Assembly (NCBI GenBank): GCA_001767455.1
Contig: MELC01000005.1
Location: 4,139 to 68,138, forward strand
Length of the DNA stretch: 64,000 nt
Source of the DNA: Acidobacteria bacterium RIFCSPLOWO2_12_FULL_66_21
Lineage (GTDB): Bacteria; Acidobacteriota; Vicinamibacteria; Vicinamibacterales; 2-12-FULL-66-21
Direction of reading: 5' to 3'
Positions 1 through 64,000 of the stretch are shown piece by piece. A program made the position numbers and the translations under genes. The notes beneath the pieces were generated by a model. That model was given only the letters and a program-made list of their open reading frames with translations. It did not search any database and was not told the DNA's origin. Position 1 is the first letter of the stretch. Each line of letters begins with the position of its first letter.

Positions 1-297
1 CTGGCGGCGACAGGACTGATACTCCCGTGGGTCTTCACCCGCGATGGGGCGCAAATCCGCGATTTCAGGACAGCATGGGCACACGCCATCAAAGCGGCGG
101 GATGCCCTGGCCGGATTCCCCACGACCTACGTCGGACGGCCGTCCGGAATCTCGTCCGGGCGGGAGTGTCGGAGCAAGTGGCTATGCGCCTCACCGGGCA
201 CAAGACGCGCTCAGTCTTTGACCGCTACGACATCGTCAGCGGCAACGACCTGAAAGAGGCAGCGCGAAAACTGGACGTTGCGGCAGGGCTGCGTTAG
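1..297 (+). CDS. Tyrosine recombinase (phage-type integrase), C-terminal fragment; 5' end lies outside the window
   Basis: Frame 1 is open from base 1 to TAG 295-297. It is not in the ORF track because no start lies in the window. The translation ...GRIPHDLRRTAVRNLVRAGVSEQVAMRLTGHKTRSVFDRYDIVSGNDLKEAARKL* carries the HxLRR and GH..(n)..Y catalytic signatures of tyrosine recombinases. Codons are GC3-rich. Confidence 0.85.
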   Translation: MAATGLILPWVFTRDGAQIRDFRTAWAHAIKAAGCPGRIPHDLRRTAVRNLVRAGVSEQVAMRLTGHKTRSVFDRYDIVSGNDLKEAARKLDVAAGLR

Positions 298-369
298 AGC
301 TACCCATTTACTGCCCTTGGGTTCGCCGGCGTCTTCCGCCCGTGGCCATCGTGCCAAATCATTAAGAAA

Positions 370-458
370 TGGTGCCGGAGGTGGGAATCGAACCCACACG
401 GGGAGTGAACCCCACGGGATTTTGAGTCCCGCGCGTCTGCCAGTTTCACCACTCCGGC
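370..458 (-). tRNA. tRNA-Leu (anticodon CAA), class II with long variable arm, CCA encoded
   Basis: Reverse complement = GCCGGAGTGGTGAAACTGGCAGACGCGCGGGACTCAAAATCCCGTGGGGTTCACTCCCCGTGTGGGTTCGATTCCCACCTCCGGCACCA. It has a 7-bp acceptor stem GCCGGAG/CTCCGGC and an anticodon stem CGGGA/TCCCG with loop CTCAAAA. It also has a long variable stem-loop, a GGTTCGATTCC T-arm and a 3' CCA. Confidence 0.92.
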
Positions 459-498
459 CCGGAGAAAGGAATCCTCAGTATACCAACGGGAGAGCGCG

Positions 499-752
499 GA
501 GAAGATCTTCACCCGGAGACACGGAGCACACGGAGGATCATGGCGCTCCAAGCCCGTGGCTCGCGGCCGGTCTGGCCGCGCGAGCGCGGTGAGGTGGCCC
601 GAGATCCATAAACGCAAACACGCGTCGAGCGTAGGCGTGCTTGCGTTTGCGGATCTCAGGCCACCTCCGACGCCGGCCATGCTGCAAGGGCCGGCGCCAG
701 ACCGGCCGCCTCGTGACGTCTCCGTGCGCCTCCTTGACTTCGTGTCTCCGTG
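499..752. repeat. Structured composite repeat, copy A
   Basis: CACGGAG repeats (519-535) come first, then small GC hairpins and a central hairpin with arms 593-617 / 641-665. A second hairpin (CGCCGGCC..GGCCGGCG) follows, then CTCCGTG/CTTCGTG repeats (712-752). The architecture and orientation match copies B and C. Confidence 0.8.
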
Positions 753-984
753 TGATGGTCTCGTCGTCGGTCATCTCCGAAGACGCCTGCTGACCTACGG
801 ACGGTGGAATGAGACCCGCTGCTGAGCGCTGCGACACGAGTGCCGGAAACTCGGCAGCTCGGCCGGCCGGGATCCCGTTTGCGCCCCGTTTCCGCCCGTT
901 TCGGCCGGGCACCGGCTTTGCCTTCCTGCCTGACATCCGTGCCTTGTCTCCTCATATCCTCCGCTCCGTTCAATTGACACGTTT

Positions 985-2781
985 ATGACAACCAACGACC
1001 TCCTGATTGGAATGGCGGGCGCCGGCGGCGACGGCGTGATGTCGGCGGGCGACGCGCTCATCACCGCGGCCGCGCTCGGGGGCTATCACGGGGTGATGGC
1101 GAAGAGCTTCGGCCCCCAGATCCGCGGCGGCGAGTCCTCGTTCAGGCTCCGCGTCGCGATCGCCGAAGTCTTCACTGTCGGCGGTACGCTCGACGTCGCC
1201 ATCGCCCTGAACTGGGACGATTTTCTCCGCTTCGGCGCGGAGCTGCCCGTCGGTGCCGAGACGATCGTCATCTACGACTCGCAGTATCCGGTAGGACCCG
1301 AGGGCGTGCCGCTGCCGGGCGCGCGGCCCGAGTCCACGATCGCCGTGCCGATCGCGCAGATCGCGCGCGACATCACCGGCACCGACAAGGCCAAGAACAA
1401 CGTCGTCCTCGGCCTGATGGCCGGATGGTTCGGGTTCGTGCCCGACGGGCTGCTGGCCGGCATCCGCAAGAAGCTCGGGAAGAAGGGCGCCGACGTTCTC
1501 GAGAAGAACGAACGGGCGTTCGCCGCCGGGCGCGAGTACGCCGCGGCCAATCCGCTGGCGCCGGCCCGCCCCCTGGAGAAGGCGCCGGCGCCGTCCGCGC
1601 CGAAACTGCTCACCGATGGCAACGAAATGTGCGGCGCGGCCGCGATCTTCGCCGGCTGCACGTTCTTCAGCGGCTATCCGATTACGCCCTCCAGCGAGAT
1701 CATGCACTACCTGGGACGCGAAATCTGGAAGTACGGCGGGACCATCCTCCAGGCGGAAGATGAAATCGCGGGCATCGGCGCGGTGGTCGGCGCCTCGTTC
1801 GCCGGCAAGAAGGCGCTGACCGCGACCTCGGGCCCGGGCATGTCGCTGAAGACCGAGATGCTCGGCCTGGCGACGATCGCCGAGCTGCCGCTCGTGTGCG
1901 TGAACGTGCAGCGCGGCGGGCCGTCCACGGGCATCCCCACGAAGAGCGAACAGTCGGACTTGTTCCAGGCCGTCTTTTCAGCGCACGGCGACGTCGTGCG
2001 CCCCGTCCTGGCCGCGACGACGGTTGCCGACATCTTCGCGATGACGGTCGAGGCCTTCAACATCGCGGAGGAGTACCAGACGCCGGTCATCCTCCTGTCG
2101 GACGGCGACCTCGGCCAGCGCAAGGAGATCGTCGATCCGATCGACACGGCATCGTTCCGGATCATCGAACGGCGCCGGGCGAACGCGCGCGAGCTCGAGC
2201 GCTACCAGCGCTTCGCGATCACGGAATCGGGCATCAGCCCGATCGCCGATCCCGGGACGCGGGGCGGAAACTACCTCGCGTCGGGCATCGAGCACAACGA
2301 GCAGGGCGCTCCGACGGCCAGCGGCGCCACGCACGCGCGGATGAACGAGAAGCGCATCCGCAAGCTGAACCCGCTGAAGATGCGCCGCGATCTGTTCGAC
2401 GTGTATGGCGATCCGTCGGCGGCGATCGGCATGGTGGCCTGGGGCAGCGTGGCGGGGATCGCCCGCGAGGCGCTGCGGGACGCGCAGAAGAAAGGCATTC
2501 GCGCGAAACTGCTGGTGCCCCGGCTGCTGTATCCGGTCGCGCAGCAGGTGTTCGAGGACTTCTTCGCTTCGGTGCGCGCCGGCTTTGTCGTCGAGCAGTC
2601 GCATCTCGGGCAGCTGTACCGGTTGATCAGGATGTATGTCGACGTGCCGCGCGGCGTCGAATCGTTCGCCCGCAGCGGATCGAACCCGTTCACGCCGGCG
2701 GAACTGTCCGAGCGGCTGCGCGATCTCGCGGTCGCCGTCCAGCGCGCCGGGCGTCCGGAGCTCGAACCGGCGACGGATTGA
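985..2781 (+). CDS. korA: 2-oxoacid:ferredoxin (acceptor) oxidoreductase, fused gamma/alpha subunit
   Basis: 598-aa ORF. An N-terminal gamma-type domain (GAGGDGVMSAGD, GPQIRGGES) is fused to the alpha/PFOR domain (FFSGYPITPSSEI, TATSGPGMSLKTE). The beta subunit gene follows 50 nt downstream. Confidence 0.9.
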   Translation: MTTNDLLIGMAGAGGDGVMSAGDALITAAALGGYHGVMAKSFGPQIRGGESSFRLRVAIAEVFTVGGTLDVAIALNWDDFLRFGAELPVGAETIVIYDSQYPVGPEGVPLPGARPESTIAVPIAQIARDITGTDKAKNNVVLGLMAGWFGFVPDGLLAGIRKKLGKKGADVLEKNERAFAAGREYAAANPLAPARPLEKAPAPSAPKLLTDGNEMCGAAAIFAGCTFFSGYPITPSSEIMHYLGREIWKYGGTILQAEDEIAGIGAVVGASFAGKKALTATSGPGMSLKTEMLGLATIAELPLVCVNVQRGGPSTGIPTKSEQSDLFQAVFSAHGDVVRPVLAATTVADIFAMTVEAFNIAEEYQTPVILLSDGDLGQRKEIVDPIDTASFRIIERRRANARELERYQRFAITESGISPIADPGTRGGNYLASGIEHNEQGAPTASGATHARMNEKRIRKLNPLKMRRDLFDVYGDPSAAIGMVAWGSVAGIAREALRDAQKKGIRAKLLVPRLLYPVAQQVFEDFFASVRAGFVVEQSHLGQLYRLIRMYVDVPRGVESFARSGSNPFTPAELSERLRDLAVAVQRAGRPELEPATD

Positions 2782-2830
2782 GATTGATGTAGTAGACGAC
2801 AGCGACTGAGATCGACGAACTAACGGAGAT

Positions 2831-3715
2831 GTGATGCCAAACAGCACTCCCGAGATATTTCAAGCGAAGGACTACAAGAGCGAGCTGAAGCCGATCTGGT
2901 GTCCCGGATGCGGCGACTTCGGCGTCGTCCAGGCGATTTACCGCGCGCTCGCCTCGGTCGGGCGCTCGCCGCACGAGATCGCCTTCGTGTCGGGCATCGG
3001 CTGTTCCAGCCGCATCCCTGGCTACACGACGGCGTACGGGTTCAACACGGTGCATGGCCGCGCGCTGCCGATCGCGCAAGGCATCAAGCTCGCGAACCCG
3101 GATCTGCTCGTGCTCGCGGCCGGCGGCGATGGTGACGGATTCTCGATCGGCGGCGGCCACGTCGCGCACGCGATCCGCCGCAACATCGACCTGACCTACA
3201 TCGTGATGGACAACCAGATCTACGGCCTCACGAAAGGCCAGCTGTCGCCCACCTCCCCGCGCGGGCTCGTCAGCGCGTCGTCGGTGTTCGGCAGCCTCGA
3301 GGATCCGGTCAATCCGCTCTCGTACGTCCTCGGATACGGCGCCAGGTTCGTGGCCCAGGGGACGCCCGCCGACATGGCGGGGCTCGCGACGCTCATCGAG
3401 GAAGGCATCCGCTTCCCCGGCTTCGCCTTCATCAACGTGCAGTCTCCCTGCATCACCTACGGCCAGCCCGATGCGCAGCTGAAAGCGCACAAGTCGATGA
3501 TGCAGAGCCTGTCCGCCCTCGGCCACAACAGCGCCGACCGCCTGCGCGCGTTCGAGCTGGCCCAGTCATACGGCGAGACGCTCTACACGGGCGTGTTCTA
3601 CCGCGACGAGCACCCGGGCCCGACCTACGACCAAGCCGTCCGCGAGCGGCAGCAGACGCTGAGCGCGCGCGCGGTCCCTCGCGATCGGATTCTTGACGCC
3701 TTCATTCCCCGCTGA
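2831..3715 (+). CDS. korB: 2-oxoacid:ferredoxin oxidoreductase, beta (TPP-binding) subunit
   Basis: 294-aa ORF with the WCPGCGDFGV motif and the TPP-binding region GGDGDGFSIGGGH...MDNQIYGLTKGQ. A GGAG Shine-Dalgarno lies just upstream. The start is GTG 2831 or ATG 2834. Confidence 0.9.
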   Translation: MMPNSTPEIFQAKDYKSELKPIWCPGCGDFGVVQAIYRALASVGRSPHEIAFVSGIGCSSRIPGYTTAYGFNTVHGRALPIAQGIKLANPDLLVLAAGGDGDGFSIGGGHVAHAIRRNIDLTYIVMDNQIYGLTKGQLSPTSPRGLVSASSVFGSLEDPVNPLSYVLGYGARFVAQGTPADMAGLATLIEEGIRFPGFAFINVQSPCITYGQPDAQLKAHKSMMQSLSALGHNSADRLRAFELAQSYGETLYTGVFYRDEHPGPTYDQAVRERQQTLSARAVPRDRILDAFIPR

Positions 3716-3870
3716 CTCAGTCGATAGTCGATAGTCGATAGTCCAAGTCCAAGTCACAGTCCAAGCCACAGTCCAAGTCGAGTCCAAGTCAAAGTCGACG
3801 ACCTTGACTTGGACTTCGTGACCTTGGCTCCGTGACTTTGACTATCGACTATCGACTATCGACTGATACG
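3716..3870. repeat. Long imperfect hairpin built from tandem TCGATAG heptamers and GTCCAA-type hexamers
   Basis: Outer arms 3719-3743 (agtcgatagtcgatagtcgatagtc) and 3840-3864 (gactatcgactatcgactatcgact) are perfectly complementary over 25 nt. The inner GTCCAAGTCAA / TTGACTTGGAC segments pair again. The hairpin lies between the korB stop and the MFS gene. Confidence 0.9.
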
Positions 3871-3959
3871 ATTATCAGGATTGTTAGTTAGCGGCTCTGA
3901 ATCACCGGAACTTCCGCCTGATCTGGTGGGGGCTCCTGCTTTCCTTCACCGGCAGCACC

Positions 3960-5246
3960 ATGCAGACGGCCGCCGTGCTCTGGCACGTGTCGCTGCTCGT
4001 GGCCGACGACCGCCGGGCGCTCGCGCTCGGTCTCGTCGGCCTGGTTCGCATCGTCCCGATCCTCGTCTTTTCGCTGATCAGCGGCGTCGCGGCCGACGCG
4101 CTGAACCGCCGCCGGCTGATGCTGGTGACGCAGTCCCTGATGGCGCTGCTTGCCGCCATCCTCGCGGCGCTCACCCTCGGCGGCCTGCGCGTGGTGTGGC
4201 CCATCTACGCGCTGGCGGCCTGCAGCTCCGCGGCAGGGGCCTTCGACCTGCCGGCGCGACAATCGCTGCTGCCGACGCTCGTGCCGCGCGAGCACCTCGC
4301 GAACGCCATCAGCCTGAACACGATGGCCTTCCAGACGGCCTCGGTGGCGGGGCCGGCGCTCGGCGGCATCCTGATTGCGACGACGAACGTGGGCTGGGTG
4401 TACGGGGCCAATGCCGTGTCGTTCCTGGCGGTCATCGTCGCGCTGCTGCTGATGTCCGCCTCCGCTGGCCGGGAGTACAGGGCCAGCTACGGCGAGACCT
4501 CGCCGGAGCCGCTCCGCGGCGAAGGCGGGCGGGAGCACGAGGCCTTCCCCGAGGCGGCGCCCGCGGACGCGCACCTCGCGTCCGCGTCGAAGACCTTCAG
4601 CGTCGCCTCGGCCATGCACGGCCTGCGGTTCGTCTTCCGCGCACCGCTCATCCGATCGACGATGCTGCTGGACTTCTTCGCGACGTTCTTTTCATCCGCG
4701 ACGGCCCTGCTGCCGATCTTCGCGCAGGACATCCTCGGCGTCGGTGCGCGCGGGTACGGGTGGCTCTACGGCGCGCCGGCCGCCGGCGCGCTGCTGGCGA
4801 GCGCGGGCATGGTGAGGGCCGTCGATCACATCGAGCGCAGGGGAGAGGTGCTCATCGCGTCCGTGCTGATCTACGGGGCGGCGACCATTGTCTTTGGCGT
4901 GTCTCACCTGTTCTGGCTGACCTTCGCGTGCCTGGCGATGACCGGCGCCGCCGACACGGTCAGCATGGTGTTCAGGAACCTGATCCGGCAGCTCGAAACG
5001 CCGGACTACCTGCGCGGGCGCATGACGGGCGTCAACATGATCTTCTTCATGGGCGGGCCGCAGCTCGGCGAATTCGAAGCCGGCGTGGCGGCGAACTGGA
5101 TCGGGCCGGTGCTGTCGGTGGTGACGGGCGGGGTCGGCTGCATCGCGGCGACGGTATGGCTCGCCTGGGCCACACCGTCGCTGCGTGCCTACTCGAGAAC
5201 GGCCGCGGCCGCGCCGCGGGTGCCGCACAAAATCGAGCCGGGCTAG
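3960..5246 (+). CDS. MFS transporter (MFS_3 / enterobactin-exporter-like family)
   Basis: 428-aa ORF with about 12 hydrophobic segments. The in-frame sequence upstream of ATG 3960 (LAALNHRNFRLIWWGLLLSFTGST, open back to TAG 3885-3887) looks like the conserved N-terminus and TM1 of this family. The real start is therefore probably upstream and non-canonical (see findings). Confidence 0.8.
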   Translation: MQTAAVLWHVSLLVADDRRALALGLVGLVRIVPILVFSLISGVAADALNRRRLMLVTQSLMALLAAILAALTLGGLRVVWPIYALAACSSAAGAFDLPARQSLLPTLVPREHLANAISLNTMAFQTASVAGPALGGILIATTNVGWVYGANAVSFLAVIVALLLMSASAGREYRASYGETSPEPLRGEGGREHEAFPEAAPADAHLASASKTFSVASAMHGLRFVFRAPLIRSTMLLDFFATFFSSATALLPIFAQDILGVGARGYGWLYGAPAAGALLASAGMVRAVDHIERRGEVLIASVLIYGAATIVFGVSHLFWLTFACLAMTGAADTVSMVFRNLIRQLETPDYLRGRMTGVNMIFFMGGPQLGEFEAGVAANWIGPVLSVVTGGVGCIAATVWLAWATPSLRAYSRTAAAAPRVPHKIEPG

Positions 5247-5710
5247 TCCGCCGTCGCGCCGGACGACCTGGGCAGATCGCTGCTCCAGATCGTGTACTCG
5301 ATCCGCCAGGTCCCGGCCATGTTCCGCAGGACGCGGAGGTACTTGCCGCGATCGCGGGTGCCCGCGTCGAAGGTGAGCGAGTAGGACCCGCTCGCGTATG
5401 CGATCGGGCCGTGGCCCGCCACGTCGGTCGCATTCATTTCCATCTTCGCGCCCTTGGCCACCATGTCGTCGTAGAACGACTTCAGCGGCTCTTTCCCGCG
5501 CAGCGTCGGCGCGTTGGGCGGCATGAAGACCGAGCTGTCCGCGTAGAAGGCCAGGACCTTGTCCACCTCCTTCGCGTTCAGCGCGGCGGTCAGATCGACG
5601 TCGGCCTTGCGGATGGCCTCCGCATCGGCCCTGGTGAATTCCTGCTCTGCAGGCCCGGCGCACGCGCACACCGAAAGCGCGAGCACCGCGGCGGTGACAA
5701 CCGTACGCAT
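5243..5710 (-). CDS. SnoaL-like / DUF4440 (NTF2-fold) lipoprotein
   Basis: Start is placed at internal ATG 5710, giving MRTVVTAAVLALSVCAC. This is a lipoprotein-type signal peptide with a Cys lipobox. The mature part (FTRADAEAIRKADVDLTAALNAKEVDKVLAFYADSSVFMPPN...GTWRIEYTIWSSD) resembles DUF4440/SnoaL-like proteins. Confidence 0.7.
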   Translation of the reverse strand: MRTVVTAAVLALSVCACAGPAEQEFTRADAEAIRKADVDLTAALNAKEVDKVLAFYADSSVFMPPNAPTLRGKEPLKSFYDDMVAKGAKMEMNATDVAGHGPIAYASGSYSLTFDAGTRDRGKYLRVLRNMAGTWRIEYTIWSSDLPRSSGATAD

Positions 5711-5790
5711 CAAAACGCTCCAAACTTTGAACCGTCGAGATATGGACAAGAGCATCTTCCGACAACGGCCGAGCGGTGTCAATCGTCAAT

Positions 5791-5799
5791 TGGTATAAT
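5791..5799 (+). promoter_or_regulatory. Extended -10 promoter TGGTATAAT, 10 nt before GTG 5810
   Basis: TGG (5791-93) plus TATAAT (5794-99). There is no Shine-Dalgarno between the box and the start, so the transcript is near-leaderless. Confidence 0.6.
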
Positions 5800-5809
5800 C
5801 CCGACGTTC

Positions 5810-6829
5810 GTGAGCACACTGAACGTCATCGTTCTCTACGATCGCTGGGACGAACCCGAGGAGCCCGGCGCCCCAGCCGACAAGGCGCCGCTGACGCGCA
5901 CGCTCGACAAGAAAGAAGTCGAAGAGGAAGTCGCCGAGGCGCTCGGCAAGCTGGGCCATCAGGCGGTCCTGCACGTACTGGACGGCAGCACCAAGAGCCT
6001 CCACGCGCTCGCGCGCATGGAGTGCGATCTCGTCTACAACCTCGCCGAGTCCTTTGGTGGCAGCGACACGGCCGACTATTGCATCGCCGCCTACCTCGAG
6101 CTGATCGGCAGGCGGATCACCGGGTCAGGCTCTCGCGGGCTGTTGTACAGCCAGGACAAGGCGACCGCGAAGAAGATCCTCGAGTTCCACGGCATCCACA
6201 CGCCCGTGTTCGCACGCTCCTATCGCGGGCGGCTCGATTTTTCGCACGACCTCGAGTTTCCGGTCATCGTCAAGCCGGCCCGTGAGGACGGATCGATCGG
6301 CATCGAGTTCAACAACGTCGTGTCGTCGATTCGCGAGCTGATGGAGCGGATCGACTGGCTCCATGCGAATTTCGACTCGCCCGTCCTCATCGAGGAGTAC
6401 GTGGAAGGGCGGGAGATGTACGTCGCGGTGATCGGCAACGACAACCCGACGGCGCTGCCGGTCATCGAGCTGGATCTCTCGAAGCTCCCCGAAGGGCGCC
6501 CGCGCATCGCGGGGGCGGAAGTGAAATGGGGCAAAGGCACACGCGCCTATCGCGACACGAAATCCGCCGTGGCCGAGGATCTGCCGGAAGAGGTTTCGGC
6601 GCTGCTCCAGCAGACGGCCGTCGCGGTCTTCCAGGCGCTGGAGTTGCGCGACTATGCGCGCATCGACATGCGGCTGCGGCCGGACGGCCGCGTCGCCGTG
6701 ATTGAGGCCAATCCCAATCCGTGGCTGGCTTCGAAGGCGGAATTTGCGATGGCCGCGCGCAAAGCGGGGCGGAATTACACACAGCTCATCGGGGAGATCA
6801 CCGATCTCGCCCTTGCGCGTTACGCCTGA
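5810..6829 (+). CDS. ATP-grasp enzyme, D-alanine--D-alanine ligase family
   Basis: Only the last 340 codons of the 982-aa track ORF (3881..6829) look real. The start is GTG 5810 (VSTLNVIVLYDRW...). ATP-grasp signatures include FPVIVKPAREDGSIGI, IEEYVEGREMYVAV and ARIDMRL...VIEANPNP. A TGGTATAAT box lies 10 nt upstream. Confidence 0.8.
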   Translation: MSTLNVIVLYDRWDEPEEPGAPADKAPLTRTLDKKEVEEEVAEALGKLGHQAVLHVLDGSTKSLHALARMECDLVYNLAESFGGSDTADYCIAAYLELIGRRITGSGSRGLLYSQDKATAKKILEFHGIHTPVFARSYRGRLDFSHDLEFPVIVKPAREDGSIGIEFNNVVSSIRELMERIDWLHANFDSPVLIEEYVEGREMYVAVIGNDNPTALPVIELDLSKLPEGRPRIAGAEVKWGKGTRAYRDTKSAVAEDLPEEVSALLQQTAVAVFQALELRDYARIDMRLRPDGRVAVIEANPNPWLASKAEFAMAARKAGRNYTQLIGEITDLALARYA

Positions 6830-7003
6830 CCTGCGCGCTCGGCCGGCCTCGTCTCCCGGCCTCGGGCATACAGCCGCAAGCCCTTTCGAATTAGACGGTT
6901 AACCTCCGGATCGCCCCGTGGCCGGCCGAAGTGCGCCGCGCGGCCGGCGCCAGAGGGAACCGCGCAAAAACGCGAAAAATCGGCCATTTTTGGCGGTTTG
7001 TCG

Positions 7004-7032
7004 TTGCCAGGCGCGGCTCCTTCGGCTATACT
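7004..7032 (+). promoter_or_regulatory. Sigma-70-type promoter of carD (TTGCCA-17-TATACT) with upstream A-tracts
   Basis: -35 TTGCCA is at 7004-09, the spacer is 17 bp and -10 TATACT is at 7027-32. A-rich, UP-like tracts lie at 6966-6995. The ~55-nt leader carries a GGGGGA Shine-Dalgarno. Confidence 0.65.
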
Positions 7033-7091
7033 TTAGGGACTGCTTACCGCGCGGCACACCTAGCCTACTCACCTTACTTAGTGGGGGACAT

Positions 7092-7670
7092 GTGACATTC
7101 GAGGTTGGTGACAAGGTCATTTACCCAAACCACGGACTCGGCGTCGTTCAAGGGATCGAAACCAAGACCATTCTCGGAACCACCTGCGGCTTTTACCATC
7201 TTCGGATGGTGGCCAACGAAACGACCGTCCTCGTGCCGGTCGATAACGTCGATGGCGTAGGCCTTCGCAGGGCCATCAACGACGCGGAGATAGAACGGCT
7301 GTTTTCGCTGCTCGGCGACGGCAAGATCGACAATCACCAGAACTGGAAAGGGCGTTTCAAGGACAACTCGGACCGGATGCGCACCGGCTCGATCTACGAC
7401 GTCGTGGAAGTCCTGAAGAGCCTGACGTTTCTGGCGCGCTCCAAGAACCTCTCGTTCCGCGAGAAGCGCATGCTCGATCGCGCGAAGTTCCTGGTGGTCT
7501 CGGAGATCACCGAGGTCTCGCATGAAGTGACGGCCGCGATCGAGGAGAAGGTCGAGCGCGCGCTCGAGCGCTGCTTCACGATGAAGAACCGCTCGATTGC
7601 CCGCGCGAAGGCCGCCAAGGCGACCGCGACCACGCGGGTGTCCGCGCGCCGCACGGCCAAAGCGTCGTAA
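7092..7670 (+). CDS. carD: CarD/CdnL-family RNA-polymerase-binding transcription regulator
   Basis: Start is GTG 7092, preceded by a GGGGGA Shine-Dalgarno. The N-terminus FEVGDKVIYPNHGLGVVQGIETKTILGTTCGFYHLRMV...TVLVPV is the CarD_TRCF RID domain. A strong promoter lies at 7004-7032. Confidence 0.9.
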   Translation: MTFEVGDKVIYPNHGLGVVQGIETKTILGTTCGFYHLRMVANETTVLVPVDNVDGVGLRRAINDAEIERLFSLLGDGKIDNHQNWKGRFKDNSDRMRTGSIYDVVEVLKSLTFLARSKNLSFREKRMLDRAKFLVVSEITEVSHEVTAAIEEKVERALERCFTMKNRSIARAKAAKATATTRVSARRTAKAS

Positions 7671-7687
7671 CCGGCCACCATCTCCGT

Positions 7688-8458
7688 ATGGCTTCGACAG
7701 AGGGCCAGGCACCTTCACGCAAGGTGGCGGGCCCTTTTGTCGTGCTGCGGTCGATCGCCACGTATGTCGCGATCGTCCTTTACGTGGCGCTCCTCGGGCC
7801 TCCCTGCCTCCTGATCGCGCTCGTGTTCGGCCGGCCGGGGGTGTTGTACCGCGTCGGCGATGCCGGCATCCGCATGGGCCTGTTCCTGAGCGGCATCACG
7901 CCGTCGGTCACCGGTCGCGAGCACATCCAGCGCGCCCGCCCCGCTGTCTACGCCGTGAATCACGCCAGCAACGTGGAGCCCCCGGTGGTCTTCAGCGCGC
8001 TCCACGAGCTGTTCCCGCGCCTTCGCATTCTGTACAAAGCCGAGCTCCGCAAGCTGCCTGTGCTCGTGCGCGCGTTCGATCTGGTGGGCTTCGTGCCGCT
8101 CGAGCGCGGGAACCGCGATCAGAGCCTGCCCGCGATCGATCGAGCCGTCGAGGGGCTGAAGGACGGCAACTCGTTCCTGATCTTTCCGGAAGGCACGCGC
8201 AGCCGCACCGGCGAGCTGCTGCCGTTCAAGAAGGGGGGCTTCATCATGGCGATCAAGGCCCAGGCCCCCATCATCCCGATTGCGATTCACGGGGCGCGCG
8301 AGGCGATGCGGAAGGGGAGTCCGCTGATCTTTCCTGTCCGCGTCAGGGTGCATATCGGAGAGCCGATCGACACCGCCGGCCTGACGCTCGACGATCGCGA
8401 CCGGCTCACCACGCTCGTCCGCTCCCGCATCGCCGCGCTGCTGGCGGGCATGAAATGA
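7688..8458 (+). CDS. plsC: 1-acyl-sn-glycerol-3-phosphate acyltransferase
   Basis: 256-aa ORF with an N-terminal TM segment. It carries the acyltransferase motifs NHASNVEP (HX4D-type block), FPEGTRS and IIPIAIHG. Confidence 0.85.
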   Translation: MASTEGQAPSRKVAGPFVVLRSIATYVAIVLYVALLGPPCLLIALVFGRPGVLYRVGDAGIRMGLFLSGITPSVTGREHIQRARPAVYAVNHASNVEPPVVFSALHELFPRLRILYKAELRKLPVLVRAFDLVGFVPLERGNRDQSLPAIDRAVEGLKDGNSFLIFPEGTRSRTGELLPFKKGGFIMAIKAQAPIIPIAIHGAREAMRKGSPLIFPVRVRVHIGEPIDTAGLTLDDRDRLTTLVRSRIAALLAGMK

Positions 8459-8640
8459 CATTGTGAGTTGTGGATTGTCAGCAACAGGCTCAAATCGTCC
8501 ATACGGACGACTCCGGCATTGGAGTGAAATTGTGAGTTGCGAGTTGTGAATTGTCAGCAACAGGCCCGAATCGTCCATCCGGACGACTCCGGCATGCCGC
8601 CTCTCAATTTTCAATTCGGAATTCACAATTTCTGCCGTGC
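8459..8640. repeat. Intergenic repeat block: two 46-bp direct repeats (8474-8519, 8550-8595) plus GAGTTGY/GAATTGT heptamers and an inverted partner
   Basis: attgtcagcaacaggcYcRaatcgtccatMcggacgactccggcat occurs twice, 76 bp apart, with 3 mismatches. Each copy holds a TCGTCC-n4-GGACGA hairpin. gagttgtgaattg (about 8541) is complementary to caattcggaattcacaat (about 8611). Confidence 0.85.
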
Positions 8641-8648
8641 GTGTTCCG

Positions 8649-8658
8649 TGGTAAGTAT
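8649..8658 (+). promoter_or_regulatory. Extended -10-like box TGGTAAGTAT, 6 nt before GTG 8664
   Basis: It has the same TGGTA..T-CYCCC-GTG layout as the boxes at 5791, 11492 and 13799. Confidence 0.45.
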
Positions 8659-8663
8659 CTCCC

Positions 8664-9257
8664 GTGGACATCCTGACGACGCTCGGCCGGACGATGGGGT
8701 TCTCGTTCGCCGCGGGCATCAACCTGTACGCGACCGTGGCGATTCTGGGCCTCGCCAGCCGCTACCAGTGGGTCAGCCTGCCGCCGCAGTTCCAGGTGTT
8801 CGACAACGACGTGGTCATTGCCGCGGCCATCGTTCTGTACATCGTCGAGTTCATTGCGGACAAGGTGCCGTGGTTCGACACGCTGTGGGATGCCGTGCAC
8901 ACGGTCATCCGGCCCGTGGGCGGGGCCATCATCGCGGTGACGACGCTCGGCGACGCGAGTCCGGCGATGCAGGGACTGGCGGCGCTGCTGGGAGGGACGC
9001 TGGCGGCCGGCACGCACTTCACGAAAGCGGGCACTCGCGCCGCCGCCAACACGAGCCCCGAGCCGTTCTCCAACTGGATCCTCAGTCTCGGGGAGGACGT
9101 CTTGGTGGTCGGCCTGGGCGCGCTCGCGCTGAAGTATCCGATAGCCGCCGCCGTCGTCGTCACGGCATGCTTCGTGGCGATCGTGGTGTTCGCATCGTGG
9201 ATCGTGCGCGCGCTGAGGCGCAGATTCGGCCGCCGCGCGCCGTCACCCGCCCGTTGA
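8664..9257 (+). CDS. DUF4126-family integral membrane protein
   Basis: 197-aa hydrophobic ORF with a GTG start. FAAGINLYATVAILGL...VLYIVEFIADKVPWFDTLWDAVHTVIRP resembles the DUF4126 signature. Confidence 0.7.
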   Translation: MDILTTLGRTMGFSFAAGINLYATVAILGLASRYQWVSLPPQFQVFDNDVVIAAAIVLYIVEFIADKVPWFDTLWDAVHTVIRPVGGAIIAVTTLGDASPAMQGLAALLGGTLAAGTHFTKAGTRAAANTSPEPFSNWILSLGEDVLVVGLGALALKYPIAAAVVVTACFVAIVVFASWIVRALRRRFGRRAPSPAR

Positions 9258-9458
9258 GAACGTCAGCGACCACGGCGCCACGAACACCGGCCTGGCGGTC
9301 CCTTCGAGCTCGGTCCACGCGCCTGTGTTCTTGAAGCCCTGGCGGATCGCGACGTCCTTGCCGTTGTAGAAGAGCGCCGAGGTGACGAGCGCATCGACGG
9401 TGGTCGCCATGCGGCCCGGGGCCTGCGCGGCGGCTGATGCCGCCACGCAGATCACCAC
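9243..9458 (-). CDS. Small hypothetical secreted protein (about 71 aa)
   Basis: Codons are GC3-rich. It has a short hydrophobic N-terminus (VVICVAASAAAQAP) followed by non-repetitive sequence (ALFYNGKDVAIRQGFKNTGAWTELEGTARPVFVAPW). The start is set to GTG 9458 to avoid overlap with the OPT gene. There is no recognisable family. Confidence 0.4.
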   Translation of the reverse strand: MVICVAASAAAQAPGRMATTVDALVTSALFYNGKDVAIRQGFKNTGAWTELEGTARPVFVAPWSLTFSTGG

Positions 9459-9477
9459 GAGCGCGCCCGCCGCGCGT

Positions 9478-11439
<1,962 letters not shown>

Positions 11440-11448
11440 ATGGCCGAG

Positions 11449-11454
11449 ATATTA
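11449..11454 (-). promoter_or_regulatory. -10 box TAATAT, 9 nt before the OPT transporter ATG (11439)
   Basis: The reverse strand reads gcTAATATctcggccatATG. No Shine-Dalgarno is present. Confidence 0.5.
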
Positions 11455-11491
11455 GCAGACCGCGACCGGAACGGAACGGGCGTCGCCCCTC

Positions 11492-11500
11492 TGGTACAAT
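11492..11500 (+). promoter_or_regulatory. Extended -10 promoter TGGTACAAT, 9 nt before rex GTG 11510
   Basis: tggtacaatcccgagcttGTG is almost identical in layout to tggtataatcccgacgttcGTG at 5791. Confidence 0.6.
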
Positions 11501-11509
11501 CCCGAGCTT

Positions 11510-12181
11510 GTGAAGCCGCCGAACAAGGGGGGCAGGGGCGGGCCCGACCCGGTTTCCGAGCTGACGACCAACCGCCTTTCGATCTACCTGCGGGCGCTCG
11601 CCGCGCTCGACAAAGCCGGAGTGCGGGCCGTGTCCTCGCAGGCGCTGGCCGACCAGTTCCACCTGAACGCCGCGCAAATCCGCAAGGACCTGGCGCAGTT
11701 CGGCGAATTCGGGGTCCGTGGCGTCGGCTATGTCGTCACGGACCTGCTGCGGCATCTCCGCGAGATCCTCGGCCTGGATCGGCAGCTGCCCGTGGCCGTC
11801 ATCGGCGCCGGCAACCTCGGGCTCGCGCTCGCCGACTATTCCGGTTTCCGCATCGAAGGTTTCGACGTCGTCGCGCTCTTCGATGTCGCGAAACACAAGA
11901 TCGGCCGACGGTCGCGCGCCGGGGTGACGATTCACGATATCCGGCATTTCCCGCGGCTGGCGAAGCGGCTCGGCATCCGCATCGCCGTCCTCGCTGTTCC
12001 CCACGCTCAGGCGCAGCGGGTGGCAGACGCCGTCGTCGGAGCGGGAATCAAGGCAATCCTCAGCTTCTCGCCCGGCGGCGTGGAGGTGCCGGGGGGCGTC
12101 AAGGTCAAGCGGGTGGATCTGACGGTGTCGCTCGAGAGCCTGTCGTACTATCTGGCCCAAGGAGACGGTCATGAGAGCTGA
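11510..12181 (+). CDS. rex: Redox-sensing transcriptional repressor Rex
   Basis: Winged-helix region LSIYLRALAALDKAGVRAVSSQALADQFHLNAAQIRKDLAQFGEFGVRGVGY, followed by the Rossmann motif VAVIGAGNLGLALADY. Confidence 0.9.
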   Translation: MKPPNKGGRGGPDPVSELTTNRLSIYLRALAALDKAGVRAVSSQALADQFHLNAAQIRKDLAQFGEFGVRGVGYVVTDLLRHLREILGLDRQLPVAVIGAGNLGLALADYSGFRIEGFDVVALFDVAKHKIGRRSRAGVTIHDIRHFPRLAKRLGIRIAVLAVPHAQAQRVADAVVGAGIKAILSFSPGGVEVPGGVKVKRVDLTVSLESLSYYLAQGDGHES

Positions 12182-12653
12182 GCGGCCGCGTCTGTCCCAC
12201 GTCGGAAGCCGCGGCGAGGTCCGGATGGTGGATGTGGGGGGGAAGGCGGTCACGACGCGCGAGGCGGTCGCGCGCGGCCGCATCACGATGTCGCGCGAGG
12301 CGCTCGGGCAGATCCGCGGCGGCGACGTGAAGAAAGGCGATCCGCTGCAGACCGCACGGATTGCGGGGATCATGGCGGCCAAGCGTACGTCGGAGATGAT
12401 TCCTCTCTGCCATCCGCTGCCGCTTTCCCATGCGGAGGTGACGCTTCGCGCGCGGCGCGACGGGTACGAGATAGAAGCGCGCGTGAAGACGGCGGCGCAG
12501 ACCGGCGTGGAGATGGAGGCGTTGAGCGCGGTGGCCGTGGCCGCCCTGACGATCTACGACATGATCAAAGCGGTCGACAGGACGATGGTGATCGGCGACA
12601 TCCGGCTCGTCGAGAAGCGCGGCGGGCGCAGCGGCCATTACAAGGCACGCTAG
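12171..12653 (+). CDS. moaC: Cyclic pyranopterin monophosphate synthase MoaC
   Basis: 160-aa ORF with LSHV...GEVRMVDVGGK, TARIAGIMAAKRTSEMIPLCHPLPL and ALTIYDMIKAVD motifs. It overlaps the rex stop by 11 nt. Confidence 0.92.
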   Translation: MRAERPRLSHVGSRGEVRMVDVGGKAVTTREAVARGRITMSREALGQIRGGDVKKGDPLQTARIAGIMAAKRTSEMIPLCHPLPLSHAEVTLRARRDGYEIEARVKTAAQTGVEMEALSAVAVAALTIYDMIKAVDRTMVIGDIRLVEKRGGRSGHYKAR

Positions 12654-12657
12654 CGCC

Positions 12658-13647
12658 ATGGGACTGACCATCCTCGTCGCGATCCACAGCCGGTTCGCGT
12701 TGTGGAATGTCCCCCTCGCCGAAGTCGAACGGCTCCGGCGCGAGTTCCCCGCGCACACCTGGCTCCACGCGCTCAGCGACGAGCAGGCGCTCGACCTGAT
12801 CCCCGCGGCGGACGTCGCGTTCACGTCGGAGCTGCGCCCGGCGCAGTTCGAGCGGGCCGCGCGACTGAAGTGGGTCCACAGCGCCGCGGCCGGCGTCGGC
12901 TCGATGCTGTTTCCGGCGATGGTCGATTCGCCGGCCGTCATGACGAACTCGCGCGGGATCAGCGCCGACACGATTGCCGAGCACGTGCTCGCCGTGACGC
13001 TTGCGATGTTCCGGAAGCTGCCGCTGGCGATGCGGAGCCAGATGTCGAGGTACTGGGCCCAGGACGATGCGTTGAAAGCTCCGGCGATCCGGAGGATCGC
13101 GGGAGCGCGCGTGCTCGTGATCGGGCTGGGCGCGATTGGCGGTGCGACGGCGTGGCGGATGGCGGCGTTGGGCGCCGAGGTTACCGGCATCCGCCGCGAC
13201 GTGTCGCGCCCCTTGCCGGAAGGGGTGACGCGCACGGAACCGCCCGACCGGCTTTGCGCGGCGCTGCCGGACGCCGAGGTCGTCGTCGTTGCCGCGCCGC
13301 TGACGCCCCGGACGCGCCACATGATTGGCGCGCGCGAGCTCGCGGCCATGCGGCCTGGCGCTCTCCTCGTGAACGTCAGCCGCGGCAAGCTGGTCGACGA
13401 AGGAGCCCTCGTTGCCGCCCTTGTCGCCGGAAAGATCGGCGGCGCCGCGCTGGATGTGTTCGAGCACGAGCCGCTGTCGACGGACAGCCCGCTCTGGACG
13501 CTGCCGGACGTACTGATTACACCGCACATGTCGGGGTTCCGCCCCGATCATTGGCGCGCGGTCACAGACCTGTTCATGGACAACCTGCGCAGGTACGAGC
13601 GGAAGGAGGCGTTGCGCAACGTCGTCGACAAGCAAGCTGGATACTGA
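12658..13647 (+). CDS. D-isomer-specific 2-hydroxyacid dehydrogenase family protein
   Basis: 329-aa ORF. NAD-binding VLVIGLGAIGGATAWRMAALGAEV, catalytic-region LVNVSRGKLVDEGAL...ALDVFEHEPL and ITPHMSG. Confidence 0.85.
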   Translation: MGLTILVAIHSRFALWNVPLAEVERLRREFPAHTWLHALSDEQALDLIPAADVAFTSELRPAQFERAARLKWVHSAAAGVGSMLFPAMVDSPAVMTNSRGISADTIAEHVLAVTLAMFRKLPLAMRSQMSRYWAQDDALKAPAIRRIAGARVLVIGLGAIGGATAWRMAALGAEVTGIRRDVSRPLPEGVTRTEPPDRLCAALPDAEVVVVAAPLTPRTRHMIGARELAAMRPGALLVNVSRGKLVDEGALVAALVAGKIGGAALDVFEHEPLSTDSPLWTLPDVLITPHMSGFRPDHWRAVTDLFMDNLRRYERKEALRNVVDKQAGY

Positions 13648-13653
13648 AAGAGT

Positions 13654-13795
13654 TTCCAGTTCCCGGCTTCCAGCTTCCAGCTTCCAGCTCCCGGCTTCCA
13701 GCTTCCAGCTCCCAGCTTCCAGCTTCCAGCTTCCAGCTTCCAGCGATGGCCGTGAACGACGATGCTGGGAGCTGGAAACGGGCAACTGGAAGCTG
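13654..13795. repeat. CCAGCTT heptamer array (~13 units) with a short complementary arm
   Basis: A tandem CCAGCTT/CCGGCTT/CCAGCTC run spans 13654-13744. The arm gctgggagctggaaacgggcaactggaagctg (13764-13795) can fold back on it. The block lies between the dehydrogenase stop and the fadD promoter. Confidence 0.9.
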
Positions 13796-13798
13796 CAA

Positions 13799-13804
13799 TA
13801 CAAT
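13799..13804 (+). promoter_or_regulatory. -10 box TACAAT, 6 nt before fadD GTG 13811 (leaderless spacing)
   Basis: tacaatcctcccGTG. The box lies immediately after the CCAGCTT array hairpin. Confidence 0.55.
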
Positions 13805-13810
13805 CCTCCC

Positions 13811-15625
13811 GTGTCACCCACCCCCGAGCCCGACATCACCACGATTGCGGATCTGCCGTTCCACGCCATGGGGCGGTTTCCGGGCGCGGTCGCGCTGGGG
13901 CGGTGCCGGGGCGACCAGATCGACCCGATGTCGAGCCAGGAGTTCTTCGAGCGGATCCGCGATCTGTCGCTCGGGTTCAGCGCCCTCGGCATGACGGCGG
14001 GGGACCGCGTGGCGATCGTGTCGGAGAGCCGGCCCGAGTGGCTGCTGAGCGACCTGGCAGTCATGACGGGCGGCGGCGTCACGGTCCCGATCTATCCGAC
14101 GCTGTCCTCGACGCAGGCTCGCTACATCCTCCAGGACTCGGGCGCGCGGCTGGCGGTCGTGTCCACGCGGTTGCAGCTCGAGAAGCTTCAGGAGATTCGA
14201 CATCACCTGCCGGCGCTCGAGGCGATCGCCGTGATGGATCCGGCGGCGGCGCACGCCTCGGTCGTGTCGCTCGAGGACGTCCAGCAGCGAGGCCATGCGC
14301 GCATGGTCGCGGAATGGGGCGCCGCCCGCGAGTTTCGCGATCGATCTCGCGCGATCGCGCCGGGCGACCTCGCCACCATCATCTACACCTCCGGCACCAC
14401 CGGCGAGCCGAAGGGCGTGATGCTCTCGCACGGCAACCTCGTGGCGAACATGCGGGCGGCCTCGACCGTCCTCGATGTGTCGCACGAGGACGTGGCGCTG
14501 TCGTTCCTGCCGCTCAGCCATGCCTTCGAGCGCATGGTGGCGTTCGTCTATCTCATGACGGGCGTCACGATGATTTTCGCGGAGTCGTTCGACACGATCG
14601 GACGGGACATCGCGCTGGTCCGGCCGACGGTGCTCACCGGCGTGCCGCGCGTGTACGAGAAGATGCAGGCCCGCATCATGGAACGGGGGCAGGCCGGCCC
14701 ATTTGCGAAGGCCGCGCTGTTCCGGTGGGCGCTGAAGGTCGGGCTCGCGCGCGGGCGCGCCACCCTGCGCGGGAAGACTGTCGGGCCGCTCACGGCCCTT
14801 CAGGCCTCCATCGCCGACCGGCTCGTGTTCTCGAAGGTGCGCGAGGCGGTGGGAGGCCGGCTGCGGTTCGTCGTCTCGGGCAGCGCGCCGCTCGCCGACA
14901 GTGTCGCCGAGTTCTACCAGGCGATCCGCGTCCCCATCGTCGAAGGGTATGGCCTCACCGAGACGGCGCCGATCCTGACGGTCAACCCGCCGGACGCGCC
15001 GCGCGCGGGATCCGTCGGCCGCGCCGTTCCAGGCGTCGAGCTGCGCATCGCCGCCGACGGCGAGATCCTCGCCCGCGGCCCCAACATCATGAGCGGCTAC
15101 TACAACAAGCCGCAGGCCACCGCCGACGTGCTGAAGGACGGCTGGTTCCACACGGGCGACGTCGGCGCCATCGACGCCGACGGTTACCTGCGGATCACGG
15201 ATCGGAAGAAGGACATCCTGGTCACCTCCGGCGGAAAGAAGATCGCGCCGCAGCCGATCGAGTCGGTGCTGAAGCGGAGCCCGCTCGTCGCCGAAGCGAT
15301 GGTGCTCGGCGACCGCCGCAAGTTCGCCGCGGCGCTCATCGTGCCCGATTTCGCGGCGCTCGAGCGGCGGCTGAAGGATCTCGGCCGCCCGCCCGCCGCG
15401 CGGGCTGAGCTGGTGGTCCGTGCCGACGTCATCGCGCTGTATGAGGAGATCGTCGGCTCCCTCAACCGCGAACTGTCGCAGTTCGAGCGCATCAAGCGCT
15501 TCGCGCTGCTGCCGGCCGAGTTCACCGTCGATTCCGGCGAGCTCACGCCCACCATGAAGGTCAAGCGCAGGGCGGTCGAAGACCGGTGGCGCGAGCAGAT
15601 CGAGAAGATCTACGCGGATGGTTAG
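13811..15625 (+). CDS. fadD: Long-chain fatty acid--CoA ligase (AMP-dependent synthetase)
   Basis: 604-aa ORF with the AMP-binding motif IIYTSGTTGEPKGVMLSHGNL, plus EGYGLTETAP, WFHTGDVG and DRKKDILVTSGGKKIAPQPIE. Confidence 0.88.
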   Translation: MSPTPEPDITTIADLPFHAMGRFPGAVALGRCRGDQIDPMSSQEFFERIRDLSLGFSALGMTAGDRVAIVSESRPEWLLSDLAVMTGGGVTVPIYPTLSSTQARYILQDSGARLAVVSTRLQLEKLQEIRHHLPALEAIAVMDPAAAHASVVSLEDVQQRGHARMVAEWGAAREFRDRSRAIAPGDLATIIYTSGTTGEPKGVMLSHGNLVANMRAASTVLDVSHEDVALSFLPLSHAFERMVAFVYLMTGVTMIFAESFDTIGRDIALVRPTVLTGVPRVYEKMQARIMERGQAGPFAKAALFRWALKVGLARGRATLRGKTVGPLTALQASIADRLVFSKVREAVGGRLRFVVSGSAPLADSVAEFYQAIRVPIVEGYGLTETAPILTVNPPDAPRAGSVGRAVPGVELRIAADGEILARGPNIMSGYYNKPQATADVLKDGWFHTGDVGAIDADGYLRITDRKKDILVTSGGKKIAPQPIESVLKRSPLVAEAMVLGDRRKFAAALIVPDFAALERRLKDLGRPPAARAELVVRADVIALYEEIVGSLNRELSQFERIKRFALLPAEFTVDSGELTPTMKVKRRAVEDRWREQIEKIYADG

Positions 15626-15650
15626 TCGACAGCATTCACTGTCGCGCTGT

Positions 15651-15998
15651 CTTCGCCGATCACGATCTTCCGCACGAAGCCCACGAAGGTCACGAAGCTC
15701 ACGAAGACTGATCACGCTGATCGAGGAGGGCCAGCCGTCGGGTGGCGGGCGGGTCGCGCCGCGCTTCGCGCGGCGGGATACGCACCGATCCGCGTTCGCA
15801 AACACCCTTTGCTCATGTGGTGCTTGCGAACGTGGATCGGTGCGTATCCCACGACGCCGGCCGAAACGGCCGGCGCGCGACCCGATGTCAGCGGGACACC
15901 CTCGTTGGCTGGTTCTGTCTTCGTGTCCTTCGTGTCCTTGGTGTTCCTCGTGAGGTAAAGCCGTCGGCGCGTGCAGCGTGAGGGGGTACAGCGTGGAG
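15651..15998. repeat. Structured composite repeat, copy B
   Basis: The left end is cttcgccgatcacgatctt, followed by (CACGAAG)4 at 15673-15706 and a CGCCGCG-cttcg-CGCGGCG hairpin. The central hairpin has 27-nt arms 15775-15801 / 15824-15850 and a 22-nt apical region. A CGCCGGCC-gaaac-GGCCGGCG hairpin follows, then (CTTCGTG)n at 15916-15955 and the tail gccgtcggcgcgtgcagcgtga. Confidence 0.85.
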
Positions 15999-16016
15999 GC
16001 GTGCGGCCTTCGAGTG

Positions 16017-16952
16017 CTAGGCGGCGGGCGGCGGCTCGATGTGGATGATGGCGTCGGCGATCTGGGGATAGTGCGCCATCAGGCGATCCTTGACGACATG
16101 CGACAGGCGGTGCGCCTCGTAGAGCGGCATGTTCGGCGGCAGCCACACATGCAGGTCCAGGAACGTGTGGTCCGCTGAACCGCGCGACCGGATGTGGTGA
16201 CAGCCGCTCACCTCGGGGATCTCCATGACGACGCGGCGGATGTCGTCTTCCGCGATCACGACGCGGTCGGCGAGCACGCGCGAGGTGTCGCGGCCGATCT
16301 CCCAGCCCGTCCGCGCGATGAAGACCGCAATCACGAGCCCGCCCACCGAATCGAGGATCGGGTAGCCGAACCACACCGCCGCGAGCGAGACCAGCACGGC
16401 GCACGACGTGAACACATCGCTCTTCGTGTGCATCGCGTCGGCGAGCAGCAGCTCGCTGCTGAGCGCGTGCCCCGCGCGGCTCTCGTACCGCACGACGAGC
16501 AAGTTCACGACGAGCGTCGCGATCATCACGCCAAAGCTCAGGGAGGTGACCTGCGGCGCCGCGCCTCCACCCAGCCGGTTCAACGCGGCGCGAACGACCT
16601 CCAGCACCACGAACAACAGGAAGATGAAGATGCCGCCGGCCGCGAGCGTCTCGTACTTGCGGTGGCCGTAGGGGTGGTCCTGGTCTGGCGGCTTCAGCGA
16701 GGCGCGCAGCCCCACCATGCCCATGATGTTCGACGCCGAATCGGTGAGCGAGTGGAACCCGTCGGAAATGACGCTGACCGCGCCGGTCGCGTAACCCAGG
16801 ACGAGTTTCGCCCCGGCCACGGCCAGGTTGAGGAAGAGAACGCGAAGCAGGACGCGGGAGACCGCGCCATAACGATCGGTCACGGGAACATGGACGTGGA
16901 ACCCGGGCGCGCCGGCGGTCCCTAGAACACGCTGGCGTGCGTCAGCGGCCAC
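16017..16952 (-). CDS. Cation diffusion facilitator (CDF) family metal efflux transporter
   Basis: 311-aa ORF with SDGFHSLTDSASN and HTKSDVFTS metal-site motifs and a C-terminal cytoplasmic domain ending HIEPP. The annotated start overlaps lepB by 31 nt, so an internal GTG start is possible. Confidence 0.82.
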   Translation of the reverse strand: MAADARQRVLGTAGAPGFHVHVPVTDRYGAVSRVLLRVLFLNLAVAGAKLVLGYATGAVSVISDGFHSLTDSASNIMGMVGLRASLKPPDQDHPYGHRKYETLAAGGIFIFLLFVVLEVVRAALNRLGGGAAPQVTSLSFGVMIATLVVNLLVVRYESRAGHALSSELLLADAMHTKSDVFTSCAVLVSLAAVWFGYPILDSVGGLVIAVFIARTGWEIGRDTSRVLADRVVIAEDDIRRVVMEIPEVSGCHHIRSRGSADHTFLDLHVWLPPNMPLYEAHRLSHVVKDRLMAHYPQIADAIIHIEPPPAA

Positions 16953-17632
16953 CAGCGCAGCTGGACCCGCCCGATGATGTACTTCTTCGGCACGTAACCC
17001 CAGTGGCGGCTGTCGGAACTGTTGTTGCGATGATCGCCCATGACGAAGTAATAGCCCTCGGGGATCACCTGCGGCCCCCAGTCCTCGTGGCTCCGGAACT
17101 CCGGCGGAACGAACGCGTCGTCCATCAGCACGTCGTTGCGATAGACCTTGCCGTCCACCACGCGCACCGTGTCGTTCTCGGCGGCAATCACGCGCTTCAC
17201 GAACGACTTCTCGGGCCGCAGCGGGTAGTACAACATCACGATGTCGCCTACCTGCGGCTCGCCAATCCGATACGCCAGCTTGTTGACGATGAGGCGGTCC
17301 TGGTCGGCCAGCGTCGGCGCCATGCTCTGGCCCTCCACGCGCGCCACCTGGAAGCCGAACGTCACGATGAGCGTGGCGTAGACGGCCGCCGAGGCCAGCG
17401 TCTTCAGCCAGGCCACGATCTCCTCGACGATCCGCTCCATCCGCAGGGAGCTCCCATCGATGGCGAGGCGCGTGTCCGGCGCCGGTGCGATGCCACCGGC
17501 GAGCGCGGGAACGGGCTCTGCCGACACCAGCGGCTCAGGCGCGTCGAGCGGCTCTATCGCCGGCGGCTCGTACATCTCCGGCGGCGTGGGCGGAGGGATG
17601 CGATATGGGTCGTAGTTGTTGTCGTCGCTCAT
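16922..17632 (-). CDS. lepB: Signal peptidase I
   Basis: 236-aa ORF with an N-terminal TM segment. It has the catalytic Ser box GQSMAPTL, the Lys box SFVKRVIA and GDHRNNSSDSRHWGYVP. Confidence 0.9.
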   Translation of the reverse strand: MSDDNNYDPYRIPPPTPPEMYEPPAIEPLDAPEPLVSAEPVPALAGGIAPAPDTRLAIDGSSLRMERIVEEIVAWLKTLASAAVYATLIVTFGFQVARVEGQSMAPTLADQDRLIVNKLAYRIGEPQVGDIVMLYYPLRPEKSFVKRVIAAENDTVRVVDGKVYRNDVLMDDAFVPPEFRSHEDWGPQVIPEGYYFVMGDHRNNSSDSRHWGYVPKKYIIGRVQLRWWPLTHASVF

Positions 17633-18411
17633 AGCCTCAGATACTCACGGAGCCGTCTGGTCTGCGACCGGCTCACCGGAATCTCGGTGCCTTTCAGATC
17701 CCGCATCTTCAATATGTAATTACGGCTGAACCAGGGGACGATTTCCTTGATTTTGTTGATATTCACCAGGTGCGAACGGTGCACCCGCCAGAATACCGCG
17801 GGATCGAGCCGCGCCTGCAATTCATCCAGTGTCCGATAGTTAGACGTCCCAGACAAGCTATTCGTTACCACTGTGATGACATCGTCATCCACCGAGGCGT
17901 GGACCATCTCGTCGGAGTGGATGAGCAGGAACCGATCGCCCACCTTGACCGCCAGTTGTTCGCGGTGCTCCTGACGCTCGGACAGGAGCTGCAGCAGCCG
18001 CTCGATTTCCTCGCGCGTGCGGGCGGGGGCGCGCTCGGGCGCCGCGCGTTTGCGCGCGCGGTCGACCGAGGTCCGCAGCCGCGCCGCGTCCACCGGCTTG
18101 AGCAGGTAATCGACCGCATTCACCTCGAAGGCCTCGACGGCGTGCTGGTCGAACGCCGTGACGAAGACGATCTGCGCGTCCGTGTCCGTCCCGAGAAGCC
18201 GCCGGGCCACTTCGAAGCCGGTCAGGCCCGGCATCTGCACGTCGAGCGTGATGAGGTCCGGCTGGATGTCCTCGATGATGCGCAGGGCTTCGATCCCATT
18301 GCCTGCCTGGCCGACGACCTCGACGCCCTCGATCTGGCCGAGCAGGAAGCAGAGCTCTTCCCGCGCGAGCTGCTCGTCGTCGACGACGATGATGCGAAGC
18401 GTGCCGGGCAC
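17629..18411 (-). CDS. LytTR-family two-component response regulator
   Basis: REC domain (IIVVDDEQLAREEL...DLITLDVQMPGLTG) plus a C-terminal LytTR DNA-binding domain (FWRVHRSHLVNINKIKEI). There is a 4-nt overlap with lepB. Confidence 0.88.
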   Translation of the reverse strand: MPGTLRIIVVDDEQLAREELCFLLGQIEGVEVVGQAGNGIEALRIIEDIQPDLITLDVQMPGLTGFEVARRLLGTDTDAQIVFVTAFDQHAVEAFEVNAVDYLLKPVDAARLRTSVDRARKRAAPERAPARTREEIERLLQLLSERQEHREQLAVKVGDRFLLIHSDEMVHASVDDDVITVVTNSLSGTSNYRTLDELQARLDPAVFWRVHRSHLVNINKIKEIVPWFSRNYILKMRDLKGTEIPVSRSQTRRLREYLRL

Positions 18412-18415
18412 TGGC

Positions 18416-19738
18416 CTATGCGATGACCCGGGCCGGGACGACCAGCTCGGGAATGACGACGCGCGCGCACGTCCCCTGGCCGGGGACGCTGTCGAGCTGC
18501 AACTGATAGTTCGCGCCGTAGATGACGCGGAGCCGTTCGTTGACGTTCCGCAGGCCGATCCCGCCGGTCTTCATCCGATCCGCCTGCCCGGGGACGACGC
18601 CCACGCCGTTGTCGATGATGTCGATGATGGCATGGCCGCTCGCGCGCGTGCTGCGGATCGTGATGCAGCCTTCGCCGGTCTTCGAGGCCAGCCCGTGCTT
18701 GATCGAGTTCTCGACCAGCGGCTGGAGCAGCATGCTCGGGACCACCAGGTCCAGGCTGTCGGGGTCGATCGACTTCTCGATGCGCAGCTTCGGGCCGAAG
18801 CGGACCGCCTCGATGTCCAGGTACTCGTCGATCGCCTCCAGCTCCTCGCGCAGCGTCACGAAGTGATCCTGGCTGCGGAGCAGCCGGCGCAGCAGCCCGG
18901 AGAGCTTGACGATGAGGCAGCGCGCCGTTTCCGGCTGCGATCGGATCAGCGACGAGATCGACGTGAGCGTGTTGAAGAGGAAGTGCGGGTTGATCTGGCT
19001 CGCCAGCGCCTCGACGCGCGCCGCCATGAGCAGCTTCTCCTGCTCCTGGAGCCGGTGCTCGATGCGCGCCGCGTTCCAGATCTTGATCGGCACCGCCACG
19101 CAGAGCACCGTGGCGAGTATCACCAGCGCGAGCAGCCACACGTTGGAGGCCGCCAGGTAGAAGATGTGCGCCTCGCCGAACCGATGCCCGAGCGTCTGCC
19201 GCAGGATCTCCAGCGCGATCGGCGCCGCGAGGAGGATCACCACCCAGTCGATCTGAAAACGCCGCACGAGCCGCCACACGTTCCGGTGCAGGTCGGTGAA
19301 GAACAGCGGGGAGAAATGCCAGATGGCTTCCTTCGGGCACAGCTCGCGGAGCCCGCCGCCCGCGAAGCCGCAGCCGACCGCGAACGGGAACGCCGCCCAC
19401 TCTCCGGCGAACACCGGCGGGAGCCCGACCATGGCGCCGACGATGGCGCCGGCGTACGGACCGGCGAGCAAGCCCGCGAGAAACGCGCCCGCGAGCGTCA
19501 GGTCGGCGGGGTTGAAATTGAGGAGCAGGCGCACGAGGACGCCCGCCGTCAGCGGAATGCCGATGCTGGCCGCGAAGATCAGGCGCTCGGGCCAGTCGCG
19601 CTTCTCGGTCAGCAGAATGCGCCTGAACCAGGGGAAGCGCACCAGCATCGTCGAAAGGACCGCCGCGACCGCCACCTTGACGATGAGCGTCGTGACGAGG
19701 AATTGATCCGGCGTCAGCGACTTGGTTGCCTGTGGCAT
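18416..19738 (-). CDS. LytS/YehU-type sensor histidine kinase
   Basis: The N-terminal region is multi-TM and 5TMR-LYT-like. It is followed by the His_kinase block QINPHFLFNTLTSISSLIR and HATPase_c (NSIKHG...DNGVG...GGIGLRNVNERL). Confidence 0.85.
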   Translation of the reverse strand: MPQATKSLTPDQFLVTTLIVKVAVAAVLSTMLVRFPWFRRILLTEKRDWPERLIFAASIGIPLTAGVLVRLLLNFNPADLTLAGAFLAGLLAGPYAGAIVGAMVGLPPVFAGEWAAFPFAVGCGFAGGGLRELCPKEAIWHFSPLFFTDLHRNVWRLVRRFQIDWVVILLAAPIALEILRQTLGHRFGEAHIFYLAASNVWLLALVILATVLCVAVPIKIWNAARIEHRLQEQEKLLMAARVEALASQINPHFLFNTLTSISSLIRSQPETARCLIVKLSGLLRRLLRSQDHFVTLREELEAIDEYLDIEAVRFGPKLRIEKSIDPDSLDLVVPSMLLQPLVENSIKHGLASKTGEGCITIRSTRASGHAIIDIIDNGVGVVPGQADRMKTGGIGLRNVNERLRVIYGANYQLQLDSVPGQGTCARVVIPELVVPARVIA

Positions 19739-19749
19739 GGATCAGCGTA

Positions 19750-19755
19750 AGTATA
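19750..19755 (-). promoter_or_regulatory. -10 box TATACT, 11 nt before lytS ATG (19738)
   Basis: The reverse strand reads gcTATACTtacgctgatccATG. Confidence 0.45.
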
Positions 19756-19816
19756 GCATCCACGCCTATTTGCCAGCCCGTTCCACGGTTTGGCGTTTGG
19801 TCCCGTCCGCGCTCCT

Positions 19817-19825
19817 TGTTATGAT
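19817..19825 (+). promoter_or_regulatory. Extended -10 promoter TGTTATGAT, 6 nt before nuoI ATG 19832 (leaderless spacing)
   Basis: TGT (19817-19) plus TATGAT (19820-25). This supports ATG 19832 rather than the upstream TTG 19790 as the start. Confidence 0.55.
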
Positions 19826-19831
19826 GGCAGG

Positions 19832-20269
19832 ATGATTCGACCGCTGGTCATCGGCTTTGCCACCACTTTCAAGCACATCTTCAGGAGACCGGTCACGGTC
19901 CAGTACCCCGAACAGAAGGTACCGGTCTTCCCGAAGTACCGGGGCAAACAGGTGCTGATGCGCGACGAGGATGGACTCGAGAAATGCGTAGCCTGCGGCC
20001 TCTGCGCGGTCGCGTGCCCGGCCGATGCCATCTATCTCGAGGCCGCGGAGAACGACGGCACGGTCGATGCCGGCCCGCGCTACGCGAAGACGTACCAGAT
20101 CCACAAGACCCGGTGCATCTTCTGCGGCTACTGTGAGGAAGCCTGCCCGGTGTCGGCGATCTTCATGGGCAAGGACTACGAGCTGGCGGTCTACAGCAAC
20201 AAGGACTTCATCTGGGACAAGGCCGATCTACTGGTGCCGGCGGCGGCTTCGCCTGTGCCGGCACGGTGA
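19832..20269 (+). CDS. nuoI: NADH-quinone oxidoreductase subunit I (2x[4Fe-4S]), orphan copy
   Basis: Start is at ATG 19832 (MIRPLVIGFATTFKHIFRRPVTVQYPEQK). There are two ferredoxin motifs, CVACGLCAVACP and CIFCGYCEEACP. No other nuo genes are in the window. Confidence 0.85.
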   Translation: MIRPLVIGFATTFKHIFRRPVTVQYPEQKVPVFPKYRGKQVLMRDEDGLEKCVACGLCAVACPADAIYLEAAENDGTVDAGPRYAKTYQIHKTRCIFCGYCEEACPVSAIFMGKDYELAVYSNKDFIWDKADLLVPAAASPVPAR

Positions 20270-20270
20270 G

Positions 20271-20350
20271 TGGCGATTGGCGATTGGCGATTGGCGATTG
20301 ACGGATTGCCGATTGTCGATTGGCGATCGACGGGTTGACGATTGGCGATT
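20271..20350. repeat. GGCGATT heptamer array (~11 units, degenerate in the 3' half)
   Basis: tggcgat is repeated 4 times perfectly, followed by tgacgga/ttgccga/ttgtcga/ttggcga... variants. The array fills the whole nuoI-to-metallophosphoesterase spacer and contains that gene's TTG start. Confidence 0.9.
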
Positions 20351-21013
20351 TGGTTCGGCGCGCTCGGAGACGTCCACGGGGACTTCGGCAGCGTGCATCG
20401 CATCATGCGGCGCCACCCGGACATTCCGTTCTGGGTCTCGGTCGGGGACATTGCCGACGACGAGGGGCGGTACGAGCCGGTTGACGCGCCGCTCTACTGG
20501 ATCAAGGGGAACAACGAGAACTTCGACGCGATCGCCGAGGGCCGGCTTCCCGCGAACCTGCACTACCTTCCCAATGCGGCGCTGGTGACCGTCGGAGGCG
20601 TCCGGCTCGCCGGTCTCGGCGGGACCCTGGCGCCCACGTTGTACAACACTCCGGCGAACGAGCTGCCGCACCCGGAGAAGGGATCGGCGCGCGCGACCGG
20701 GCTGGCCGATCGGCGCCGGCATTTCGTGCGGGAGGAAGTCGAGCGGTGCAAGGCCCTCGAGCGGGTCGACCTGTTCCTGTCCCACGAGGCGCCGCGGCCG
20801 TTCCGGGTCGGGCGCATGGATGCCGGCAAGACGCCGATAAATGAGGTACTGGCGGCGATGAAGCCGCGGCTGCACCTGTTCGGCCATCATCATCGCTTCT
20901 CGGAGCAGGAGCGACAGGGGGTGCGCTCGGTCGGCCTCGACCTCGTGTCGAAGTCGTACCTGCTCGTGGACGCCCGGACGCTTGAGTACCATCTCGTGAC
21001 TCGTGACTCGTGA
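20342..21013 (+). CDS. Calcineurin-like metallophosphoesterase
   Basis: 223-aa ORF. Motifs GDVHGD, VGDIADD, GNNEN and LFGHHH. TTG start 20342 is the first possible start after in-frame TGA 20336-38 and sits inside a GGCGATT heptamer array. The stop sits inside a CGTGACT array. Confidence 0.78.
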   Translation: MAIWFGALGDVHGDFGSVHRIMRRHPDIPFWVSVGDIADDEGRYEPVDAPLYWIKGNNENFDAIAEGRLPANLHYLPNAALVTVGGVRLAGLGGTLAPTLYNTPANELPHPEKGSARATGLADRRRHFVREEVERCKALERVDLFLSHEAPRPFRVGRMDAGKTPINEVLAAMKPRLHLFGHHHRFSEQERQGVRSVGLDLVSKSYLLVDARTLEYHLVTRDS

Positions 21014-21150
21014 CTCGTGACTCGTGGCTCGTGACTCGTGACTCGTGACTCGTGACTCGTGGCTCGCAGTTCGTAGCTGAAGCTGGTAGCTGGAAGCTGG
21101 AAGCTGGAAGCTGGTAGCTGGTAGCTGGAAGCTGGTAGCTGGTAGCTGGA
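20994..21150. repeat. Back-to-back heptamer arrays: (CGTGACT)~9 then (GCTGGWA)~11
   Basis: CGTGACT/CGTGGCT units span 20994-21062 and contain the stop codon at 21011-13. GCTGGAA/GCTGGTA units (the complement of CCAGCTT) span 21071-21150 and end 2 nt before ATG 21153. Confidence 0.9.
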
Positions 21151-21152
21151 TC

Positions 21153-22997
21153 ATGCCGATGTCCCCATTTCTCGCGGAGGTCGATCGCCGCGTGCTCGTC
21201 TGTGACGGCGCGATGGGGACGATGCTGTACGGGAAGGGGATCTTCCTGAACCGGTCGTTCGACGAGCTGAACCTGACGCAGCCGGATCTCGTGGCCGAAG
21301 TGCATCAGGCGTACGTGCGCGCCGGCGCGGACGTCGTCGAGACGAACACCTTCGGGGCCAACCGCATCAAGCTCGGCGCGTTCAGCCTGGCCGAACGCGT
21401 GCACGCCATCAATCTCCAGGGCGCACGCATCGCGCGGCATGCCGCGCGCGAGCAGGCGTTCGTCGCCGGCGCCATCGGGCCACTCGGGATCCGGATCGAG
21501 CCGTGGGGCAAGACCGGCGTCGACGAGGCCGAGGAGTACTTCGCCGAGCAGGCGCGCGCGCTGGCCGAAGGCGGGGTGGACCTGTTCATCCTCGAGACGT
21601 TCCGCGACGTCAACGAAATCGGCGCCGCCATTCGGGCGGTGCGGAGCGTCTGCGCGCTGCCCATCGTCGCGCAGGTCACGACCGAGGAGGACGGCAACAG
21701 CCTGGACGGCGCCGCGCCCGAGACCTTCGTGCCGGAACTGGAGCGGCTGGGCGCGGACCTCGTCGGCCTGAACTGCAGCGTCGGACCCGCCGCGATGCTG
21801 GAGACCATCGAGCGGATGGCGCACGTGGCGACGGTGAAGCTCTCGGCGCAGCCCAACGCCGGGCGCCCCCGCGAGATCGAGGGGCGCAATATCTATCTGT
21901 GCTCGCCGGAGTACATGGCGTCGTACGCGAGGCGGTTCATCGCCAACGACGTGCGGCTGGTCGGCGGCTGCTGCGGCACGACACCCGAGCACATCCGTCA
22001 CATCAAGAATGCGGTCCGCGCGATGGCGCCCGTCACCGCCAGGACCGCCGTGACGGCGCCGTCGGCCAAGGCACCCGAGGCGGCGGTGGCCCCCGTGCCG
22101 CGCGGCGAGAAGTCGCGCCTCGCGAACTGCCTGGAGCGGGGCCATTTCGTCGTGACCGTCGAACTGCTGCCGCCGAGAGGGTTCCGCGCGGACGCGCTCG
22201 TCGAACAGGCGCGACAGCTTCGGATCCGGGGGGTGGATCTCATCAACATCCCGGACGCACGCCGGGCCTCCGCGCGCATGAGCGCGCTGTCCGCCGCGCT
22301 GCTGGTGCAGCAGCAGGCCGGCGTCGAGACGGTCCTGCACTATGCCTGCCGGGATCGGAACCTGCTGGGGATGCAGTCCGATCTGCTGGGCGCGCATTCG
22401 ATGGGGATCCGCAACCTGCTCATCATCACGGGGGATCCGCCGCGCGTCGGCGACTATCCCGACGCCACCGCGGTGTTCGACGTGGATTCCATCGGGCTCA
22501 CGAACGTGGTGACGCGGCTCAATCGCGGCCTCGACATCGCGGGGCAGGGCATCGGCCATCCGACCGCGTTCCACGTCGGCGTCGCGATCAACCAGGGCGC
22601 CCTCGATCTCGAGGAGGAGATCCGCCGGTTCCAGTACAAGGTCGAGGCCGGCGCGGAATTCGCGATCACCCAGCCGGTGTTCGACGCGCGCGAGCTGGCA
22701 CAGTTCCTCGAACGGGTGGCGGCCTTCCGGATTCCGGTGATCGCGGGCGTGACGCCGCTCGAAAGCGTGCGCCACGCGGAGTTCATGGCGAACGAGCTGC
22801 CCGGCGTCCACGTGCCCGACGCCACCGTCGAGCGCATGCGCCGCGCGGAGGCCGCCGGGCAGGCGGCCGCGGAGGGGCTCGCCATCGCGCGGGAGGTGGT
22901 GTCGGAGATTCGGCCGCTCGTGCAGGGGCTGCAGATTGCGACCGCGGGCGGGTCGGTGGAGGCGGCGCTTGCCGTCATCGAGGCCGTTGCCGTCTGA
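21153..22997 (+). CDS. Bifunctional homocysteine S-methyltransferase / 5,10-methylenetetrahydrofolate reductase (YitJ-like)
   Basis: 614-aa ORF. The N-terminal Hcy-binding domain (VCDGAMGTMLY...ETNTFGAN...GGCCGTTPEHI) is fused to an MTHFR domain (VTVELLPPRG...ITGDPP...FAITQPVFD). Confidence 0.85.
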   Translation: MPMSPFLAEVDRRVLVCDGAMGTMLYGKGIFLNRSFDELNLTQPDLVAEVHQAYVRAGADVVETNTFGANRIKLGAFSLAERVHAINLQGARIARHAAREQAFVAGAIGPLGIRIEPWGKTGVDEAEEYFAEQARALAEGGVDLFILETFRDVNEIGAAIRAVRSVCALPIVAQVTTEEDGNSLDGAAPETFVPELERLGADLVGLNCSVGPAAMLETIERMAHVATVKLSAQPNAGRPREIEGRNIYLCSPEYMASYARRFIANDVRLVGGCCGTTPEHIRHIKNAVRAMAPVTARTAVTAPSAKAPEAAVAPVPRGEKSRLANCLERGHFVVTVELLPPRGFRADALVEQARQLRIRGVDLINIPDARRASARMSALSAALLVQQQAGVETVLHYACRDRNLLGMQSDLLGAHSMGIRNLLIITGDPPRVGDYPDATAVFDVDSIGLTNVVTRLNRGLDIAGQGIGHPTAFHVGVAINQGALDLEEEIRRFQYKVEAGAEFAITQPVFDARELAQFLERVAAFRIPVIAGVTPLESVRHAEFMANELPGVHVPDATVERMRRAEAAGQAAAEGLAIAREVVSEIRPLVQGLQIATAGGSVEAALAVIEAVAV

Positions 22998-23129
22998 GAG
23001 GCGGCTTGCCCCGTCCGTTCCGACGCGATATAGTCGCCCGAGCTCATACGACAATGGCGCGGTACCCTGCTCGCAACTTCAACAGTCGCCGGCGGTTGCC
23101 GGCATTCCAACTGGACCGGGAAACTGCAG

Positions 23130-23831
23130 ATGCCTTTATTCGATCGCAAGCCTGTGCCCCATGATGAGGTGGTGTCCGGTTCGGACGCCGCCACCCGCGC
23201 GCTCTCGGTGACCGCAGTCGAGAACGATTTCGTCGAAGGAGTCTACGACAAGCTCGCCACGGTCTACGACCTCGTCTTCGGTCCCACGCTGCACCCAGGC
23301 CGGCTTCGGGCGATCCAGCGCATGAACATCCAGCCCGGCGAGCGTGTGCTCGAGGTGGGCGTCGGCACCGGGATCAACCTCCCGCTGTATCCGAAGCTGT
23401 GCTCCGTCACGGGGATCGATTTCTCGGGGTCGATGCTGGAAAAGGCGAGGGAACGCGCGGCGCGCAAGGACATCCGGAACATGCGCCTGCTGCAGATGGA
23501 TGCCGCGGATCTGAAGTTCGCCGACGACTCCTTCGATATCGTGTACGCGCCGTACCTGATCAGCGTCGTGCCCGACCCGGTCCGCGTGGCGCAGGAGATG
23601 CGCCGCGTGTGCCGCCGCGGCGGCCGGATTATCATCCTGAATCACTTCCTCAGCCCGAGCCGCCAGCTGTCGCGCCTCGAGCGGCTGATCTCGCCGTTCA
23701 CCATTCACGTCGGCTTCAAGTCGGATTTGGACCTGCCCGCATTCCTCGCGCAGGCCGAGCTGCACCCTGTCTCGATCGAGAAGGTCAACGTTCCGCGCCT
23801 CTGGTCGCTGGTCACGTGCGTGAAGGACTGA
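23130..23831 (+). CDS. Class I SAM-dependent methyltransferase, phospholipid N-methyltransferase (PmtA)-like
   Basis: 233-aa ORF with the SAM motif I VLEVGVGTGINL. The block YDKLATVYDLVFGPTLHPGR...SVTGIDFSGSML...DIVYAPYLISVVPDP...GGRIIILNHF recalls rhizobial PmtA. The assignment rests on motif memory only. Confidence 0.65.
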   Translation: MPLFDRKPVPHDEVVSGSDAATRALSVTAVENDFVEGVYDKLATVYDLVFGPTLHPGRLRAIQRMNIQPGERVLEVGVGTGINLPLYPKLCSVTGIDFSGSMLEKARERAARKDIRNMRLLQMDAADLKFADDSFDIVYAPYLISVVPDPVRVAQEMRRVCRRGGRIIILNHFLSPSRQLSRLERLISPFTIHVGFKSDLDLPAFLAQAELHPVSIEKVNVPRLWSLVTCVKD

Positions 23832-23849
23832 ACCGGTCCACACCGGTTC
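23830..23849 (+). terminator. Possible stem-loop terminator after the methyltransferase gene
   Basis: GAACCGGT-ccac-ACCGGTTC forms an 8-bp perfect stem overlapping the stop codon. No U-tract follows, so it is weak as an intrinsic terminator. Confidence 0.3.
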
Positions 23850-23964
23850 TGGTCATCATCCGCGTCGTGGACGACGAATCGAGCGATGGAACGTGCGAGA
23901 CGGCTGACCGCCTCCTCCCGGAGCGAGCCGCGCGGCGCGGCGCGTACGGCCGGCCGCCCGCGGA

Positions 23965-26286
23965 GTGATGGAGAGCACCGGCACAACCGGCCGGCGGTCG
24001 TGCGCGATCGCCGCGGCGGCCCTGCTCGCCTACCTGTGCCTTGCCGCTCTCTACACGCGGCCCCTTCTCGCACGCAGCTTCACCGACATCGCGAACGACA
24101 AGTACGATCCGGTCCTGAACGCATCGATTCTCTGGTGGAACGTCACCACCGTGCCGTTCACGCCGGCATGGTGGACGCCGCCGCACTACTATCCCGACGA
24201 AGGCATCGCCGCGTTCACGGAGAACCTCGTCGGAATCACCGTCATCAGCGCGCCGTTCCACCGGGCTACCGGCGATCCTGTCTTCGCGTACAACATCGCG
24301 TTGTTCCTCACCTGGCCGCTCTCCGGCTTCGCGGTCTACCTGCTCGTCCTGCGCCTGTCGCGCCGGTACGATGCCGCATTCGTCGCCGGACTGGCGTTTG
24401 CGTTCGCGCCGTATCGCGTGTCGCAGATGGCGCACATCCAGGTGCTGTCCTGCTACTGGCTGCCGGTGGCGCTGCTCTCGCTGCATGCATACCTGCAGGA
24501 TCGCCGTCACCACTGGCTCGTTCTCTTCGGCACGGCGTGGCTGCTGCAGTCGCTGTCGAACGGCTATTTCATGCTGTTCGGCGCCGTCCTGATCGGCCTC
24601 TGGCTGGCGTACTTCTGCTCGACGAGGACATCGTGGCGCCGGCTGCCGCCGATTGCCGCCACTTGGATTGCAGCAACCATTCCCCTTGTCCCGGTTTTTC
24701 TGAATTACCAGAGGGTCCATGCCCAGTTCGGCTTGCAGCGCTCGTACGAAGAGGTCGTGATGTACAGCGCGCAGCCGGCGGCATGGGGACACGTGTCGGA
24801 CCTGGTATGGTTCTGGTCCCTCTGGCTGCGCGACGCGGGCGGTGAAGGCAACCTGTTCCCGGGAATGACCGCGGTGCTGCTCGTGGTTGTCGCCGTCGTT
24901 GCTTTTCTGCGGCGACGCGGCCAGGAGGACCAGGCGGCGCCACCCGTCGAGTCCCGGCGCCTTCGCTTGACGCGCATCGCGCTCGGAACCGTCGTGGCGC
25001 TGGCCGTCGCGCTCACGGTGGTGACCTTGATTGCAGGGCCGTGGCGGATTGGCTTCGCCGGCATCACGTTCAGGATGCGAGGAATAGATCGCGCCGTCGC
25101 CATCGCGATCGCCTGCGGGATCGCGCTGTTGCTCGCCGGCGGCATTCCCCGGCCGCTGGCGCGGCGCAGCCCGTTCGTGTTCTACGCGGCGGCCACTCTC
25201 GCGATGACCGCGTGCAGCATGGGTCCGGAGATCCGGTCGGGCACGAGCGTCCTGGTCGAATCGGCGCCGTACCGCTGGCTCATGTGGCTGCCGGGCTTCA
25301 CCGGCCTGAGAGTGGTTGCCCGGTTCTGGACGGTCGGAACGCTCTCTCTCGCGATCGCGGCCGGCCTTGCCTTCGCGCGCCTCCGGCCGAACGCGCGGAC
25401 CGCACGCGCCCTGCTGTTCGTCCTGACCGCGGGCGGCCTGCTCCTCGACGGATGGATCAGGCAGATGCCGATGGCCTCGCGGCCGGAGCACTGGCCGAGG
25501 GCCGAACGCCGCGATCAGCCCCGTCCGATCATCGAGCTGCCGCTCGGCCCCGAGTGGGACGCCGCGGCCACGTTCCGGGCGGTCCGACACCGCCGCCGCG
25601 TCGCCAACGGCGTCAGCGGCTACGATCCGCCGCACTACGGCATCCTGCAGCGCGGCCTTCGGGATCGGGACCCTTCCGTGCTGACCGCGCTCGCCTCATT
25701 CGGTCCAATGGATGTCGTCGTCAACGGCACAGCCGATCCCGGCGGAGCGCTGGCACGCTACGTCGCGGCGATTCCAGGGGTGCAGCGGTCGCAGGACGAC
25801 GGGGTGCGGACGGTGTTTCAGCTCCCGGACCTGAGAGGGCCGGAAGTCGGCGCCGGAGTGCAGTTGCCGATCCGTGCGGTCGGCGCGCAAGGGGCCCGTC
25901 AGGATTTGAGCGTTCTCTTCGACGGAGATGTGGGGACGTCATGGGCGGAAGATCCGCTGCATCCGGTGCCGGCGATTGAGCTCGATCTCGGGACCCCGAG
26001 AGAGGTCGGAGGCATCGTCCACGTCGCGGGTGCCGACGCGGAGACGTTTCCCCGGCGGCTCGCCATCGAGGCCTCCCGGGACGGCGTCTCCTGGCGCGAA
26101 GCGTGGGAAGGGACGACGGTCGGCGCTGTCGTCCTCGCGGGCATTCGCGGACCGCGTGAGTGGCCGATCGCGCTTCCCATCGAGCCCGAGACCGCCCGGT
26201 TCATCCGGCTCCATCGGCTGAATCTCGGCAGCCGATGGGTGTTGGCGGAGCTTCGCGTGTACGCTCCGGTTCGGAAACGGCCCTAG
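23965..26286 (+). CDS. Polytopic membrane protein (GT-C-like fold suspected) with C-terminal F5/8 type C (discoidin) domain
   Basis: 773-aa ORF with about 12 TM segments in the first ~480 aa. The C-terminal ~150 aa (LFDGDVGTSWAED...LDLGTPREVGGI...RRLAIEASRDGVSW...RFIRLHRL) resembles a discoidin/F5_F8 type C carbohydrate-binding domain. Confidence 0.7.
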   Translation: MMESTGTTGRRSCAIAAAALLAYLCLAALYTRPLLARSFTDIANDKYDPVLNASILWWNVTTVPFTPAWWTPPHYYPDEGIAAFTENLVGITVISAPFHRATGDPVFAYNIALFLTWPLSGFAVYLLVLRLSRRYDAAFVAGLAFAFAPYRVSQMAHIQVLSCYWLPVALLSLHAYLQDRRHHWLVLFGTAWLLQSLSNGYFMLFGAVLIGLWLAYFCSTRTSWRRLPPIAATWIAATIPLVPVFLNYQRVHAQFGLQRSYEEVVMYSAQPAAWGHVSDLVWFWSLWLRDAGGEGNLFPGMTAVLLVVVAVVAFLRRRGQEDQAAPPVESRRLRLTRIALGTVVALAVALTVVTLIAGPWRIGFAGITFRMRGIDRAVAIAIACGIALLLAGGIPRPLARRSPFVFYAAATLAMTACSMGPEIRSGTSVLVESAPYRWLMWLPGFTGLRVVARFWTVGTLSLAIAAGLAFARLRPNARTARALLFVLTAGGLLLDGWIRQMPMASRPEHWPRAERRDQPRPIIELPLGPEWDAAATFRAVRHRRRVANGVSGYDPPHYGILQRGLRDRDPSVLTALASFGPMDVVVNGTADPGGALARYVAAIPGVQRSQDDGVRTVFQLPDLRGPEVGAGVQLPIRAVGAQGARQDLSVLFDGDVGTSWAEDPLHPVPAIELDLGTPREVGGIVHVAGADAETFPRRLAIEASRDGVSWREAWEGTTVGAVVLAGIRGPREWPIALPIEPETARFIRLHRLNLGSRWVLAELRVYAPVRKRP

Positions 26287-27593
26287 AACGGGTTCTCGAG
26301 CGACTCCGACTGCGGCGTGAACAGCTTCGCGCCGCTGTCGGTGATCTGCATGTCGTCTTCCAGCCGCACGCCGAACTCTCCGCGGATGTAGATCCCGGGC
26401 TCGTTGCTGAACGTCATCCCGCGCTGCGCGGCCAGCGCCGTGTTCCAGCCGAACATGTTGTTCTTCACCAGGTACGGCCACTCGTGGCCTTCCATGCCGA
26501 TCCCGTGACCGAGCCGGTGCGAGAAGTATTTGAACCCGGGGCCGTAGCCCGCCTCCGCGACGACCTGGCGTGCCGCGGCGTCGATCGATTCCAGCGTGAC
26601 GCCCGGACGCGCGGCCTCGAGCGCGGCGTCCTGCGCGCGGCGGACGATGCCGAAGACGGTGTGCATCTTGTCGGACGCCTTGCCGAGCACGAAGGTGCGC
26701 GTGATGTCGGACTGATACCCTTCGACCGTGCACCCGTCGTCGAGCATGATGATCGTGCCCTCACGGATCGTCTGCGGCGCGATCGAGCCGTGCGGAAGCG
26801 CGGTGTATTCGCCGACCTGCACGCTCGCCTCGCCGGGGAAGCCGACGCGGCGATAGCCGGCGGCGATGAGGCTCGAGACCTGGTCCTGCGTCATGCCGGG
26901 CTGAAGGGCCCGGTACACCGCGGCATACACCTGCAACGTCGCCGTGGACGCGATCTGCATTAGCTCCAGCTCGTGGGCGTCCTTGATCATGCGGCAGCCC
27001 GCGGTGATCGGCGTGCCGCTGACGACCTTCGCCTGGGGCGCGGCCGCCGCGATCCCGTCGCTCCACACGTACTTCATCGTCTCCTCGACGCCGATGCGCC
27101 CGGTGCTCGATCCGCGATCCTTCAGTCCACGCGCGACGAGGTCGTACGGGCTCTCGTCTTCGTTCCACGTGCGCACGTCGGCCCTTCCGGCGCCGAAGGG
27201 GCCGAGGGCGATCTGCTCGCGCGCGCGGTCCTCCTCGAATGCGGGACAGACGAAGAACGGATCGCCCTTGACCGGGATGACGCAGGCGAACAGGCGCTCG
27301 CCGCCGCCCCAGCGGATATTCGTGAAGTACACGAGAGAGGTGCCGCTCGACAGGGCGAGCGCGTCGATCCCGGCGTTCGCCATCAGGCGGCGGGCTTTCT
27401 CGATCCGTGCGCGCCGTTCGTCATTCGTGATCGGGCGCGCCTGGCCGCGCATCGACGTGAGCGCGGCAATCGACGGCGGCACCCTCTGCGTGTCGGCCGC
27501 CTGGGCCCCGCCGCGCTGCGCGAGAAGCACGGCGGGAGCTCTCACGATCGCGGCGGTGGCGGCGGAAATCCAGAGGAACGATCTGCGATTCAT
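26283..27593 (-). CDS. M24-family Xaa-Pro aminopeptidase with Tat-type signal peptide
   Basis: 436-aa ORF. The N-terminus MNRRSFLWISAATAAIV is a twin-arginine-like signal. It has a creatinase/prolidase N-domain followed by the M24 metal-ligand blocks (DDGCTVEGYQSDITRT, HRLGHGIGMEGHE, SNEPGIY, LEDD). Confidence 0.85.
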   Translation of the reverse strand: MNRRSFLWISAATAAIVRAPAVLLAQRGGAQAADTQRVPPSIAALTSMRGQARPITNDERRARIEKARRLMANAGIDALALSSGTSLVYFTNIRWGGGERLFACVIPVKGDPFFVCPAFEEDRAREQIALGPFGAGRADVRTWNEDESPYDLVARGLKDRGSSTGRIGVEETMKYVWSDGIAAAAPQAKVVSGTPITAGCRMIKDAHELELMQIASTATLQVYAAVYRALQPGMTQDQVSSLIAAGYRRVGFPGEASVQVGEYTALPHGSIAPQTIREGTIIMLDDGCTVEGYQSDITRTFVLGKASDKMHTVFGIVRRAQDAALEAARPGVTLESIDAAARQVVAEAGYGPGFKYFSHRLGHGIGMEGHEWPYLVKNNMFGWNTALAAQRGMTFSNEPGIYIRGEFGVRLEDDMQITDSGAKLFTPQSESLENPF

Positions 27594-27597
27594 GTCA

Positions 27598-27685
27598 GTT
27601 TCCAGCTTCCAGCTTCCAGCTTCCAGCTTCCAGTTTCCAGCTTCCAGTTTCGAGTTGCGAGCTGCAGCATTCTACATTCTACGTT
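27598..27685. repeat. Mosaic heptamer array: (CCAGYTT)7 + (CGAGYTG)2 + (CTACRTT)2
   Basis: In-register 7-mers run from about 27602 to 27685. They fill the spacer between the glycosyltransferase stop (27679, inside the last unit) and the M24 peptidase start (27593). Confidence 0.88.
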
Positions 27686-28794
27686 GTGCCGATCTCCGCC
27701 TCGATCAGCCTCACGACGGTCGTTGCTCCGTCGATTCGCGCGCGTTCGGGCGCGGACGGCACGGACATGACGTGGCGGAGCGCGTCGCGCCAGCGGCCGG
27801 CGAGCAAATCCTCCTGGCCGATGAATGCGCACCGCAGGTACCGAGGCATCTCGCGGACGAGCACGTCGTATTCCAGGAACCGGCCGCGCGAGGTGTACAG
27901 CATCGCCGTCTCGCCCGCGATGCAATCGGAGATGATGCCGTATCCGGGCTTCGTGACGACCACGTCGACCGCGCGCACGAGGTCCTCGTAGCCGAGGCCA
28001 TTGGCGTGAAGCCGCCGCTCGTCGATGCCGGCAATCGATGGAGGCAGCCCGGCGATCGCCGGCGCCGGCTCGGCGAGGACCACGGCGAACTCATCCAGGC
28101 AGTCGAGAGTGTCGAACGGCAGTCCGCTCAGGCCGAAACCGCCAAATGAGAGGAGTGCCAGCGGCCGGTCGTCCGGCACCCCGAGCATCCGCCGGATGTC
28201 GTCACGCGTCAGATCGGCACGCCCGGGTCGCGCGATGAACGGGATGTCGAGGATGCGCTCGAAGGTCTCGAAGCCGCCGTGCATGGGCAGCCGCCATGCG
28301 GCGCCGGCGCTGCCGTACGCATCCCGGATCGCACGGATCAGTTCGGGAACGGACTGAACCTCCCGCGCATATCCGCGGTAGATCCAGTCCCAGGTGAAGT
28401 TCGCGAGGACGGCCGAGGGAATGCCCGCCCGCGCCGCGGCAGCGCACGCGAGCGGCGGCGCGTCGGCGACGACGAGCCGCGCATCGTGACGGCGCAGCAT
28501 CTCGGCTTCGGCGTCCGCCCGGGCGTCGAGCGTGCGATAGAACTCCGCCGCGCGCGCGATTGTGGCGGCCACATCGAGCCGGAGGCTGTCGATCTGCACG
28601 ACGCCGGTATCGCACGGGCCCTCGACGATCGTGACGGGCACGCGAATCGTCGCATCCAGCAGCCGGCGCGGCACCGACGTGCGCACGACGATCGCGAGGT
28701 CCGGATGCGCGCGGCCGAGCGTGTTGATGACTTCGATGTCGCGCGAGGCGTGGCCGAATCCGTGGCCGGAGATGTAGAAGAAGATCGAGGGCAC
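27679..28794 (-). CDS. GT-B glycosyltransferase-like protein (MurG/GT28-like)
   Basis: 371-aa ORF. The N-terminal glycine-rich loop FFYISGHGFGHASR and the C-terminal VVTKPGYGIISDC block are typical of GT28/UDP-glycosyltransferase-like proteins. Substrate is unknown. Confidence 0.6.
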   Translation of the reverse strand: MPSIFFYISGHGFGHASRDIEVINTLGRAHPDLAIVVRTSVPRRLLDATIRVPVTIVEGPCDTGVVQIDSLRLDVAATIARAAEFYRTLDARADAEAEMLRRHDARLVVADAPPLACAAAARAGIPSAVLANFTWDWIYRGYAREVQSVPELIRAIRDAYGSAGAAWRLPMHGGFETFERILDIPFIARPGRADLTRDDIRRMLGVPDDRPLALLSFGGFGLSGLPFDTLDCLDEFAVVLAEPAPAIAGLPPSIAGIDERRLHANGLGYEDLVRAVDVVVTKPGYGIISDCIAGETAMLYTSRGRFLEYDVLVREMPRYLRCAFIGQEDLLAGRWRDALRHVMSVPSAPERARIDGATTVVRLIEAEIGTT

Positions 28795-28803
28795 GCGGGC
28801 GGG

Positions 28804-31296
<2,493 letters not shown>

Positions 31297-31341
31297 CGTC
31301 GTTCTAAGGGTTCTAAAGGTTCCGAACCAATAGAACCTCTA

Positions 31342-32103
31342 CTAGTAGACCCACGGGATCATGCGCCACTTGACGGCGCGGCGATACGCCTCGTATTCCG
31401 CGCCGAAGGCATCGCCGAGGCTGCGCTCTTCGAACGGGATCGCCAGGGCCAGGTACGCCGTGCTGACGATGGCGAAGACGCCGCGCGTCGCGGTCATGTG
31501 CGGCGCGCCGAAGACCAGCAGCGCCCAGCCCAGGTACAACGGGTGGCGCACGATCTGGAATACGCCGGTCGTCGCGAGAGGCACGTGCGCCGGCGGTCGT
31601 CCCGAGCGCGCCGACAGCAGCGGACGAACGCCCGCCAGATCCAGCACGTCGACCGCGCGCGATCCGGCCGCGGTGAGCGCGGTCCCGGTGACCTGCAGCG
31701 CGACACCCGCCCACCACCAGGGGCCCTGGAGGGAGTACAACAACCCGGGCACCGGGCGCCACCACCACACCACCGCGATCAGCAGCAGACTGGCGAGCCA
31801 GGTGTACAAAGACCGGTCGTATGGCGGGGGAATGGCGCGCCGCAGGCGCGACTTCAGCCGCATGCGCGCAAACAGGCTGTGGTGCAGCGCGAAGACCGAA
31901 AACAGCGCCACGTCGACGAGCGCCGGACCGATCCATGAGCCGGACCCCGCCTCTGTGCCAAAGCGCACGAGGTATGCATAGAGGAAGGCAGCCAGCGAGA
32001 CCACGAACACCAGCGCCCCGGTCCACACGAGTGCAACGGCCCCGGCTGGCGGGCGCCACTCGGGTCCCGCCGAATCGGGCCGGGGGAGGGAAGGAAGGCT
32101 CAT
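31342..32103 (-). CDS. Membrane methyltransferase of the ICMT/PEMT/MddA-like family
   Basis: 253-aa polytopic ORF. The C-terminal SAM-binding block TTGVFQIVRHPLYLGWALLVFG...PFEERSL.. is characteristic of the isoprenylcysteine carboxyl methyltransferase superfamily. Confidence 0.75.
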   Translation of the reverse strand: MSLPSLPRPDSAGPEWRPPAGAVALVWTGALVFVVSLAAFLYAYLVRFGTEAGSGSWIGPALVDVALFSVFALHHSLFARMRLKSRLRRAIPPPYDRSLYTWLASLLLIAVVWWWRPVPGLLYSLQGPWWWAGVALQVTGTALTAAGSRAVDVLDLAGVRPLLSARSGRPPAHVPLATTGVFQIVRHPLYLGWALLVFGAPHMTATRGVFAIVSTAYLALAIPFEERSLGDAFGAEYEAYRRAVKWRMIPWVY

Positions 32104-32171
32104 GAGTCGCGGGATTTTCGAAACGTGTGCGGCCTGTTCATCGCCCGTAAGCGCCGCAGGCGCCGTTCGGT

Positions 32172-32177
32172 CATTAT
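32172..32177 (+). promoter_or_regulatory. -10-like box CATTAT, 6 nt before KAS ATG 32184
   Basis: tCATTATaaagacATG. The region is AT-rich in an otherwise GC-rich spacer. Confidence 0.4.
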
Positions 32178-32183
32178 AAAGAC

Positions 32184-33473
32184 ATGGCTGACGTCAACAT
32201 GCCCGCCGTCGCGATCACCGGAATCGGCGTCGTGTCCCCCTTCGGCGTCGGACGGCAGCGCTTCTGGGAGGCGATCGCCCGAGGCTGCAGCGCCACGCGG
32301 ACGATTCGCGACTTCGACGCCTCCGCTTACCCGTGTTCCGTTGCAGCACCGGTGCCGCCCGTGTCGATCGACGATCGGGTGGAAATCGCGGGGCGCGCGC
32401 CGGGCGGCCGGGCCGAGCGCAGCGGCCATCCCGACCCGCGCCGCTATTCGAAGGCGTCGCTCATCGCCGTCCTCGCGGCCACCGAAGCGTGGCACGACGC
32501 GGGGCTGCGGTTGAACGAGCCGGGCGCCGGCGTGCTCGTCGGCAGCGGCGCGGGAGGCATCGACGTGGCCGAGCGGCAGTACGAGGACTTCTTCACCCAG
32601 GGAGGCAAGCGCGTCTCGCCCTACGCGATTCCCGTATCGATTGTGGGAATGATCTCGAGCGAGATCTCGATTGCGCTCGAGCTGCACGGCATCAGCCACG
32701 TCGTCTCGACCGGGTGCACGAGCTCCACGGATGCGATTGCGTACGCCACGGCGCTCGTCCGCAGCGGCGAGGCCGACGTCGTCCTGTCCGGCGGCGCGGA
32801 CGCGTGCGTGACGCCGGGCATGGTCTTCGGCTTCTCACGAATGCGCGCCGTCGCGACCCGCTTTAACGACTCGCCGGGCGAGGCCTCGCGTCCGTTCGAC
32901 CTGGAGCGCGACGGGTTCGTGCTTGGCGAAGGCGCGTGGATGGTGGTCATCGAGCGCGCCGATCGGGCGCGGGCGCGAGGCGCGCAGATCTACGCCACCA
33001 TCGACGGCTACGGCTCGACGTGCGATGCGTTCCATCGCGTCCAGATGGATCCCGACGGCGCCGAAATCGTGCGGGCCATGCGGCTCGCCATCGATCGGTC
33101 CGGTCGCGCGATCGAGGACATCGGCTACGTGAACTACCATGGGACATCGACGGTGCTGAACGACGCCGTCGAGTCGCGCTGCGTGCGCCGGCTGTTCGGT
33201 GCGCTCGCCGATCGGGTGCCGGGATCGTCCATCAAGTCGATGATCGGACATCCGCAGGGGGCCAGCGGCGCCGCGGGCATCGTGTCCGCCGCGCTCGCCC
33301 TGTCGGAGGGGTTTCTGCCGCCGACCATCAACCAGCGCACGCCAGATCCCGCCTGCGATCTGGATTTCATTCCAAATGCCGGGCGCGCGGCGACACCGCT
33401 GGCTGCGCTCTGCAACTGCCTCGGGTTCGGCTCGAAAAACAGTGCCATCGTTCTCGGGAAGGACGGGGGCTAG
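32184..33473 (+). CDS. Beta-ketoacyl-[ACP] synthase family protein (FabF/KAS II-like)
   Basis: 429-aa ORF with the catalytic Cys in VSTGCTSSTDAI. The His residues lie in CDAFH and NYHGTSTVLND, and the C-terminal region has GHPQGASG and GFGSKNSAIVL. Confidence 0.85.
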   Translation: MADVNMPAVAITGIGVVSPFGVGRQRFWEAIARGCSATRTIRDFDASAYPCSVAAPVPPVSIDDRVEIAGRAPGGRAERSGHPDPRRYSKASLIAVLAATEAWHDAGLRLNEPGAGVLVGSGAGGIDVAERQYEDFFTQGGKRVSPYAIPVSIVGMISSEISIALELHGISHVVSTGCTSSTDAIAYATALVRSGEADVVLSGGADACVTPGMVFGFSRMRAVATRFNDSPGEASRPFDLERDGFVLGEGAWMVVIERADRARARGAQIYATIDGYGSTCDAFHRVQMDPDGAEIVRAMRLAIDRSGRAIEDIGYVNYHGTSTVLNDAVESRCVRRLFGALADRVPGSSIKSMIGHPQGASGAAGIVSAALALSEGFLPPTINQRTPDPACDLDFIPNAGRAATPLAALCNCLGFGSKNSAIVLGKDGG

Positions 33474-33477
33474 GGCT

Positions 33478-33554
33478 TGCCGCGCCGAAGCGCGAAGCGC
33501 GAAGGCGGGTGCTGGGGCGTGCCGCGCCGAAGCGCGAAGCGCGAAGGCGGGTGC
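33478..33554. repeat. Two 35-bp identical direct repeats (period 42)
   Basis: tgccgcgccgaagcgcgaagcgcgaaggcgggtgc occurs at 33478-33512 and again at 33520-33554, between the KAS and FAD-oxidoreductase genes. Each copy contains (GAAGCGC)2. Confidence 0.9.
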
Positions 33555-33565
33555 GAGCTGCGTGA

Positions 33566-34699
33566 GTGATGCCTGATGTGGTGATCGCGGGCGCCGGGCC
33601 GGCCGGCGCCGTGGCGGCGACGGTGCTGGCGCGCGCCGGTGTGCAGGTGCTCGTGCTGGATCGGGCCCGCTTTCCGCGCCCGAAACTCTGCGGCGACACC
33701 GTGAATCCTGGCGCGCTGGCGATACTCACGCGCCTTGGACTGGACGCCGCGGTCGACGGCGGGTTGCCCATCGACGGTATGATCGTCACGAGCGAGCGCG
33801 TGCGTGTCGTGGGCCGATACGATGGCATGCAGGGGCGCTCGATTGCGCGGCAGGACCTCGATGCGGCGCTGGTGCGCCTCGCGCGCGAGGCTGGCGCCGA
33901 AATCCAGGAGGGCGTCCTCGTCGACGCGCCGGTGGTCGAGTCGCGGAACGGCGCTCCGCGAGTCGTTGGCCTGACGACGAAATGTGAGGGCGGTTTGCCG
34001 CGGCGCATCGACGCGCGCCTCGTCATCGCCGCTGATGGGCGCTACTCGCGCGTGGCACGCGCGCTCCATCTCTCCCGCTCTCCCCGGCGGCCGCGCCGGT
34101 GGGCGATTGGCGCCTACTTCACCGATGTGGCGGGTCTCACGGCGTTCGGCGAAATGCACGTGAGATCCGGGCACTACCTGGGCGTCGCACCCCTTCCGGG
34201 CGGCCTTGCGAACGCCTGTCTCGTCGTCTCGGCGCGGCGCGCGCTCCGGGATCCGTCGACCTTGTTACTCGAGGCCATTTGCACCGATCGGCGGCTGGCC
34301 GGACGATTCGCGTCGGCCCGGATGCTCGGGGTGGCGGCGTGCCTGGGGCCTCTGGCGGTCGAATGTTCCGCGGGAGGGATGGCGGGTCTCCTGCTCGCGG
34401 GCGATGCCGGCGGGTTCGTCGATCCGATGACGGGGGATGGATTGCGGTTCGCGTTCCGCGGCGGCGAGCTCGCGGCTCTCGAGGCGCTTCACGCGCTCGA
34501 GCACGGGGTCGAGGCGGCGCACGTGCGGCTGCTTGCCGCGCGCCGCGAGGCATTCGGGCGCAAGTGGCGCTTCAACCGCGGGCTGCGGTCCCTGGCAGGA
34601 TCCCCTGTCGCCGCTCGTGCCGCCGCTTTTGGCGCGGCGGTTGCCCCGGCCATCCTGCGGCGCGTCATCCGGTATGCAGGCGATGCGGACGCTGCCTGA
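33566..34699 (+). CDS. FAD-dependent oxidoreductase, geranylgeranyl-reductase family
   Basis: 377-aa ORF with the dinucleotide fold DVVIAGAGPAGAVAATVLARAGVQVLVLDR, followed by PKLCGDTV and GDAGGFVDPMTGDGL motifs. Confidence 0.82.
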   Translation: MMPDVVIAGAGPAGAVAATVLARAGVQVLVLDRARFPRPKLCGDTVNPGALAILTRLGLDAAVDGGLPIDGMIVTSERVRVVGRYDGMQGRSIARQDLDAALVRLAREAGAEIQEGVLVDAPVVESRNGAPRVVGLTTKCEGGLPRRIDARLVIAADGRYSRVARALHLSRSPRRPRRWAIGAYFTDVAGLTAFGEMHVRSGHYLGVAPLPGGLANACLVVSARRALRDPSTLLLEAICTDRRLAGRFASARMLGVAACLGPLAVECSAGGMAGLLLAGDAGGFVDPMTGDGLRFAFRGGELAALEALHALEHGVEAAHVRLLAARREAFGRKWRFNRGLRSLAGSPVAARAAAFGAAVAPAILRRVIRYAGDADAA

Positions 34700-34710
34700 C
34701 TGACGGCGGG

Positions 34711-35220
34711 ATGATGTTCTCTCTCGTACTCCTCGCGATCGCGTTCCTGCCCATGATCGTCGAAGCGGGCATCGCGGCCCGCCACGATCGGGTCCTTCGC
34801 GCGCGAGGCGCGGTCGAGCCGGCCGGCGACGTGTATCGAATCATGCAGGTTGCGTATCCGGCGGCGTTCCTCGCCATGGTCCTCGAAGGCTGGGCGGGCG
34901 GAGGAAGGCCGGGCGGGCTGACCAACCTGGGAGCGTTGCTGTTCGTCGCGGCGAAGCTCTTGAAATACTGGGCCGTCGGCACGCTCGGCGACCGTTGGAC
35001 GTTTCGAGTACTGGTCCCGCCGGGTTCCTCCCGCATCCTCACGGGTCCCTATCGGCTGATCCGCCATCCCAATTACGTGGCGGTGGCAGGCGAACTTGCT
35101 GGTTTCGCCCTTCTGGCGGGCGCGCCAACCGCCGGCGGAGTGTCGGTCATTCTCTTCTCCTTCCTCATCCTGAGACGTATACACATAGAAGAGCGCGCGC
35201 TCGGACTCGGTCCAGAGTAG
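34711..35220 (+). CDS. ICMT-family membrane methyltransferase (second copy in the cluster)
   Basis: Start is at ATG 34711, inside the track ORF 34099..35220. The 169-aa product has 4-5 TM segments and GPYRLIRHPNYVAVAGELAGFALL...IEERAL. Confidence 0.78.
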   Translation: MMFSLVLLAIAFLPMIVEAGIAARHDRVLRARGAVEPAGDVYRIMQVAYPAAFLAMVLEGWAGGGRPGGLTNLGALLFVAAKLLKYWAVGTLGDRWTFRVLVPPGSSRILTGPYRLIRHPNYVAVAGELAGFALLAGAPTAGGVSVILFSFLILRRIHIEERALGLGPE

Positions 35221-35341
35221 AATCCGCCACTTGCGGTCGAATTGATGGGCTCGGCACCGGGTTTGAATGGCTTCAGCGAAGGCGGGCGGCTGGCGCCTTC
35301 CTTGCGGCGTCTAACAGTGTGTTCGTGTGGGTGACGTTGAA

Positions 35342-37903
35342 ATGACGCGAGCGAAGCAGAACGGGTTTCACATGCGGCCGCTCGTTGGCGCCCTGATCGT
35401 CGCGTGTGTGTGGACGGCTGTCACGGTTTCGTCACATGCCCAGCAAGCGGCCCCCGTGTCGGCTTTCCCATCGTCAGCGTGGCGCGCGATCGCGCACGGA
35501 AAACGCGCGGAAGCCGAGGCGCTGGCGCGCGCTCGGGCTGACGAGCCCGCTGCCGCGGCGGTCCTCGCGAGTCTTGCCGCGCATCGCGGGGAGTACGAAC
35601 AAGCGATCGCCATGCTCGAGCCGGCCTCCGCCAAATCACCGCTCGGCGATGCCGCGCTCGAGTTGGCGCTCCTCCAGCAACAATTGGGGCGCAGCAGCGT
35701 GGCCACGCCAATCCTCATGCGCCTGTATCGCGAGGCGTCAGACGGCGACGCGGCGTCGCTGTCGCGCGGCGGCCGCGCGGCGCAAGCGCTCGGGCGCGCC
35801 CAGGAAGCCAACGCGCTGTTCCGCGCCGCATCCGCGGTCGGGTCGGATCCGGCCATCGATACCGCCTGGGGCATGTTGTTCTTCGAAACCTACAACGTGT
35901 CGGAGGCCGCGAGGTCGTTCAAGCAGGCCATCCAGAAGGACGCGGACTGGGCGCCCGCGCATGCCGGGCTCGCGCATGCGCTGGCGGAGGACGATCCGCC
36001 CGCGGCGGCGGCCGCGGCGACGCGCGCGCTGCAGATCGATCCCGAGCTGGCCGACGCCGAGCTGCTGCTCGCGAACCTCGATCTCGACAACAGCCGATAC
36101 GATGCCGCGCGCGAGCGGATCGCGCACGTGATCTCGATCAACCCCACGCAGTTCGACGCGCGCGCGCTGGCCGCCGCGATTCTCTACGTCCGCGGCGAGC
36201 GTGCGGCCTTCGACGCCGAAGTGTCGCGAGTCCTCGCGATCAACCCGGCGTTCGGCGAGATCTACCGCGCGGCGGCCGATCTCGCCGCGCGCAACTACCG
36301 GTTCGACGACGCGGTGGAGCTGACGCGCAAGGCGGTGACGCTCGATCCGACCAGCGCGCGGGCGCATGCGGAGCTGGGCATGCACCTGATGCGGACCGGC
36401 GACGAGGTGGAGGCGCGGCGCGCCCTGGACCGGGCCTTCCGCTCCGATCCGTTCGACGTCGTCACTTACAACCTCCTGGCGCTGCTCGACACGCTCGACA
36501 AGTTCGTGACCGTGCGCGAGGGGGACATCATCCTCAAGCTGCACGCCGACGAGGCGCCCATCATGCGCGACTACGTGATGGCGCTCGCGCAGGACGCGTT
36601 GAAGACGCTGTCGGCCCGGTACGCGTTCACGCCGAAGGGGCCGATCCTCATCGAGATGTTCCCACGGCACGACGATTTCGCCGTGCGCACGCTGGGGCTG
36701 CCGGGCATGCTCGGCGCGCTCGGCGCCTGCTTCGGGCGCGTCGTGACGCTCGATTCGCCGCACGCACGCGATCCCGGCACGTATTCCTGGCAGGCCACGC
36801 TCTGGCACGAGATGACGCACGTGTTCACGCTGCAGATGTCACAGCAGCGGATCCCGCGCTGGCTCACCGAGGGGATCTCCGTGTACGAGGAGGCACGCGC
36901 GCGGCCCGAATGGGGACGTGACATGGAGGTGCCGTTCGCGATCGCGCTCGAGCGGGACAAGACGCTGAAGGTGCGCGACCTGAACTCCGGGTTCACGCGC
37001 CCCGACACCATCGCGCTCGCGTACTTCGAATCGTCGCTGCTCGTCGATCACATCGTCCGCACGTACGGCGAGGCGAAGCTGCAGGCGCTCATTCGGTCGT
37101 ACGGGCAGGGACTCGAAGGGGAGGCCGCCCTCGAGAAGATGATGGGGGCGCCGATCGACCAGTTGCAGACGTCGTTCGATCGGAGCGTCGACGCGCGTTT
37201 CGGGCCGCTGCGCGCCGCGCTGCGAGACGTGGCCACGACGGCCCAGCGCGGGGCACCGGCCAGGCCGGCGGAGACCGCCGGGGTCGACGCGCTTCGGGCT
37301 GCTGCCGCCGCGAAGCCCCAGAGCTACGCGGCGCAGCTCGCGCTGGGCGCCGCGCTCGCCGCGGCGGGCGATCGCGCGGCGTTCGGCCCGCTCGAGCAGG
37401 CCGCCGCGCTGGTACCGGTCGCCACCGGCGAGGACAGTCCGCATGCGATCATGGCGAAGCTCGCCGAGCAGCTCGGGGATGCGCCGCGTGCGATCGTGGA
37501 ATACCAGGCGCTGCTCGCGCAGGATCACACCACCGTCGAACCCGCCCGCCGCCTCGCGGAGCTGGCGGGCAAGACCGCGCAGGCTCCCGCGCTGCTCGCG
37601 GCGTACGATCGGGTCGTCGCCATCGATCCGTTCGACGGTCCGGCCCACACCGGCCTCGGCCGCCTCGCGCTCAAGAAGGGCGACGGCCGCGCGGCGGTTC
37701 GCGAGTTCAAGGCGGCGCTCGCGACCGGGCCGGCCGACAAGGCGTCGGCGCACTGCGACCTGGGCGAAGCGTACCTGCTGGCGGGGGACCACGCCGCCGC
37801 GAAGAAGGAGGCGCTTGCCGCCCTGGAAATCGCGCCGACCTTCGAGCGGGCACAGGAACTGCTGCTGCACGCGATCAAGAGCGCACCCGAGGAGCGTCAA
37901 TGA
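35342..37903 (+). CDS. TPR-repeat protein with embedded HExxH (peptidase MA-like) domain; first gene of the Bat-like operon
   Basis: About 853 aa with a signal/TM N-terminus. Multiple TPR-like repeats flank a region with WHEMTHVF (HExxH) and a downstream EGISVYEE. The stop overlaps the next gene by 4 nt. Confidence 0.75.
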   Translation: MTRAKQNGFHMRPLVGALIVACVWTAVTVSSHAQQAAPVSAFPSSAWRAIAHGKRAEAEALARARADEPAAAAVLASLAAHRGEYEQAIAMLEPASAKSPLGDAALELALLQQQLGRSSVATPILMRLYREASDGDAASLSRGGRAAQALGRAQEANALFRAASAVGSDPAIDTAWGMLFFETYNVSEAARSFKQAIQKDADWAPAHAGLAHALAEDDPPAAAAAATRALQIDPELADAELLLANLDLDNSRYDAARERIAHVISINPTQFDARALAAAILYVRGERAAFDAEVSRVLAINPAFGEIYRAAADLAARNYRFDDAVELTRKAVTLDPTSARAHAELGMHLMRTGDEVEARRALDRAFRSDPFDVVTYNLLALLDTLDKFVTVREGDIILKLHADEAPIMRDYVMALAQDALKTLSARYAFTPKGPILIEMFPRHDDFAVRTLGLPGMLGALGACFGRVVTLDSPHARDPGTYSWQATLWHEMTHVFTLQMSQQRIPRWLTEGISVYEEARARPEWGRDMEVPFAIALERDKTLKVRDLNSGFTRPDTIALAYFESSLLVDHIVRTYGEAKLQALIRSYGQGLEGEAALEKMMGAPIDQLQTSFDRSVDARFGPLRAALRDVATTAQRGAPARPAETAGVDALRAAAAAKPQSYAAQLALGAALAAAGDRAAFGPLEQAAALVPVATGEDSPHAIMAKLAEQLGDAPRAIVEYQALLAQDHTTVEPARRLAELAGKTAQAPALLAAYDRVVAIDPFDGPAHTGLGRLALKKGDGRAAVREFKAALATGPADKASAHCDLGEAYLLAGDHAAAKKEALAALEIAPTFERAQELLLHAIKSAPEERQ

Positions 37904-38721
37904 CGGATCTCGCCGTCGTTCGCCGTCCCGGTGTCCGCCTGGGCGTGGTTGCGGCACTCGGGCTGGTCGCCTGCGCGCTGCTCGCGGGGTCGATCCGCCC
38001 GGCCGGGGCGCAGAACCCGTCGGCGCCGGATTCGCGGTTTGCAGGCCTGCAGTGGACGTTCGCCCGGATCCGGTACACGGCGTGGACCGTGCCGAGCGGG
38101 CGCTTCAGCAATCCCGAGGACGAGCCGTGGTACATCGACGCGCCCGCCGCCGAGTGGAACCTGTCGCGGCGCGTCCGCACCGTCACGTCGATCCAGGTCA
38201 ACGATCCCGTCGTCCTCACACTGGAGGATCCGAACCTCTGGTCGTACCCGTGGCTCTATATCGTTGAACCGGGCAACCTGCGCCTGAAGGACAGCGAGGT
38301 GCCGATCCTTCGCGAATTCCTCCTGCGCGGCGGCACACTGACGTTCGACGACTTCCACGGCCCCGTGGAATGGGCCAATCTCGAGAGCGAGCTGCGCCGC
38401 GTGTTCCCGGACCGGAAGATCGTGGACCTCCAGCCGTCGCACCCGATTTTCCACTGCTTCTACCGGCTCGATTCGTTCCCGCAGACGCCCGGACTGGGGT
38501 CCTTCCTCCAGGGGCGCACGTACGAAAAGGGGGGGTTCGTTCCGCACCTGCGCGCGATGACGGACGACACGGGCCGCGCCATGGTCCTCATCAACTGGAA
38601 CGTGGACATGGGCGACGGGTGGGAGTGGTCCAACGCCGCGGATTATCCCGGCTACGTCAAGTACACCGCGGTTGCCTACCGCATGATGATCAACGAGATC
38701 GTTTACTCACTGACGCACTGA
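37900..38721 (+). CDS. DUF4159-like secreted protein
   Basis: 273-aa ORF with a signal peptide. PWLYIVEPGNLRLKDSEVPILREFLLRGGTLTFDDFHG...HPIFHCFY resembles DUF4159. The family name is from memory and was not searched. Confidence 0.65.
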   Translation: MTDLAVVRRPGVRLGVVAALGLVACALLAGSIRPAGAQNPSAPDSRFAGLQWTFARIRYTAWTVPSGRFSNPEDEPWYIDAPAAEWNLSRRVRTVTSIQVNDPVVLTLEDPNLWSYPWLYIVEPGNLRLKDSEVPILREFLLRGGTLTFDDFHGPVEWANLESELRRVFPDRKIVDLQPSHPIFHCFYRLDSFPQTPGLGSFLQGRTYEKGGFVPHLRAMTDDTGRAMVLINWNVDMGDGWEWSNAADYPGYVKYTAVAYRMMINEIVYSLTH

Positions 38722-39743
38722 TGCATACCACCAACACCGCCGCCGCGACGACCGACATCATTGCCGTTGCCGAGCGCGTGTCGCTCGGGCGCGAGCGCAT
38801 CCTCGCGGAGATCCGCAAGATCATCGTGGGGCAGGACGAGGTCATCGACCAGGTCCTGATGGCGCTGTTCACCGGCGGGCATTGCCTCATTACCGGCGTG
38901 CCCGGGCTCGCCAAGACGCTGCTGATCAGGACGCTCGCGCAGATCCTCGACCTGTCGTTCAAGCGGATCCAGTTCACGCCGGACCTCATGCCTGCCGACA
39001 TCACCGGCACCGAAGTGCTCGACGAGCAGGCGGGGCAGCGCTCGCTGCGGTTCGTCAAGGGACCGATCTTCGCGCAGATCCTGCTCGCCGACGAGATCAA
39101 CCGCACGCCGCCGAAGACGCAGGCGGCCCTGCTCGAGGCCATGCAGGAGTACCAGGTGACGGCGGCCGGCCGCACCTATCCGCTCGACCGCCCGTTCTTC
39201 GTCCTCGCGACGCAGAACCCGATCGAGCTGGAGGGGACCTATCCGCTGCCAGAGGCGCAGCTCGATCGGTTCATGTTCAACGTCGTCATGACGTATCTCT
39301 CGGAGGACGAGGAGGTGCGCGTCGTGACCACCACGACGGGCGTGCAGACCGAAACGCCCGAGCGGGTGTTCTCGGGGGCGGACATCCTCGAGATCCAGCA
39401 GCTCGTCCGGCAGGTGATCGTCGCCGAGGAGGTCGCGCGGTACGCCGTGCGGCTCGTCGACGCGTCGCGGCCGGGCCGCCAGAGCAACCACCAGTTCGTG
39501 CGCGACTGGGTGAGGTGGGGAGCGGGGCTGCGCGCCAGCCAGTCCTTGATCCTGGCCGGCAAAGCGCGCGCGCTCATCCACGGGCGCTACCACGTGTCCG
39601 TGGCCGACATCCAGGCGCTCGCGCGTCCGGTGCTGCGCCACCGCGTCATCCCGAATTTCTACGCGGAATCCGAACACATCATGCCGGACAACCTCGTCGA
39701 GCGGCTGCTCGAGGCGGTGCCGCCGCCGGCGAGCGGGATGTAG
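38721..39743 (+). CDS. MoxR-family AAA+ ATPase
   Basis: Start is ATG 38721 in a TGATG overlap with the upstream stop. It has Walker A GVPGLAKT and Walker B LLADEINR. FVLATQNPIELEGTYPLPEAQLDRF is the MoxR signature. Confidence 0.92.
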   Translation: MHTTNTAAATTDIIAVAERVSLGRERILAEIRKIIVGQDEVIDQVLMALFTGGHCLITGVPGLAKTLLIRTLAQILDLSFKRIQFTPDLMPADITGTEVLDEQAGQRSLRFVKGPIFAQILLADEINRTPPKTQAALLEAMQEYQVTAAGRTYPLDRPFFVLATQNPIELEGTYPLPEAQLDRFMFNVVMTYLSEDEEVRVVTTTTGVQTETPERVFSGADILEIQQLVRQVIVAEEVARYAVRLVDASRPGRQSNHQFVRDWVRWGAGLRASQSLILAGKARALIHGRYHVSVADIQALARPVLRHRVIPNFYAESEHIMPDNLVERLLEAVPPPASGM

Positions 39744-39750
39744 CGGCGCC

Positions 39751-40668
39751 ATGGCTGCCCCTTCGACGTCCACGTCGCGCGATCTGCGGTTCCTCGACCC
39801 GGCCGTCATCGCACGGCTCGGCACGATGGAGCTGAAGGCGCGCACCGTCGTCGAGGGCTTTCTCTCCGGTCTCCACCGGAGTCCCTACAAAGGCTTCAGC
39901 GTCGAGTTCGCGGAGTACCGCCAGTACCTGCCGGGCGACGATCTCTCGACGCTGGACTGGAAGGTGTACGCGCGCACCGATCGGCACTACGTGAAGAAGT
40001 TCGAGGAGGAAACGAACCTCGAATGCCACCTGCTGCTCGACGTCAGCGCGTCGATGGCGTACCAGGGCGCCGCGCCGATGAGCAAGCTCGAGTACGGGTC
40101 GGTGCTCGCGGCCTCGCTGGCGTTTCTGATGAACCGCCAGCGTGATGCGACGGGCCTCATTGCGTTCGACGATCGCATCCTGTTCCGGATGCCCGCGAGC
40201 GCGCGGCCCGGCCACCTGCACGCGATTCTGCTCGGCCTCGAGCGGCTCGAGGCGGGCAGGCGCTCCGACGTCGGACGTCCGCTGCACCAGCTCGCGGACG
40301 CGCTCGTGAAGCGGAGCCTTGTCGTGCTGGTGTCGGACATGCTGGACGACCCCGAGGCCACGATCAAGGGACTCAAGCACCTGAAGTTCCGCGGCACCGA
40401 TATCGTGGTCTTTCAGGTGCTCGATCCGAACGAGCTGACCTTTCCGTTTCGCGGGGCCTCGCGTTTCCGCGATCTCGAGAGTGCGGAGGAAGTCACCGCC
40501 GACCCGGCACACGTCCGGACGGCCTACCTTCGCGAGCTGGCGGGACTCACACTGAGGTACGACCGCGAGCTGCGCGGCGCGGGGATCGATTACGTGCAGC
40601 TCGATACGTCGAAGCCGCTGGATTTTGCCCTGCTCGCGTATCTCGGCGCGCGTTCGAGGCGCAAGTGA
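39751..40668 (+). CDS. DUF58 (vWA-like) protein
   Basis: 305-aa ORF. YRQYLPGDDLSTLDWKVYARTDRHYVKKFEEE is the DUF58 hallmark. It also has a MIDAS-like LLLDVSASM. Confidence 0.88.
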   Translation: MAAPSTSTSRDLRFLDPAVIARLGTMELKARTVVEGFLSGLHRSPYKGFSVEFAEYRQYLPGDDLSTLDWKVYARTDRHYVKKFEEETNLECHLLLDVSASMAYQGAAPMSKLEYGSVLAASLAFLMNRQRDATGLIAFDDRILFRMPASARPGHLHAILLGLERLEAGRRSDVGRPLHQLADALVKRSLVVLVSDMLDDPEATIKGLKHLKFRGTDIVVFQVLDPNELTFPFRGASRFRDLESAEEVTADPAHVRTAYLRELAGLTLRYDRELRGAGIDYVQLDTSKPLDFALLAYLGARSRRK

Positions 40669-40691
40669 CTATCGACTATCGACTGACGACG

Positions 40692-42542
40692 ATGTCTTTT
40701 CTGTATCCTGCGTTCCTCGCGGGCGCCGTCGCCATTGCGCTTCCGATCGCGCTGCACTTCCTGCGGCGCGACGTGGCGCCGGAGGTGCCGTTCAGCGCCG
40801 TGCGGCTGCTGCGGCGCTCGCCGATCGAGCGCTCGCATCGGCGCAGACTGCGCGATCTCCTGCTGCTCGCCGCGCGGGTCGCGGCGCTGTTCCTTCTTGC
40901 CGCGGCGTTCGCGCGCCCGTACCTGACGGCCGCGGGCCCGTCGCCGCTTCGTCTCGTTGCCATCGATCGCTCGTTCAGCATGGATGCCGGCGGCCGGTTC
41001 AGCCGGGCGGTGGACCTGGCGCGCCGCGCGATCGCGGACGCCGGTGTCAACGATCGCATTGCGCTCGTCGCGTTCGACGACCGCGCGGAGCTGCTGGCGC
41101 CTCCCGGCGGAGCGGCCGATGCGCGCGCCGCGCTGGCGCGGATCCGGCCGGCGTATGGCGCGACCCGGTACGCCGTCATGATCGCGAAGGCGGTGGAGAT
41201 CGCTGACGGCCAGCCGGCGCGCCTCGTCGTCATTACCGATCTCCAGCGCTCCGGGTGGGACGACGAGCAGCCTGGACGTGTTCCGGCCGGTCTCGACGTG
41301 CAGGTGGTCGACGCGGGCGCGATGCCGCCCAATCTGGCCGTCACGGCGCTCCAGGCGGACTCCGGCCGCCTGGTGGCGACGATTCGCAACGCCGGGTCCA
41401 TGGCACACAGCGGACAAGTCCAGGTGTGGCGCGACGGGCAAACTGTCGCCGGCGGCCGCTATTCAATCGCCGCTGATAGGTCAACGAAGGTGCCGATTGA
41501 CTATCGGCTGCCGTCCACCGGATCGATCGCCGTGGCCGTCGAGGACCCATCCGGGCCCACTGCTGACAACACTCGGTACGCGGTACTCGATGCCGCCGCC
41601 CGCCCGCGGATCGCGATTGTGACCTCCGCCGGTGCGGCCCAATCCGGGTTTTACCTGTCGCGTGCGCTGGACGCCGTGACCGATGCCGCCGATTCCGGCA
41701 GCGGCTTCTCGTCGCGGTTGATCTCGGGGACCGCGCTGTCGGCGATGGCGGCGGGCGATTTCGAGCTGTACCGCGCGATCGTGCTCCTCTCGACGCGTGG
41801 TCTCGATCGCCACGCCCGGGAGACGCTCGCCGCCGCCGTGCGCCGTGGCGCCGGGCTGCTCATCGCCGCGGCGCCGGATGTCGAGCCGACGGTGCTTTCA
41901 ACGACCTTCGGCTATTCCAGCTTCGGAAACGTGGAGCAGGAGCCGCGCGCGGTCAGCCTGTCGGCCACCGACCTCCGGCACCCGATCTTCCGCCCATTCG
42001 GAGCATTGGCCGCCAACCTCGGGCAGGTCAGGTTCGATCGCACGTGGCGGTTGCGCGGCGATGGCTGGAACGTGGCGGCGCGCTTCACCGACGGCGCGCC
42101 GGCGCTCCTCGAACGGCGCGAGGGGGCCGGGAAGATCGTGCTGTTCGCATCCGACTTGGACCGCGCCTGGAACGATTTCCCGCTGCACCCCGCGTTCGTT
42201 CCCTTTGCGGTCGAAGCGGTGCGGTACGTGTCCGGCGTGAAAGAGGGCGGCCGGGAATACCTCGTCGCCCGCGCGCCTGCCACCGCGGGGGCGAAGCCAG
42301 GCATCTATGCCGTTGACGCAGACAAACACGCGATCGCCGTGAACGTCGACGTGCGCGAGAGCGAGACCGCCCGCCTGTCGGCCGACGAGTTCACCGCGAG
42401 GCTCGATCGGGAGGGCGCTGCCCCCACGACCAATGGGACCGCCCGCGCGCAGCAGACCGAGGCGCGGCAGAGTTACTGGCGGTACGGCTTGTTGCTGATG
42501 CTCGTCACGCTCGTCGCGGAATCGTTCATCGGGAGGGCATGA
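40692..42542 (+). CDS. BatA-N-terminal-domain / vWA membrane protein
   Basis: Start is at ATG 40692 (MSFLYPAFLAGAVAIALPIALHFLRR, the aerotolerance-regulator N-terminal double-TM motif). A vWA-like VAIDRSFSMD follows, and there is a C-terminal TM segment. Confidence 0.82.
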   Translation: MSFLYPAFLAGAVAIALPIALHFLRRDVAPEVPFSAVRLLRRSPIERSHRRRLRDLLLLAARVAALFLLAAAFARPYLTAAGPSPLRLVAIDRSFSMDAGGRFSRAVDLARRAIADAGVNDRIALVAFDDRAELLAPPGGAADARAALARIRPAYGATRYAVMIAKAVEIADGQPARLVVITDLQRSGWDDEQPGRVPAGLDVQVVDAGAMPPNLAVTALQADSGRLVATIRNAGSMAHSGQVQVWRDGQTVAGGRYSIAADRSTKVPIDYRLPSTGSIAVAVEDPSGPTADNTRYAVLDAAARPRIAIVTSAGAAQSGFYLSRALDAVTDAADSGSGFSSRLISGTALSAMAAGDFELYRAIVLLSTRGLDRHARETLAAAVRRGAGLLIAAAPDVEPTVLSTTFGYSSFGNVEQEPRAVSLSATDLRHPIFRPFGALAANLGQVRFDRTWRLRGDGWNVAARFTDGAPALLERREGAGKIVLFASDLDRAWNDFPLHPAFVPFAVEAVRYVSGVKEGGREYLVARAPATAGAKPGIYAVDADKHAIAVNVDVRESETARLSADEFTARLDREGAAPTTNGTARAQQTEARQSYWRYGLLLMLVTLVAESFIGRA

Positions 42543-45500
42543 GTTCGCCGATGGATCAGCAACTCCGCTCGCTCATCGAGACGGTGCGGCAGCGCTGGCT
42601 GCGCGTCGTCACCGCGCAGGTGATTGCGCGTGCGGCCGTGTGCGCGGCCGTGCCCCTCGTCGCGGCGGCAGTGGCCTACCGTGTCGCGGCTCCAGGCGGG
42701 TGGGCATTGCTGTCGCTTGCCGCGCTGGCGCTGGCCACCACCGGCGCCGTGGCGGCGGTCGCCGCGTGGCGCAGGCCTTCACGCCCGCACGATCGGCAGG
42801 TCGCCCGGTTCATCGAGGAACGCACGGCGGGTGCAACGGGCGCCAGGCCGCTCGAGGACGCGCTGGTGAGCGCGGTCGACGTCGCGGCCGCGCCGGAGGC
42901 CGATCTGCGCCGGCAGTTCCTGCCGGTCATCGCCGCGACGCTCGCGCGCCAGCTCGAGGACCTCACGCCCGCGTCGATTGTCTCACCCGAATCGGTGCGG
43001 CGCGCCACGACCCGGGCCGCGGGCGGCGCCGTGGTGTTTGTCGCGGCACTCATCGTGGCCCTGCCGCTGCTGGAGCAGGCGGCTGCCGACGCGCGGCTGC
43101 GGTTGTTCGCCTCGCCGGCCGCCGGCACGTCAGCCGGCGCCGCCACGACGCGCCGAGGCGCGCCACCGCGCGTGCGTCGCATCGACGTGCGCTATGCGTA
43201 TCCGGCGTTCTCGGGACTCGGGCCCAAGACCGAAGAGGATGGCGGCGACGTCTACGGGCCCGCCGGGACGAAGGTCACGCTTCGCGTCTTCTCGGACAAA
43301 CCGGTGACGGCGGGATCGCTCAGAACCGCGAGCGCCTCGACGCTCCCGCTGCGCGTGGCGGACGGCGGCGCGCTGGAATCCACGTTCGTCCTGTCCGGGG
43401 ACGACTCGTATCGCGTGAAGCTGACGGATGCTGACGGCCTCGAGTCGGCGGCCGACACCGAGTACTTCATCCGCTTGATGGAGGACGGCCCGCCGAGCGT
43501 GCGGATCCTCCGGCCGTCGTCCGACCGCCAGATCACGCCCCTCGAAGAGGTCGCGATCGAAGCACGGGCAGACGACGACTACGGGATTGCCGCATTCGAT
43601 CTCGTCTACGGCGTGGCGGGCGGACCCGAGAAAGTCGCGCGGTTCGACCGCGTCACGGGCACGAACACGCAGAAGATCGGCGTGCACCTCCTGCCCGCGG
43701 AGGCGCTCGGAGTCACACCGGGCGATGTCATCACGTACTACGCGCGGGCGCGCGACGTCGCCCGCGCGAAGCCGTCGACCCAGGCGACGAGCGACATCTA
43801 CTTCCTCGAGGTCAAGCCGTTCAACGAGGAATTCTCGATGGCCGAGAGCCAGGCGTCGTCGGCTCCAGGGTCCGGCGATCTCGAAAGCCTGATCCAGGCG
43901 CAGAAGGAAATCATCAGCGCGACGTGGAACCTCGAGCGCCGGGCGCAGGCGGGGCGTTCAGCGGCGGATCTCCAGGCCGTCGCGGAGGCGCAGGCCGAAC
44001 TGAAGACGCGTGCCGAACGCCTGTCGCGGCGATCGAGCGGTCTGTCAGGGGGCGGCCCCTTGCCGCAGCGGCAGCTGCCCGGCCGTGGACAGGGCGCGAG
44101 GGGCGGGTCTGGCGATTCGATTGGGGCGGCGCTCGAGGCGATGTCGCGGGCCGTCGTGCAGCTCCAGGGGCAGAAGACGCGAGACGCGATCCCCCACGAG
44201 ATGGCGGCCCTGAACGGGCTGCTCCAGGCGCAAGCCGAGGTCCGGCGCCGGCAGGTGACGACGGGGTCCTCTGGCAGCGGCAACGGCAGCAGTCGCGCGG
44301 GCCAGGATCTGTCGGCGCTCTTCGACAAGGAGCTGCAGCGCCAGCAGCGCACCAATTACGAGAACCGGACGTCGGCCACCGCGCAACAGGAGCCGCCCGG
44401 GAACGACAGCGCGCTCGATCGCATTCGGGATCTGGCCAGGCGCCAGGAGGATCTGAACCGGCGGCAGCAGGAGCTCGCGTCGGCCGGGTTGAGCGCCGAG
44501 GAGATGAGGCGGCAGCTCGAGAAGCTGACGCGCGAGCAGATGGAACTGCGTCGCCAGACGGAGGAATTGTCGCGTACGACGCCGCCGGCGACATCGGGGC
44601 AGGCCGGCTCGGGAGGCATGCGGCAGGCGTCGGAGCAGATGCGCTCCGCGGCGAGCGAGCTGCGCCGCGACGATCCGGCGCGTGCCGCCGAGAACGGCCA
44701 GCGTGCCGCCGACGAGCTGCGCCGGATGGAGCGGCGGCTCGGCGGAGGACGCGGCGACGCGAGAGATCGATCGAGCGAGGTGCAGCTCGAGGCGCAGCAG
44801 ATCGCGCAGGAGCAGCGGCGCATCGCGGCGGAGTCCGAGCGGCTCGAGAAGAGTGGGGCGGGGGCCGCCGCCGACGCGAAACGTCGCCTGGCGTCGGACA
44901 AGGAGCGGCTGGCGGGACGCGTCGAGGACCTCCAGCGATCGGCGCAGCAGTCCGCGCGTGGATCCATGCCGGACGCCGCCGCTTCGCTGGCCGAAGCCGC
45001 GCGCGATCTCGAGCGCGAGCGGATCGCGGAACGGATGCGCGAGTCCGCGAAGCGGATGCAGGCGCCGGGCGGGCAGCAGCCGGGGCAGGCGGCCGAGGAT
45101 CGGAAGATCGCGCGCACGCTCGACAGCGTCGCCGAGAAGCTGGGCGGAAGCGCCTCCGCCGGTTCCAAACAGTTGTCGCAGCAACTCGATCGCACGCGGG
45201 AGATCCGCGATCGACTGAACAGGCTCGAGCAGCAGATGCGCGACGCGGCCGCGCGCGAGCAGTCGAAGGGCCCGGCGCAGCCCGGCAGCCGGTCGCCGCA
45301 GGGGGAACGCGGCCGGCAGGGGCGCGACGCCACGCAGGGCAGCCGCGGGACATCCGGCAGCGGCCAGGCGGGGTCCGAACTGCAGCGGCTGCAGGCGGAG
45401 TATCAGCGCGAGCTGCAGCGCGCGCGCGACGCGCTCGACCGGCTCGGCAAGGGACAGCAGCGGACCGGCCTCGACATGGCGACGCCCGAGGAGCAGGAGT

Positions 45501-45733
45501 TCAGCCGCTCCGCGCCCGGGACCGAAGCGTTCAAGCAGGATCGGTCCGGATGGGAATCGCTCAGGAAGGACGTCGATCTCGCACTCGAGAAGCACGAGGC
45601 CGCCATCTCCGACCGCCTCGCCGGGCGGCAGGCGCAGGATCGACTGAGCGCCGGCGGGAGCGAGCGCGTCCCCGAATCGTACCGATCGGTGATCGCCAGG
45701 TACTACGAGTCGCTGGCAAGGGTGAAGAAATAG
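42539..45733 (+). CDS. Large membrane-anchored protein with ~500-aa highly charged Q/R/E/A-rich coiled-coil region (DUF4175-like)
   Basis: 1064-aa ORF with 3 N-terminal TM segments. A beta-rich central region is followed by long low-complexity charged helices (e.g. RQQELASAGLSAEEMRRQLEKLTREQMELRRQTEEL). It is translationally coupled on both sides. Confidence 0.7.
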   Translation: MSSPMDQQLRSLIETVRQRWLRVVTAQVIARAAVCAAVPLVAAAVAYRVAAPGGWALLSLAALALATTGAVAAVAAWRRPSRPHDRQVARFIEERTAGATGARPLEDALVSAVDVAAAPEADLRRQFLPVIAATLARQLEDLTPASIVSPESVRRATTRAAGGAVVFVAALIVALPLLEQAAADARLRLFASPAAGTSAGAATTRRGAPPRVRRIDVRYAYPAFSGLGPKTEEDGGDVYGPAGTKVTLRVFSDKPVTAGSLRTASASTLPLRVADGGALESTFVLSGDDSYRVKLTDADGLESAADTEYFIRLMEDGPPSVRILRPSSDRQITPLEEVAIEARADDDYGIAAFDLVYGVAGGPEKVARFDRVTGTNTQKIGVHLLPAEALGVTPGDVITYYARARDVARAKPSTQATSDIYFLEVKPFNEEFSMAESQASSAPGSGDLESLIQAQKEIISATWNLERRAQAGRSAADLQAVAEAQAELKTRAERLSRRSSGLSGGGPLPQRQLPGRGQGARGGSGDSIGAALEAMSRAVVQLQGQKTRDAIPHEMAALNGLLQAQAEVRRRQVTTGSSGSGNGSSRAGQDLSALFDKELQRQQRTNYENRTSATAQQEPPGNDSALDRIRDLARRQEDLNRRQQELASAGLSAEEMRRQLEKLTREQMELRRQTEELSRTTPPATSGQAGSGGMRQASEQMRSAASELRRDDPARAAENGQRAADELRRMERRLGGGRGDARDRSSEVQLEAQQIAQEQRRIAAESERLEKSGAGAAADAKRRLASDKERLAGRVEDLQRSAQQSARGSMPDAAASLAEAARDLERERIAERMRESAKRMQAPGGQQPGQAAEDRKIARTLDSVAEKLGGSASAGSKQLSQQLDRTREIRDRLNRLEQQMRDAAAREQSKGPAQPGSRSPQGERGRQGRDATQGSRGTSGSGQAGSELQRLQAEYQRELQRARDALDRLGKGQQRTGLDMATPEEQEFSRSAPGTEAFKQDRSGWESLRKDVDLALEKHEAAISDRLAGRQAQDRLSAGGSERVPESYRSVIARYYESLARVKK

Positions 45734-47953
45734 GTGACGTTCGCGAACCCAATCCCGTGGTGGGCGATTGCGGCGGGCGTGCTGCTCTTTGCCGCGTCGG
45801 CCTGGTGTGCGTACCGCCGGTTGGCGGCGGCCGGATACCGCCGCCACGTGCTCGCTGGTCTTCGATTCGCCACGCTGTTCCTCCTCCTTGTATTCCTCCT
45901 TCGTCCCGTGCTGCGTGTCGTGAGCCCCGACACCCACGATGCGATCGTGCCGGTGCTGGTCGATACGTCGCGAAGCATGGGGATCGAGGATGCCGACGGG
46001 CTGCCGCGGATCGACAGCGCCCGGGATCTCCTCGATCGCGCGCTGCTGCCTGCACTGTCGTCGGAGTTCACCGTCGAGCTGCTCGCGTTCGGCGACGGCG
46101 TCGCTCCCGTCACGACCGCCGATCTCTCCGCGAGCGCGCGCCGGAGCGATCTCGCAAGCGCGATGGCGGCCCTTCGCGAACGGTACCGCAACCGTCCGGT
46201 CGCCGGCATCGTTGTCGTCTCGGACGGCGGCGATACCAGCGGCCGCGCCGAACGCGAGGTGCAGCGCGAGCGCACACCGCCCATCCACCCCATCGGCATC
46301 GGGTCGCCGACGGCGGGACGCGATCGCGAGGTGCTCAGCATCACCGCCGCCGAAGCGGTGCTGGAGGATTCGCGGGTCGATCTTGCCGTGTCGGCGGTCA
46401 GTCACGGGCATGGCACCGATCCGATCGAGCTGCGGCTGCTCGAGAACGGCCGCCCGATCGAGGTGCGCCGCGCGGCGCCGGCGGCGGATGGCGTCCCCGT
46501 GCGCGTGGTGTTCCAGATCGCGCCGCGCCGCGGCGCGCCAACCTTGTACACCGTCGAGATCCCTGAAGCCGCGGGCGAGGTCGTGCCGGAGAACAACACG
46601 CGCAGCGTGCTCGTGCAGCAGCCCTCGCGTCCGAGACGCGTCCTGCTCGTCGAAGGGGCGCCGGGATTCGAGCATGGATTCCTCAAGCGCGCGTGGGCCG
46701 GCGACGCCGGCCTGGACGTCGACGCCGTCGTCCGCAAGGGACGCGACGAGCAGGGGCACGACACCTTCTACATTCAAGCCGCGGAAACGCGAAGCGGCGA
46801 CCTGGCGTCCGGATTTCCCCAGCGCGTCGAGGATCTCTTCACCTACGACGCGGTCGTGCTCGCCAACGTCGAGCCTGGAGAATTGACGGACGCGGAACTC
46901 GAGGCCACCCGCGACTTCGTCGGGCGGAGAGGCGGCGGGCTGCTGGTGCTCGGCGCCCGGTCGTTCCTGAAGCACGGCCTCGCGAATACGCCCATCGGGG
47001 AAGTCCTGCCGCTCGACGTCACCGATCGCGGGACCGCCGTGCTGCCCGCGTCGTTGTCGCGCGGCACGAACCGCGCCGCGCTCACCGAGGCCGGCGCGGT
47101 GCACCCGGTCATGCAGCTTGGCCCCGGTGCCGCCGATACGCGCAAACGCTGGGACGCCGTCCCGTCGCTCGCCGCGAGCGCCGCGCTCGGCGGCCCGCGG
47201 CCTGGCGCCACGGTGCTGGCGGTGACGGCAGGTCCCGGCGGAGCGCAGCGCGCGCTCGTCGCCGTTCAGCGCTACGGTGAAGGACGCTCGATGGTGTTCA
47301 CGGGCGAAGCGTCATGGCGCTGGCGCATGATGCTGCCATCGACCGATCGGTCGTACGAGACGTTCTGGCGGCAGGCGATCAGGTGGCTCGCGGTGAAGGC
47401 CGCCGATCCCATCAGCATCACATCGCCCGCCGGCAGCGCGCCCGGAGACGCGCTGCACATCGGCGTCGCCGTCCGCGACGCGCTCTTCCAGCCGCGGCGC
47501 GACGCCGGCGTCACGCTCCGGATCGCCGGACCTGACGGACGGCTGGAGCAGCCCGCCGCGACCCTGTCGAGGAGCGACAGCGGCCGCGACGATGAGTTCG
47601 GCGCGGCGTTCACGCCCGCGCACCCCGGCATCTATCGGATCACCGCCGAGGCACGTCGCGGCACGACACTCCTCGGCTCCGCATCCACGGCCCTGCTGGT
47701 CGGCGGATCCGACCTGGAGATGACCGACCCGCGCCTGAACACGCAGCTGCTGGAACGCCTCGCGTCCGCGTCGGGCGGCCACGTCACGGCGCCGGCGGAC
47801 GTTCGGCGGCTGGTCGATCGCCTCCGGGCGGGTGTCCCCGCCGCGCGTCGCGCCGCCGAACGCGATCTGTGGCACAACGGCTGGTCCTTTGCCGTCATCC
47901 TCCTGCTTCTCGGCGCCGAGTGGATCCTGCGGCGCCGGTGGGGCTTGCGATGA
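45734..47953 (+). CDS. vWA-domain membrane protein with glutamine-amidotransferase-like (DUF1355-type) domain
   Basis: 739-aa ORF whose GTG start directly follows the upstream stop. It has 2 N-terminal TM segments, the MIDAS motif LVDTSRSMG, the block VVLANVEPGELTDAELEATRDFVGRRGGGLLVLG and a C-terminal TM segment. Confidence 0.75.
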   Translation: MTFANPIPWWAIAAGVLLFAASAWCAYRRLAAAGYRRHVLAGLRFATLFLLLVFLLRPVLRVVSPDTHDAIVPVLVDTSRSMGIEDADGLPRIDSARDLLDRALLPALSSEFTVELLAFGDGVAPVTTADLSASARRSDLASAMAALRERYRNRPVAGIVVVSDGGDTSGRAEREVQRERTPPIHPIGIGSPTAGRDREVLSITAAEAVLEDSRVDLAVSAVSHGHGTDPIELRLLENGRPIEVRRAAPAADGVPVRVVFQIAPRRGAPTLYTVEIPEAAGEVVPENNTRSVLVQQPSRPRRVLLVEGAPGFEHGFLKRAWAGDAGLDVDAVVRKGRDEQGHDTFYIQAAETRSGDLASGFPQRVEDLFTYDAVVLANVEPGELTDAELEATRDFVGRRGGGLLVLGARSFLKHGLANTPIGEVLPLDVTDRGTAVLPASLSRGTNRAALTEAGAVHPVMQLGPGAADTRKRWDAVPSLAASAALGGPRPGATVLAVTAGPGGAQRALVAVQRYGEGRSMVFTGEASWRWRMMLPSTDRSYETFWRQAIRWLAVKAADPISITSPAGSAPGDALHIGVAVRDALFQPRRDAGVTLRIAGPDGRLEQPAATLSRSDSGRDDEFGAAFTPAHPGIYRITAEARRGTTLLGSASTALLVGGSDLEMTDPRLNTQLLERLASASGGHVTAPADVRRLVDRLRAGVPAARRAAERDLWHNGWSFAVILLLLGAEWILRRRWGLR

Positions 47954-48978
47954 CAATCGGCCGAGCGGCTGCGGGGATGCTCGTCGCGTTGACGATGGCC
48001 CTGCCCGTGCGCGCGGCCGCCGCCGAGCGCTATGCGCTGATTGTATCCGGGGCCACTGGCGGACAGGAGTACGCCGAGCGGTACAAAGCATGGAGCGACG
48101 CGCTCTCGAACGTGCTCGTCGACCGCTACAAGTTCGACGCGGCGCACGTCGTCAGGCTGTCCGAGGCGGCGTCCGGCTCTGCGAGCTCCACGGCCGCCAA
48201 CGTCCGCCGCGCGCTGCAGGAGCTCCGTACGTCGATGAGGCGCGACGGTCTTCTGTTCATCGTGTTGATCGGGCACGGCACGTACGATGGGATCGACGCG
48301 AAGTTCAACCTCGTGGGCCCGGATATCGATTCGAACGAATGGGCGTCGCTTCTCAAGCCGCTCCCGGGGCGCGTGGTCCTGGTCAACACGACGTCGGGCA
48401 GCTTTCCTTTCCTCGAACGGCTGGCCGGCCCGAATCACGTCGTCATCACCGCCACTGATTCGGTGGCACAACGGCTCGACACGGTCTTCCCCGAGTACTT
48501 CATCCGTGCCTGGACAGACGGTGCGTCGGACATCGACAAGAACGGCCGTGTGTCGGTATGGGAGGTGTTTTCAGCGGCCAGCGCGCGCGTGGGGCGGCAT
48601 TACCAGCAGCGCGGGCTGCTCGCGACCGAGCGGGCGCTGCTCGACGACAACGGCGACGGTGTTGGCAGCGAGGCCGTCTCGCCGAAGAATGACGGCTCGC
48701 TGGCCAGCCGCACGTACCTGGACGCCGACGCCGCGGACGCGCCCCCGACCGACGACGTCCTGCTCAAGCTGCTGCAGCGCCGGACGACGCTGGAAGCCGA
48801 GATCGATGACCTGAAGATCAGGCGCACGTTCATGGCTGCCGCGGAGTACGCGCAGGAGTTCGAGCGCCTCATGACGGAGCTGGCGCGCGTGTCGCACGAC
48901 ATCCGCGAGCGCACGAAGACGACGCCGCCCGCCCCCAAGGACGCCCCCGCCATCCCATTGAACTCCGGATCACGCTGA
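47950..48978 (+). CDS. Caspase/legumain (C13)-like domain protein, catalytic Cys apparently replaced
   Basis: Start is ATG 47950 (ATGA overlap), followed by a signal peptide. The His box is LFIVLIGHGTYDG. The position of the legumain EACESGS Cys box reads VNTTSGS. The C-terminus is a coiled coil. Confidence 0.65.
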   Translation: MTIGRAAAGMLVALTMALPVRAAAAERYALIVSGATGGQEYAERYKAWSDALSNVLVDRYKFDAAHVVRLSEAASGSASSTAANVRRALQELRTSMRRDGLLFIVLIGHGTYDGIDAKFNLVGPDIDSNEWASLLKPLPGRVVLVNTTSGSFPFLERLAGPNHVVITATDSVAQRLDTVFPEYFIRAWTDGASDIDKNGRVSVWEVFSAASARVGRHYQQRGLLATERALLDDNGDGVGSEAVSPKNDGSLASRTYLDADAADAPPTDDVLLKLLQRRTTLEAEIDDLKIRRTFMAAAEYAQEFERLMTELARVSHDIRERTKTTPPAPKDAPAIPLNSGSR

Positions 48979-49700
48979 CTTCGCCGATTACGATCTACAG
49001 CACGAAGACCACGAAGGACACAAAGGACACGAAGACGATCACGCCTGGTTGGTTTGGATCACGCTGTTGAGGGAGATCACGCTGCATGCACGGTCACGGT
49101 CCTTGGGCACAAAGCGCACGAAGGGCGCGAAGGACACGAAGACAGCAAAAAAGACAAATCGGCTCCCCTTCGAGATGCGCCGTCGAGCGCCGGCCGGCGT
49201 CACAGGACCAACGAGACCACAAAGGCAAACAGCCGCCGACCATGTGCTGCTTGCGTTTGCGGTCTCGCTGGTCCTGACCGCGCGCAAGCGCGCGGCTCGC
49301 CGGCGCACGCGAGGCGGGACGGTGGGACAGCGGACACCGAGACTGCCCAAAGAGAATGACAGTCTTCGTGAGCTTCGTGTGCTTGGTGGTCTTCGTGCGA
49401 TAACGCCGTCGGCGCGGGCAGCGACAGCGGAACAGCGGAACAGCGGGACACCGAGACTGCCCCAAGAGAATGACAGTCTTCGTGAGCTTCGTGAGCTTCG
49501 TGTGCTTGGTGGTCTTCGTGCGATAACGCCGTCGGCGCGGGCAGCGTGACAGCGGAACAGCGGGAGAGCGGGACACCGAGACTGCCCCAAGAGAATGACA
49601 GTCTTCGTGAGCTTCGTGTGCTTGGTGGTCTTCGTGCGATAACGCCGTCGGCGCGGGCAGCGTGACAGCGCGTTCAGCGGGACAGTGGAACAGTGGGACC
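48979..49700. repeat. Structured composite repeat, copy C, with right-hand module amplified three times
   Basis: The left end is cttcgccgattacgatcta, followed by CACGAAG runs and a central hairpin with arms 49205-49228 / 49251-49274. The right module is then repeated 3 times at 49332-49445, 49446-49570 and 49571-~49695. That module reads ggacaccgagactgcc..(CTTCGTG)n..gataacgccgtcggcgcgggcagcg..cagcgg. The block fills the convergent spacer between the C13-like and rhomboid genes. Confidence 0.88.
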
Positions 49701-49710
49701 TAGGGTTGAC

Positions 49711-50367
49711 CTAGGGTGCCCAGTATCTTCGTGACTCGTGCAGCCGCCAGTACGCTCCCGCGAGAGCGCCGATCGCGAAGCCCCCGATGTGCGCCCAGAA
49801 GGCGACGCCGCCGTTCATCGCCTGCGCGCCGATCGAGCCGACGCCGCTGAGGAGCTGCATCACGAACCAGATCCCCAGGAAGAAGATCGCCGGCACCTCC
49901 ACCAGGTCCATGAAGATGACGACGAAGATGGCCGTGAGAATGCGGGACCGTGGATAGAGGACGAAATAGGCGCCCATGACGCCGGCGATGGCGCCGCTCG
50001 CGCCTATCATCGGCGCCGTGGAGAACGGGTCGATCATCACCTGTCCGAGGGCGGCGACGGCGCCGCTGAACAGGTAGAACACAAGATACCGGAAGTGGCC
50101 GAATCGATCCTCGACGTTGTCGCCGAAGATCCAGAGGTACAGCATGTTGCCGAGAACATGCATCCAGCCGCCGTGCAGGAACAGGCTCGTCACGACGGTG
50201 GGCCAGGCGAAATAGGCGGGCACGACGCCAAAGACCTGCGCAAACACGCGCAGTTCCGGCGTGCTGAGCTGCAACTCGTACAGGAAGGCCAGCGCGTTGA
50301 CCGCAATCAGGCCGACGGTGACGTAGGGCGTCGTCCGCGAGGGGATGACGTCGCTGACCGGGAACAT
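49711..50367 (-). CDS. Rhomboid-family intramembrane serine protease
   Basis: 218-aa ORF with 6 TM segments. The catalytic Ser lies in GASGAIAGVMGAY and the His in AHIGGFAIG. It also has HGGWMHVLGNMLYLWIFG. Confidence 0.9.
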   Translation of the reverse strand: MFPVSDVIPSRTTPYVTVGLIAVNALAFLYELQLSTPELRVFAQVFGVVPAYFAWPTVVTSLFLHGGWMHVLGNMLYLWIFGDNVEDRFGHFRYLVFYLFSGAVAALGQVMIDPFSTAPMIGASGAIAGVMGAYFVLYPRSRILTAIFVVIFMDLVEVPAIFFLGIWFVMQLLSGVGSIGAQAMNGGVAFWAHIGGFAIGALAGAYWRLHESRRYWAP

Positions 50368-50392
50368 GCGGGCAGTATAACGTGGACGGTTT

Positions 50393-50422
50393 TTGCGTTT
50401 TGCGCCGGCCGGCCCGTATAAT
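50393..50422 (+). promoter_or_regulatory. Promoter TTGCGT-18-TATAAT, 9 nt before ATG 50432
   Basis: -35 TTGCGT is at 50393-98, the spacer is 18 bp and -10 TATAAT is at 50417-22. Confidence 0.55.
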
Positions 50423-50431
50423 CAAGTCACG

Positions 50432-50731
50432 ATGTCCCCTACGAGGACGTCAGGGCGCCCGGCCCTGGCGCTCAAGCTGATCTTGTACCTCTATGTGCTG
50501 GCGACGGCTTTGATGCCGCTCGCGCACCACGACATCGCCTGCCACTTCAAGTCGAACACTCACTGCATCACATGCGTCTACGGATCGTCGGCCGAACTGG
50601 CAGCGGATCCAGCGGCGCTTTCGCGTATCGGCCTCGACGAACTGGGCGCGGCTCCCGCGGCCGCGCCGAGCGGGGCCGCAAACGCCCCCCTGTCCGCCAA
50701 CTCAGACCGTGCGCCTCCCCCGGTCCGGTAA
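50432..50731 (+). CDS. Small membrane-anchored His/Cys-rich hypothetical protein
   Basis: Start is at ATG 50432, 9 nt after a TATAAT box. It has one TM segment (LALKLILYLYVLATALMPLA) followed by HHDIACHFKSNTHCITC. This may be a metal-related, DUF2946-like arrangement. There is no firm family call. Confidence 0.5.
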   Translation: MSPTRTSGRPALALKLILYLYVLATALMPLAHHDIACHFKSNTHCITCVYGSSAELAADPAALSRIGLDELGAAPAAAPSGAANAPLSANSDRAPPPVR

Positions 50732-50825
50732 GCGACTTTCTTTTTCCTCACAGTTGAATCGTTCGGCGCGCGGCCACCCCCCGCGCCGTTCCCTTACTCG
50801 GGTATACCCCGGGCAGGAGGTGTTC

Positions 50826-52238
50826 GTGCTGGGTACGTGTCACTTCGTCCGGCCGGTGCGCGCGCTCGCGTGGGCGGCGGCCTTCGGCATCGGCATCGCG
50901 GCGCCGGGCCTGGCGCAGACCGCCACGGCCCCATCCACCGCGGCGGCAGCCAGCGCGGAGCAGCAGGCGGCAGACCCGCGGCAAATCCGCGCGGAACTGG
51001 ACAAGCTGCGCAAGGAGTTCGAAGCGGTGCGCGACTCGTACGGCGCGCGGCTCGCGGCGCTCGAGGCGAAGCTGGCCGGCGGCCCGCCGGCAGGCGGCGC
51101 GGCGCAACCCTCGACCGTGCCGGTTCCCGTCACGCCACCGGCGGAACCGGTGACGCCGCCGACCCAGCCGCCGCCGGCATCCGCGCAGCCCGGCGAGGTC
51201 CAGGTGCCACAGGGCGCGGCTGGCGCGGGCGGGCCTCAAGGCGCGCTGCCGGTCTATGGCAATGCGTCGGCGCTCTCGAAGATCTTCAACCCGGACATGG
51301 CGGTCATCGGCAACTTCCTTGGCGCGACCGGAAGCAACACAGTGGATCCTGCGCCGGTCCTGGAGATGAACGAAGCGGAAGTCACGCTCCAGGCGATCGT
51401 GGATCCGTATGCACGCGCGGACTTCTTCCTGTCGGCCACGCCCGAGGGCCTGGAGATCGAAGAAGGGTTCCTGACGCTGACGTCACTGCCGGGCGGCCTG
51501 CTCGCGAAAGTCGGGAAGTTCAAGGAGCAGTTCGGGAAGGTCAACACGCTGCACCCGCACGCGTTGTCGTGGGTGGATCAGCCGCTCGTCATGAAGAACC
51601 TGCTCGGCGGGGAAGAAGGCATGTCCGACTCGGGCGTGTCGGTTTCGAAACTGCTCCTCAACCCGTGGGTCTTCCTTGAAGCCACGGGTGAGGTGTTCCA
51701 GGGGAACGCCGGCGTCTTCCAGTCGCACAAGCGCCGCCAGGTGAGCTGGCTGGGACGGTTGCGCGGCTACCGCGACGTGACCGAAGCGACGAACCTCGAT
51801 GTGGGGCTGTCGTTCGCGCGCGGCCACAACGACGCGGGGCCGGACTTCACGACGCGGCTCTTCGGCGTCGACGCGACGGTGAGGTATCGTCCGCTGCAGC
51901 GCGCCATCTACCGCCGCTTCATGGGACGGACGGAGCTGATCTGGAGCCGCCGCGCGGAGGACGTGAGGAACGTCACCGCGTTCGGGATGTATGCGAGCGG
52001 CGACTACCAGTTCGCGCGCAGGTGGTTCGGGGGCGCGCGCTACGACCGTGCGGCGCGGGCATACGACTCGGCGCTCGTCGACAGCAGCGGCTCGCTCGTG
52101 CTGACCTACTGGCCGAGCGAGTTCAGCCAGGTCCGCGGGCAGTTGCGGCGGACGAAGTACGCGGAAGGCGTCATCGGCAACGAGGCGCTCTTCCAGTTCC
52201 TGTTCTCAATCGGCGCCCATGGCGCGCATGTGTTCTAG
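50826..52238 (+). CDS. Putative outer-membrane beta-barrel protein with N-terminal coiled coil
   Basis: Start is GTG 50826, 5 nt after AGGAGG. It has a signal peptide (...GIAAPGLAQ) and a coiled coil (IRAELDKLRKEFEAVRDSYGARLAALEAKL). The body has alternating beta-strand-like sequence and ends in an aromatic residue (..GAHVF). Confidence 0.65.
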   Translation: MLGTCHFVRPVRALAWAAAFGIGIAAPGLAQTATAPSTAAAASAEQQAADPRQIRAELDKLRKEFEAVRDSYGARLAALEAKLAGGPPAGGAAQPSTVPVPVTPPAEPVTPPTQPPPASAQPGEVQVPQGAAGAGGPQGALPVYGNASALSKIFNPDMAVIGNFLGATGSNTVDPAPVLEMNEAEVTLQAIVDPYARADFFLSATPEGLEIEEGFLTLTSLPGGLLAKVGKFKEQFGKVNTLHPHALSWVDQPLVMKNLLGGEEGMSDSGVSVSKLLLNPWVFLEATGEVFQGNAGVFQSHKRRQVSWLGRLRGYRDVTEATNLDVGLSFARGHNDAGPDFTTRLFGVDATVRYRPLQRAIYRRFMGRTELIWSRRAEDVRNVTAFGMYASGDYQFARRWFGGARYDRAARAYDSALVDSSGSLVLTYWPSEFSQVRGQLRRTKYAEGVIGNEALFQFLFSIGAHGAHVF

Positions 52239-52304
52239 CAGGCAGCAGGCAGCTGGCGGCTGGCAGCGTGACACACTGCAAGCTGCCTGCTGCATGCTGC
52301 CAGC
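52238..52304. repeat. GCAGGCA/GCTGGCR heptamer run forming a hairpin after the outer-membrane protein gene
   Basis: gcaggcagcaggcagc (52238-52253) pairs with gctgcctgctgc (52282-52293). gctggcagc (52259-67) pairs with gctgccagc (52296-304). This may act as a terminator or attenuator before znuA. Confidence 0.75.
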
Positions 52305-52331
52305 TGAGACGATACAGAAAGGCCCGGCATC

Positions 52332-53261
52332 ATGAAACAGTACTTCTTACTGGCGGCGGTCTTCGCCGCGGCCCTGACGGCAGGCGCGGTGGACGCACGC
52401 GCCGCCATCAAGGTCGTGACGACCACACAGGACCTCGAAGCCATCGCCCGCGAGGTCGGCGGTGACAAGATCACGGTCGAATCGCTCGCCAAGGGCTATC
52501 AGGATCCGCACTTCGTCGAGCCGAAGCCGAGCTTCATCCTGAAGCTGCACGCGGCGGACCTGCTCGTCGTGGTCGGACGCGAGCTGGAAATCGGCTGGCT
52601 GCCGCCGCTCATCAACCAGTCGCGCAACTCGAAAATCCAGCCCAACGGCGACGGCTATCTCGACGCGTCGCTGACGGCGCACATCCTCGAGATCCCGACG
52701 GGCCAGATTACGCGCGCCATGGGCGACGTGCACCCGTCCGGCAATCCGCACTACTGGCTCGGCCCCGACAACGGCCGTCGCATCGCGCAGGAAATCCAGA
52801 AGAAGCTGTCACAGCTCAGCCCCGGAGATGCCGGGTATTTCGCTCAGCGGTACGCCGATTTCGATCGGCGGCTCGGCGAGGCGGAGAAGCGCTGGAAGGC
52901 CGCGATGGCTCCCTACAAGGGCGTGAAGGTCGTCACGTACCACCGGTCGTGGCCCAACTTCACCGGGTCGTTCGGGCTGGACGTCATGGGCTATGTCGAG
53001 CCGAAGCCCGGCATTCCCCCCTCTCCCTCGCACACCCTGGCACTGATGCAGGAGATGAAGCGGCAGAACGTGAAGCTCATCATGATCGAGCCGTATTTCG
53101 ACTCGAAGACGCCCAATGCGATCGCGCGTGAAACGGGGGCGCAGGTGATCGTGCCGGCGCCGTCTGTCGGCGGCGCGAAGGACGTCACCGACTACTTCAA
53201 GCTCTTCGACTACAACATCAATCTCGTCGTCAACGCGATCAAGCAGACGGGAGCCAGGTAG
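52332..53261 (+). CDS. znuA: Metal (Zn/Mn) ABC transporter substrate-binding protein, ZnuA/TroA family
   Basis: 309-aa ORF with a signal peptide and metal-ligand blocks DPHFVEPKPS, GDVHPSGNPHYW and YHRSWPNF.. Confidence 0.85.
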   Translation: MKQYFLLAAVFAAALTAGAVDARAAIKVVTTTQDLEAIAREVGGDKITVESLAKGYQDPHFVEPKPSFILKLHAADLLVVVGRELEIGWLPPLINQSRNSKIQPNGDGYLDASLTAHILEIPTGQITRAMGDVHPSGNPHYWLGPDNGRRIAQEIQKKLSQLSPGDAGYFAQRYADFDRRLGEAEKRWKAAMAPYKGVKVVTYHRSWPNFTGSFGLDVMGYVEPKPGIPPSPSHTLALMQEMKRQNVKLIMIEPYFDSKTPNAIARETGAQVIVPAPSVGGAKDVTDYFKLFDYNINLVVNAIKQTGAR

Positions 53262-53263
53262 GC

Positions 53264-54154
53264 ATGCTCGACATGACGATTCTCTCGTTCCTCGCGGCGC
53301 CGTTCGTCGCGAGCCTCGTGATCGCGGGCATCCACGCGTATCTCGGGGTCCACGTGGTCGAGCGGGGGGTCATCTTCGTGGACCTGTCGCTCGCCCAGAT
53401 TGCCGCGTTCGGCGCGACCATCGCCATCCTGCTGCCGATGTCGGGCGGCGATCCCCACGGACCGGCGGTGTACTGGATCAGCCTCCTCTTCACCTTCATC
53501 GGGGCGGCGATCTTCGCGACCATCCGGAGCCGCCGCGCCCGGATCCCGCAGGAAGCGATCATCGGGATCTCCTACGCGGTCGCCTCGGCGGCGACGATTC
53601 TCGCGATGAGCAAGTCCACCTCCGAAGGCGAACACCTGAAGGACATGCTGGTCGGCAACATCCTCGCGGTGTCGTGGGAAGAGGTCTGGCACACGGCGGC
53701 GCTCTACGCGGTCATCGGCGCGTTTCATTTCGTGTTCCGGAAGAAGTTCCTGGCCATCTCCCTCGATCCCGAGGCGGTCGAGCGATCGGGCGTGTCGCTG
53801 CGGCTCTGGGACTTCCTGTTCTACGCCTCGTTCGGCTTCGTCGTGACGCGGTCCGTCTCGATCGCGGGGGTGCTGCTCGTCTTCTGCTATCTGATCGTGC
53901 CGTCGGTCGGCGCGATGCTGTTCTCGGCCCGCCTGGGCCCGCGGCTCGCCATCGGGTGGTCGATGGGGACCGTGGTCTCCGCGCTCGGGGTCTGGCTGTC
54001 GCTGCAGCTGGACCTGCCGACAGGCGCGACGATCGTCTGCACCTTCGGCCTGGTGCTGATCCTGATGGGGATGGTGCGGATGCTCATTCCCGGGAGGTTG
54101 AACGGCGACATCCACCAGGTGGACTTCCACGACGTCGCCCACGGAGGGCACTGA
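53264..54154 (+). CDS. znuB: Metal ABC transporter permease, ZnuB family
   Basis: 296-aa ORF with 8-9 TM segments and typical ABC-3 family composition. It starts 3 nt after znuA. Confidence 0.85.
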   Translation: MLDMTILSFLAAPFVASLVIAGIHAYLGVHVVERGVIFVDLSLAQIAAFGATIAILLPMSGGDPHGPAVYWISLLFTFIGAAIFATIRSRRARIPQEAIIGISYAVASAATILAMSKSTSEGEHLKDMLVGNILAVSWEEVWHTAALYAVIGAFHFVFRKKFLAISLDPEAVERSGVSLRLWDFLFYASFGFVVTRSVSIAGVLLVFCYLIVPSVGAMLFSARLGPRLAIGWSMGTVVSALGVWLSLQLDLPTGATIVCTFGLVLILMGMVRMLIPGRLNGDIHQVDFHDVAHGGH

Positions 54155-54166
54155 CCGGCGCTTCGA

Positions 54167-54172
54167 TATAAT
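54167..54172 (+). promoter_or_regulatory. -10 box TATAAT, 7 nt before zinc-ribbon ATG 54180 (leaderless spacing)
   Basis: cgaTATAATtccctgcATG. Confidence 0.55.
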
Positions 54173-54179
54173 TCCCTGC

Positions 54180-54461
54180 ATGCAGTGCCGCTCCTGCGGA
54201 ACCGAAATCGCCGGCAAGGCGATCGTCTGTTATCGCTGCGGCGCGAGTACGACGGATCCGGTGCGGCGGCCCGCACCCGTACGCGCCCGCCGCAGTCCGC
54301 TCCTGTCGCTCGCCGCCGCCGCCCTGCTGGTGCTGCTGGCCCTGTATCTCGGGCAGGCGTCGCGGACCGCGGCCGATCCGGGCCCGCTGCAGCTGACGGC
54401 CGGCGTCCTCGCGGCGGCTGCCGTCGTTCTGCTCGTGGTTCGCATGGTCCGCCGCCGCTGA
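54180..54461 (+). CDS. Zinc-ribbon membrane protein
   Basis: 93-aa ORF. MQCRSCGTEI...CYRCG has two CxxC knuckles and is followed by two TM helices. A TATAAT box lies 7 nt upstream of the ATG. Confidence 0.6.
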   Translation: MQCRSCGTEIAGKAIVCYRCGASTTDPVRRPAPVRARRSPLLSLAAAALLVLLALYLGQASRTAADPGPLQLTAGVLAAAAVVLLVVRMVRRR

Positions 54462-54477
54462 GTTACACTTCTTCACC

Positions 54478-56097
54478 ATGAACCGACCGCCTGACGGGGT
54501 TCGTCTGGAAGTCACCGACGCACTCGGCCGGCGCGTAGTGGCGATCGAGAAGCCCAATTTCGAGATCGGACGGCGCGAGACCAACGATCTGCGCCTCGCC
54601 GGCAGCGAAGTGTCTCGCGACCACGCGCAGATCGTGCTCGAAGGCTCCAAGTACGTGCTGCGCGATCGCAGCTCCCGCTACGGCACCTACGTGAACGGCG
54701 AGCAGGTCACCGAGCACGCGCTCGCCCACGGCGATCGCATCAGGCTGGGCCGCAGCGGCGGGGCCGAGATGGTGTTTCTCGTCGCCGACGGCGCGCCCGT
54801 TCCCGAGCGCTCGACCACCACCGCCATCGGCGACCTGCGTCAGATCGCCGCGCTCCTCGAAGGGCTCCGCGCGCTCGGCAGCGGCCGCGTGCTCGACGAC
54901 GTGCTGTCGCTGGTGCTCGATTCGGGCATCGACGTCAGCGGCGCCGAACGCGGGTTCATCATGCTGGCGACCGCGACCGGGGAGCTCGAATTCAAGATGG
55001 CGCGCAGCCGCGGCCACGGGTCGCTCTCCGGCAGCAGCTTCGCCACGAGCCGCAAGATTCCCGAAGAAGTGTTCCGCACGGGCGAAGCGCGCCTCGTCGC
55101 CGATCTCCTGGACGGCGAGCTGGCCAACGTGCACGTGGGCACGGTCGCGCTGGGCATCCGCAACGTGCTGTGCGTGCCGCTGCGCCTCGTCCGCTACGTG
55201 GACAAGGCGGCGGAAATCGGCGAGGACCGCCGGATCGGCGTGCTCTACCTGGACAGCCGCGAGAAGGGGTCGCTGCTCTCGAGCTCGACGCGCGCGGCGC
55301 TCGAGACCCTCGCCACCGAGGCGGCCGTCGCCATCGAGAACGCCCGGCTCTATCGCGAGACGATGGAGAAGGCGCGGATGGAGCAGGAGATGCGGATCGC
55401 CGCCGAGATCCAGCAGGCGCTCCTGCCCAAGACGGGGCGCATCGGATCGTTCTTCAGCGCCGCCGCCGCATCGCTGCCGTGCCGATCGATTGGGGGGGAC
55501 TTCTTCGACTACGTCGACCTGCCCGCGGGCGGCCTCGGCTTCGCGCTCGGCGACGTCGCGGGCAAAGGGCCGCCGGCCGCGCTGCTGAGCGCGATGATGC
55601 AGGGCATGTTCGCCGCGCAGGCGGCCAGCACGGACTCGCCGTCGCAGGCGATCACCCGCGTGAATCTGGCGTTGTACCGGCGGGGCATCGAGTCGCGGTT
55701 CGTGACGCTGATGTACGGCACGCTCCAGCCCGACGGGCGGCTGACCTACTGCAATGCGGGACACAACCCGCCGCTCGTGGTGGGCCAGTCCGGCGTGCGC
55801 CGCCTGGAATGCGGCGGCCCGATCGTGGGGCTGTTCGAGGCGGCCGCCTTCGACGAGGAGACGATCACGCTGTCGCCCGGCGACTGGCTGATTATCTTCA
55901 GCGACGGCGTCTCCGAAGCGATGTCCGCGTCGGGCGAGGAGTACGGCGAGCCGAGGATCGTGGAGTGCGTGTCGAAGAGCGCGTCGCTCGATCCGCAGCA
56001 GCTCCTCCAGGCGCTGTTCTCCGACGTGCGTCTGTTCACCACCGGCGCGGCGCAGAGCGACGACATCACCGCGATGGTGCTGCGCTACGGCACGTAG
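54478..56097 (+). CDS. FHA-GAF-PP2C (SpoIIE-type) serine/threonine phosphatase
   Basis: 539-aa ORF. The N-terminal FHA domain is FEIGRRETNDLRL..SEVSRDHAQI...LRDRSSRYGTYVNG. A central GAF-like region follows. The C-terminal PPM/SpoIIE domain is GGDFFDY...GDVAGKG...FSDGVSEA...DDITAMVL. Confidence 0.85.
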   Translation: MNRPPDGVRLEVTDALGRRVVAIEKPNFEIGRRETNDLRLAGSEVSRDHAQIVLEGSKYVLRDRSSRYGTYVNGEQVTEHALAHGDRIRLGRSGGAEMVFLVADGAPVPERSTTTAIGDLRQIAALLEGLRALGSGRVLDDVLSLVLDSGIDVSGAERGFIMLATATGELEFKMARSRGHGSLSGSSFATSRKIPEEVFRTGEARLVADLLDGELANVHVGTVALGIRNVLCVPLRLVRYVDKAAEIGEDRRIGVLYLDSREKGSLLSSSTRAALETLATEAAVAIENARLYRETMEKARMEQEMRIAAEIQQALLPKTGRIGSFFSAAAASLPCRSIGGDFFDYVDLPAGGLGFALGDVAGKGPPAALLSAMMQGMFAAQAASTDSPSQAITRVNLALYRRGIESRFVTLMYGTLQPDGRLTYCNAGHNPPLVVGQSGVRRLECGGPIVGLFEAAAFDEETITLSPGDWLIIFSDGVSEAMSASGEEYGEPRIVECVSKSASLDPQQLLQALFSDVRLFTTGAAQSDDITAMVLRYGT

Positions 56098-56098
56098 G

Positions 56099-56404
56099 AT
56101 GCGGCCGCTCCCGCGCGGCCATCGGCTGGCGGTGATCCTCTGGCTGGTCATCGGCCTCCTGGTCTGGAACGGCGTCTACGACCTGATCCTGGGCAAGGGG
56201 CTCAAGGAATACCTGTTCCGTGCCGCGCTGCACGAGGCCGGCCGCGGCCCCGCGATCACGATTGAATCGGTGATGGACGCCTGGCGGCTGTACGCGGTGT
56301 GGGTCGCGACCCTGTGGGCGTCGATCATCGTGCTTGCGGGGATGGTGACCATCAAGCTTGCGGGCCGACGGGAAGAGGCTGAAAACGTAGAACGTAGAAC
56401 GTAG
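56099..56404 (+). CDS. Small two-TM hypothetical membrane protein
   Basis: 101-aa ORF that starts 2 nt after the phosphatase stop. It has two hydrophobic helices. The C-terminal codons and the stop run into an AACGTAG heptamer array. Confidence 0.5.
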   Translation: MRPLPRGHRLAVILWLVIGLLVWNGVYDLILGKGLKEYLFRAALHEAGRGPAITIESVMDAWRLYAVWVATLWASIIVLAGMVTIKLAGRREEAENVERRT

Positions 56405-56508
56405 AATGCGGTCACGCTGTCGAGCCGCACCGAGCAGCCGCCTTCGCGCAAAGGCGCTTCGGCGAGCCCGGCCGAGCCCCGAGTAACGAGCTGCGAACTG
56501 CGAGCTGC
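56381..56508. repeat. (AACGTAG)3-4 array, unique GC-rich core, then (GAGCTGC/GAACTGC)3 array
   Basis: AACGTAG units span 56381-56408 and GAGCTGC GAACTGC GAGCTGC spans 56488-56508. The core ccgccttcgcgcaaaggcgcttcggcg resembles the reverse complement of the 33478 repeat. Confidence 0.85.
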
Positions 56509-56519
56509 GACAAGTATCT

Positions 56520-57728
56520 ATGCATCCTCTCATCCACGACTGGAACGACATCGGCGCGGCGAAACCGTCCGTCGTGATGCTTGACGACGAGACGCTGCGC
56601 GACGGGCTGCAGTCGCCGTCCGTGCGGTGCCCGACCATCGAGGAGAAGCTGCGCATCCTGCACCTGATCGATCGGCTCGGGATCGATACGGCGGACATCG
56701 GGCTGCCCGGCGCCGGCCCGCACGTCGTGCGCGACGTCGAGCGGCTCGCGCGCGAAATCGTGGACCAGCGCCTGCACGTGAAGGCGAACTGCGCCGCGCG
56801 CACCGTGATCGCCGACATCCGTCCCATCGCGGAGATCTCGCAGCGCGTGGGCCTTCCCATCGAGTGCTGCGCGTTCATCGGGTCGAGTCCGATCCGCCAG
56901 TATGCGGAAGGGTGGACGCTCGATCAGCTGCTGCGTCTCACCGAGGACGCGGTTGCCTTCGCGGTCAAGGAGGGGCTGCCCGTGATGTATGTCACGGAAG
57001 ACACGACGCGCGCGGATCCGGAGACGCTGCGGCGGCTGTACTCGACGGCGATCCGCGCCGGCGCGGCGCGCGTCTGCGTGGCGGACACCGTGGGCCACGC
57101 CACCCCGGCGGGCGCCGCGGCCGTCGTCCGCTTCATCGCGGGGGTGGTCGAGGAGTGCGGCGGCGGGGTCGGCATCGATTGGCACGGTCACCGCGATCGT
57201 GACGTCGCGGTCACCAATACGATCGCCGCGCTGGAGGCCGGCGCCACGCGGCTGCACGGGGCGGCGATTGGCATCGGCGAGCGCGTCGGCAATACGCCGA
57301 TGGACACGCTGCTCGTGAACCTGGTGTTGATGGGCTATCTCGACCGCAACCTGGACGGGCTGACGGAGTACTGCGAGGCGGTGTCGTCCGCGACCGGGGT
57401 GCCCATCCCGGCGAACTATCCGATCGTGGGCCGCGACGCGTTCCGCACGGCGACCGGCGTCCACGCGGCGGCCGTCATCAAGGCGTACCGCAAGAAGGAC
57501 GCCGAACTGCTGGACGCGGTGTATTCCGGCGTTCCCGCGGCACTGGTGGGGCGCGAGCAGGAAGTGGACGTCGGGCCCATGTCCGGCAGGTCGAACGTCG
57601 TGTTCTGGCTCGAGAAGCGCGGCTACGCCGCGACCGACGAGGTGGTCGATCGCATCTTCGCGAAGGCCAAGGCGTCGGCGTGCGTGCTCACCGAAGAGGA
57701 GATCCTTGCGGAGATTCGTGAAACGTAG
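56520..57728 (+). CDS. HMGL-like aldolase, 2-isopropylmalate/homocitrate synthase family (no LeuA regulatory domain)
   Basis: 402-aa ORF with LDDETLRDGLQSP, ADTVGHATP, HGHRDRDVAVTNTIAALEAGA and GIGERVGNTPMD motifs. Confidence 0.8.
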   Translation: MHPLIHDWNDIGAAKPSVVMLDDETLRDGLQSPSVRCPTIEEKLRILHLIDRLGIDTADIGLPGAGPHVVRDVERLAREIVDQRLHVKANCAARTVIADIRPIAEISQRVGLPIECCAFIGSSPIRQYAEGWTLDQLLRLTEDAVAFAVKEGLPVMYVTEDTTRADPETLRRLYSTAIRAGAARVCVADTVGHATPAGAAAVVRFIAGVVEECGGGVGIDWHGHRDRDVAVTNTIAALEAGATRLHGAAIGIGERVGNTPMDTLLVNLVLMGYLDRNLDGLTEYCEAVSSATGVPIPANYPIVGRDAFRTATGVHAAAVIKAYRKKDAELLDAVYSGVPAALVGREQEVDVGPMSGRSNVVFWLEKRGYAATDEVVDRIFAKAKASACVLTEEEILAEIRET

Positions 57729-57766
57729 CATGCAGAGTTCTTGCTGCTGCCCGTGACCGGGCCTTC

Positions 57767-57788
57767 CACGTTCTACGTTCTCACATTC
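57767..57788. repeat. (CTACGTT)-type array, inverted relative to 56381-56408
   Basis: ccacgttctacgttctcacattc lies directly after the isopropylmalate-synthase-like gene. It is the complement of the AACGTAG family found upstream of that gene. Confidence 0.75.
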
Positions 57789-57794
57789 GACGTG

Positions 57795-58697
57795 TCAGCG
57801 ACCCCGGCCCGCGGCTTTTTCCATCGCGGGCAAGGCTTCGATCAGAACCCGTCCGACCGCCTCGAGCGAACCCGCGCTGCATTTGTCCAGCGTGTCCTCG
57901 CGCGTGTGCCAGTAGCGGTATGTCGCGTCGGGGTATTCCAGGTCGATCACATCGACGGACGGCACGCCGGCCGCAAGGAACTCGAGGTGGTCGTCCTCGA
58001 CGGTGGTGGGCACGTCCACGAACTCCGGCCGCTTGAGACGTTTCGCGGCCGCCCAGATGGCATCGGTCAGCCAGGGTGTCGAGTTCGTCTCGCGCTTGAT
58101 GACCAGCTCGCGGTCGCCAATCATGTCGACCAGGATCATCGCGCGGATATCCTTCAGCGTTCCCGCGGTCCTTGCCGCGTCGACATAGTAGCGGCTCCCG
58201 TAGGTGTGGTCGTTGCCCGACCATTCCGCCACGGCCTCCTCGCCATCGAGAAACAGCAGCTCGATGGGCACGGCGTTGCGCCGATTCTTGAGCACGCGCG
58301 CGAGCTCGACGAGCAGCGCCGTGCTCGATCCGCCGTCGTTCGCGCCGACGAACGGAAACTCGCTGAATCGCTTCGTGTCGTAGTGGCCGGCGATGATGAT
58401 CCGTCCCTGGCGTGCAGCGCCCGGGATCGTCGCCCGGAGGTTGACCATCTTCAGGCGCCCCGCGGGCGTCTCCGCTTCGAAGGCCTGCGCCTCGGTCGCG
58501 ATCCCCGCGGCTTTCATCTGCCGCGTGACGTACTCGCGCGTGGCCGCCGCGCCGGGTGAGCCCGCCGGGCGCGGGCCGATCGCGACGATCTGGCGGAGAT
58601 CCTCGTAGGCGCGCGCCCCGTCAAAGCCCGGCGACGGCGCCTGCACGCCATACAGGCATGCGGTCGAGGCCAGGACGAGAAGCGGCAGGAATCGCAT
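57795..58697 (-). CDS. M28-family peptidase (glutaminyl-cyclase-like)
   Basis: 300-aa ORF with a signal peptide. Metal-ligand blocks are IIIAGHYD, NDGGSSTALLVELAR, LFLDGEE and HTREDT. Confidence 0.82.
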   Translation of the reverse strand: MRFLPLLVLASTACLYGVQAPSPGFDGARAYEDLRQIVAIGPRPAGSPGAAATREYVTRQMKAAGIATEAQAFEAETPAGRLKMVNLRATIPGAARQGRIIIAGHYDTKRFSEFPFVGANDGGSSTALLVELARVLKNRRNAVPIELLFLDGEEAVAEWSGNDHTYGSRYYVDAARTAGTLKDIRAMILVDMIGDRELVIKRETNSTPWLTDAIWAAAKRLKRPEFVDVPTTVEDDHLEFLAAGVPSVDVIDLEYPDATYRYWHTREDTLDKCSAGSLEAVGRVLIEALPAMEKAAGRGR

Positions 58698-58701
58698 GAG
58701 G

Positions 58702-59988
58702 CTACCGGCGCTTGTCCCGCGGCACGTAATCCCGCTGTGCCGGCCCGACGTAAATCTGGCGCGGCCGCGCGATCTTCTGCTCCGGATCCTGCAGCATCTC
58801 TTCCCACTGCGCCATCCAGCCCGCGGTGCGGGGAATCGCGAACAGGACGGGGAACATGTCGACGGGGAAGCCCATCGCCTGGTAAATCAGCCCCGAATAG
58901 AAATCGACGTTCGGGTACAGCTTCCGAGAGATGAAGTACTCGTCCTCGAGCGCGATGCGCTCCAGCTCCAGGGCGATGTCGAGCAGCGGGTTCCTGCCGG
59001 TGACCTCGAACACGAGATCCGCGATGCGCTTGATGATCTTCGCGCGCGGGTCGTACGACTTGTAAACGCGATGGCCGAACCCCATCAGGCGTCCCTCGCC
59101 CGCCTTGACGCGCGTGACGAACGCGGGGACGTTGGCCTTGCTGCCGATTTCGGTGAGCATCCGCAGGACGGCTTCGTTCGCGCCGCCGTGCAGCGGCCCG
59201 TACAGCGCCGCCGCGGCGCCGGCGAGCGCGGAGTAGGGATCGACGTGCGAGCTGCCGATGCCGCGCATGGCGTGGGTGCTGCAGTTCTGCTCGTGATCGG
59301 CGTGCAGGATGAACAGCACGTCGAGCGCCCGCTCCAGCACCGGGCTCGGGTCGTAGCGCGGCTCGGTCATCTTGAACAGCATGTTCAGGAAGTTGCCCGA
59401 AAAGCTCAGGTCGTTGTCGGGCAGCACGTACGGACGGCCGATGGTGTGACGGAACGCGTAGGCGGCGATGCTCGGCACCTTCGCGACGAGGCGAATGCGC
59501 TGGAGGTGGCGCGACTCCACGTCGAAGATGTTCTTCGCGTCGGGGTAGAAGGTCGACAACGCCCCGACCGCGCTCAGGAACATCCCCATCGGGTGCGCGT
59601 CGTAGCGGAAGCCCTCGAGGAACTTCTTGATGTTCTCGTGGAGCATCGTGTGGTGCGTGATGTCGTTGGTCCAGCGATCGAGCTCCGGGCCCTTCGGCAG
59701 CTCGCCGAGCAGGATCAGGTACGCGGTCTCGAGAAAGTCGCTGTGCTCCGCGAGCTGCTCGATGGGGTACCCGCGGTACATCAGGACGCCCTTGTCGCCG
59801 TCGATGTAGGTGATGCTGCTGCGGCACGCGGCCGTGTTCGTGAACGCCGGGTCGTAGGTCATCATGCCGAACTCGTCGGGCGTGACCTTGATCTGGCGCA
59901 GGTCCATCGCGCGAATCGTGCCGTCCTGGATGGGAATCGCGTAGTGCCTGCCCGTGCGGTTGTCGGTGATCGTGAGCGTGTCGGCCAT
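58702..59988 (-). CDS. gltA: Citrate synthase (type II)
   Basis: 428-aa ORF with LHADHEQNCSTHA, GPLHGGANE and GFGHRVYK catalytic blocks. Confidence 0.95.
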   Translation of the reverse strand: MADTLTITDNRTGRHYAIPIQDGTIRAMDLRQIKVTPDEFGMMTYDPAFTNTAACRSSITYIDGDKGVLMYRGYPIEQLAEHSDFLETAYLILLGELPKGPELDRWTNDITHHTMLHENIKKFLEGFRYDAHPMGMFLSAVGALSTFYPDAKNIFDVESRHLQRIRLVAKVPSIAAYAFRHTIGRPYVLPDNDLSFSGNFLNMLFKMTEPRYDPSPVLERALDVLFILHADHEQNCSTHAMRGIGSSHVDPYSALAGAAAALYGPLHGGANEAVLRMLTEIGSKANVPAFVTRVKAGEGRLMGFGHRVYKSYDPRAKIIKRIADLVFEVTGRNPLLDIALELERIALEDEYFISRKLYPNVDFYSGLIYQAMGFPVDMFPVLFAIPRTAGWMAQWEEMLQDPEQKIARPRQIYVGPAQRDYVPRDKRR

Positions 59989-59990
59989 GT

Positions 59991-60161
59991 CTACTCGGAC
60001 TCGTCTTCTTCGTCAGGGGGAATCGGCGGACCCGGCACCCGGTAGCCGCCGCTCAGCCAGCGGCCCAGATCCGCCAGCTTGCAACGTTCGCTGCAGAAGG
60101 GGCGCCACGTCGGATCGGGCGGCCGCCGTCGGCAGTACGGGCACAGTTCAGTGGGGGTCAA
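59991..60161 (-). CDS. yacG: DNA gyrase inhibitor YacG (zinc-finger protein), 56 aa, below ORF-track cutoff
   Basis: The reverse strand reads TTG-ACC... = [56 protein letters not shown]. CPxC...PFCSxRCKxxDLGxW is the YacG signature. The stop lies 2 nt upstream of the gltA start codon. Confidence 0.75.
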
Positions 60162-60198
60162 GTGAGTCGTACAACCGGACTATTCTATCAGCAGCGAT

Positions 60199-60308
60199 GG
60201 AACGTAGAACGTAGAAGGCAGGATCGTCTTCGTGGACTTCGTGTCCTTCGCGATCTGTCCGAAAAGCCGTGGCCCGTCTCAGCGTGGTTCGAGTGCTTCT
60301 ACGTTTTA
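60199..60308. repeat. Mosaic element: (AACGTAG)2 + (CTTCGTG)3 + distal CTTCTACGTTTTA
   Basis: ggaacgtagaacgtagaag (60197-60216) is complementary to cttctacgtttta (60296-60308). In between lie gtcttcgtggacttcgtgtccttcgcg. The element sits between yacG and the Tmk-like gene pair. Confidence 0.8.
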
Positions 60309-60321
60309 CCGCCCCGCCGCG

Positions 60322-61092
60322 TCACTCCGGCCGTACTGGCGTCGGGCTCTCTGACTCCGCCAGAAACGCGGCGATCTGCCGGCGCAGCTCCTCCTGGATC
60401 ACGTCCACCTTGCGCCGGGCGTCGAGCACGCGGAAGCCGAACTCGTCGGCCATCGAGGCATACTCGCGCAGCAGCGACCGCTGATACGCGCGGAAGCTCT
60501 CGTAAATGTCGTCGCCGAGCTTCATGTCCATGCCCGATTCCCAGTAGTCCATCCCGCGCGACTGGAGGACGCGGCGGATCAGCGTCTTCTCGTCGATCTT
60601 CAGGTAGAACACCAGGTGCGGCGCAATCGCGAAGCCGTACAGGCTCCGCACCCACGTGCGGTCGACGCCGCGGACGCCCGCGCGGGCCAGCGCCGTGAAG
60701 ATGTACCGATCCGACAGGACGATGAACCCGGCCTTGAGCGCCGGGATGATCTCCTTCTCGAGGCGGTCGGCGAAATCCGTCGCATACAGCAGCACGAAGG
60801 TCAGCTTGTTCAGCGTGTTGCTCGCCTTGGCCAGATCGATCGTGGGCTGCATCAGGTCCGATCGCGTCCAGCCGGTCTCGACGACGCCGTAGCCCTGCAC
60901 CTCGAGCCATTCACGCAGCAGGCTGATCTGGGTCGATCGGCCCACGCCGTCGGTCCCCTCGATCGCGATGATCTTGCCGGGATACCCCTGGATCGGCAGG
61001 TACGGGATCCCGTACCCGTAATAGCTGCCGGCGCGCACCTCGGTGGCGCCCCCCTCGTCAACCAAGCTGCTCGTCGAGCTGTTCGTCGTCAT
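60322..61092 (-). CDS. Thymidylate-kinase-like P-loop protein, degenerate Walker A (GVGRST)
   Basis: Start is at ATG 61092, with TTG 61065 as an alternative. KIIAIEGTDGVGRSTQISLL and SDRYIFTALARA fit the Tmk-family fold. The Walker A Lys is replaced by Arg, and no REPGGT-type dTMP motif is present. Confidence 0.7.
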   Translation of the reverse strand: MTTNSSTSSLVDEGGATEVRAGSYYGYGIPYLPIQGYPGKIIAIEGTDGVGRSTQISLLREWLEVQGYGVVETGWTRSDLMQPTIDLAKASNTLNKLTFVLLYATDFADRLEKEIIPALKAGFIVLSDRYIFTALARAGVRGVDRTWVRSLYGFAIAPHLVFYLKIDEKTLIRRVLQSRGMDYWESGMDMKLGDDIYESFRAYQRSLLREYASMADEFGFRVLDARRKVDVIQEELRRQIAAFLAESESPTPVRPE

Positions 61093-61759
61093 TCTCGATC
61101 TCCAGGTACTGCGATACGAGCTTCCGGAACGTGCGCTGCTGTTCGGTGATGCTCCCGCTCGCCGGTACGACACTCAGGCCGAATTCGTCCACGAGCCGGT
61201 CGTACTCGTCGAGCACCTTGCCCTGGAAGATCTTGAAGCTCTCCGTGGCGTTGGCGCTCCAGCCCATGTCCATGCCCGCCTCGTAGAACTTCAGCTTCAC
61301 GCGGCGCGCGAGCAGCCGATCGATGGACACCTCGATCGGCACGCGGAAGTACACCGCCATGTCCGGCTTGACGGCGAAGCTGTACAGCTCGCGGACCCAG
61401 CGCCGATCGACGCCGCGCGCCGCGTCACGCGCGAAGGCCGTGTAGGCGTAGCGGTCCGCGAGCACGATCATGCCGGCCTTGAGCGGCGGAATGATGTTGT
61501 ACAGCAGGCGGTCCGCGAAGTCCGTCGCGTGCAGCAGGCTGAAGGTCATCGGCGTCAGCGCGTTCTTCTTCTTGCCGGTCTTGGTCGCGGCCTTGACGAG
61601 CGCCGACGAGTTCCATTCCGTCACGAAGACCGGGTGGCCGGCCGCGATCAGCCACTTAGCGAGCAGCCCGAGCTGCGTGGTCTTGCCGGACCCGTCGATG
61701 CCTTCGACCACGAACAGCTTTCCGGGGTACTCGTGCGGGGTGGTCAGGTTGCTGAGCAT
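61058..61759 (-). CDS. Thymidylate-kinase-like P-loop protein (canonical Walker A), paralog of the downstream gene
   Basis: Start is at ATG 61759, inside the track ORF 61058..62089. It has KLFVVEGIDGSGKTTQLGLL and ADRYAYTAFARD. It shares the unusual YEAGMDMGW / YWESGMDMKL insert with its neighbour. Confidence 0.72.
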   Translation of the reverse strand: MLSNLTTPHEYPGKLFVVEGIDGSGKTTQLGLLAKWLIAAGHPVFVTEWNSSALVKAATKTGKKKNALTPMTFSLLHATDFADRLLYNIIPPLKAGMIVLADRYAYTAFARDAARGVDRRWVRELYSFAVKPDMAVYFRVPIEVSIDRLLARRVKLKFYEAGMDMGWSANATESFKIFQGKVLDEYDRLVDEFGLSVVPASGSITEQQRTFRKLVSQYLEIENDDEQLDEQLG

Positions 61760-63314
61760 GTGGCGGTTGTTCCTTGTAATCGGCCCCCGCCACCTCGAAG
61801 CGGATGGGCCTGTCGAGCACGCGCTCGAGCGGCGCGGCATGGCGGTGCGCGGCCCAGAGCTCCAGCTCCGCGTCGCCCGACGCGCGCAGCCGCGCAAGAT
61901 AATCGTCGTCGCGCGGGTAGAAATCGATGCCGCCGAGGGCCTGCGCGTGACTCCGATCGAGCCCCTCGGCGAGCCGGACGATGGCGGCGAGCGTCCGGAC
62001 GGTGCGCCGCAGCGGCCCGCTGAGCGCGGCGTAGCCGTCGTGCGCCTTCTTCGGCGTGGCCTGGCGGTGGTAGCGCGCGACGAGCGCAATCACCTCGATC
62101 TCGTGCGGCTCGAATCCGCGCAGATCCCCATTCTTGACCAGATAGTACGAATGACGGTGGTGGCGCTCGTAGCTGATATGGACGCCGATGTCGTGCAGCA
62201 GCGCGCCGTACTCCAACCACTCGCGCTCGCGGGCGGCCAGCCCGTGCACGCTGCGGGTCTGATCGAAAATGCTCAGCGCGAGCCGCGCGACCTGGTGGGC
62301 GTGCTCGGACCAGTAGCCGCAGCGCTCGCCGAGCTCCACGATGCTGCGGCGCCGCACGTCCGGGTAGCGCTCGACCTTGCGGATCTGCGCGCTGTTGCGA
62401 TGGATGTAGTCGAGCACCAGCCCCTCGCGCAGCGCCATGTCGCAGAGCGTGAGGCTCTCGGCGCCAAGTCGGCGCAGGATCGTGTCGAGCAGGACCGCCC
62501 CGGCGACCGCGAGGTCCGCGCGGCGCGGGTCGAACCCGGCCATCGCGAGCCGCTCCTCGATGTCCGACGCCGCCAACCGCTTGCGGAGACGGTGCAGGGC
62601 CTTCGCGGACACGCGCCGGTTGCGCAGCTCGGTTGGCGCGGCGCCGCCGTCAGCGAGCGCGAGCGCGCCGAGGCTGAGAATCGTCCCTGACGTGCCGATG
62701 ACCCTCGCGAACCCGCGCGCCGCGATCTCGTCGAGGTACGTGCCCATGTCCCGATTGAGGTGTTTCACGAGGCGCCGCTCGTCCCGCTGCGCGAACGGGT
62801 CGCTCGAGACGAACCGCTCGGTCAGCCGGATGACGCCGGCCTTGAAGCTCTTGCCGAGCGTGACGTGGGTGGCGGTGCCCAGCGTGATCTCGACACTGCC
62901 GCCGCCGATGTCGATGACCACCGCGGCGCTGCCGCCGATGTCGACGCCGTACCCCGCCGCCCTGTGGATGAGCCGGGCCTCCTCGGTGCCTGAGATGACG
63001 CTGACGCGCACGCCGACTTCGCGATCCACGTCGGCAATGAAGTCTCCGCCGTTCTGCGCTTCCCGCACCGCACTGGTTGCCGCCGCCACGACCTCGTCGA
63101 TCTTGTAGGAATCAGCGAGGCGCTTGAACTTGGACAGCGTCTGCTTCGCGGCCGCCATGGCCGTCGGGGTCAATTTCCGTCCGTCCAGCCCGCCGGCCCC
63201 GAGCCGGACCATGTCCTTTTCCCGATCGACGATCTCGAAGGAGAGGTCGGGGTGCACCTCGACCACGATCATGTGGATGGAATTGGTGCCGATGTCGATG
63301 GCGGCGATGCGCAT
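61656..63314 (-). CDS. ppx: Ppx/GppA-family exopolyphosphatase with C-terminal HD domain
   Basis: Start is at ATG 63314 (MRIAAIDIGTNSIHMIVVE). It has ASKHA-fold motifs (VVIDIGGGSVE) and an HD region LLHDIGVHISYERHHRHSYYLV. The 3' end overlaps the next gene by 104 nt. Confidence 0.88.
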   Translation of the reverse strand: MRIAAIDIGTNSIHMIVVEVHPDLSFEIVDREKDMVRLGAGGLDGRKLTPTAMAAAKQTLSKFKRLADSYKIDEVVAAATSAVREAQNGGDFIADVDREVGVRVSVISGTEEARLIHRAAGYGVDIGGSAAVVIDIGGGSVEITLGTATHVTLGKSFKAGVIRLTERFVSSDPFAQRDERRLVKHLNRDMGTYLDEIAARGFARVIGTSGTILSLGALALADGGAAPTELRNRRVSAKALHRLRKRLAASDIEERLAMAGFDPRRADLAVAGAVLLDTILRRLGAESLTLCDMALREGLVLDYIHRNSAQIRKVERYPDVRRRSIVELGERCGYWSEHAHQVARLALSIFDQTRSVHGLAAREREWLEYGALLHDIGVHISYERHHRHSYYLVKNGDLRGFEPHEIEVIALVARYHRQATPKKAHDGYAALSGPLRRTVRTLAAIVRLAEGLDRSHAQALGGIDFYPRDDDYLARLRASGDAELELWAAHRHAAPLERVLDRPIRFEVAGADYKEQPPHAQQPDHPARVPRKAVRGRRHRRVRQDHAARAAR

Positions 63315-63350
63315 TAATCTGCTGGGGGCTTCGCCCCCAGACCCCCCACT

Positions 63351-63470
63351 CACTCGCTCGCGGGGCCCCCGTCGCCCCGCTCCGCTCGTGAGGCTCGTTC
63401 GCTCCGCTCACTCGCGGGGCCCCCGTCGCCCCGCTCCGCTCGTGAGGCTCGTTCGCTCCGCTCACTCGCG
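63351..63470. repeat. Tandem 54-58-bp repeat (2.1 copies) in the ppx / CHAD divergent region
   Basis: cactcgc(tc)gcggggcccccgtcgccccgctccgctcgtgaggctcgttcgctccgct occurs at 63351-63408 and 63409-63462, with a partial third copy at 63463-70. It is preceded by a CTGGGGGC-ttcg-GCCCCCAG stem-loop (63322-63340). Confidence 0.88.
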
Positions 63471-63574
63471 CTGTGAAAAAGCTCAGCCGGGTCCGACTCT
63501 TGCTTGTTGCGTGCCAGAGATATACTCAGGATTCGGGCCGGAAACCAACGGATGAGGCTGGGTGGCATCGTAGC

Positions 63575-64000
63575 ATGAACGATTCGACGACACAGGGAAC
63601 CGCGCGGGTGCTCCAGCGGCTCACGCGCGCGCTCAACCGCCACCTGCCGGCAGCCGTCGGCGGCGACCGCCTCGGCGTCCACCAGGCCCGGGTCGCGTCC
63701 CGGCGGCTTCGCGAGGCGGTGCCCGTCCTCTCGACGGGGCTGTCGCCCAGCAAGGCTCACAAGGCGATGCGCAAGATCCGCCGGCTGACCCGCGCGCTCG
63801 GCACGGTGCGGGAACTGGATGTGACGCTGCATCTCCTCGATGAGTTCGCGCGGAAGGATCACATCCCGCGCTCGGCGGTCGAAGACGTGCGGGCCCACGT
63901 GCTGGGGGAGCGCGCGCGCAGCCGTGAGGTGATGGTCGAGCGGCTCGGCCGCATCAACCGCAAGAAGCTCAATCGCCGGCTGGCGAGCGTGTGCGAGGCG
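63575..64000 (+). CDS. CHAD-domain protein, N-terminal part (runs off the window)
   Basis: ATG 63575 opens a frame that stays open to base 64000. It is not in the track because no stop is reached. GVHQARVASRRLREAVPVL and AMRKIRRLTRALGTVRELDV are CHAD-type helices with the conserved His/Arg pattern. The gene is divergent from ppx. Confidence 0.7.
   Translation, partial: MNDSTTQGTARVLQRLTRALNRHLPAAVGGDRLGVHQARVASRRLREAVPVLSTGLSPSKAHKAMRKIRRLTRALGTVRELDVTLHLLDEFARKDHIPRSAVEDVRAHVLGERARSREVMVERLGRINRKKLNRRLASVCEA

Follow-up and report, generated by a model that had tools for sequence, protein, structure and literature searches.

REP, REPIN and BIME sequences, which are mobilised by RAYT transposases, are extragenic, numerous and without a gene of their own; their inverted repeats fold as single-stranded hairpins with arms kept complementary, and they occur as singles, dimers and clusters in all kinds of intergenic gaps (PMC3116915, PMC2817692, PMC3733652). 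The repeat family presented here is like them in all these respects, including paired inverted units with compensatory pairing, although the units are organised around a four-way junction with arrays and not as a simple doublet. The unit measures approximately 170–350 bp, compared with a hairpin of 20–40 bp or a simple doublet in REP, and in addition it has flanking inverted tandem arrays and flip/flop isomers. It also differs from them in carrying no GTAG tag and no positioned CGTC tag: GTAG was found in 3 of 63 cores and CTAC in 5 of 63, while CGTC, present in 47 of 63, was at about the expectation from composition and occupied no fixed column. As described in the passages of Di Nocera (2013, PMC3733652) on TIRYT tyrosine transposases, the associated TIR families include a sharply defined Acidobacteria group. 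By that description our element resembles these TIRs, which make up moderately abundant repeat families, in its Acidobacteria host and in having long inverted repeats that bear no relation to GTAG REPs and are self-complementary in some cases; the GGGGWSAS motif, given there for some TIRs, formed no conserved column in the element alignments. No TIRYT gene adjoining the copies was seen in the window gene calls or among the commonest Pfam families of the flanking ORFs.

Bacterial MITEs, represented for comparison by Correia/NEMIS, ERIC, RUP and Nezha, share with our repeat the size range, terminal inverted repeats, intergenic position, long hairpins and subfamilies. In contrast to them, the repeat yielded no parent insertion sequence in the fetched sequence and no target-site duplication (the boundaries for the latter being unreliable), its whole interior is under pairing constraint, and its ends are tandem arrays of variable unit number. 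Inverted terminal repeats composed of short tandem repeats with variable unit number are found in eukaryotic foldback (FB) transposons. The AAV (parvovirus) ITR combines an outer stem with tandem short repeats, bound by the HUH Rep protein, with two small internal hairpins and a flip/flop interior. Both are eukaryotic or viral systems and are mentioned for a resemblance of mechanism only, with no claim of membership; unlike the AAV ITR, our element is chromosomal and internal and not a genome end. Cyanobacterial STRR are further intergenic heptamer repeats. TAACTGA heptamer direct repeats occur in Beggiatoaceae, Cyanobacteria and Bacteroidetes (MacGregor, 2015, PMC4679880). The arrays of our element are similar to both in that a fixed heptamer is repeated in short intergenic tandem runs, with one heptamer spread over distant phyla without an evident transfer mechanism, apparently often near start codons and with no tie to what the downstream gene does. 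However, the period here is 9 (heptamer plus 2) and not a head-to-tail period of 7, and the cross-phylum module consists of three units with a TT[C/A]AC flank, usually in an inverted pair that gives a hairpin. The anatomy as a whole, i.e., a four-way junction, iteron-like inverted arrays and a flip/flop centre, is unlike REP, BIME and classical MITEs.

The window, by which we mean the entire stretch of 64,000 nucleotides that was analysed, contains three copies (A, B and C) of this non-coding repeat of approximately 250–720 bp. The features are as follows.

499–752, + strand: copy A, with CACGGAG-type arrays at 520–535 and 720–752, K at 576–589, centre at 593–665 and S at 671–697, in the order K-centre-S
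15651–15669, + strand: conserved left end of copy B, CTTCGCCGATCACGATCTT, common to copy C at 48979–48997
15673–15706, + strand: left array of copy B, 4 x CACGAAG with 9-bp period
15751–15758, + strand: closing stem P1 of copy B, 5' strand GGGTCGCG, partner 15876–15883
15759–15773, + strand: side hairpin K of copy B (CCGCGC-TTC-GCGCGG)
15775–15850, + strand: long central hairpin of copy B, with a 27-bp basal/middle stem, an A.C mismatch in CAAAC/GCTTG and an apical extension
15855–15875, + strand: side hairpin S of copy B (CGCCGGCC-GAAAC-GGCCGGCG)
15876–15883, + strand: closing stem P1 of copy B, 3' strand CGCGACCC
15919–15952, + strand: right array of copy B, CTTCGTG-type with 9-bp period, complementing the left array
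15953–15998, + strand: conserved right end of copy B (AGGTAAAGCCGTCGGCGCGTGCAGCG...), common to copy C
48979–49700, + strand: copy C, with left arrays at 49001–49034 and 49108–49141, an S-type hairpin at about 49187–49198, centre at 49205–49274 and K at 49278–49295, in the order S-centre-K
49364–49397, 49478–49520 and 49603–49636, + strand: right arrays of copy C
49324–49692, + strand: 116-bp unit of copy C x 3.1 (right array, conserved right end and ACAGCGGA repeats)
60226–60255, − strand: isolated half module without core, 3 x CTTCGTG-type units (the third being CTTCGCG) with 9-bp period, nested between AACGTAG-type repeats

A sequence-only reading had reported the three copies with the same coordinates and the same central arm sequences, and all of them were found again in the window. 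A covariance model of the central hairpin gave exactly three matches there, at 63–79 bits, with the next best at 15 bits. The intergenic position proposed for all three was confirmed by gene calls on identical metagenome contigs. Copy A has tRNA-Leu(CAA) on one side and a pyruvate:ferredoxin oxidoreductase (POR/PFOR-family) gene on the other, and is upstream of both; copy B is located between convergent acyl-CoA synthetase and cation-efflux genes, and copy C between a convergent 342-aa ORF and rhomboid gene. Six contigs carry the copy B locus and are 100% identical across it, and the flanking acyl-CoA synthetase reached no more than about 75% identity with its best homologues; neither provided an empty site to set against the filled one. 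The copies are not enriched in GATC (5.5–17 per kb), and the idea of a GATC-enriched element was dropped since the density in the whole window is already 10 per kb.

In the element an imperfect outer stem, formed by two inverted purine-rich tandem arrays, encloses a core with the closing stem P1, the GC hairpin K, a central hairpin of 30–35 bp with a fixed A.C mismatch, and the GC hairpin S. Over 40–42 nt the two arrays are 83–92% complementary in inverted orientation, and the suggestion that they could close the whole element was seen realised in the predicted fold of copy B. Folded as RNA, copy B reached −208 kcal/mol on the + strand and −201 kcal/mol on the − strand (z against shuffles −10.5 and −13.2, respectively); as DNA it reached −120 (z −10, likewise against shuffles). 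All 27 positions of its central arms pair, one of them as G.T, just as had been claimed. Some details were corrected. The heptamer runs had been described as 7-bp repeats, while in fact the units recur every 9 bp, as CACGAAG followed by two variable bases. The downstream hairpin had been said to covary between copies, but K (CCGCGC-loop-GCGCGG) and S (GCCGGCC-loop-GGCCGGC) are two fixed modules, invariant in sequence across copies. Their order is K-centre-S in A and B and S-centre-K in C, so the apparent covariation is an exchange of K and S modules and not compensatory change. Copies A and C were also thought to have two mismatch positions in common; only one, the pair adjoining GATCC, is truly common, and it is at this pair that the family is most polymorphic.

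To the large copy set contributed more than 100 soil-metagenome contigs, gathered by a pattern scan of metagenomes. At least 118 loci fitted the central pattern, at least 108 of them with complementary free arms, and many were situated at contig ends. Among 97 distinct central hairpins 96.7% of the cells paired and 25 of the 31 pairs were changed on both sides, compared with 33–42% pairing in slid controls; chance matches to the central pattern did not show pairing. Compensatory cells in the centre numbered 776, compared with 248 in shuffles, and the observed value was reached in none of 500 shuffles. P1 covaries as well, with 8.73 of 9 Watson-Crick pairs formed with its own partner and 5.82 with swapped partners, and the core is thus a four-way junction of P1, K, the long centre and S. 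The central claim of a composite repeat family that keeps its pairing through compensatory changes therefore holds in a large independent copy set. None of the three outcomes named beforehand as contrary to it, i.e., lack of covariation, a MITE with target-site duplications and a parent element, or a match to an Rfam family, was obtained. At the gathering threshold, the window and 18 loci gave only tRNA matches in Rfam, and in E-value mode copy B and seven loci gave only sub-threshold miRNA-precursor models fitting the long hairpin. The recommended cmscan, with Acido-1 and Acido-Lenti-1 included, thus agreed with the earlier statement that no family was recognised. A blastn search of the PLSDB plasmids with the consensus hairpin returned no match, and full-text literature searched with the heptamer and with array 16-mers returned nothing relevant. 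We read the family as undescribed; it was found neither in Rfam 15 nor in the searchable literature. With it, an abundant and poorly studied soil phylum gains a large family of structured repeats.

We consider the element to be a non-coding, non-autonomous dispersed DNA palindrome of the REP/REPIN/BIME and foldback miniature kind, belonging to a high-GC Acidobacteriota-type lineage, and assign this reading a probability of roughly 55%. It was chosen mainly on strand symmetry: the element looks alike on both strands, which makes a REP/MITE-like genomic DNA repeat most likely and not an RNA gene. The sequence-only reading had proposed selection on a folded RNA or DNA structure; retention of pairing despite divergence stands, and between RNA and DNA the evidence favours DNA. 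A structured non-coding RNA, either an sRNA or a cis-acting UTR element with the four-way junction as the selected fold, was the direction in which that reading leaned, and it is what the very strong covariation in the centre and P1, the extreme folding z-scores, the conserved internal mismatch, the invariant K and S hairpins and the position of copies B and C just 3' of gene ends would fit. An RNA-binding protein might just as well use the conserved A.C mismatch and the invariant K and S for recognition. However, among the non-Watson-Crick cells in pattern-free pairs G.T was not favoured over A.C (41 and 56, respectively, with 44 others), and this lack of wobble excess is strong, though not absolute, evidence against RNA structure. 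Relative to the side hairpins the centre was present in both orientations, flip and flop, with K-centre-S and S-centre-K equally common (30:29, and 31:32 in a second count), and the orientation of the element relative to co-directional genes showed no preference (16:13 and 11:10). The loops, read on either strand, are TNC in the 5' side hairpin and a GNA triloop in the 3' side hairpin, and not RNA-type tetraloops. GNA triloops closed by C-G are a very stable type of DNA mini-hairpin. The flanking genes are unrelated housekeeping genes, and no constant partner was found, as 120 flanking ORFs matched 150 Pfam families with each family occurring at most three times; the combination of a fixed gene family and a fixed orientation expected from a cis-regulatory RNA was thus not observed. 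Nor was any promoter or terminator signal found around copy B, and the Rfam searches were without a match. With all this we regard an RNA origin of the constraint as unlikely. Given the strand symmetry, the complementarity of the arms could stem from selection on a DNA fold or from arm-to-arm templating, besides RNA-type selection. The strictly Watson-Crick, strand-symmetric covariation and the equal flip/flop isomers are a caution for similar studies: an RNA should not be called on strong covariation alone.

The strand-symmetric design, and the location of B and C between convergent genes, would also suit a bidirectional terminator, insulator or protector of mRNA 3' ends, in which a hairpin cluster forms in any incoming transcript and has spread through its usefulness. 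Simple CACGAAG hairpins elsewhere point the same way, as they mostly adjoin gene ends (55 in co-directional and 16 in convergent gaps against 8 in divergent ones, at a median of 48 nt from the stop codon). Against it, 10 of 53 composite copies lie in divergent gaps (with 29 in co-directional and 14 in convergent ones), and copy A is upstream of both its neighbours. Gene context was called by codon-position GC content, since high-GC DNA yields spurious ORFs. A T-run follows none of the hairpins, and no intrinsic terminator (GC-rich hairpin with T-run) was detected on either strand in 15400–16250. The invariant K, S, GATCC and CAAAC/GCTTG and the 9-bp arrays are not needed for termination either, and we find it improbable that termination or insulation explains the element. 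An ordinary MITE, i.e., an internally deleted DDE insertion sequence with arrays as terminal inverted repeats and cut-and-paste movement with target-site duplication, agrees with what was seen of ends (inverted complementary arrays), length (250–700 bp), intergenic position, high copy number, breaking of assemblies, and subfamilies of near-identical copies. Near-identical copies speak for copying; the mechanism is not given by them, and gene conversion among old copies could mimic the pattern. Against a MITE, visual inspection of six copies from one subfamily showed ACAGGAG...CTCCTGT ends without a direct repeat, and an automated test for target-site duplications gave chance-level repeats only, with boundaries that are unreliable as they were set by short chance inverted matches. 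Among 240 loci of fetched sequence none showed an ORF-bearing unit with arrays at its borders; the only recurrent spacing, of 1577 bp, tried as an insertion sequence between arrays, was one phage tail-gene region in six contigs. Moreover, unit number and spacers of the arrays differ among copies, and the pairing constraint extends beyond the ends to the whole interior. This origin is considered quite improbable. Least probable of all, in our opinion, is a protein platform on double-stranded DNA, in which a nucleoid-associated, partition-like or regulatory protein binds the arrays as iterons and the hairpins are incidental palindromic operators. It would fit the conservation of the heptamers next to free 2-nt spacers that do not complement each other between arms, the number of exactly three units and the conserved flank seen in arrays elsewhere, and the invariance of the palindromes K and S; but the array motif changes between subfamilies with the core retained, and binding to double-stranded DNA would not require the compensatory changes of P1 and the basal centre stem. 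Readings of the arrays as parS, attC, MuA-site or Shine-Dalgarno/anti-Shine-Dalgarno sequences are resemblances that no test supported.

If the element is a dispersed DNA palindrome, its functional form would be single-stranded DNA or an extruded cruciform, available to either strand. The fold may then be the substrate of a trans-acting copying enzyme, for example a RAYT/TIRYT-like HUH tyrosine transposase, and the arrays may serve as iteron-like arms that bind protein or close the stem. The centre's own arms would be the site of the recombination or template switching that inverts it, and any role at the host level, for example in the insulation of convergent genes or the protection of mRNA 3' ends, would come second, as for REPs. 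No mobilising enzyme was found in the window, where Pfam calls from position 1 to about 56 kb contained no Y1/HUH gene, and no transposase stood out among the 25 commonest of the 150 Pfam families matched by the 120 flanking ORFs. The copies are candidate substrates for single-strand DNA enzymes.

Between near-identical strains, unit number varies in the arrays and in the 116-bp end module. The period of the arrays is 8–9 bp across the family, with CACGAAG or CACGGAG plus 2 nt in the window, and the motif differs among subfamilies (CAGGAGA, CACCGAC, CACGGAT and others). The 116-bp unit of copy C, present as 3.1 repeats in the window, is single in contig L598 from another assembly of the same organism. 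Repeats of this kind break metagenome assemblies, here with variable unit numbers and possibly a chimeric join. Other heptamer arrays showed length changes of −7 and +21 bp between strains with 99.8–99.9% identity. The conserved flank of the arrays contains stop and start codons (TAA/TGA; GTG).

Outside the composite element, the arm module TT[C/A]AC-(CACGRAG-NN)x3 was recognised as a defined unit in many viral contigs and in many phyla, among them Acidobacteriota, Planctomycetota, Verrucomicrobiota, Chloroflexota (including Herpetosiphon isolates), Desulfobacterota, Proteobacteria, Nitrospirota and Binatia. It has exactly three units and usually comes in inverted pairs, in which either strand has its purine-rich arm on the 5' side. 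Raw match counts were rejected as a sign of a special module, since shuffled heptamers at period 9 also gave 55–62 viral loci; the case therefore rests on unit number, flank and inverted pairing. Tentatively, the module may be a sequence-specific signal for a widely conserved or horizontally spread protein, which could be an enzyme of DNA hairpins or else a factor that targets mRNA leaders and intercistronic regions, and the Acidobacterial composite element may be the elaboration of one lineage. Should (CACGRAG-NN)x3 prove functional, it would constitute a new cis signal of wide distribution, and its binding partner could be looked for directly. True period-7 arrays are also present elsewhere in the window, outside the element.

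The three copies of the composite repeat, together with the arm sequences quoted for them in the sequence-only reading, were found in place in the window. Metagenome contigs matching the window at 99.8-100% identity carry gene calls that bear out the intergenic position of all three. The copies, their neighbours and the array positions are as follows.

499-752, copy A, between tRNA-Leu(CAA) and a pyruvate:ferredoxin oxidoreductase (POR/PFOR-family) gene
15651-15998, copy B, between convergent acyl-CoA synthetase and cation-efflux genes
48979-49700, copy C, between a convergent unannotated ORF and rhomboid gene
15673-15706, array of copy B
15919-15952, array of copy B
49001-49636, array of copy C
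60226-60255, array

Pfam calls from position 1 to about 56 kb of the window comprised housekeeping genes only. The window contains 42 occurrences of the motif CACGAAG, where 9.4 would be expected, and most of them fall inside the three copies. The runs earlier described as heptamers are indeed tandem repeats, but their spacing is 9 bp according to Tandem Repeats Finder, which also resolved the right half of copy C into a 116-bp unit present 3.1 times. Copy B folded as RNA with -208 kcal/mol (z = -10.5) on the plus strand and -201 kcal/mol (z = -13.2) on the minus strand, and as DNA with -120 kcal/mol (z = -10). Left and right arrays paired in every one of these folds, in agreement with the proposal that they could close the whole element. 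A covariance model of the central hairpin had exactly three matches in the window (63-79 bits), the next best reaching 15 bits.

Six metagenome contigs were 100% identical over copy B, all from the same strain; beyond them, the best homologues of the flanking synthetase reached about 75% identity. Since the close relatives of the locus were thus limited to one strain, the metagenome collection was scanned with the pattern GATCC-N7-CAAACR...YGCTTG-N7-GGATC, which constrains neither 7+7 of the stem positions nor the loop or any flank. The pattern was found at at least 118 loci, and the free arms were complementary in about 108 of them, comprising 61 distinct arm pairs. Among the matches listed, about eight evident chance matches in coding DNA had unpaired arms and served as an internal control, and most true matches carried the composite architecture of the window copies, i.e., tandem arrays at both ends, the first purine-rich and the last pyrimidine-rich and complementary to it, enclosing a GC hairpin, the long centre and a second GC hairpin in that order. 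Subfamilies differed in their array motif (CAGGAGA, CACCGACAA, CACGGAT, CGAAGAT, CGCAGAG, CACGGAG, CACGAAG) and kept the core. Many of the listed matches were situated at contig ends, as expected, because such repeats break assemblies. The family is real, on support exceeding what reading the sequence by itself could give.

Pairing was evaluated on an alignment of 97 distinct central hairpins, where standard pairs filled 96.7% of the cells and 25 of 31 pairs had changed on both sides. Compensatory cells numbered 776 vs 248 in shuffles, with none of 500 shuffles reaching the observed value, and sliding the 3' partner by 1-3 columns left 33-42% of the cells paired. The earlier claim that this hairpin keeps pairing through compensatory changes was thereby upheld. 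Ten or eleven pairs are fixed by the search pattern and hence uninformative; the signal is carried by the 21 pairs that the pattern left free, 12 of them basal and beyond its limits. Several of the 21 showed all four Watson-Crick types in comparable numbers. The nine nucleotides 5' of the first side hairpin also pair with the nine 3' of the second. This closing stem, P1, had 53 distinct sequences among 63 copies and paired at 8.73 of 9 positions with its own partner vs 5.82 +/- 0.15 with partners swapped between copies. As P1 pairs and RNAalifold recovered both side hairpins and the centre from 63 whole cores, the core is a four-way junction of P1, hairpin K (CCGCGC-loop-GCGCGG), the centre and hairpin S (GCCGGCC-loop-GGCCGGC). 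The stems of K and S are nearly invariant and thus speak neither for nor against pairing.

Compensated pairing of this kind could reflect a structured RNA, and functional RNA stems tolerate G.U but not A.C. The pattern-free pairs contained 41 G.T/T.G, 56 A.C/C.A and 44 other non-Watson-Crick cells vs 1896 Watson-Crick cells, so that no wobble preference was present on either strand, which contradicts that explanation and leaves it as a less likely rival. Orientation of the centre was read from the conserved CAAAC/GCTTG asymmetry and the loop: 30 copies were K-centre-S and 29 S-centre-K (31 vs 32 among distinct cores set K-left), and both flip/flop isomers occurred inside one near-identical subfamily (L250 and L257, two metagenome loci). 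Of the window copies, C is S-centre-K and the other two are K-centre-S; the downstream hairpin reported as covarying was in fact this flip relative to K and S. The asymmetry consists of an A.C mismatch inside CAAAC/GCTTG (alignment columns 36/61; 15802/15827 in copy B, with equivalents in A and C), which reads as a G.T wobble on the opposite strand. No other asymmetry of the central hairpin is fixed, and the orientation of the mismatch does not follow K/S order. The mismatch recurs in L081, an Acidobacteriota MAG locus, which, like the three window copies, was found without use of the search pattern. In gaps between co-directional genes, the CAAAC strand was sense in 16 cases and antisense in 13, and K-to-S order was 11 vs 10. 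On the K-left strand K loops were mostly TNC (TTC 27, TGC 10, others) and S loops mostly GNA (GCA 21, GGA 6, GAA 3, others); the element therefore reads the same on either strand, as purine-rich array, TNC-loop hairpin, centre, GNA-loop hairpin and pyrimidine-rich array. GNA triloops with a closing C-G pair, e.g., d(GCGAAGC), are reported by Hirao, Yoshizawa and co-workers to form DNA mini-hairpins of exceptional stability and not to be favoured as RNA loops. Neither a σ70-like promoter nor a hairpin-plus-T-run terminator was found around copy B. Wobble, centre flip, gene orientation, strand symmetry and lack of promoter or terminator all point to DNA.

No association with genes was observed. 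Only 8 of 108 copies among the matches listed overlapped a called gene, and where both neighbours were called the gaps were co-directional in 29 cases, convergent in 14 and divergent in 10. A bidirectional terminator or insulator, a role that the convergent gaps would suit, is a less likely rival, contradicted by at least one of our tests, and the element matched neither an intrinsic terminator nor any Rfam family. Equally less likely, each with at least one contradicting test, are a platform for double-stranded-DNA-binding proteins and an ordinary MITE, whose parent insertion sequence was not found in the fetched sequence. The latter also contained no array-bounded ORF-bearing unit; in one subfamily with clear ACAGGAG...CTCCTGT ends, no target-site duplication was visible; and the 120 flanking ORFs matched 150 Pfam families, each at most three times, with no prominent transposase family among those listed. 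The preferred reading of the element is a DNA palindrome, dispersed and non-autonomous, of the same kind as REP/REPIN/BIME/foldback elements, most likely a structured selfish or domesticated DNA repeat and not a new RNA class. It differs from REP in that the GTAG tag, or a positioned CGTC tag, is absent. HUH tyrosine transposases with long inverted repeats have been described in Acidobacteria (PMC3733652). For such a palindrome, the active form would be single-stranded DNA or a cruciform, copied by a trans-acting enzyme; the arrays may act as protein-binding or stem-closing arms, and the centre could invert by recombination or template switching across its own arms.

Unit number was unstable. 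The 116-bp right module of copy C (49324-49692) had 3.1 units in the window vs one in L598 (16776-16915), a contig that the same organism yielded in a different sample and that is 99.9% identical elsewhere; this is either real copy-number variation or short-read assembly collapse. Among assemblies otherwise 99.8-99.9% identical, the heptamer array at 20294 had one unit fewer (-7 bp) in L001, and that at 21048 three units more (+21 bp) in L001 and L003, which is microsatellite-like slippage. A 10-kb contig of the same organism (L599) matched the window from 577 onward, while its positions 1-121 (vs window 456-576) were unrelated coding-like DNA joined exactly at hairpin K of copy A, through either an assembly chimera or a rearrangement at the element. 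In a Vicinamibacterales MAG (JBFWOG010000008; L056, 6474-8000) a unit of about 155 bp, with a small CACGAAG/CTTCGTG hairpin and a conserved spacer, was repeated in tandem at least seven times, which looks like a larger version of the copy C amplification.

Applied to about 200 loci of other genomes and viral contigs (1.5 Mb), the covariance model found the central hairpin in L081 only, as a complete composite copy. The arms were more widespread: scanning one genome per species for (CACGAAG-NN)x2-CACGAAG gave at least 120 loci. The matches listed included Acidobacteriota/Vicinamibacterales, Planctomycetota, Verrucomicrobiota, Lentisphaerota, Chloroflexota, Desulfobacterota, Nitrospirota, Binatia, Methylomirabilota and Alpha-, Beta- and Gammaproteobacteria, with cultured isolates such as Herpetosiphon aurantiacus DSM 785, Desulfobacter vibrioformis, Methylobacter luteus and Thioalkalivibrio denitrificans among them. 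Viral contigs, scanned separately for the same pattern, also gave matches, as many as six in 14 kb among those listed. In the matches of both scans 95% of the CACGAAG arrays had exactly three units, the outward flank was TT[C/A]AC (A 79% and C 87% at positions -2 and -1), the spacers were purine-rich and lacked arm-to-arm complementarity, and an array was followed by its reverse complement in 83 + 58 pairs vs 11 + 1 pairs arranged the other way round. As controls, two shuffled heptamers of the same period matched 55-62 viral loci each, with unit numbers spread broadly (3-8+), 0-2 inverted pairs and flank information below 0.5 bit. The CACGGAG variant, of copy A type, had three units in 180 of 188 arrays, mainly solo, with a TTT[A/C]AC flank at 1.4-1.7 bit. 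Simple CACGAAG hairpins mostly adjoined a gene end (co-directional 55, convergent 16, divergent 8). The arm module matched no Rfam family and no description in the literature searched; this three-unit module spanning phyla is the part most worth pursuing. In one phage tail-gene region (L127; homologous viral contigs L152, L196, L202, L207, L212) CACGAAG hairpins and arrays occupied successive intercistronic gaps, at the following positions of L127.

76-215, CACGAAG hairpins
1186-1210, CGCGAAGA x3 array
1682-1707, solo CACGAAG array

The solo array stops a few bases 5' of GGAG and a likely GTG start, and the gene that follows has a twin-arginine signal.

ARAGORN called a tRNA-Ser(GGA) at 55779-55854 (+) in the window, probably a false positive, as it lies inside a called FHA-GAF-SpoIIE gene and the Rfam tRNA model stayed below threshold there. 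Many other intergenic gaps of the window held true period-7 (or period-6) tandem arrays of different motifs.

3719-3864, tandem array
13654-13800, tandem array
20271-20350, tandem array
20993-21149, tandem array
27596-27682, tandem array
52237-52306, tandem array
56384-56510, tandem array
57764-57793, tandem array
60200-60310, tandem array

Their motifs included AGTCGAT, TTCCAGC (x13), TGGCGAT (x11), CTCGTGA (x10.6), GTAGCTG (x11) and AGCAGGC. Several were inverted pairs forming hairpins, and some motifs recurred, inverted, in gaps far apart (13654-13744 and 21079-21150).

What the first reader, a model, noticed from the sequence alone, without database searches (positions are those of the whole stretch)
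20271..21150. Dispersed vocabulary of tandem heptanucleotide arrays (STRR-like); here they supply the start and stop codons of a gene
At least eight 7-mer families recur as tandem runs in intergenic DNA across the window:
- CCAGCTT at 13654-13744 and 27602-27650, with its complement GCTGGWA at 21071-21150.
- CGTGACT at 20994-21062.
- CACGAAG/CTTCGTG at 15673-15706, 15916-15955, 48999-49038, 49360-49640 and 60227-60250.
- TCGATAG/CTATCGA at 3719-3743, 3840-3864 and 40669-40683.
- GGCGATT at 20271-20350.
- AACGTAG/CTACGTT at 56381-56408, 57767-57788, 60199-60216 and 27672-27685.
- GAGYTGC at about 8532-8556, 27651-27664 and 56488-56508.
- GCAGGCA at 52239-52265.

Arrays of different families are concatenated into mosaics. 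This resembles, in principle, the STRR heptamer repeats of heterocystous cyanobacteria and the mosaic BIME/REP elements of enterobacteria. I know of no description of it for high-GC genomes of this type.

At this locus the metallophosphoesterase gene is literally bracketed by arrays. Its only possible start (TTG 20342, preceded by in-frame TGA 20336-38) lies in the last GGCGATT unit. Its stop (21011-13) lies in the CGTGACT run. The GCTGGWA run ends 2 nt before the next gene's ATG. Seven is not a multiple of three, so gain or loss of a unit would alter the C-terminus and the spacing of the neighbouring genes.
Basis: partly seen in the sequence, partly recalled or inferred. Interest (0 to 1): 0.65.

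Follow-up and report, generated by a model that had tools for sequence, protein, structure and literature searches.

The report
Intergenic heptamer repeat arrays in an acidobacterium
The spacers between genes in this soil/groundwater acidobacterial genome are largely made of short 7-base units repeated head to tail, a known but poorly understood kind of bacterial repeat. At one gene these repeats have overwritten the original start codon and lengthened the protein's tail.

Summary
Exact runs of at least 3 copies with period 7 occur 10 times in the 64-kb window. Shuffles give 0, and periods 6 and 8-15 give none. All arrays lie between genes and are reproduced in independent assemblies.

Corrections:
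- The CACGAAG "family" has a 9-nt period and belongs to a longer dispersed composite element.
- A few listed sites are only 2 units or imperfect.

The metallophosphoesterase (MPE) gene does start (TTG 20342) and stop (TGA 21011) inside arrays. The closest relative found (88% identical protein) has spacers of 9 and 3 nt, no arrays, an ATG start and a shorter C-terminus. The arrays are therefore derived and have remodelled both gene ends.

More distant relatives carry different 7-, 8- or 9-nt arrays at the same two operon junctions. These are usually inverted pairs that fold as long hairpins.

This matches the over-represented intergenic heptameric repeats already described in Xanthomonas (also high-GC), Nostoc, the STRR repeats of cyanobacteria and Beggiatoa.

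Best reading: slippage-driven, fast-turnover spacer DNA, with hairpin formation and uncoupling of neighbouring cistrons as side effects. Changes in unit number do not alter the protein.

Verdict: new member of a known kind, moderate interest.

The parts
20271..20350 (+). TGGCGAT/GGCGATT array, about 11 units. It fills the whole 72-nt Fer4-MPE spacer. Its last unit holds the MPE start codon TTG 20342 and codons 2-4.
   Evidence: TRF and sequence. The sense strand folds at -37 kcal/mol (z -5.6), the antisense at -11 (z 0). The closest relative L213 has a 9-nt spacer and an ATG start here.
20342..21013 (+). Metallophosphoesterase (MPE) gene, 223 aa. The N-terminal residues (M)AIW and the C-terminal TRDS plus the stop codon are encoded by array units.
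   Evidence: Pfam Metallophos and ORF list. Comparison with L213: MQFGALGDVHGDF... versus (M)AIWFGALGDVHGDF..., and ...LEYHLVS* versus ...LEYHLVTRDS*. A start at ATG codon 22 (the 202-aa call P0002) removes the GDVHGD motif.
20993..21066 (+). CTCGTGA array, 10.6 units. It begins at the conserved Leu-Val codons of MPE. The stop TGA 21011-13 lies in unit 3. The other assembly has 13 units.
   Evidence: RNA folding is weak (-15 kcal/mol, z +3.2).
21067..21150 (+). Transitional units (CTCGCAG, TTCGTAG, CTGAAG) followed by the GWAGCTG array (about 11 units), which ends 2 nt before ATG 21153.
   Evidence: Fold -35 kcal/mol, z -3.7.
19832..20269 (+). Fer4 (NuoI-like 2x[4Fe-4S]) gene, first gene of the conserved fer4-mpe-metH-like cluster.
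   Evidence: Pfam. Gene call in L001. Synteny in relatives.
21153..22997 (+). Homocysteine S-methyltransferase/MTHFR fusion gene, immediately downstream of the arrays.
   Evidence: Pfam. The same ATG start is used in L213, 3 nt after the MPE stop.
13654..13796 (+). TTCCAGC x13 (13654-13744) plus a short inverted arm GCTGGRA (13763-13796). Together they form an asymmetric hairpin.
   Evidence: Fold of 13650-13799: -73 kcal/mol, z -5.9.
27596..27685 (+). CAGCTTC x8, then GAGTTGC GAGCTGC (a degenerate inverted arm), then CATTCTA x2. This fills the spacer between two minus-strand genes.
3717..3866 (+). 150-nt near-perfect hairpin built from AGTCGAT (7-nt) and AGTCCA (6-nt) units and their mirrored complements.
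   Evidence: Fold -87 and -96 kcal/mol, z -13.5 and -14.
40667..40684 (+). GACTATC x2.6, filling the roughly 23-nt spacer between the DUF58 stop codon and the probable BatA start (ATG 40692).
52237..52306 (+). AGCAGGC x4.4 and inverted GCTGCCT x3.6, forming a hairpin. The stop codon of the upstream gene lies in the first unit.
   Evidence: Fold -49 kcal/mol, z -4.1. Identical in 3 other assemblies.
56384..56406 (+). AACGTAG x3.3.
   Evidence: Identical in other assemblies.
56487..56510 (+). CGAGCTG x3.4, ending 9 nt before the HMGL-like gene start.
57764..57793 (+). Imperfect TTCTACG x4 (complement of AACGTAG) in a convergent spacer.
60200..60216 (+). GAACGTA x2.4, followed at 60227-60252 by three CTTCGTGNN 9-mers.
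15671..15978 (.). Composite element, not a heptamer array: 4x CACGAAGNN, a GC-rich core with a long hairpin (15768-15857), 4x NNCTTCGTG, and a conserved tail.
48996..49692 (.). Second and larger copy of the composite element. Its right-hand 116-nt module is repeated 3.1 times (49324-49692).

Best explanation
**What they are.** These are fast-evolving short-unit tandem repeats. The unit is 7 nt here; relatives also have 8- and 9-nt units. They belong to the already described class of over-represented intergenic heptameric SSRs: the STRR repeats of cyanobacteria, GGGAATC of Xanthomonas and TAACTGA of Beggiatoa.

**How they arise (mechanism inferred).**
- They arise and grow inside the very short spacers at gene ends by replication slippage or tandem duplication.
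- Further slippage homogenises and diversifies the units. This gives unit-sequence drift, changes of unit length between 7 and 8 nt, and transitional units.
- Inverted duplication (template switching) often turns an array into a mirrored pair that can fold as a long hairpin.
- They persist only where they do not break reading frames.

**What happened at this locus.**
- The arrays expanded the two junctions of a conserved fer4-mpe-metH-like cluster from about 9 and 3 nt to 72 and 139 nt.
- They replaced the native ATG and the first codons of the metallophosphoesterase with array-derived TTG-GCG-ATT-TGG.
- They added three codons and a new stop at its 3' end.

**What they probably do (inferred).** They likely have no sequence-specific function. 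The expected consequences are loss of tight translational coupling, a weak start context (TTG, no clear Shine-Dalgarno), and extra RNA or DNA secondary structure between cistrons. Copy number changes the spacing between genes, not the proteins.

**Shown versus inferred.**
- Shown: the arrays are non-random, period-specific and intergenic; they are a derived state at this locus; they turn over at orthologous junctions; two assemblies differ in unit count.
- Inferred: slippage and template switching as the generating mechanism, folding in vivo, and effects on expression.
For: **Period specificity.**
- Window: 10 exact period-7 runs against 0 in shuffles, and 0 for periods 6 and 8-15.
- Relatives: arrays outside called genes number 61 (period 7), 23 (period 9), 15 (period 8) and at most 1 for periods 6, 10, 11 and 12. 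Periods 6, 9 and 12 dominate inside genes.

**Derived state.** The closest relative L213 (MPE 88% identical) has spacers of 9 and 3 nt, an ATG start and the C-terminus ...HLVS*. The window has 72 and 139 nt of arrays, a TTG start and ...HLVTRDS*. The CTCGTGA array starts exactly at the conserved Leu-Val codons.

**Turnover at orthologous junctions.**
- Of 47 fer4>mpe spacers and 56 mpe>metH spacers, about 20 each are 60 nt or longer; three of those at mpe>metH are >1-kb insertions of other sequence.
- Nearly all of the other long ones are arrays with 7-, 8- or 9-nt units. The unit sequence differs between lineages.
- The remaining spacers are short, with medians of 40 and 21 nt.
- Related units sit at the same site in different relatives: GGCGATT, GGTGATT and the 8-nt GAATTGGT.

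**Differences between assemblies concentrate in repeats.** Against a 99.97%-identical assembly, the only indel in 19.9 kb of aligned sequence is 3 units in the CTCGTGA array. Two of the 5 SNPs also fall there.

**Divergence in place.** Transitional units link the two adjacent arrays.

**Inverted duplication.** In the hairpin at 3717-3866, irregular units are mirrored arm to arm.

**No strand-specific RNA signal.** Hairpin spacers show no sense/antisense asymmetry: the sense strand is the more stable in 8 of 20 and 10 of 19.

**Too many unit families for one binding protein.** At least 7 unit families occur in 64 kb.

**No mobility genes.** No transposase, RAYT or reverse-transcriptase gene is in the window.

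**The unit is not special.** A scrambled control heptamer array is as frequent in viral contigs (11 hits) as window units (4 and 5 hits).

**Literature.** The same properties are described in Xanthomonas.
Against: - The same units recur at unlinked loci in 64 kb (CCAGCTT at 3 loci, AACGTAG at 3-4, TCGATAG at 2), far more often than chance.
- The GGCGATT and CTCGTGA arrays attract 26 times and 14 times the contig depth of their flanks in the source metagenomes. That points to dispersal or to a strong sequence bias, which simple seeding in place does not explain.
- Two CCAGCTT loci share the same neighbour units (GARYTGC).
- Long spacers at the two junctions fold much better than shuffles (median z -5), while the promoter-bearing metH>mtase spacer does not (z about 0). 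This would also fit selection for hairpins.
- In the window, arrays are absent from 0 of 7 divergent spacers and present in 13 of 21 others (my hypergeometric P about 0.005). That hints at a link with transcribed 3' regions.
- The 3-unit difference between assemblies could be an assembly effect. Contigs break inside the arrays and no raw reads were available.
- No transcript data exist.
Confidence: 0.58

Rival explanations
1. The arrays are selected cis-acting structural elements, REP/BIME-like in function. Transcribed intercistronic or 3' hairpins would stabilise upstream mRNA, attenuate read-through, or tune the relative expression of neighbouring cistrons. The repetitive arms would simply be the way such hairpins are built and renewed.
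For: - Many arrays are inverted pairs with very stable folds: 3717-3866 at -87 kcal/mol (z -13.5), 13650-13799 at -73 (z -5.9), 52237-52306 at -49 (z -4.1).
- Long spacers at the two operon junctions in about 40 relatives have median z -5.0, against 0.05 for the metH>mtase spacer.
- The architecture (array, loop, inverted array) recurs at the same junctions although the unit sequences differ.
- In the window, arrays occur only in spacers that contain a gene 3' end.
- No promoter-like site lies inside the fer4-mpe-metH cluster, so the arrays would be transcribed.
Against: - About half of the relatives, including the closest one, have no element at these junctions. The elements are therefore dispensable.
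- In the window the focal arrays are direct-only. The CTCGTGA array folds worse than shuffles (z +3.2), and the whole mpe>metH spacer has z -0.6.
- There is no G-U strand asymmetry.
- There are no U-tails or intrinsic-terminator matches at the arrays.
- Variant units are not mirrored in most pairs.
- Depletion in divergent spacers is not reproduced in relatives: 8 of 49 against 31 of 138, P = 0.42, with crude gene calls.
Confidence: 0.2
2. The arrays are copies of small non-autonomous mobile or copy-pasted modules (REPIN- or MITE-like). These would insert at gene ends and then expand.
For: - Identical units occur at unlinked loci in the window.
- Both the array at 27596 and the minus strand of the array at 21073 show CCAGCTW units followed by GARYTGC units.
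- Contig depth at two arrays in the metagenomes is 14 to 26 times that of the flanks.
- The CACGAAGNN composite element clearly is a dispersed module with conserved non-repeat parts and inverted 40-nt ends.
Against: - The heptamer arrays have no conserved non-repeat flanks, defined ends or target duplications.
- Array boundaries coincide with conserved codons of the flanking gene.
- Units at orthologous junctions drift gradually between relatives.
- No transposase or RAYT gene is in 64 kb.
Confidence: 0.1
3. The arrays are multivalent binding platforms for an RNA- or DNA-binding protein, acting as a translational regulator at start codons. This has been proposed for the TAACTGA repeats of Beggiatoa.
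For: - Arrays end 2-9 nt before start codons (21153, 27593 on the minus strand, 56520) or contain the start codon (20342). Canonical Shine-Dalgarno motifs are missing there.
- MacGregor 2015 describes the same situation.
- GCTGGAA units carry GGA, the core of CsrA sites (established knowledge).
Against: - At least 7 unrelated units occur in 64 kb, and different units occur at the same junction in relatives. One regulator cannot read them all.
- The arrays occur in both orientations relative to transcription (CCAGCTT in the sense strand at 13654, AAGCTGG in the sense strand at 21073 and 27596).
- Many arrays abut stop codons rather than start codons.
Confidence: 0.07
4. The arrays are assembly artefacts.
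For: Short contigs and Logan unitigs end inside the arrays (L002, L003). Two assemblies disagree on the unit number of one array.
Against: NCBI, ENA and JGI assemblies of different samples give identical arrays at 13654, 20271, 21073, 27596, 52237, 56384, 56487, 57764 and 60200. All arrays are shorter than a 150-nt read. Relatives show analogous arrays.
Confidence: 0.02

Closest known systems
[quoted passage not shown] 2015, PMC4692102, citing Mrazek et al. 2007)
   Same: - 7-nt units in head-to-tail arrays of 2 to 26 copies.
- About 90% intergenic.
- Very close to the 3' end of the upstream ORF, and mostly between co-directional ORFs.
- Many inverted pairs able to form stem-loops.
- Strong length and sequence variation between related genomes at the same gene pairs.
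- High-GC host (Xanthomonas).
   Different: - Xanthomonas has one dominant G-rich unit with G-quadruplex potential. This window has at least 7 unrelated units, none with G3 tracts, although some relatives do carry CGGGATT arrays.
- In this clade 8- and 9-nt units behave in the same way.
- Here the arrays reach into start and stop codons.
- The host phylum is Acidobacteriota.
STRR (short tandemly repeated repetitive) heptanucleotides of heterocystous cyanobacteria (Mazel et al. 1990, recalled from memory; cited as ref. 39 in PMC4692102)
   Same: Several different heptamer families per genome, arranged in tandem, intergenic and dispersed.
   Different: Different unit sequences and a different phylum. 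STRR is defined by its cyanobacterial units, so this is an analogue and not a member.
TAACTGA direct repeats of marine Beggiatoaceae, cyanobacteria and Bacteroidetes (MacGregor 2015, PMC4679880)
   Same: Heptamer direct repeats within a few nucleotides upstream of start codons. Canonical ribosome-binding sites are lacking there. Found in operons of housekeeping genes and shared across distant phyla.
   Different: A single unit and short sets (2-6 copies) in Beggiatoa. Here there are many units, longer arrays, and arrays at stop codons as well.
REP / BIME / REPIN elements of Enterobacteria and Pseudomonas (e.g. Di Nocera et al. 2013, PMC3733652)
   Same: Extragenic, transcribed, downstream of genes, hairpin-forming, often in inverted pairs. 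They make up a sizeable share of intergenic DNA.
   Different: REPs are 20-40-nt imperfect palindromes of one or a few conserved sequences, carry a GTAG or CGTC tag, and are mobilised by RAYT transposases. The arms here are internally periodic, differ from locus to locus, and no RAYT was seen.
Phase-variable contingency SSRs (e.g. the 7-bp repeats upstream of hmw1A in Haemophilus influenzae, PMC8262952)
   Same: Tandem 7-bp units next to genes whose copy number can change by slippage.
   Different: In those loci the unit number sets promoter output or reading frame. Here the copy number leaves both ORFs unchanged, and the genes are metabolic housekeeping genes of an environmental bacterium.

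Membership tests
Over-represented intergenic heptameric SSRs (Mrazek 2007; Rehm 2015) | Head-to-tail arrays of a 7-nt unit, 2 or more copies, at many loci | tested here: met
   About 14 period-7 arrays in 64 kb. Ten exact runs of at least 3 copies.
Over-represented intergenic heptameric SSRs (Mrazek 2007; Rehm 2015) | Period 7 over-represented against chance and against other unit lengths | tested here: met
   Ten runs against 0.0 in shuffles; periods 6 and 8-15 gave 0. Relatives, outside called genes: 61 (period 7), 23 (9), 15 (8), at most 1 for the others. In loci from other phyla: 238 period-7 runs against 6 or fewer for periods 8-12.
Over-represented intergenic heptameric SSRs (Mrazek 2007; Rehm 2015) | Predominantly intergenic | tested here: met
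   All window arrays lie in spacers or overlap only gene termini. In relatives 69% of period-7 arrays fall outside called genes, which cover 81% of the DNA.
Over-represented intergenic heptameric SSRs (Mrazek 2007; Rehm 2015) | Close to the 3' end of the upstream ORF; mostly co-directional or convergent spacers, rarely divergent | tested here: inconclusive
   Window: arrays in 10 of 17 co-directional, 3 of 4 convergent and 0 of 7 divergent spacers. Relatives with crude gene calls: 24 of 116, 7 of 22 and 8 of 49; same trend, P = 0.42.
Over-represented intergenic heptameric SSRs (Mrazek 2007; Rehm 2015) | Frequent inverted pairs | tested here: met
   8 of 29 window arrays and 61 of 218 arrays in relatives have an inverted partner within 300 nt. 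Folds.
Over-represented intergenic heptameric SSRs (Mrazek 2007; Rehm 2015) | Length and sequence variation between related genomes at the same gene pair | tested here: met
Over-represented intergenic heptameric SSRs (Mrazek 2007; Rehm 2015) | G-rich unit able to form G-quadruplexes (defines the Xanthomonas/Nostoc subfamily only) | tested here: not met
   No window unit has a G3 tract. Some relatives carry CGGGATT or GGGATTT arrays.
STRR of heterocystous cyanobacteria | The specific STRR unit sequences in a heterocystous cyanobacterium | tested here: not met
   Homologues of the window's MPE protein (about 70% identical) that carry a source name are called Acidobacteria/Acidobacteriota bacterium. 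The units differ from the STRR units as I recall them, so that part of the comparison rests on memory.
REP / BIME / REPIN | A conserved 20-40-nt imperfect palindrome present in many near-identical copies | tested here: not met
   The repeat search finds only array-versus-array matches and the CACGAAG composite element. No shared palindromic unit was found.
REP / BIME / REPIN | GTAG or CGTC tag at one end of the palindrome | tested here: inconclusive
   GTAG occurs inside the GTAGCTG and AACGTAG units, and CGTC occurs in the tail of the composite element. Neither acts as a terminal tag of a defined palindrome.
REP / BIME / REPIN | Cognate RAYT (Y1) transposase in the genome | not testable with these tools
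   None among the window's proteins. The rest of the genome was not available.
Phase-variable contingency locus | Unit number switches the reading frame or promoter spacing of the adjacent gene | tested here: not met
   The stop codon is reached in any frame within 3 units. An assembly with 13 units encodes the identical protein. No promoter-like site lies at the arrays.
MITE | Terminal inverted repeats, target-site duplication, defined ends, multiple copies | tested here: not met
   Not met for the heptamer arrays. The CACGAAGNN composite element has 40-nt inverted ends and at least 2 copies, but no target duplication was identified, so that element stays inconclusive.

The most novel reading that the evidence does not exclude
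In this acidobacterial clade, tandem-armed hairpins with 7-9-nt units could be a maintained, self-renewing class of intercistronic element. The unit count would act as a heritable, rapidly mutable rheostat for translational coupling or read-through between neighbouring genes of housekeeping operons. That would be a contingency-locus-like mechanism in free-living soil and groundwater bacteria. The same process would be a regular source of new start codons and new protein termini.
Probability: 0.12. Interest if true: 0.7.

Novelty: new member of a known kind. Interest (0 to 1): 0.4.

Why it matters
Why heptameric repeats are over-represented in some bacterial genomes has been open since 2007, and no function is known for STRR-type arrays.

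This locus gives an unusually clean before-and-after comparison. A conserved three-gene cluster has almost no spacers in the closest relative, and array-filled spacers here. Dozens of more distant relatives carry different 7-9-nt arrays or hairpins at the same two junctions.

The locus shows directly that such arrays can overwrite a start codon (ATG to TTG), change N- and C-terminal residues, and push coupled genes apart. It also shows that they mislead gene callers: 11 public contigs annotate a truncated enzyme.

The set of orthologous junctions is a ready test bed for separating mutational origin from selected hairpin function.

Tried and rejected
- **Reads on the arrays.** On 19800-21078 only Logan contigs exist, and they break at the arrays, so per-read unit counts could not be obtained.
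- **RNA runs.** None are listed, so transcription through the arrays is untested.
- **Rfam.** Only a tRNA passes the gathering threshold. With E-value thresholds, the composite-element hairpins hit only generic plant miRNA-precursor models far below threshold. I rejected these.
- **G-U wobble idea.** I asked whether units are self-complementary hexamers that pair only in the sense RNA. This holds for GGCGATT (-37 against -11 kcal/mol). It fails for CTCGTGA (z +3.2), and 39 relatives' spacers show no sense bias. Rejected as a general rule.
- **4-nt palindromic cores.** Four of 7 units contain one (AGCT, TCGA or ACGT), against about 36% expected. Not significant (my calculation).
- **Cross-phylum sharing of GCTGGWA arrays.** More than 120 species carry them, which looked striking. 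A scrambled control heptamer array is at least as common in viral contigs (11 hits against 4; 5 against 0 for the second pair). I treat the sharing as the expected yield of a huge database and not as evidence for a privileged unit. The test is weak, with only two pairs.
- **Depletion in divergent spacers.** It is significant in the window but not in relatives.
- **Protein 2831-3715.** It is not on record, so there is no strain comparison for the hairpin at 3717-3866.
- **Mrazek 2007.** The paper could not be opened. Its claims are cited through PMC4692102.
- **Paper searches.** Neither the assembly accession nor a description of such repeats in Acidobacteria turned up.
Full report
**1. The observation**

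A simple exact test counted runs in which s[i]=s[i+p] holds for at least 2p bases. Period 7 gave 10 runs (289 nt). Periods 6 and 8-15 gave none, and 20 dinucleotide-preserving shuffles gave 0.0.

I built a gene map from GC3-guided ORFs, public gene calls on overlapping contigs and Pfam. On that map every array lies in a spacer or overlaps only the last or first codons of a gene. Arrays and related composite repeats cover 1415 of about 7300 intergenic bases.

The arrays are not assembly noise. NCBI, ENA and JGI assemblies from other samples reproduce them base for base at 13654, 20271, 21073, 27596, 52237, 56384, 56487, 57764 and 60200.

Two corrections are needed:
- The CACGAAG/CTTCGTG "family" has a 9-nt period (CACGAAGNN, normally four copies). 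It is part of a longer dispersed element, described in section 7.
- Four of the listed sites are only two units long or imperfect.

- 3717-3866 folds at -87 kcal/mol (z -13.5).
- 13650-13799 folds at -73 (z -5.9).
- 52237-52306 folds at -49 (z -4.1).
- 27596-27664 is the fourth such pair.

**2. The focal locus**

- Gene 19832-20269 is a 2x[4Fe-4S] ferredoxin-like gene.
- Gene 20342-21013 is a calcineurin-like metallophosphoesterase (MPE).
- Gene 21153-22997 is a homocysteine S-methyltransferase/MTHFR fusion.
- Gene 23190-23831 is a methyltransferase.

The MPE ORF opens with TTG 20342, right after an in-frame TGA. The catalytic GDVHGD motif follows 8 codons later. The next start candidate is ATG at codon 22, which eleven public contigs use (the 202-aa call P0002), and it would delete that motif. 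The TTG start therefore stands, and it lies in the last GGCGATT unit. The stop TGA 21011-13 lies in the third CTCGTGA unit. The GWAGCTG run ends 2 nt before ATG 21153.

**3. Comparison with relatives**

A metagenome scan with the 614-aa protein returned 80 loci at 60-82% identity. The order fer4-mpe-metH-like-methyltransferase is conserved in most of them. The MPE gene is missing in about 14.

I extracted the orthologous spacers.
- Among 47 fer4>mpe spacers the median length is 40 nt. Among 56 mpe>metH spacers it is 21 nt.
- About 20 of each are 60 nt or longer; three of those at mpe>metH are >1-kb insertions of other sequence. Nearly all of the other long ones consist of short tandem units, usually as array, loop, inverted array.
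- The unit differs from lineage to lineage. Examples: (CGGGATT)4...(AATCCCG)5 in L151; AAAGCCT and AAAGACC units in L185; 9-nt CAGGAAGGG-type units in L137 and L142; 8-nt ATCTGGTA...TACCAGAT in L139, L142-144, L158 and L176; and CACGAAGNN x4...NNCTTCGTG x4 in L179.

These long spacers fold far better than shuffles (median z -5.0 at both junctions). The metH>mtase spacer does not (median z 0.05, n=48). That spacer carries the only promoter-like site of the region, TTGCCC-17-TATAGT at 23006-23034, whose TATAGT is conserved in relatives. Sense and antisense strands fold equally well (sense better in 8 of 20 and 10 of 19). The complementarity is therefore a property of the DNA, and there is no G-U signature of an RNA under selection.

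TRF on all relatives (776 kb) gives 91 period-7, 40 period-8 and 68 period-9 arrays, and few of other lengths. With crude gene calls, the arrays outside genes number 61 (period 7), 23 (period 9), 15 (period 8) and at most 1 for periods 6, 10, 11 and 12. Periods 6, 9 and 12 dominate inside genes. The phenomenon is thus clade-wide. The window is about twice as dense in period-7 arrays as the average relative.

**4. The arrays here are a derived state that remodelled the gene ends**

The closest relative found is L213, whose MPE is 88% identical.
- Its spacers are 9 nt and 3 nt.
- Its MPE begins ATG CAG TTT GGC (MQFGALGDVHGDF) and ends CAT CTG GTT TCA TAA (...HLVS*).
- The window begins TTG GCG ATT TGG TTC GGC ((M)AIWFGALGDVHGDF) and ends CAT CTC GTG ACT CGT GAC TCG TGA (...HLVTRDS*).

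The array has therefore replaced the native start codon and first codons, and it has extended the C-terminus by three residues. The CTCGTGA array begins exactly at the conserved Leu-Val codons, which suggests growth from a local seed.

In L177 (72% identical) the start reads ATGGCGATT and sits in the right arm of a miniature AATCGCC/GGCGATT inverted pair. L125, L169 and L133 carry GGTGATT, GGCGATT and the 8-nt GAATTGGT units at the same site. This looks like gradual unit drift and changes of unit length in place.

Inside the window the two adjacent arrays are joined by intermediate units: CTCGTGG, CTCGCAG, TTCGTAG, CTGAAG, CTGGTAG. That again points to divergence in place and not to concatenation of ready-made modules.

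**5. Variability**

Against contig MEKV01000122.1 of GCA_001767055.1, which is 99.97% identical over 19.9 kb, the only indel in the continuous alignment is 21 nt (3 units) inside the CTCGTGA array. Two of the five substitutions are also in that array. The two remaining substitutions near the end, and a 63-nt length difference, lie in a 9-nt coding repeat of the Lon gene. Short arrays of 3-4 units are identical in all assemblies.

The protein is identical with 10 or 13 units. A 7-periodic sequence that contains TGA has an in-frame stop in every frame within 21 nt. Only the distance between genes changes.

One caveat applies. Contigs tend to end inside these arrays (L002, L003 and the Logan unitigs), and no raw reads could be laid. 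The 3-unit difference could thus be an assembly effect.

**6. Dispersal**

The same units recur at unlinked loci in the window: CCAGCTT at three loci, AACGTAG at three or four, TCGATAG at two. In the source metagenomes the GGCGATT and CTCGTGA arrays attract 26 and 14 times the contig depth of their flanks.

These include Acidobacteriota/Vicinamibacterales, Halomonas, Pseudomonas, Chromatiaceae, Chloroflexota, Planctomycetota, Patescibacteria and Flavobacteriales. In the 0.9 Mb around those hits, period 7 again dominates: 238 runs, 87 of them with other units, against 6 or fewer for periods 8-12.

Control scans in viral contigs show that a scrambled heptamer array is as common as the window's units (11 against 4 hits; 0 against 5). 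The cross-phylum sharing is therefore probably just what a very large database yields. The recurrence within this one genome remains unexplained by pure seeding in place.

**7. Context of the arrays and the composite element**

In the window, arrays occur in 10 of 17 co-directional, 3 of 4 convergent and 0 of 7 divergent spacers of 30 nt or more (my hypergeometric P is about 0.005). With crude gene calls in relatives the trend has the same direction but is not significant: 24 of 116, 7 of 22 and 8 of 49, P = 0.42.

There are no intrinsic-terminator matches at the arrays. No transposase, RAYT or reverse-transcriptase gene is in the window. Rfam finds nothing apart from a tRNA.

The CACGAAGNN blocks flank a GC-rich core with a long hairpin, at 15671-15978 and at 48996-49423. 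A 116-nt right-hand module is triplicated at 49324-49692. The two copies share non-repeat sequence, while their hairpin stems differ yet still pair. That element may be a MITE/REPIN-like module or a small RNA gene. It is separate from the heptamer arrays.

**8. What it most likely is**

The properties match the intergenic heptameric SSRs already described. Rehm et al. 2015 (PMC4692102) report, citing Mrazek 2007, that heptameric SSRs are over-represented in many bacteria. For high-GC Xanthomonas they describe 186 GGGAATC arrays: about 90% intergenic, on average 28 nt from the upstream ORF, mostly between co-directional genes, about 70 in inverted pairs, and strongly variable between species at the same gene pairs. 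They also relay a polymerase-slippage explanation. MacGregor 2015 (PMC4679880) describes TAACTGA repeats just upstream of start codons that lack ribosome-binding sites.

I therefore file the finding as a new member of a known kind. Its particular points are these:
- The phylum is Acidobacteriota (named homologues).
- Many unrelated units occur in one genome.
- 8- and 9-nt units behave like the heptamers.
- A start codon and both termini of an enzyme were demonstrably remodelled.

My best explanation is slippage-driven, fast-turnover spacer DNA, frequently mirrored into hairpins by template switching (confidence about 0.58). Its probable side effects are uncoupling of neighbouring cistrons and added secondary structure. 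The rivals are:
- selected REP-like hairpins (0.20);
- copy-pasted mobile modules (0.10);
- protein-binding platforms (0.07);
- assembly artefact (0.02).

Slippage, folding in vivo and effects on expression are inferred. The rest is shown by the sequence comparisons cited above.

Noticed in passing
window 15671-15978 and 48996-49692: Dispersed composite element: 4x CACGAAGNN (9-nt period), a GC-rich core with a long hairpin (15768-15857; 49203-49276), 4x NNCTTCGTG, and a conserved tail TAAnGCCGTCGGCGCGnGCAGCG. The right-hand 116-nt module is repeated 3.1 times at 49324-49692. Both copies sit in convergent spacers. The hairpin stems differ in sequence but both still pair. It could be a MITE/REPIN-like module or a small RNA gene. 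There is no Rfam match.
   Followed up: partly
window 30179-30241 (Lon protease gene): The other assembly (L001) carries 63 extra nt here (seven 9-nt units, in frame), plus 2 SNPs at 30206 and 30227. This is a coding tandem repeat that varies between assemblies.
   Followed up: partly
window 63353-63470: A 54-nt tandem repeat (2.2 copies). Three other assemblies (L204-L206) have one more copy.
   Followed up: partly
window 23006-23034 and the 22998-23189 spacer: The only sigma-70-like site between 13 and 29 kb is TTGCCC-17-TATAGT, upstream of the methyltransferase gene. The TATAGT motif is conserved in nearly all relatives' spacers and is followed there by a leader of roughly 50-110 nt to the start codon. 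This suggests a separate promoter and possibly a regulatory leader. No Rfam family matches.
   Followed up: partly
L127, L129, L164, L168, L173, L175, L181, L186, L189, L193, L195, L199, L200, L202: In about 14 of 80 relatives the metallophosphoesterase gene is absent and fer4 is followed directly by the metH-like gene. Some of these spacers again hold tandem units, for example the 12-nt units in L181 and L195.
   Followed up: no
window 20342-20405; protein P0002: Eleven public contigs annotate the metallophosphoesterase from ATG at codon 22 (202 aa). That call removes the metal-binding GDVHGD motif. The array-borne TTG start misleads gene callers.
   Followed up: yes
L208 (window 60538-61328) and L209 (window 59212-59274): Short, highly divergent patches (about 160 and 18 differences) in contigs that are otherwise about 100% identical to the window. 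These are either recombination tracts between strains or chimeric assembly.
   Followed up: no
window 55779-55854: ARAGORN calls a tRNA-Ser(GGA) inside the FHA-GAF-SpoIIE ORF. Rfam does not report it, so it is probably a false positive.
   Followed up: partly
window 8461-8595 and 33458-33554: Two further tandem duplications in spacers. One has a 76-nt unit x2 containing TTGTGAG-type heptamers and a small hairpin. The other has a 42-nt unit x2.3 containing CGAAGCG heptamers.
   Followed up: no
L009 6625-6727 and 7617-7723; L015, L035, L072 and others: GCTGGWA arrays occur in more than 120 species-representative genomes of many phyla. They appear as inverted pairs in an Acidobacteriota MAG, and as runs of at least 16 units in Halomonas and Pseudomonas.
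   Followed up: partly
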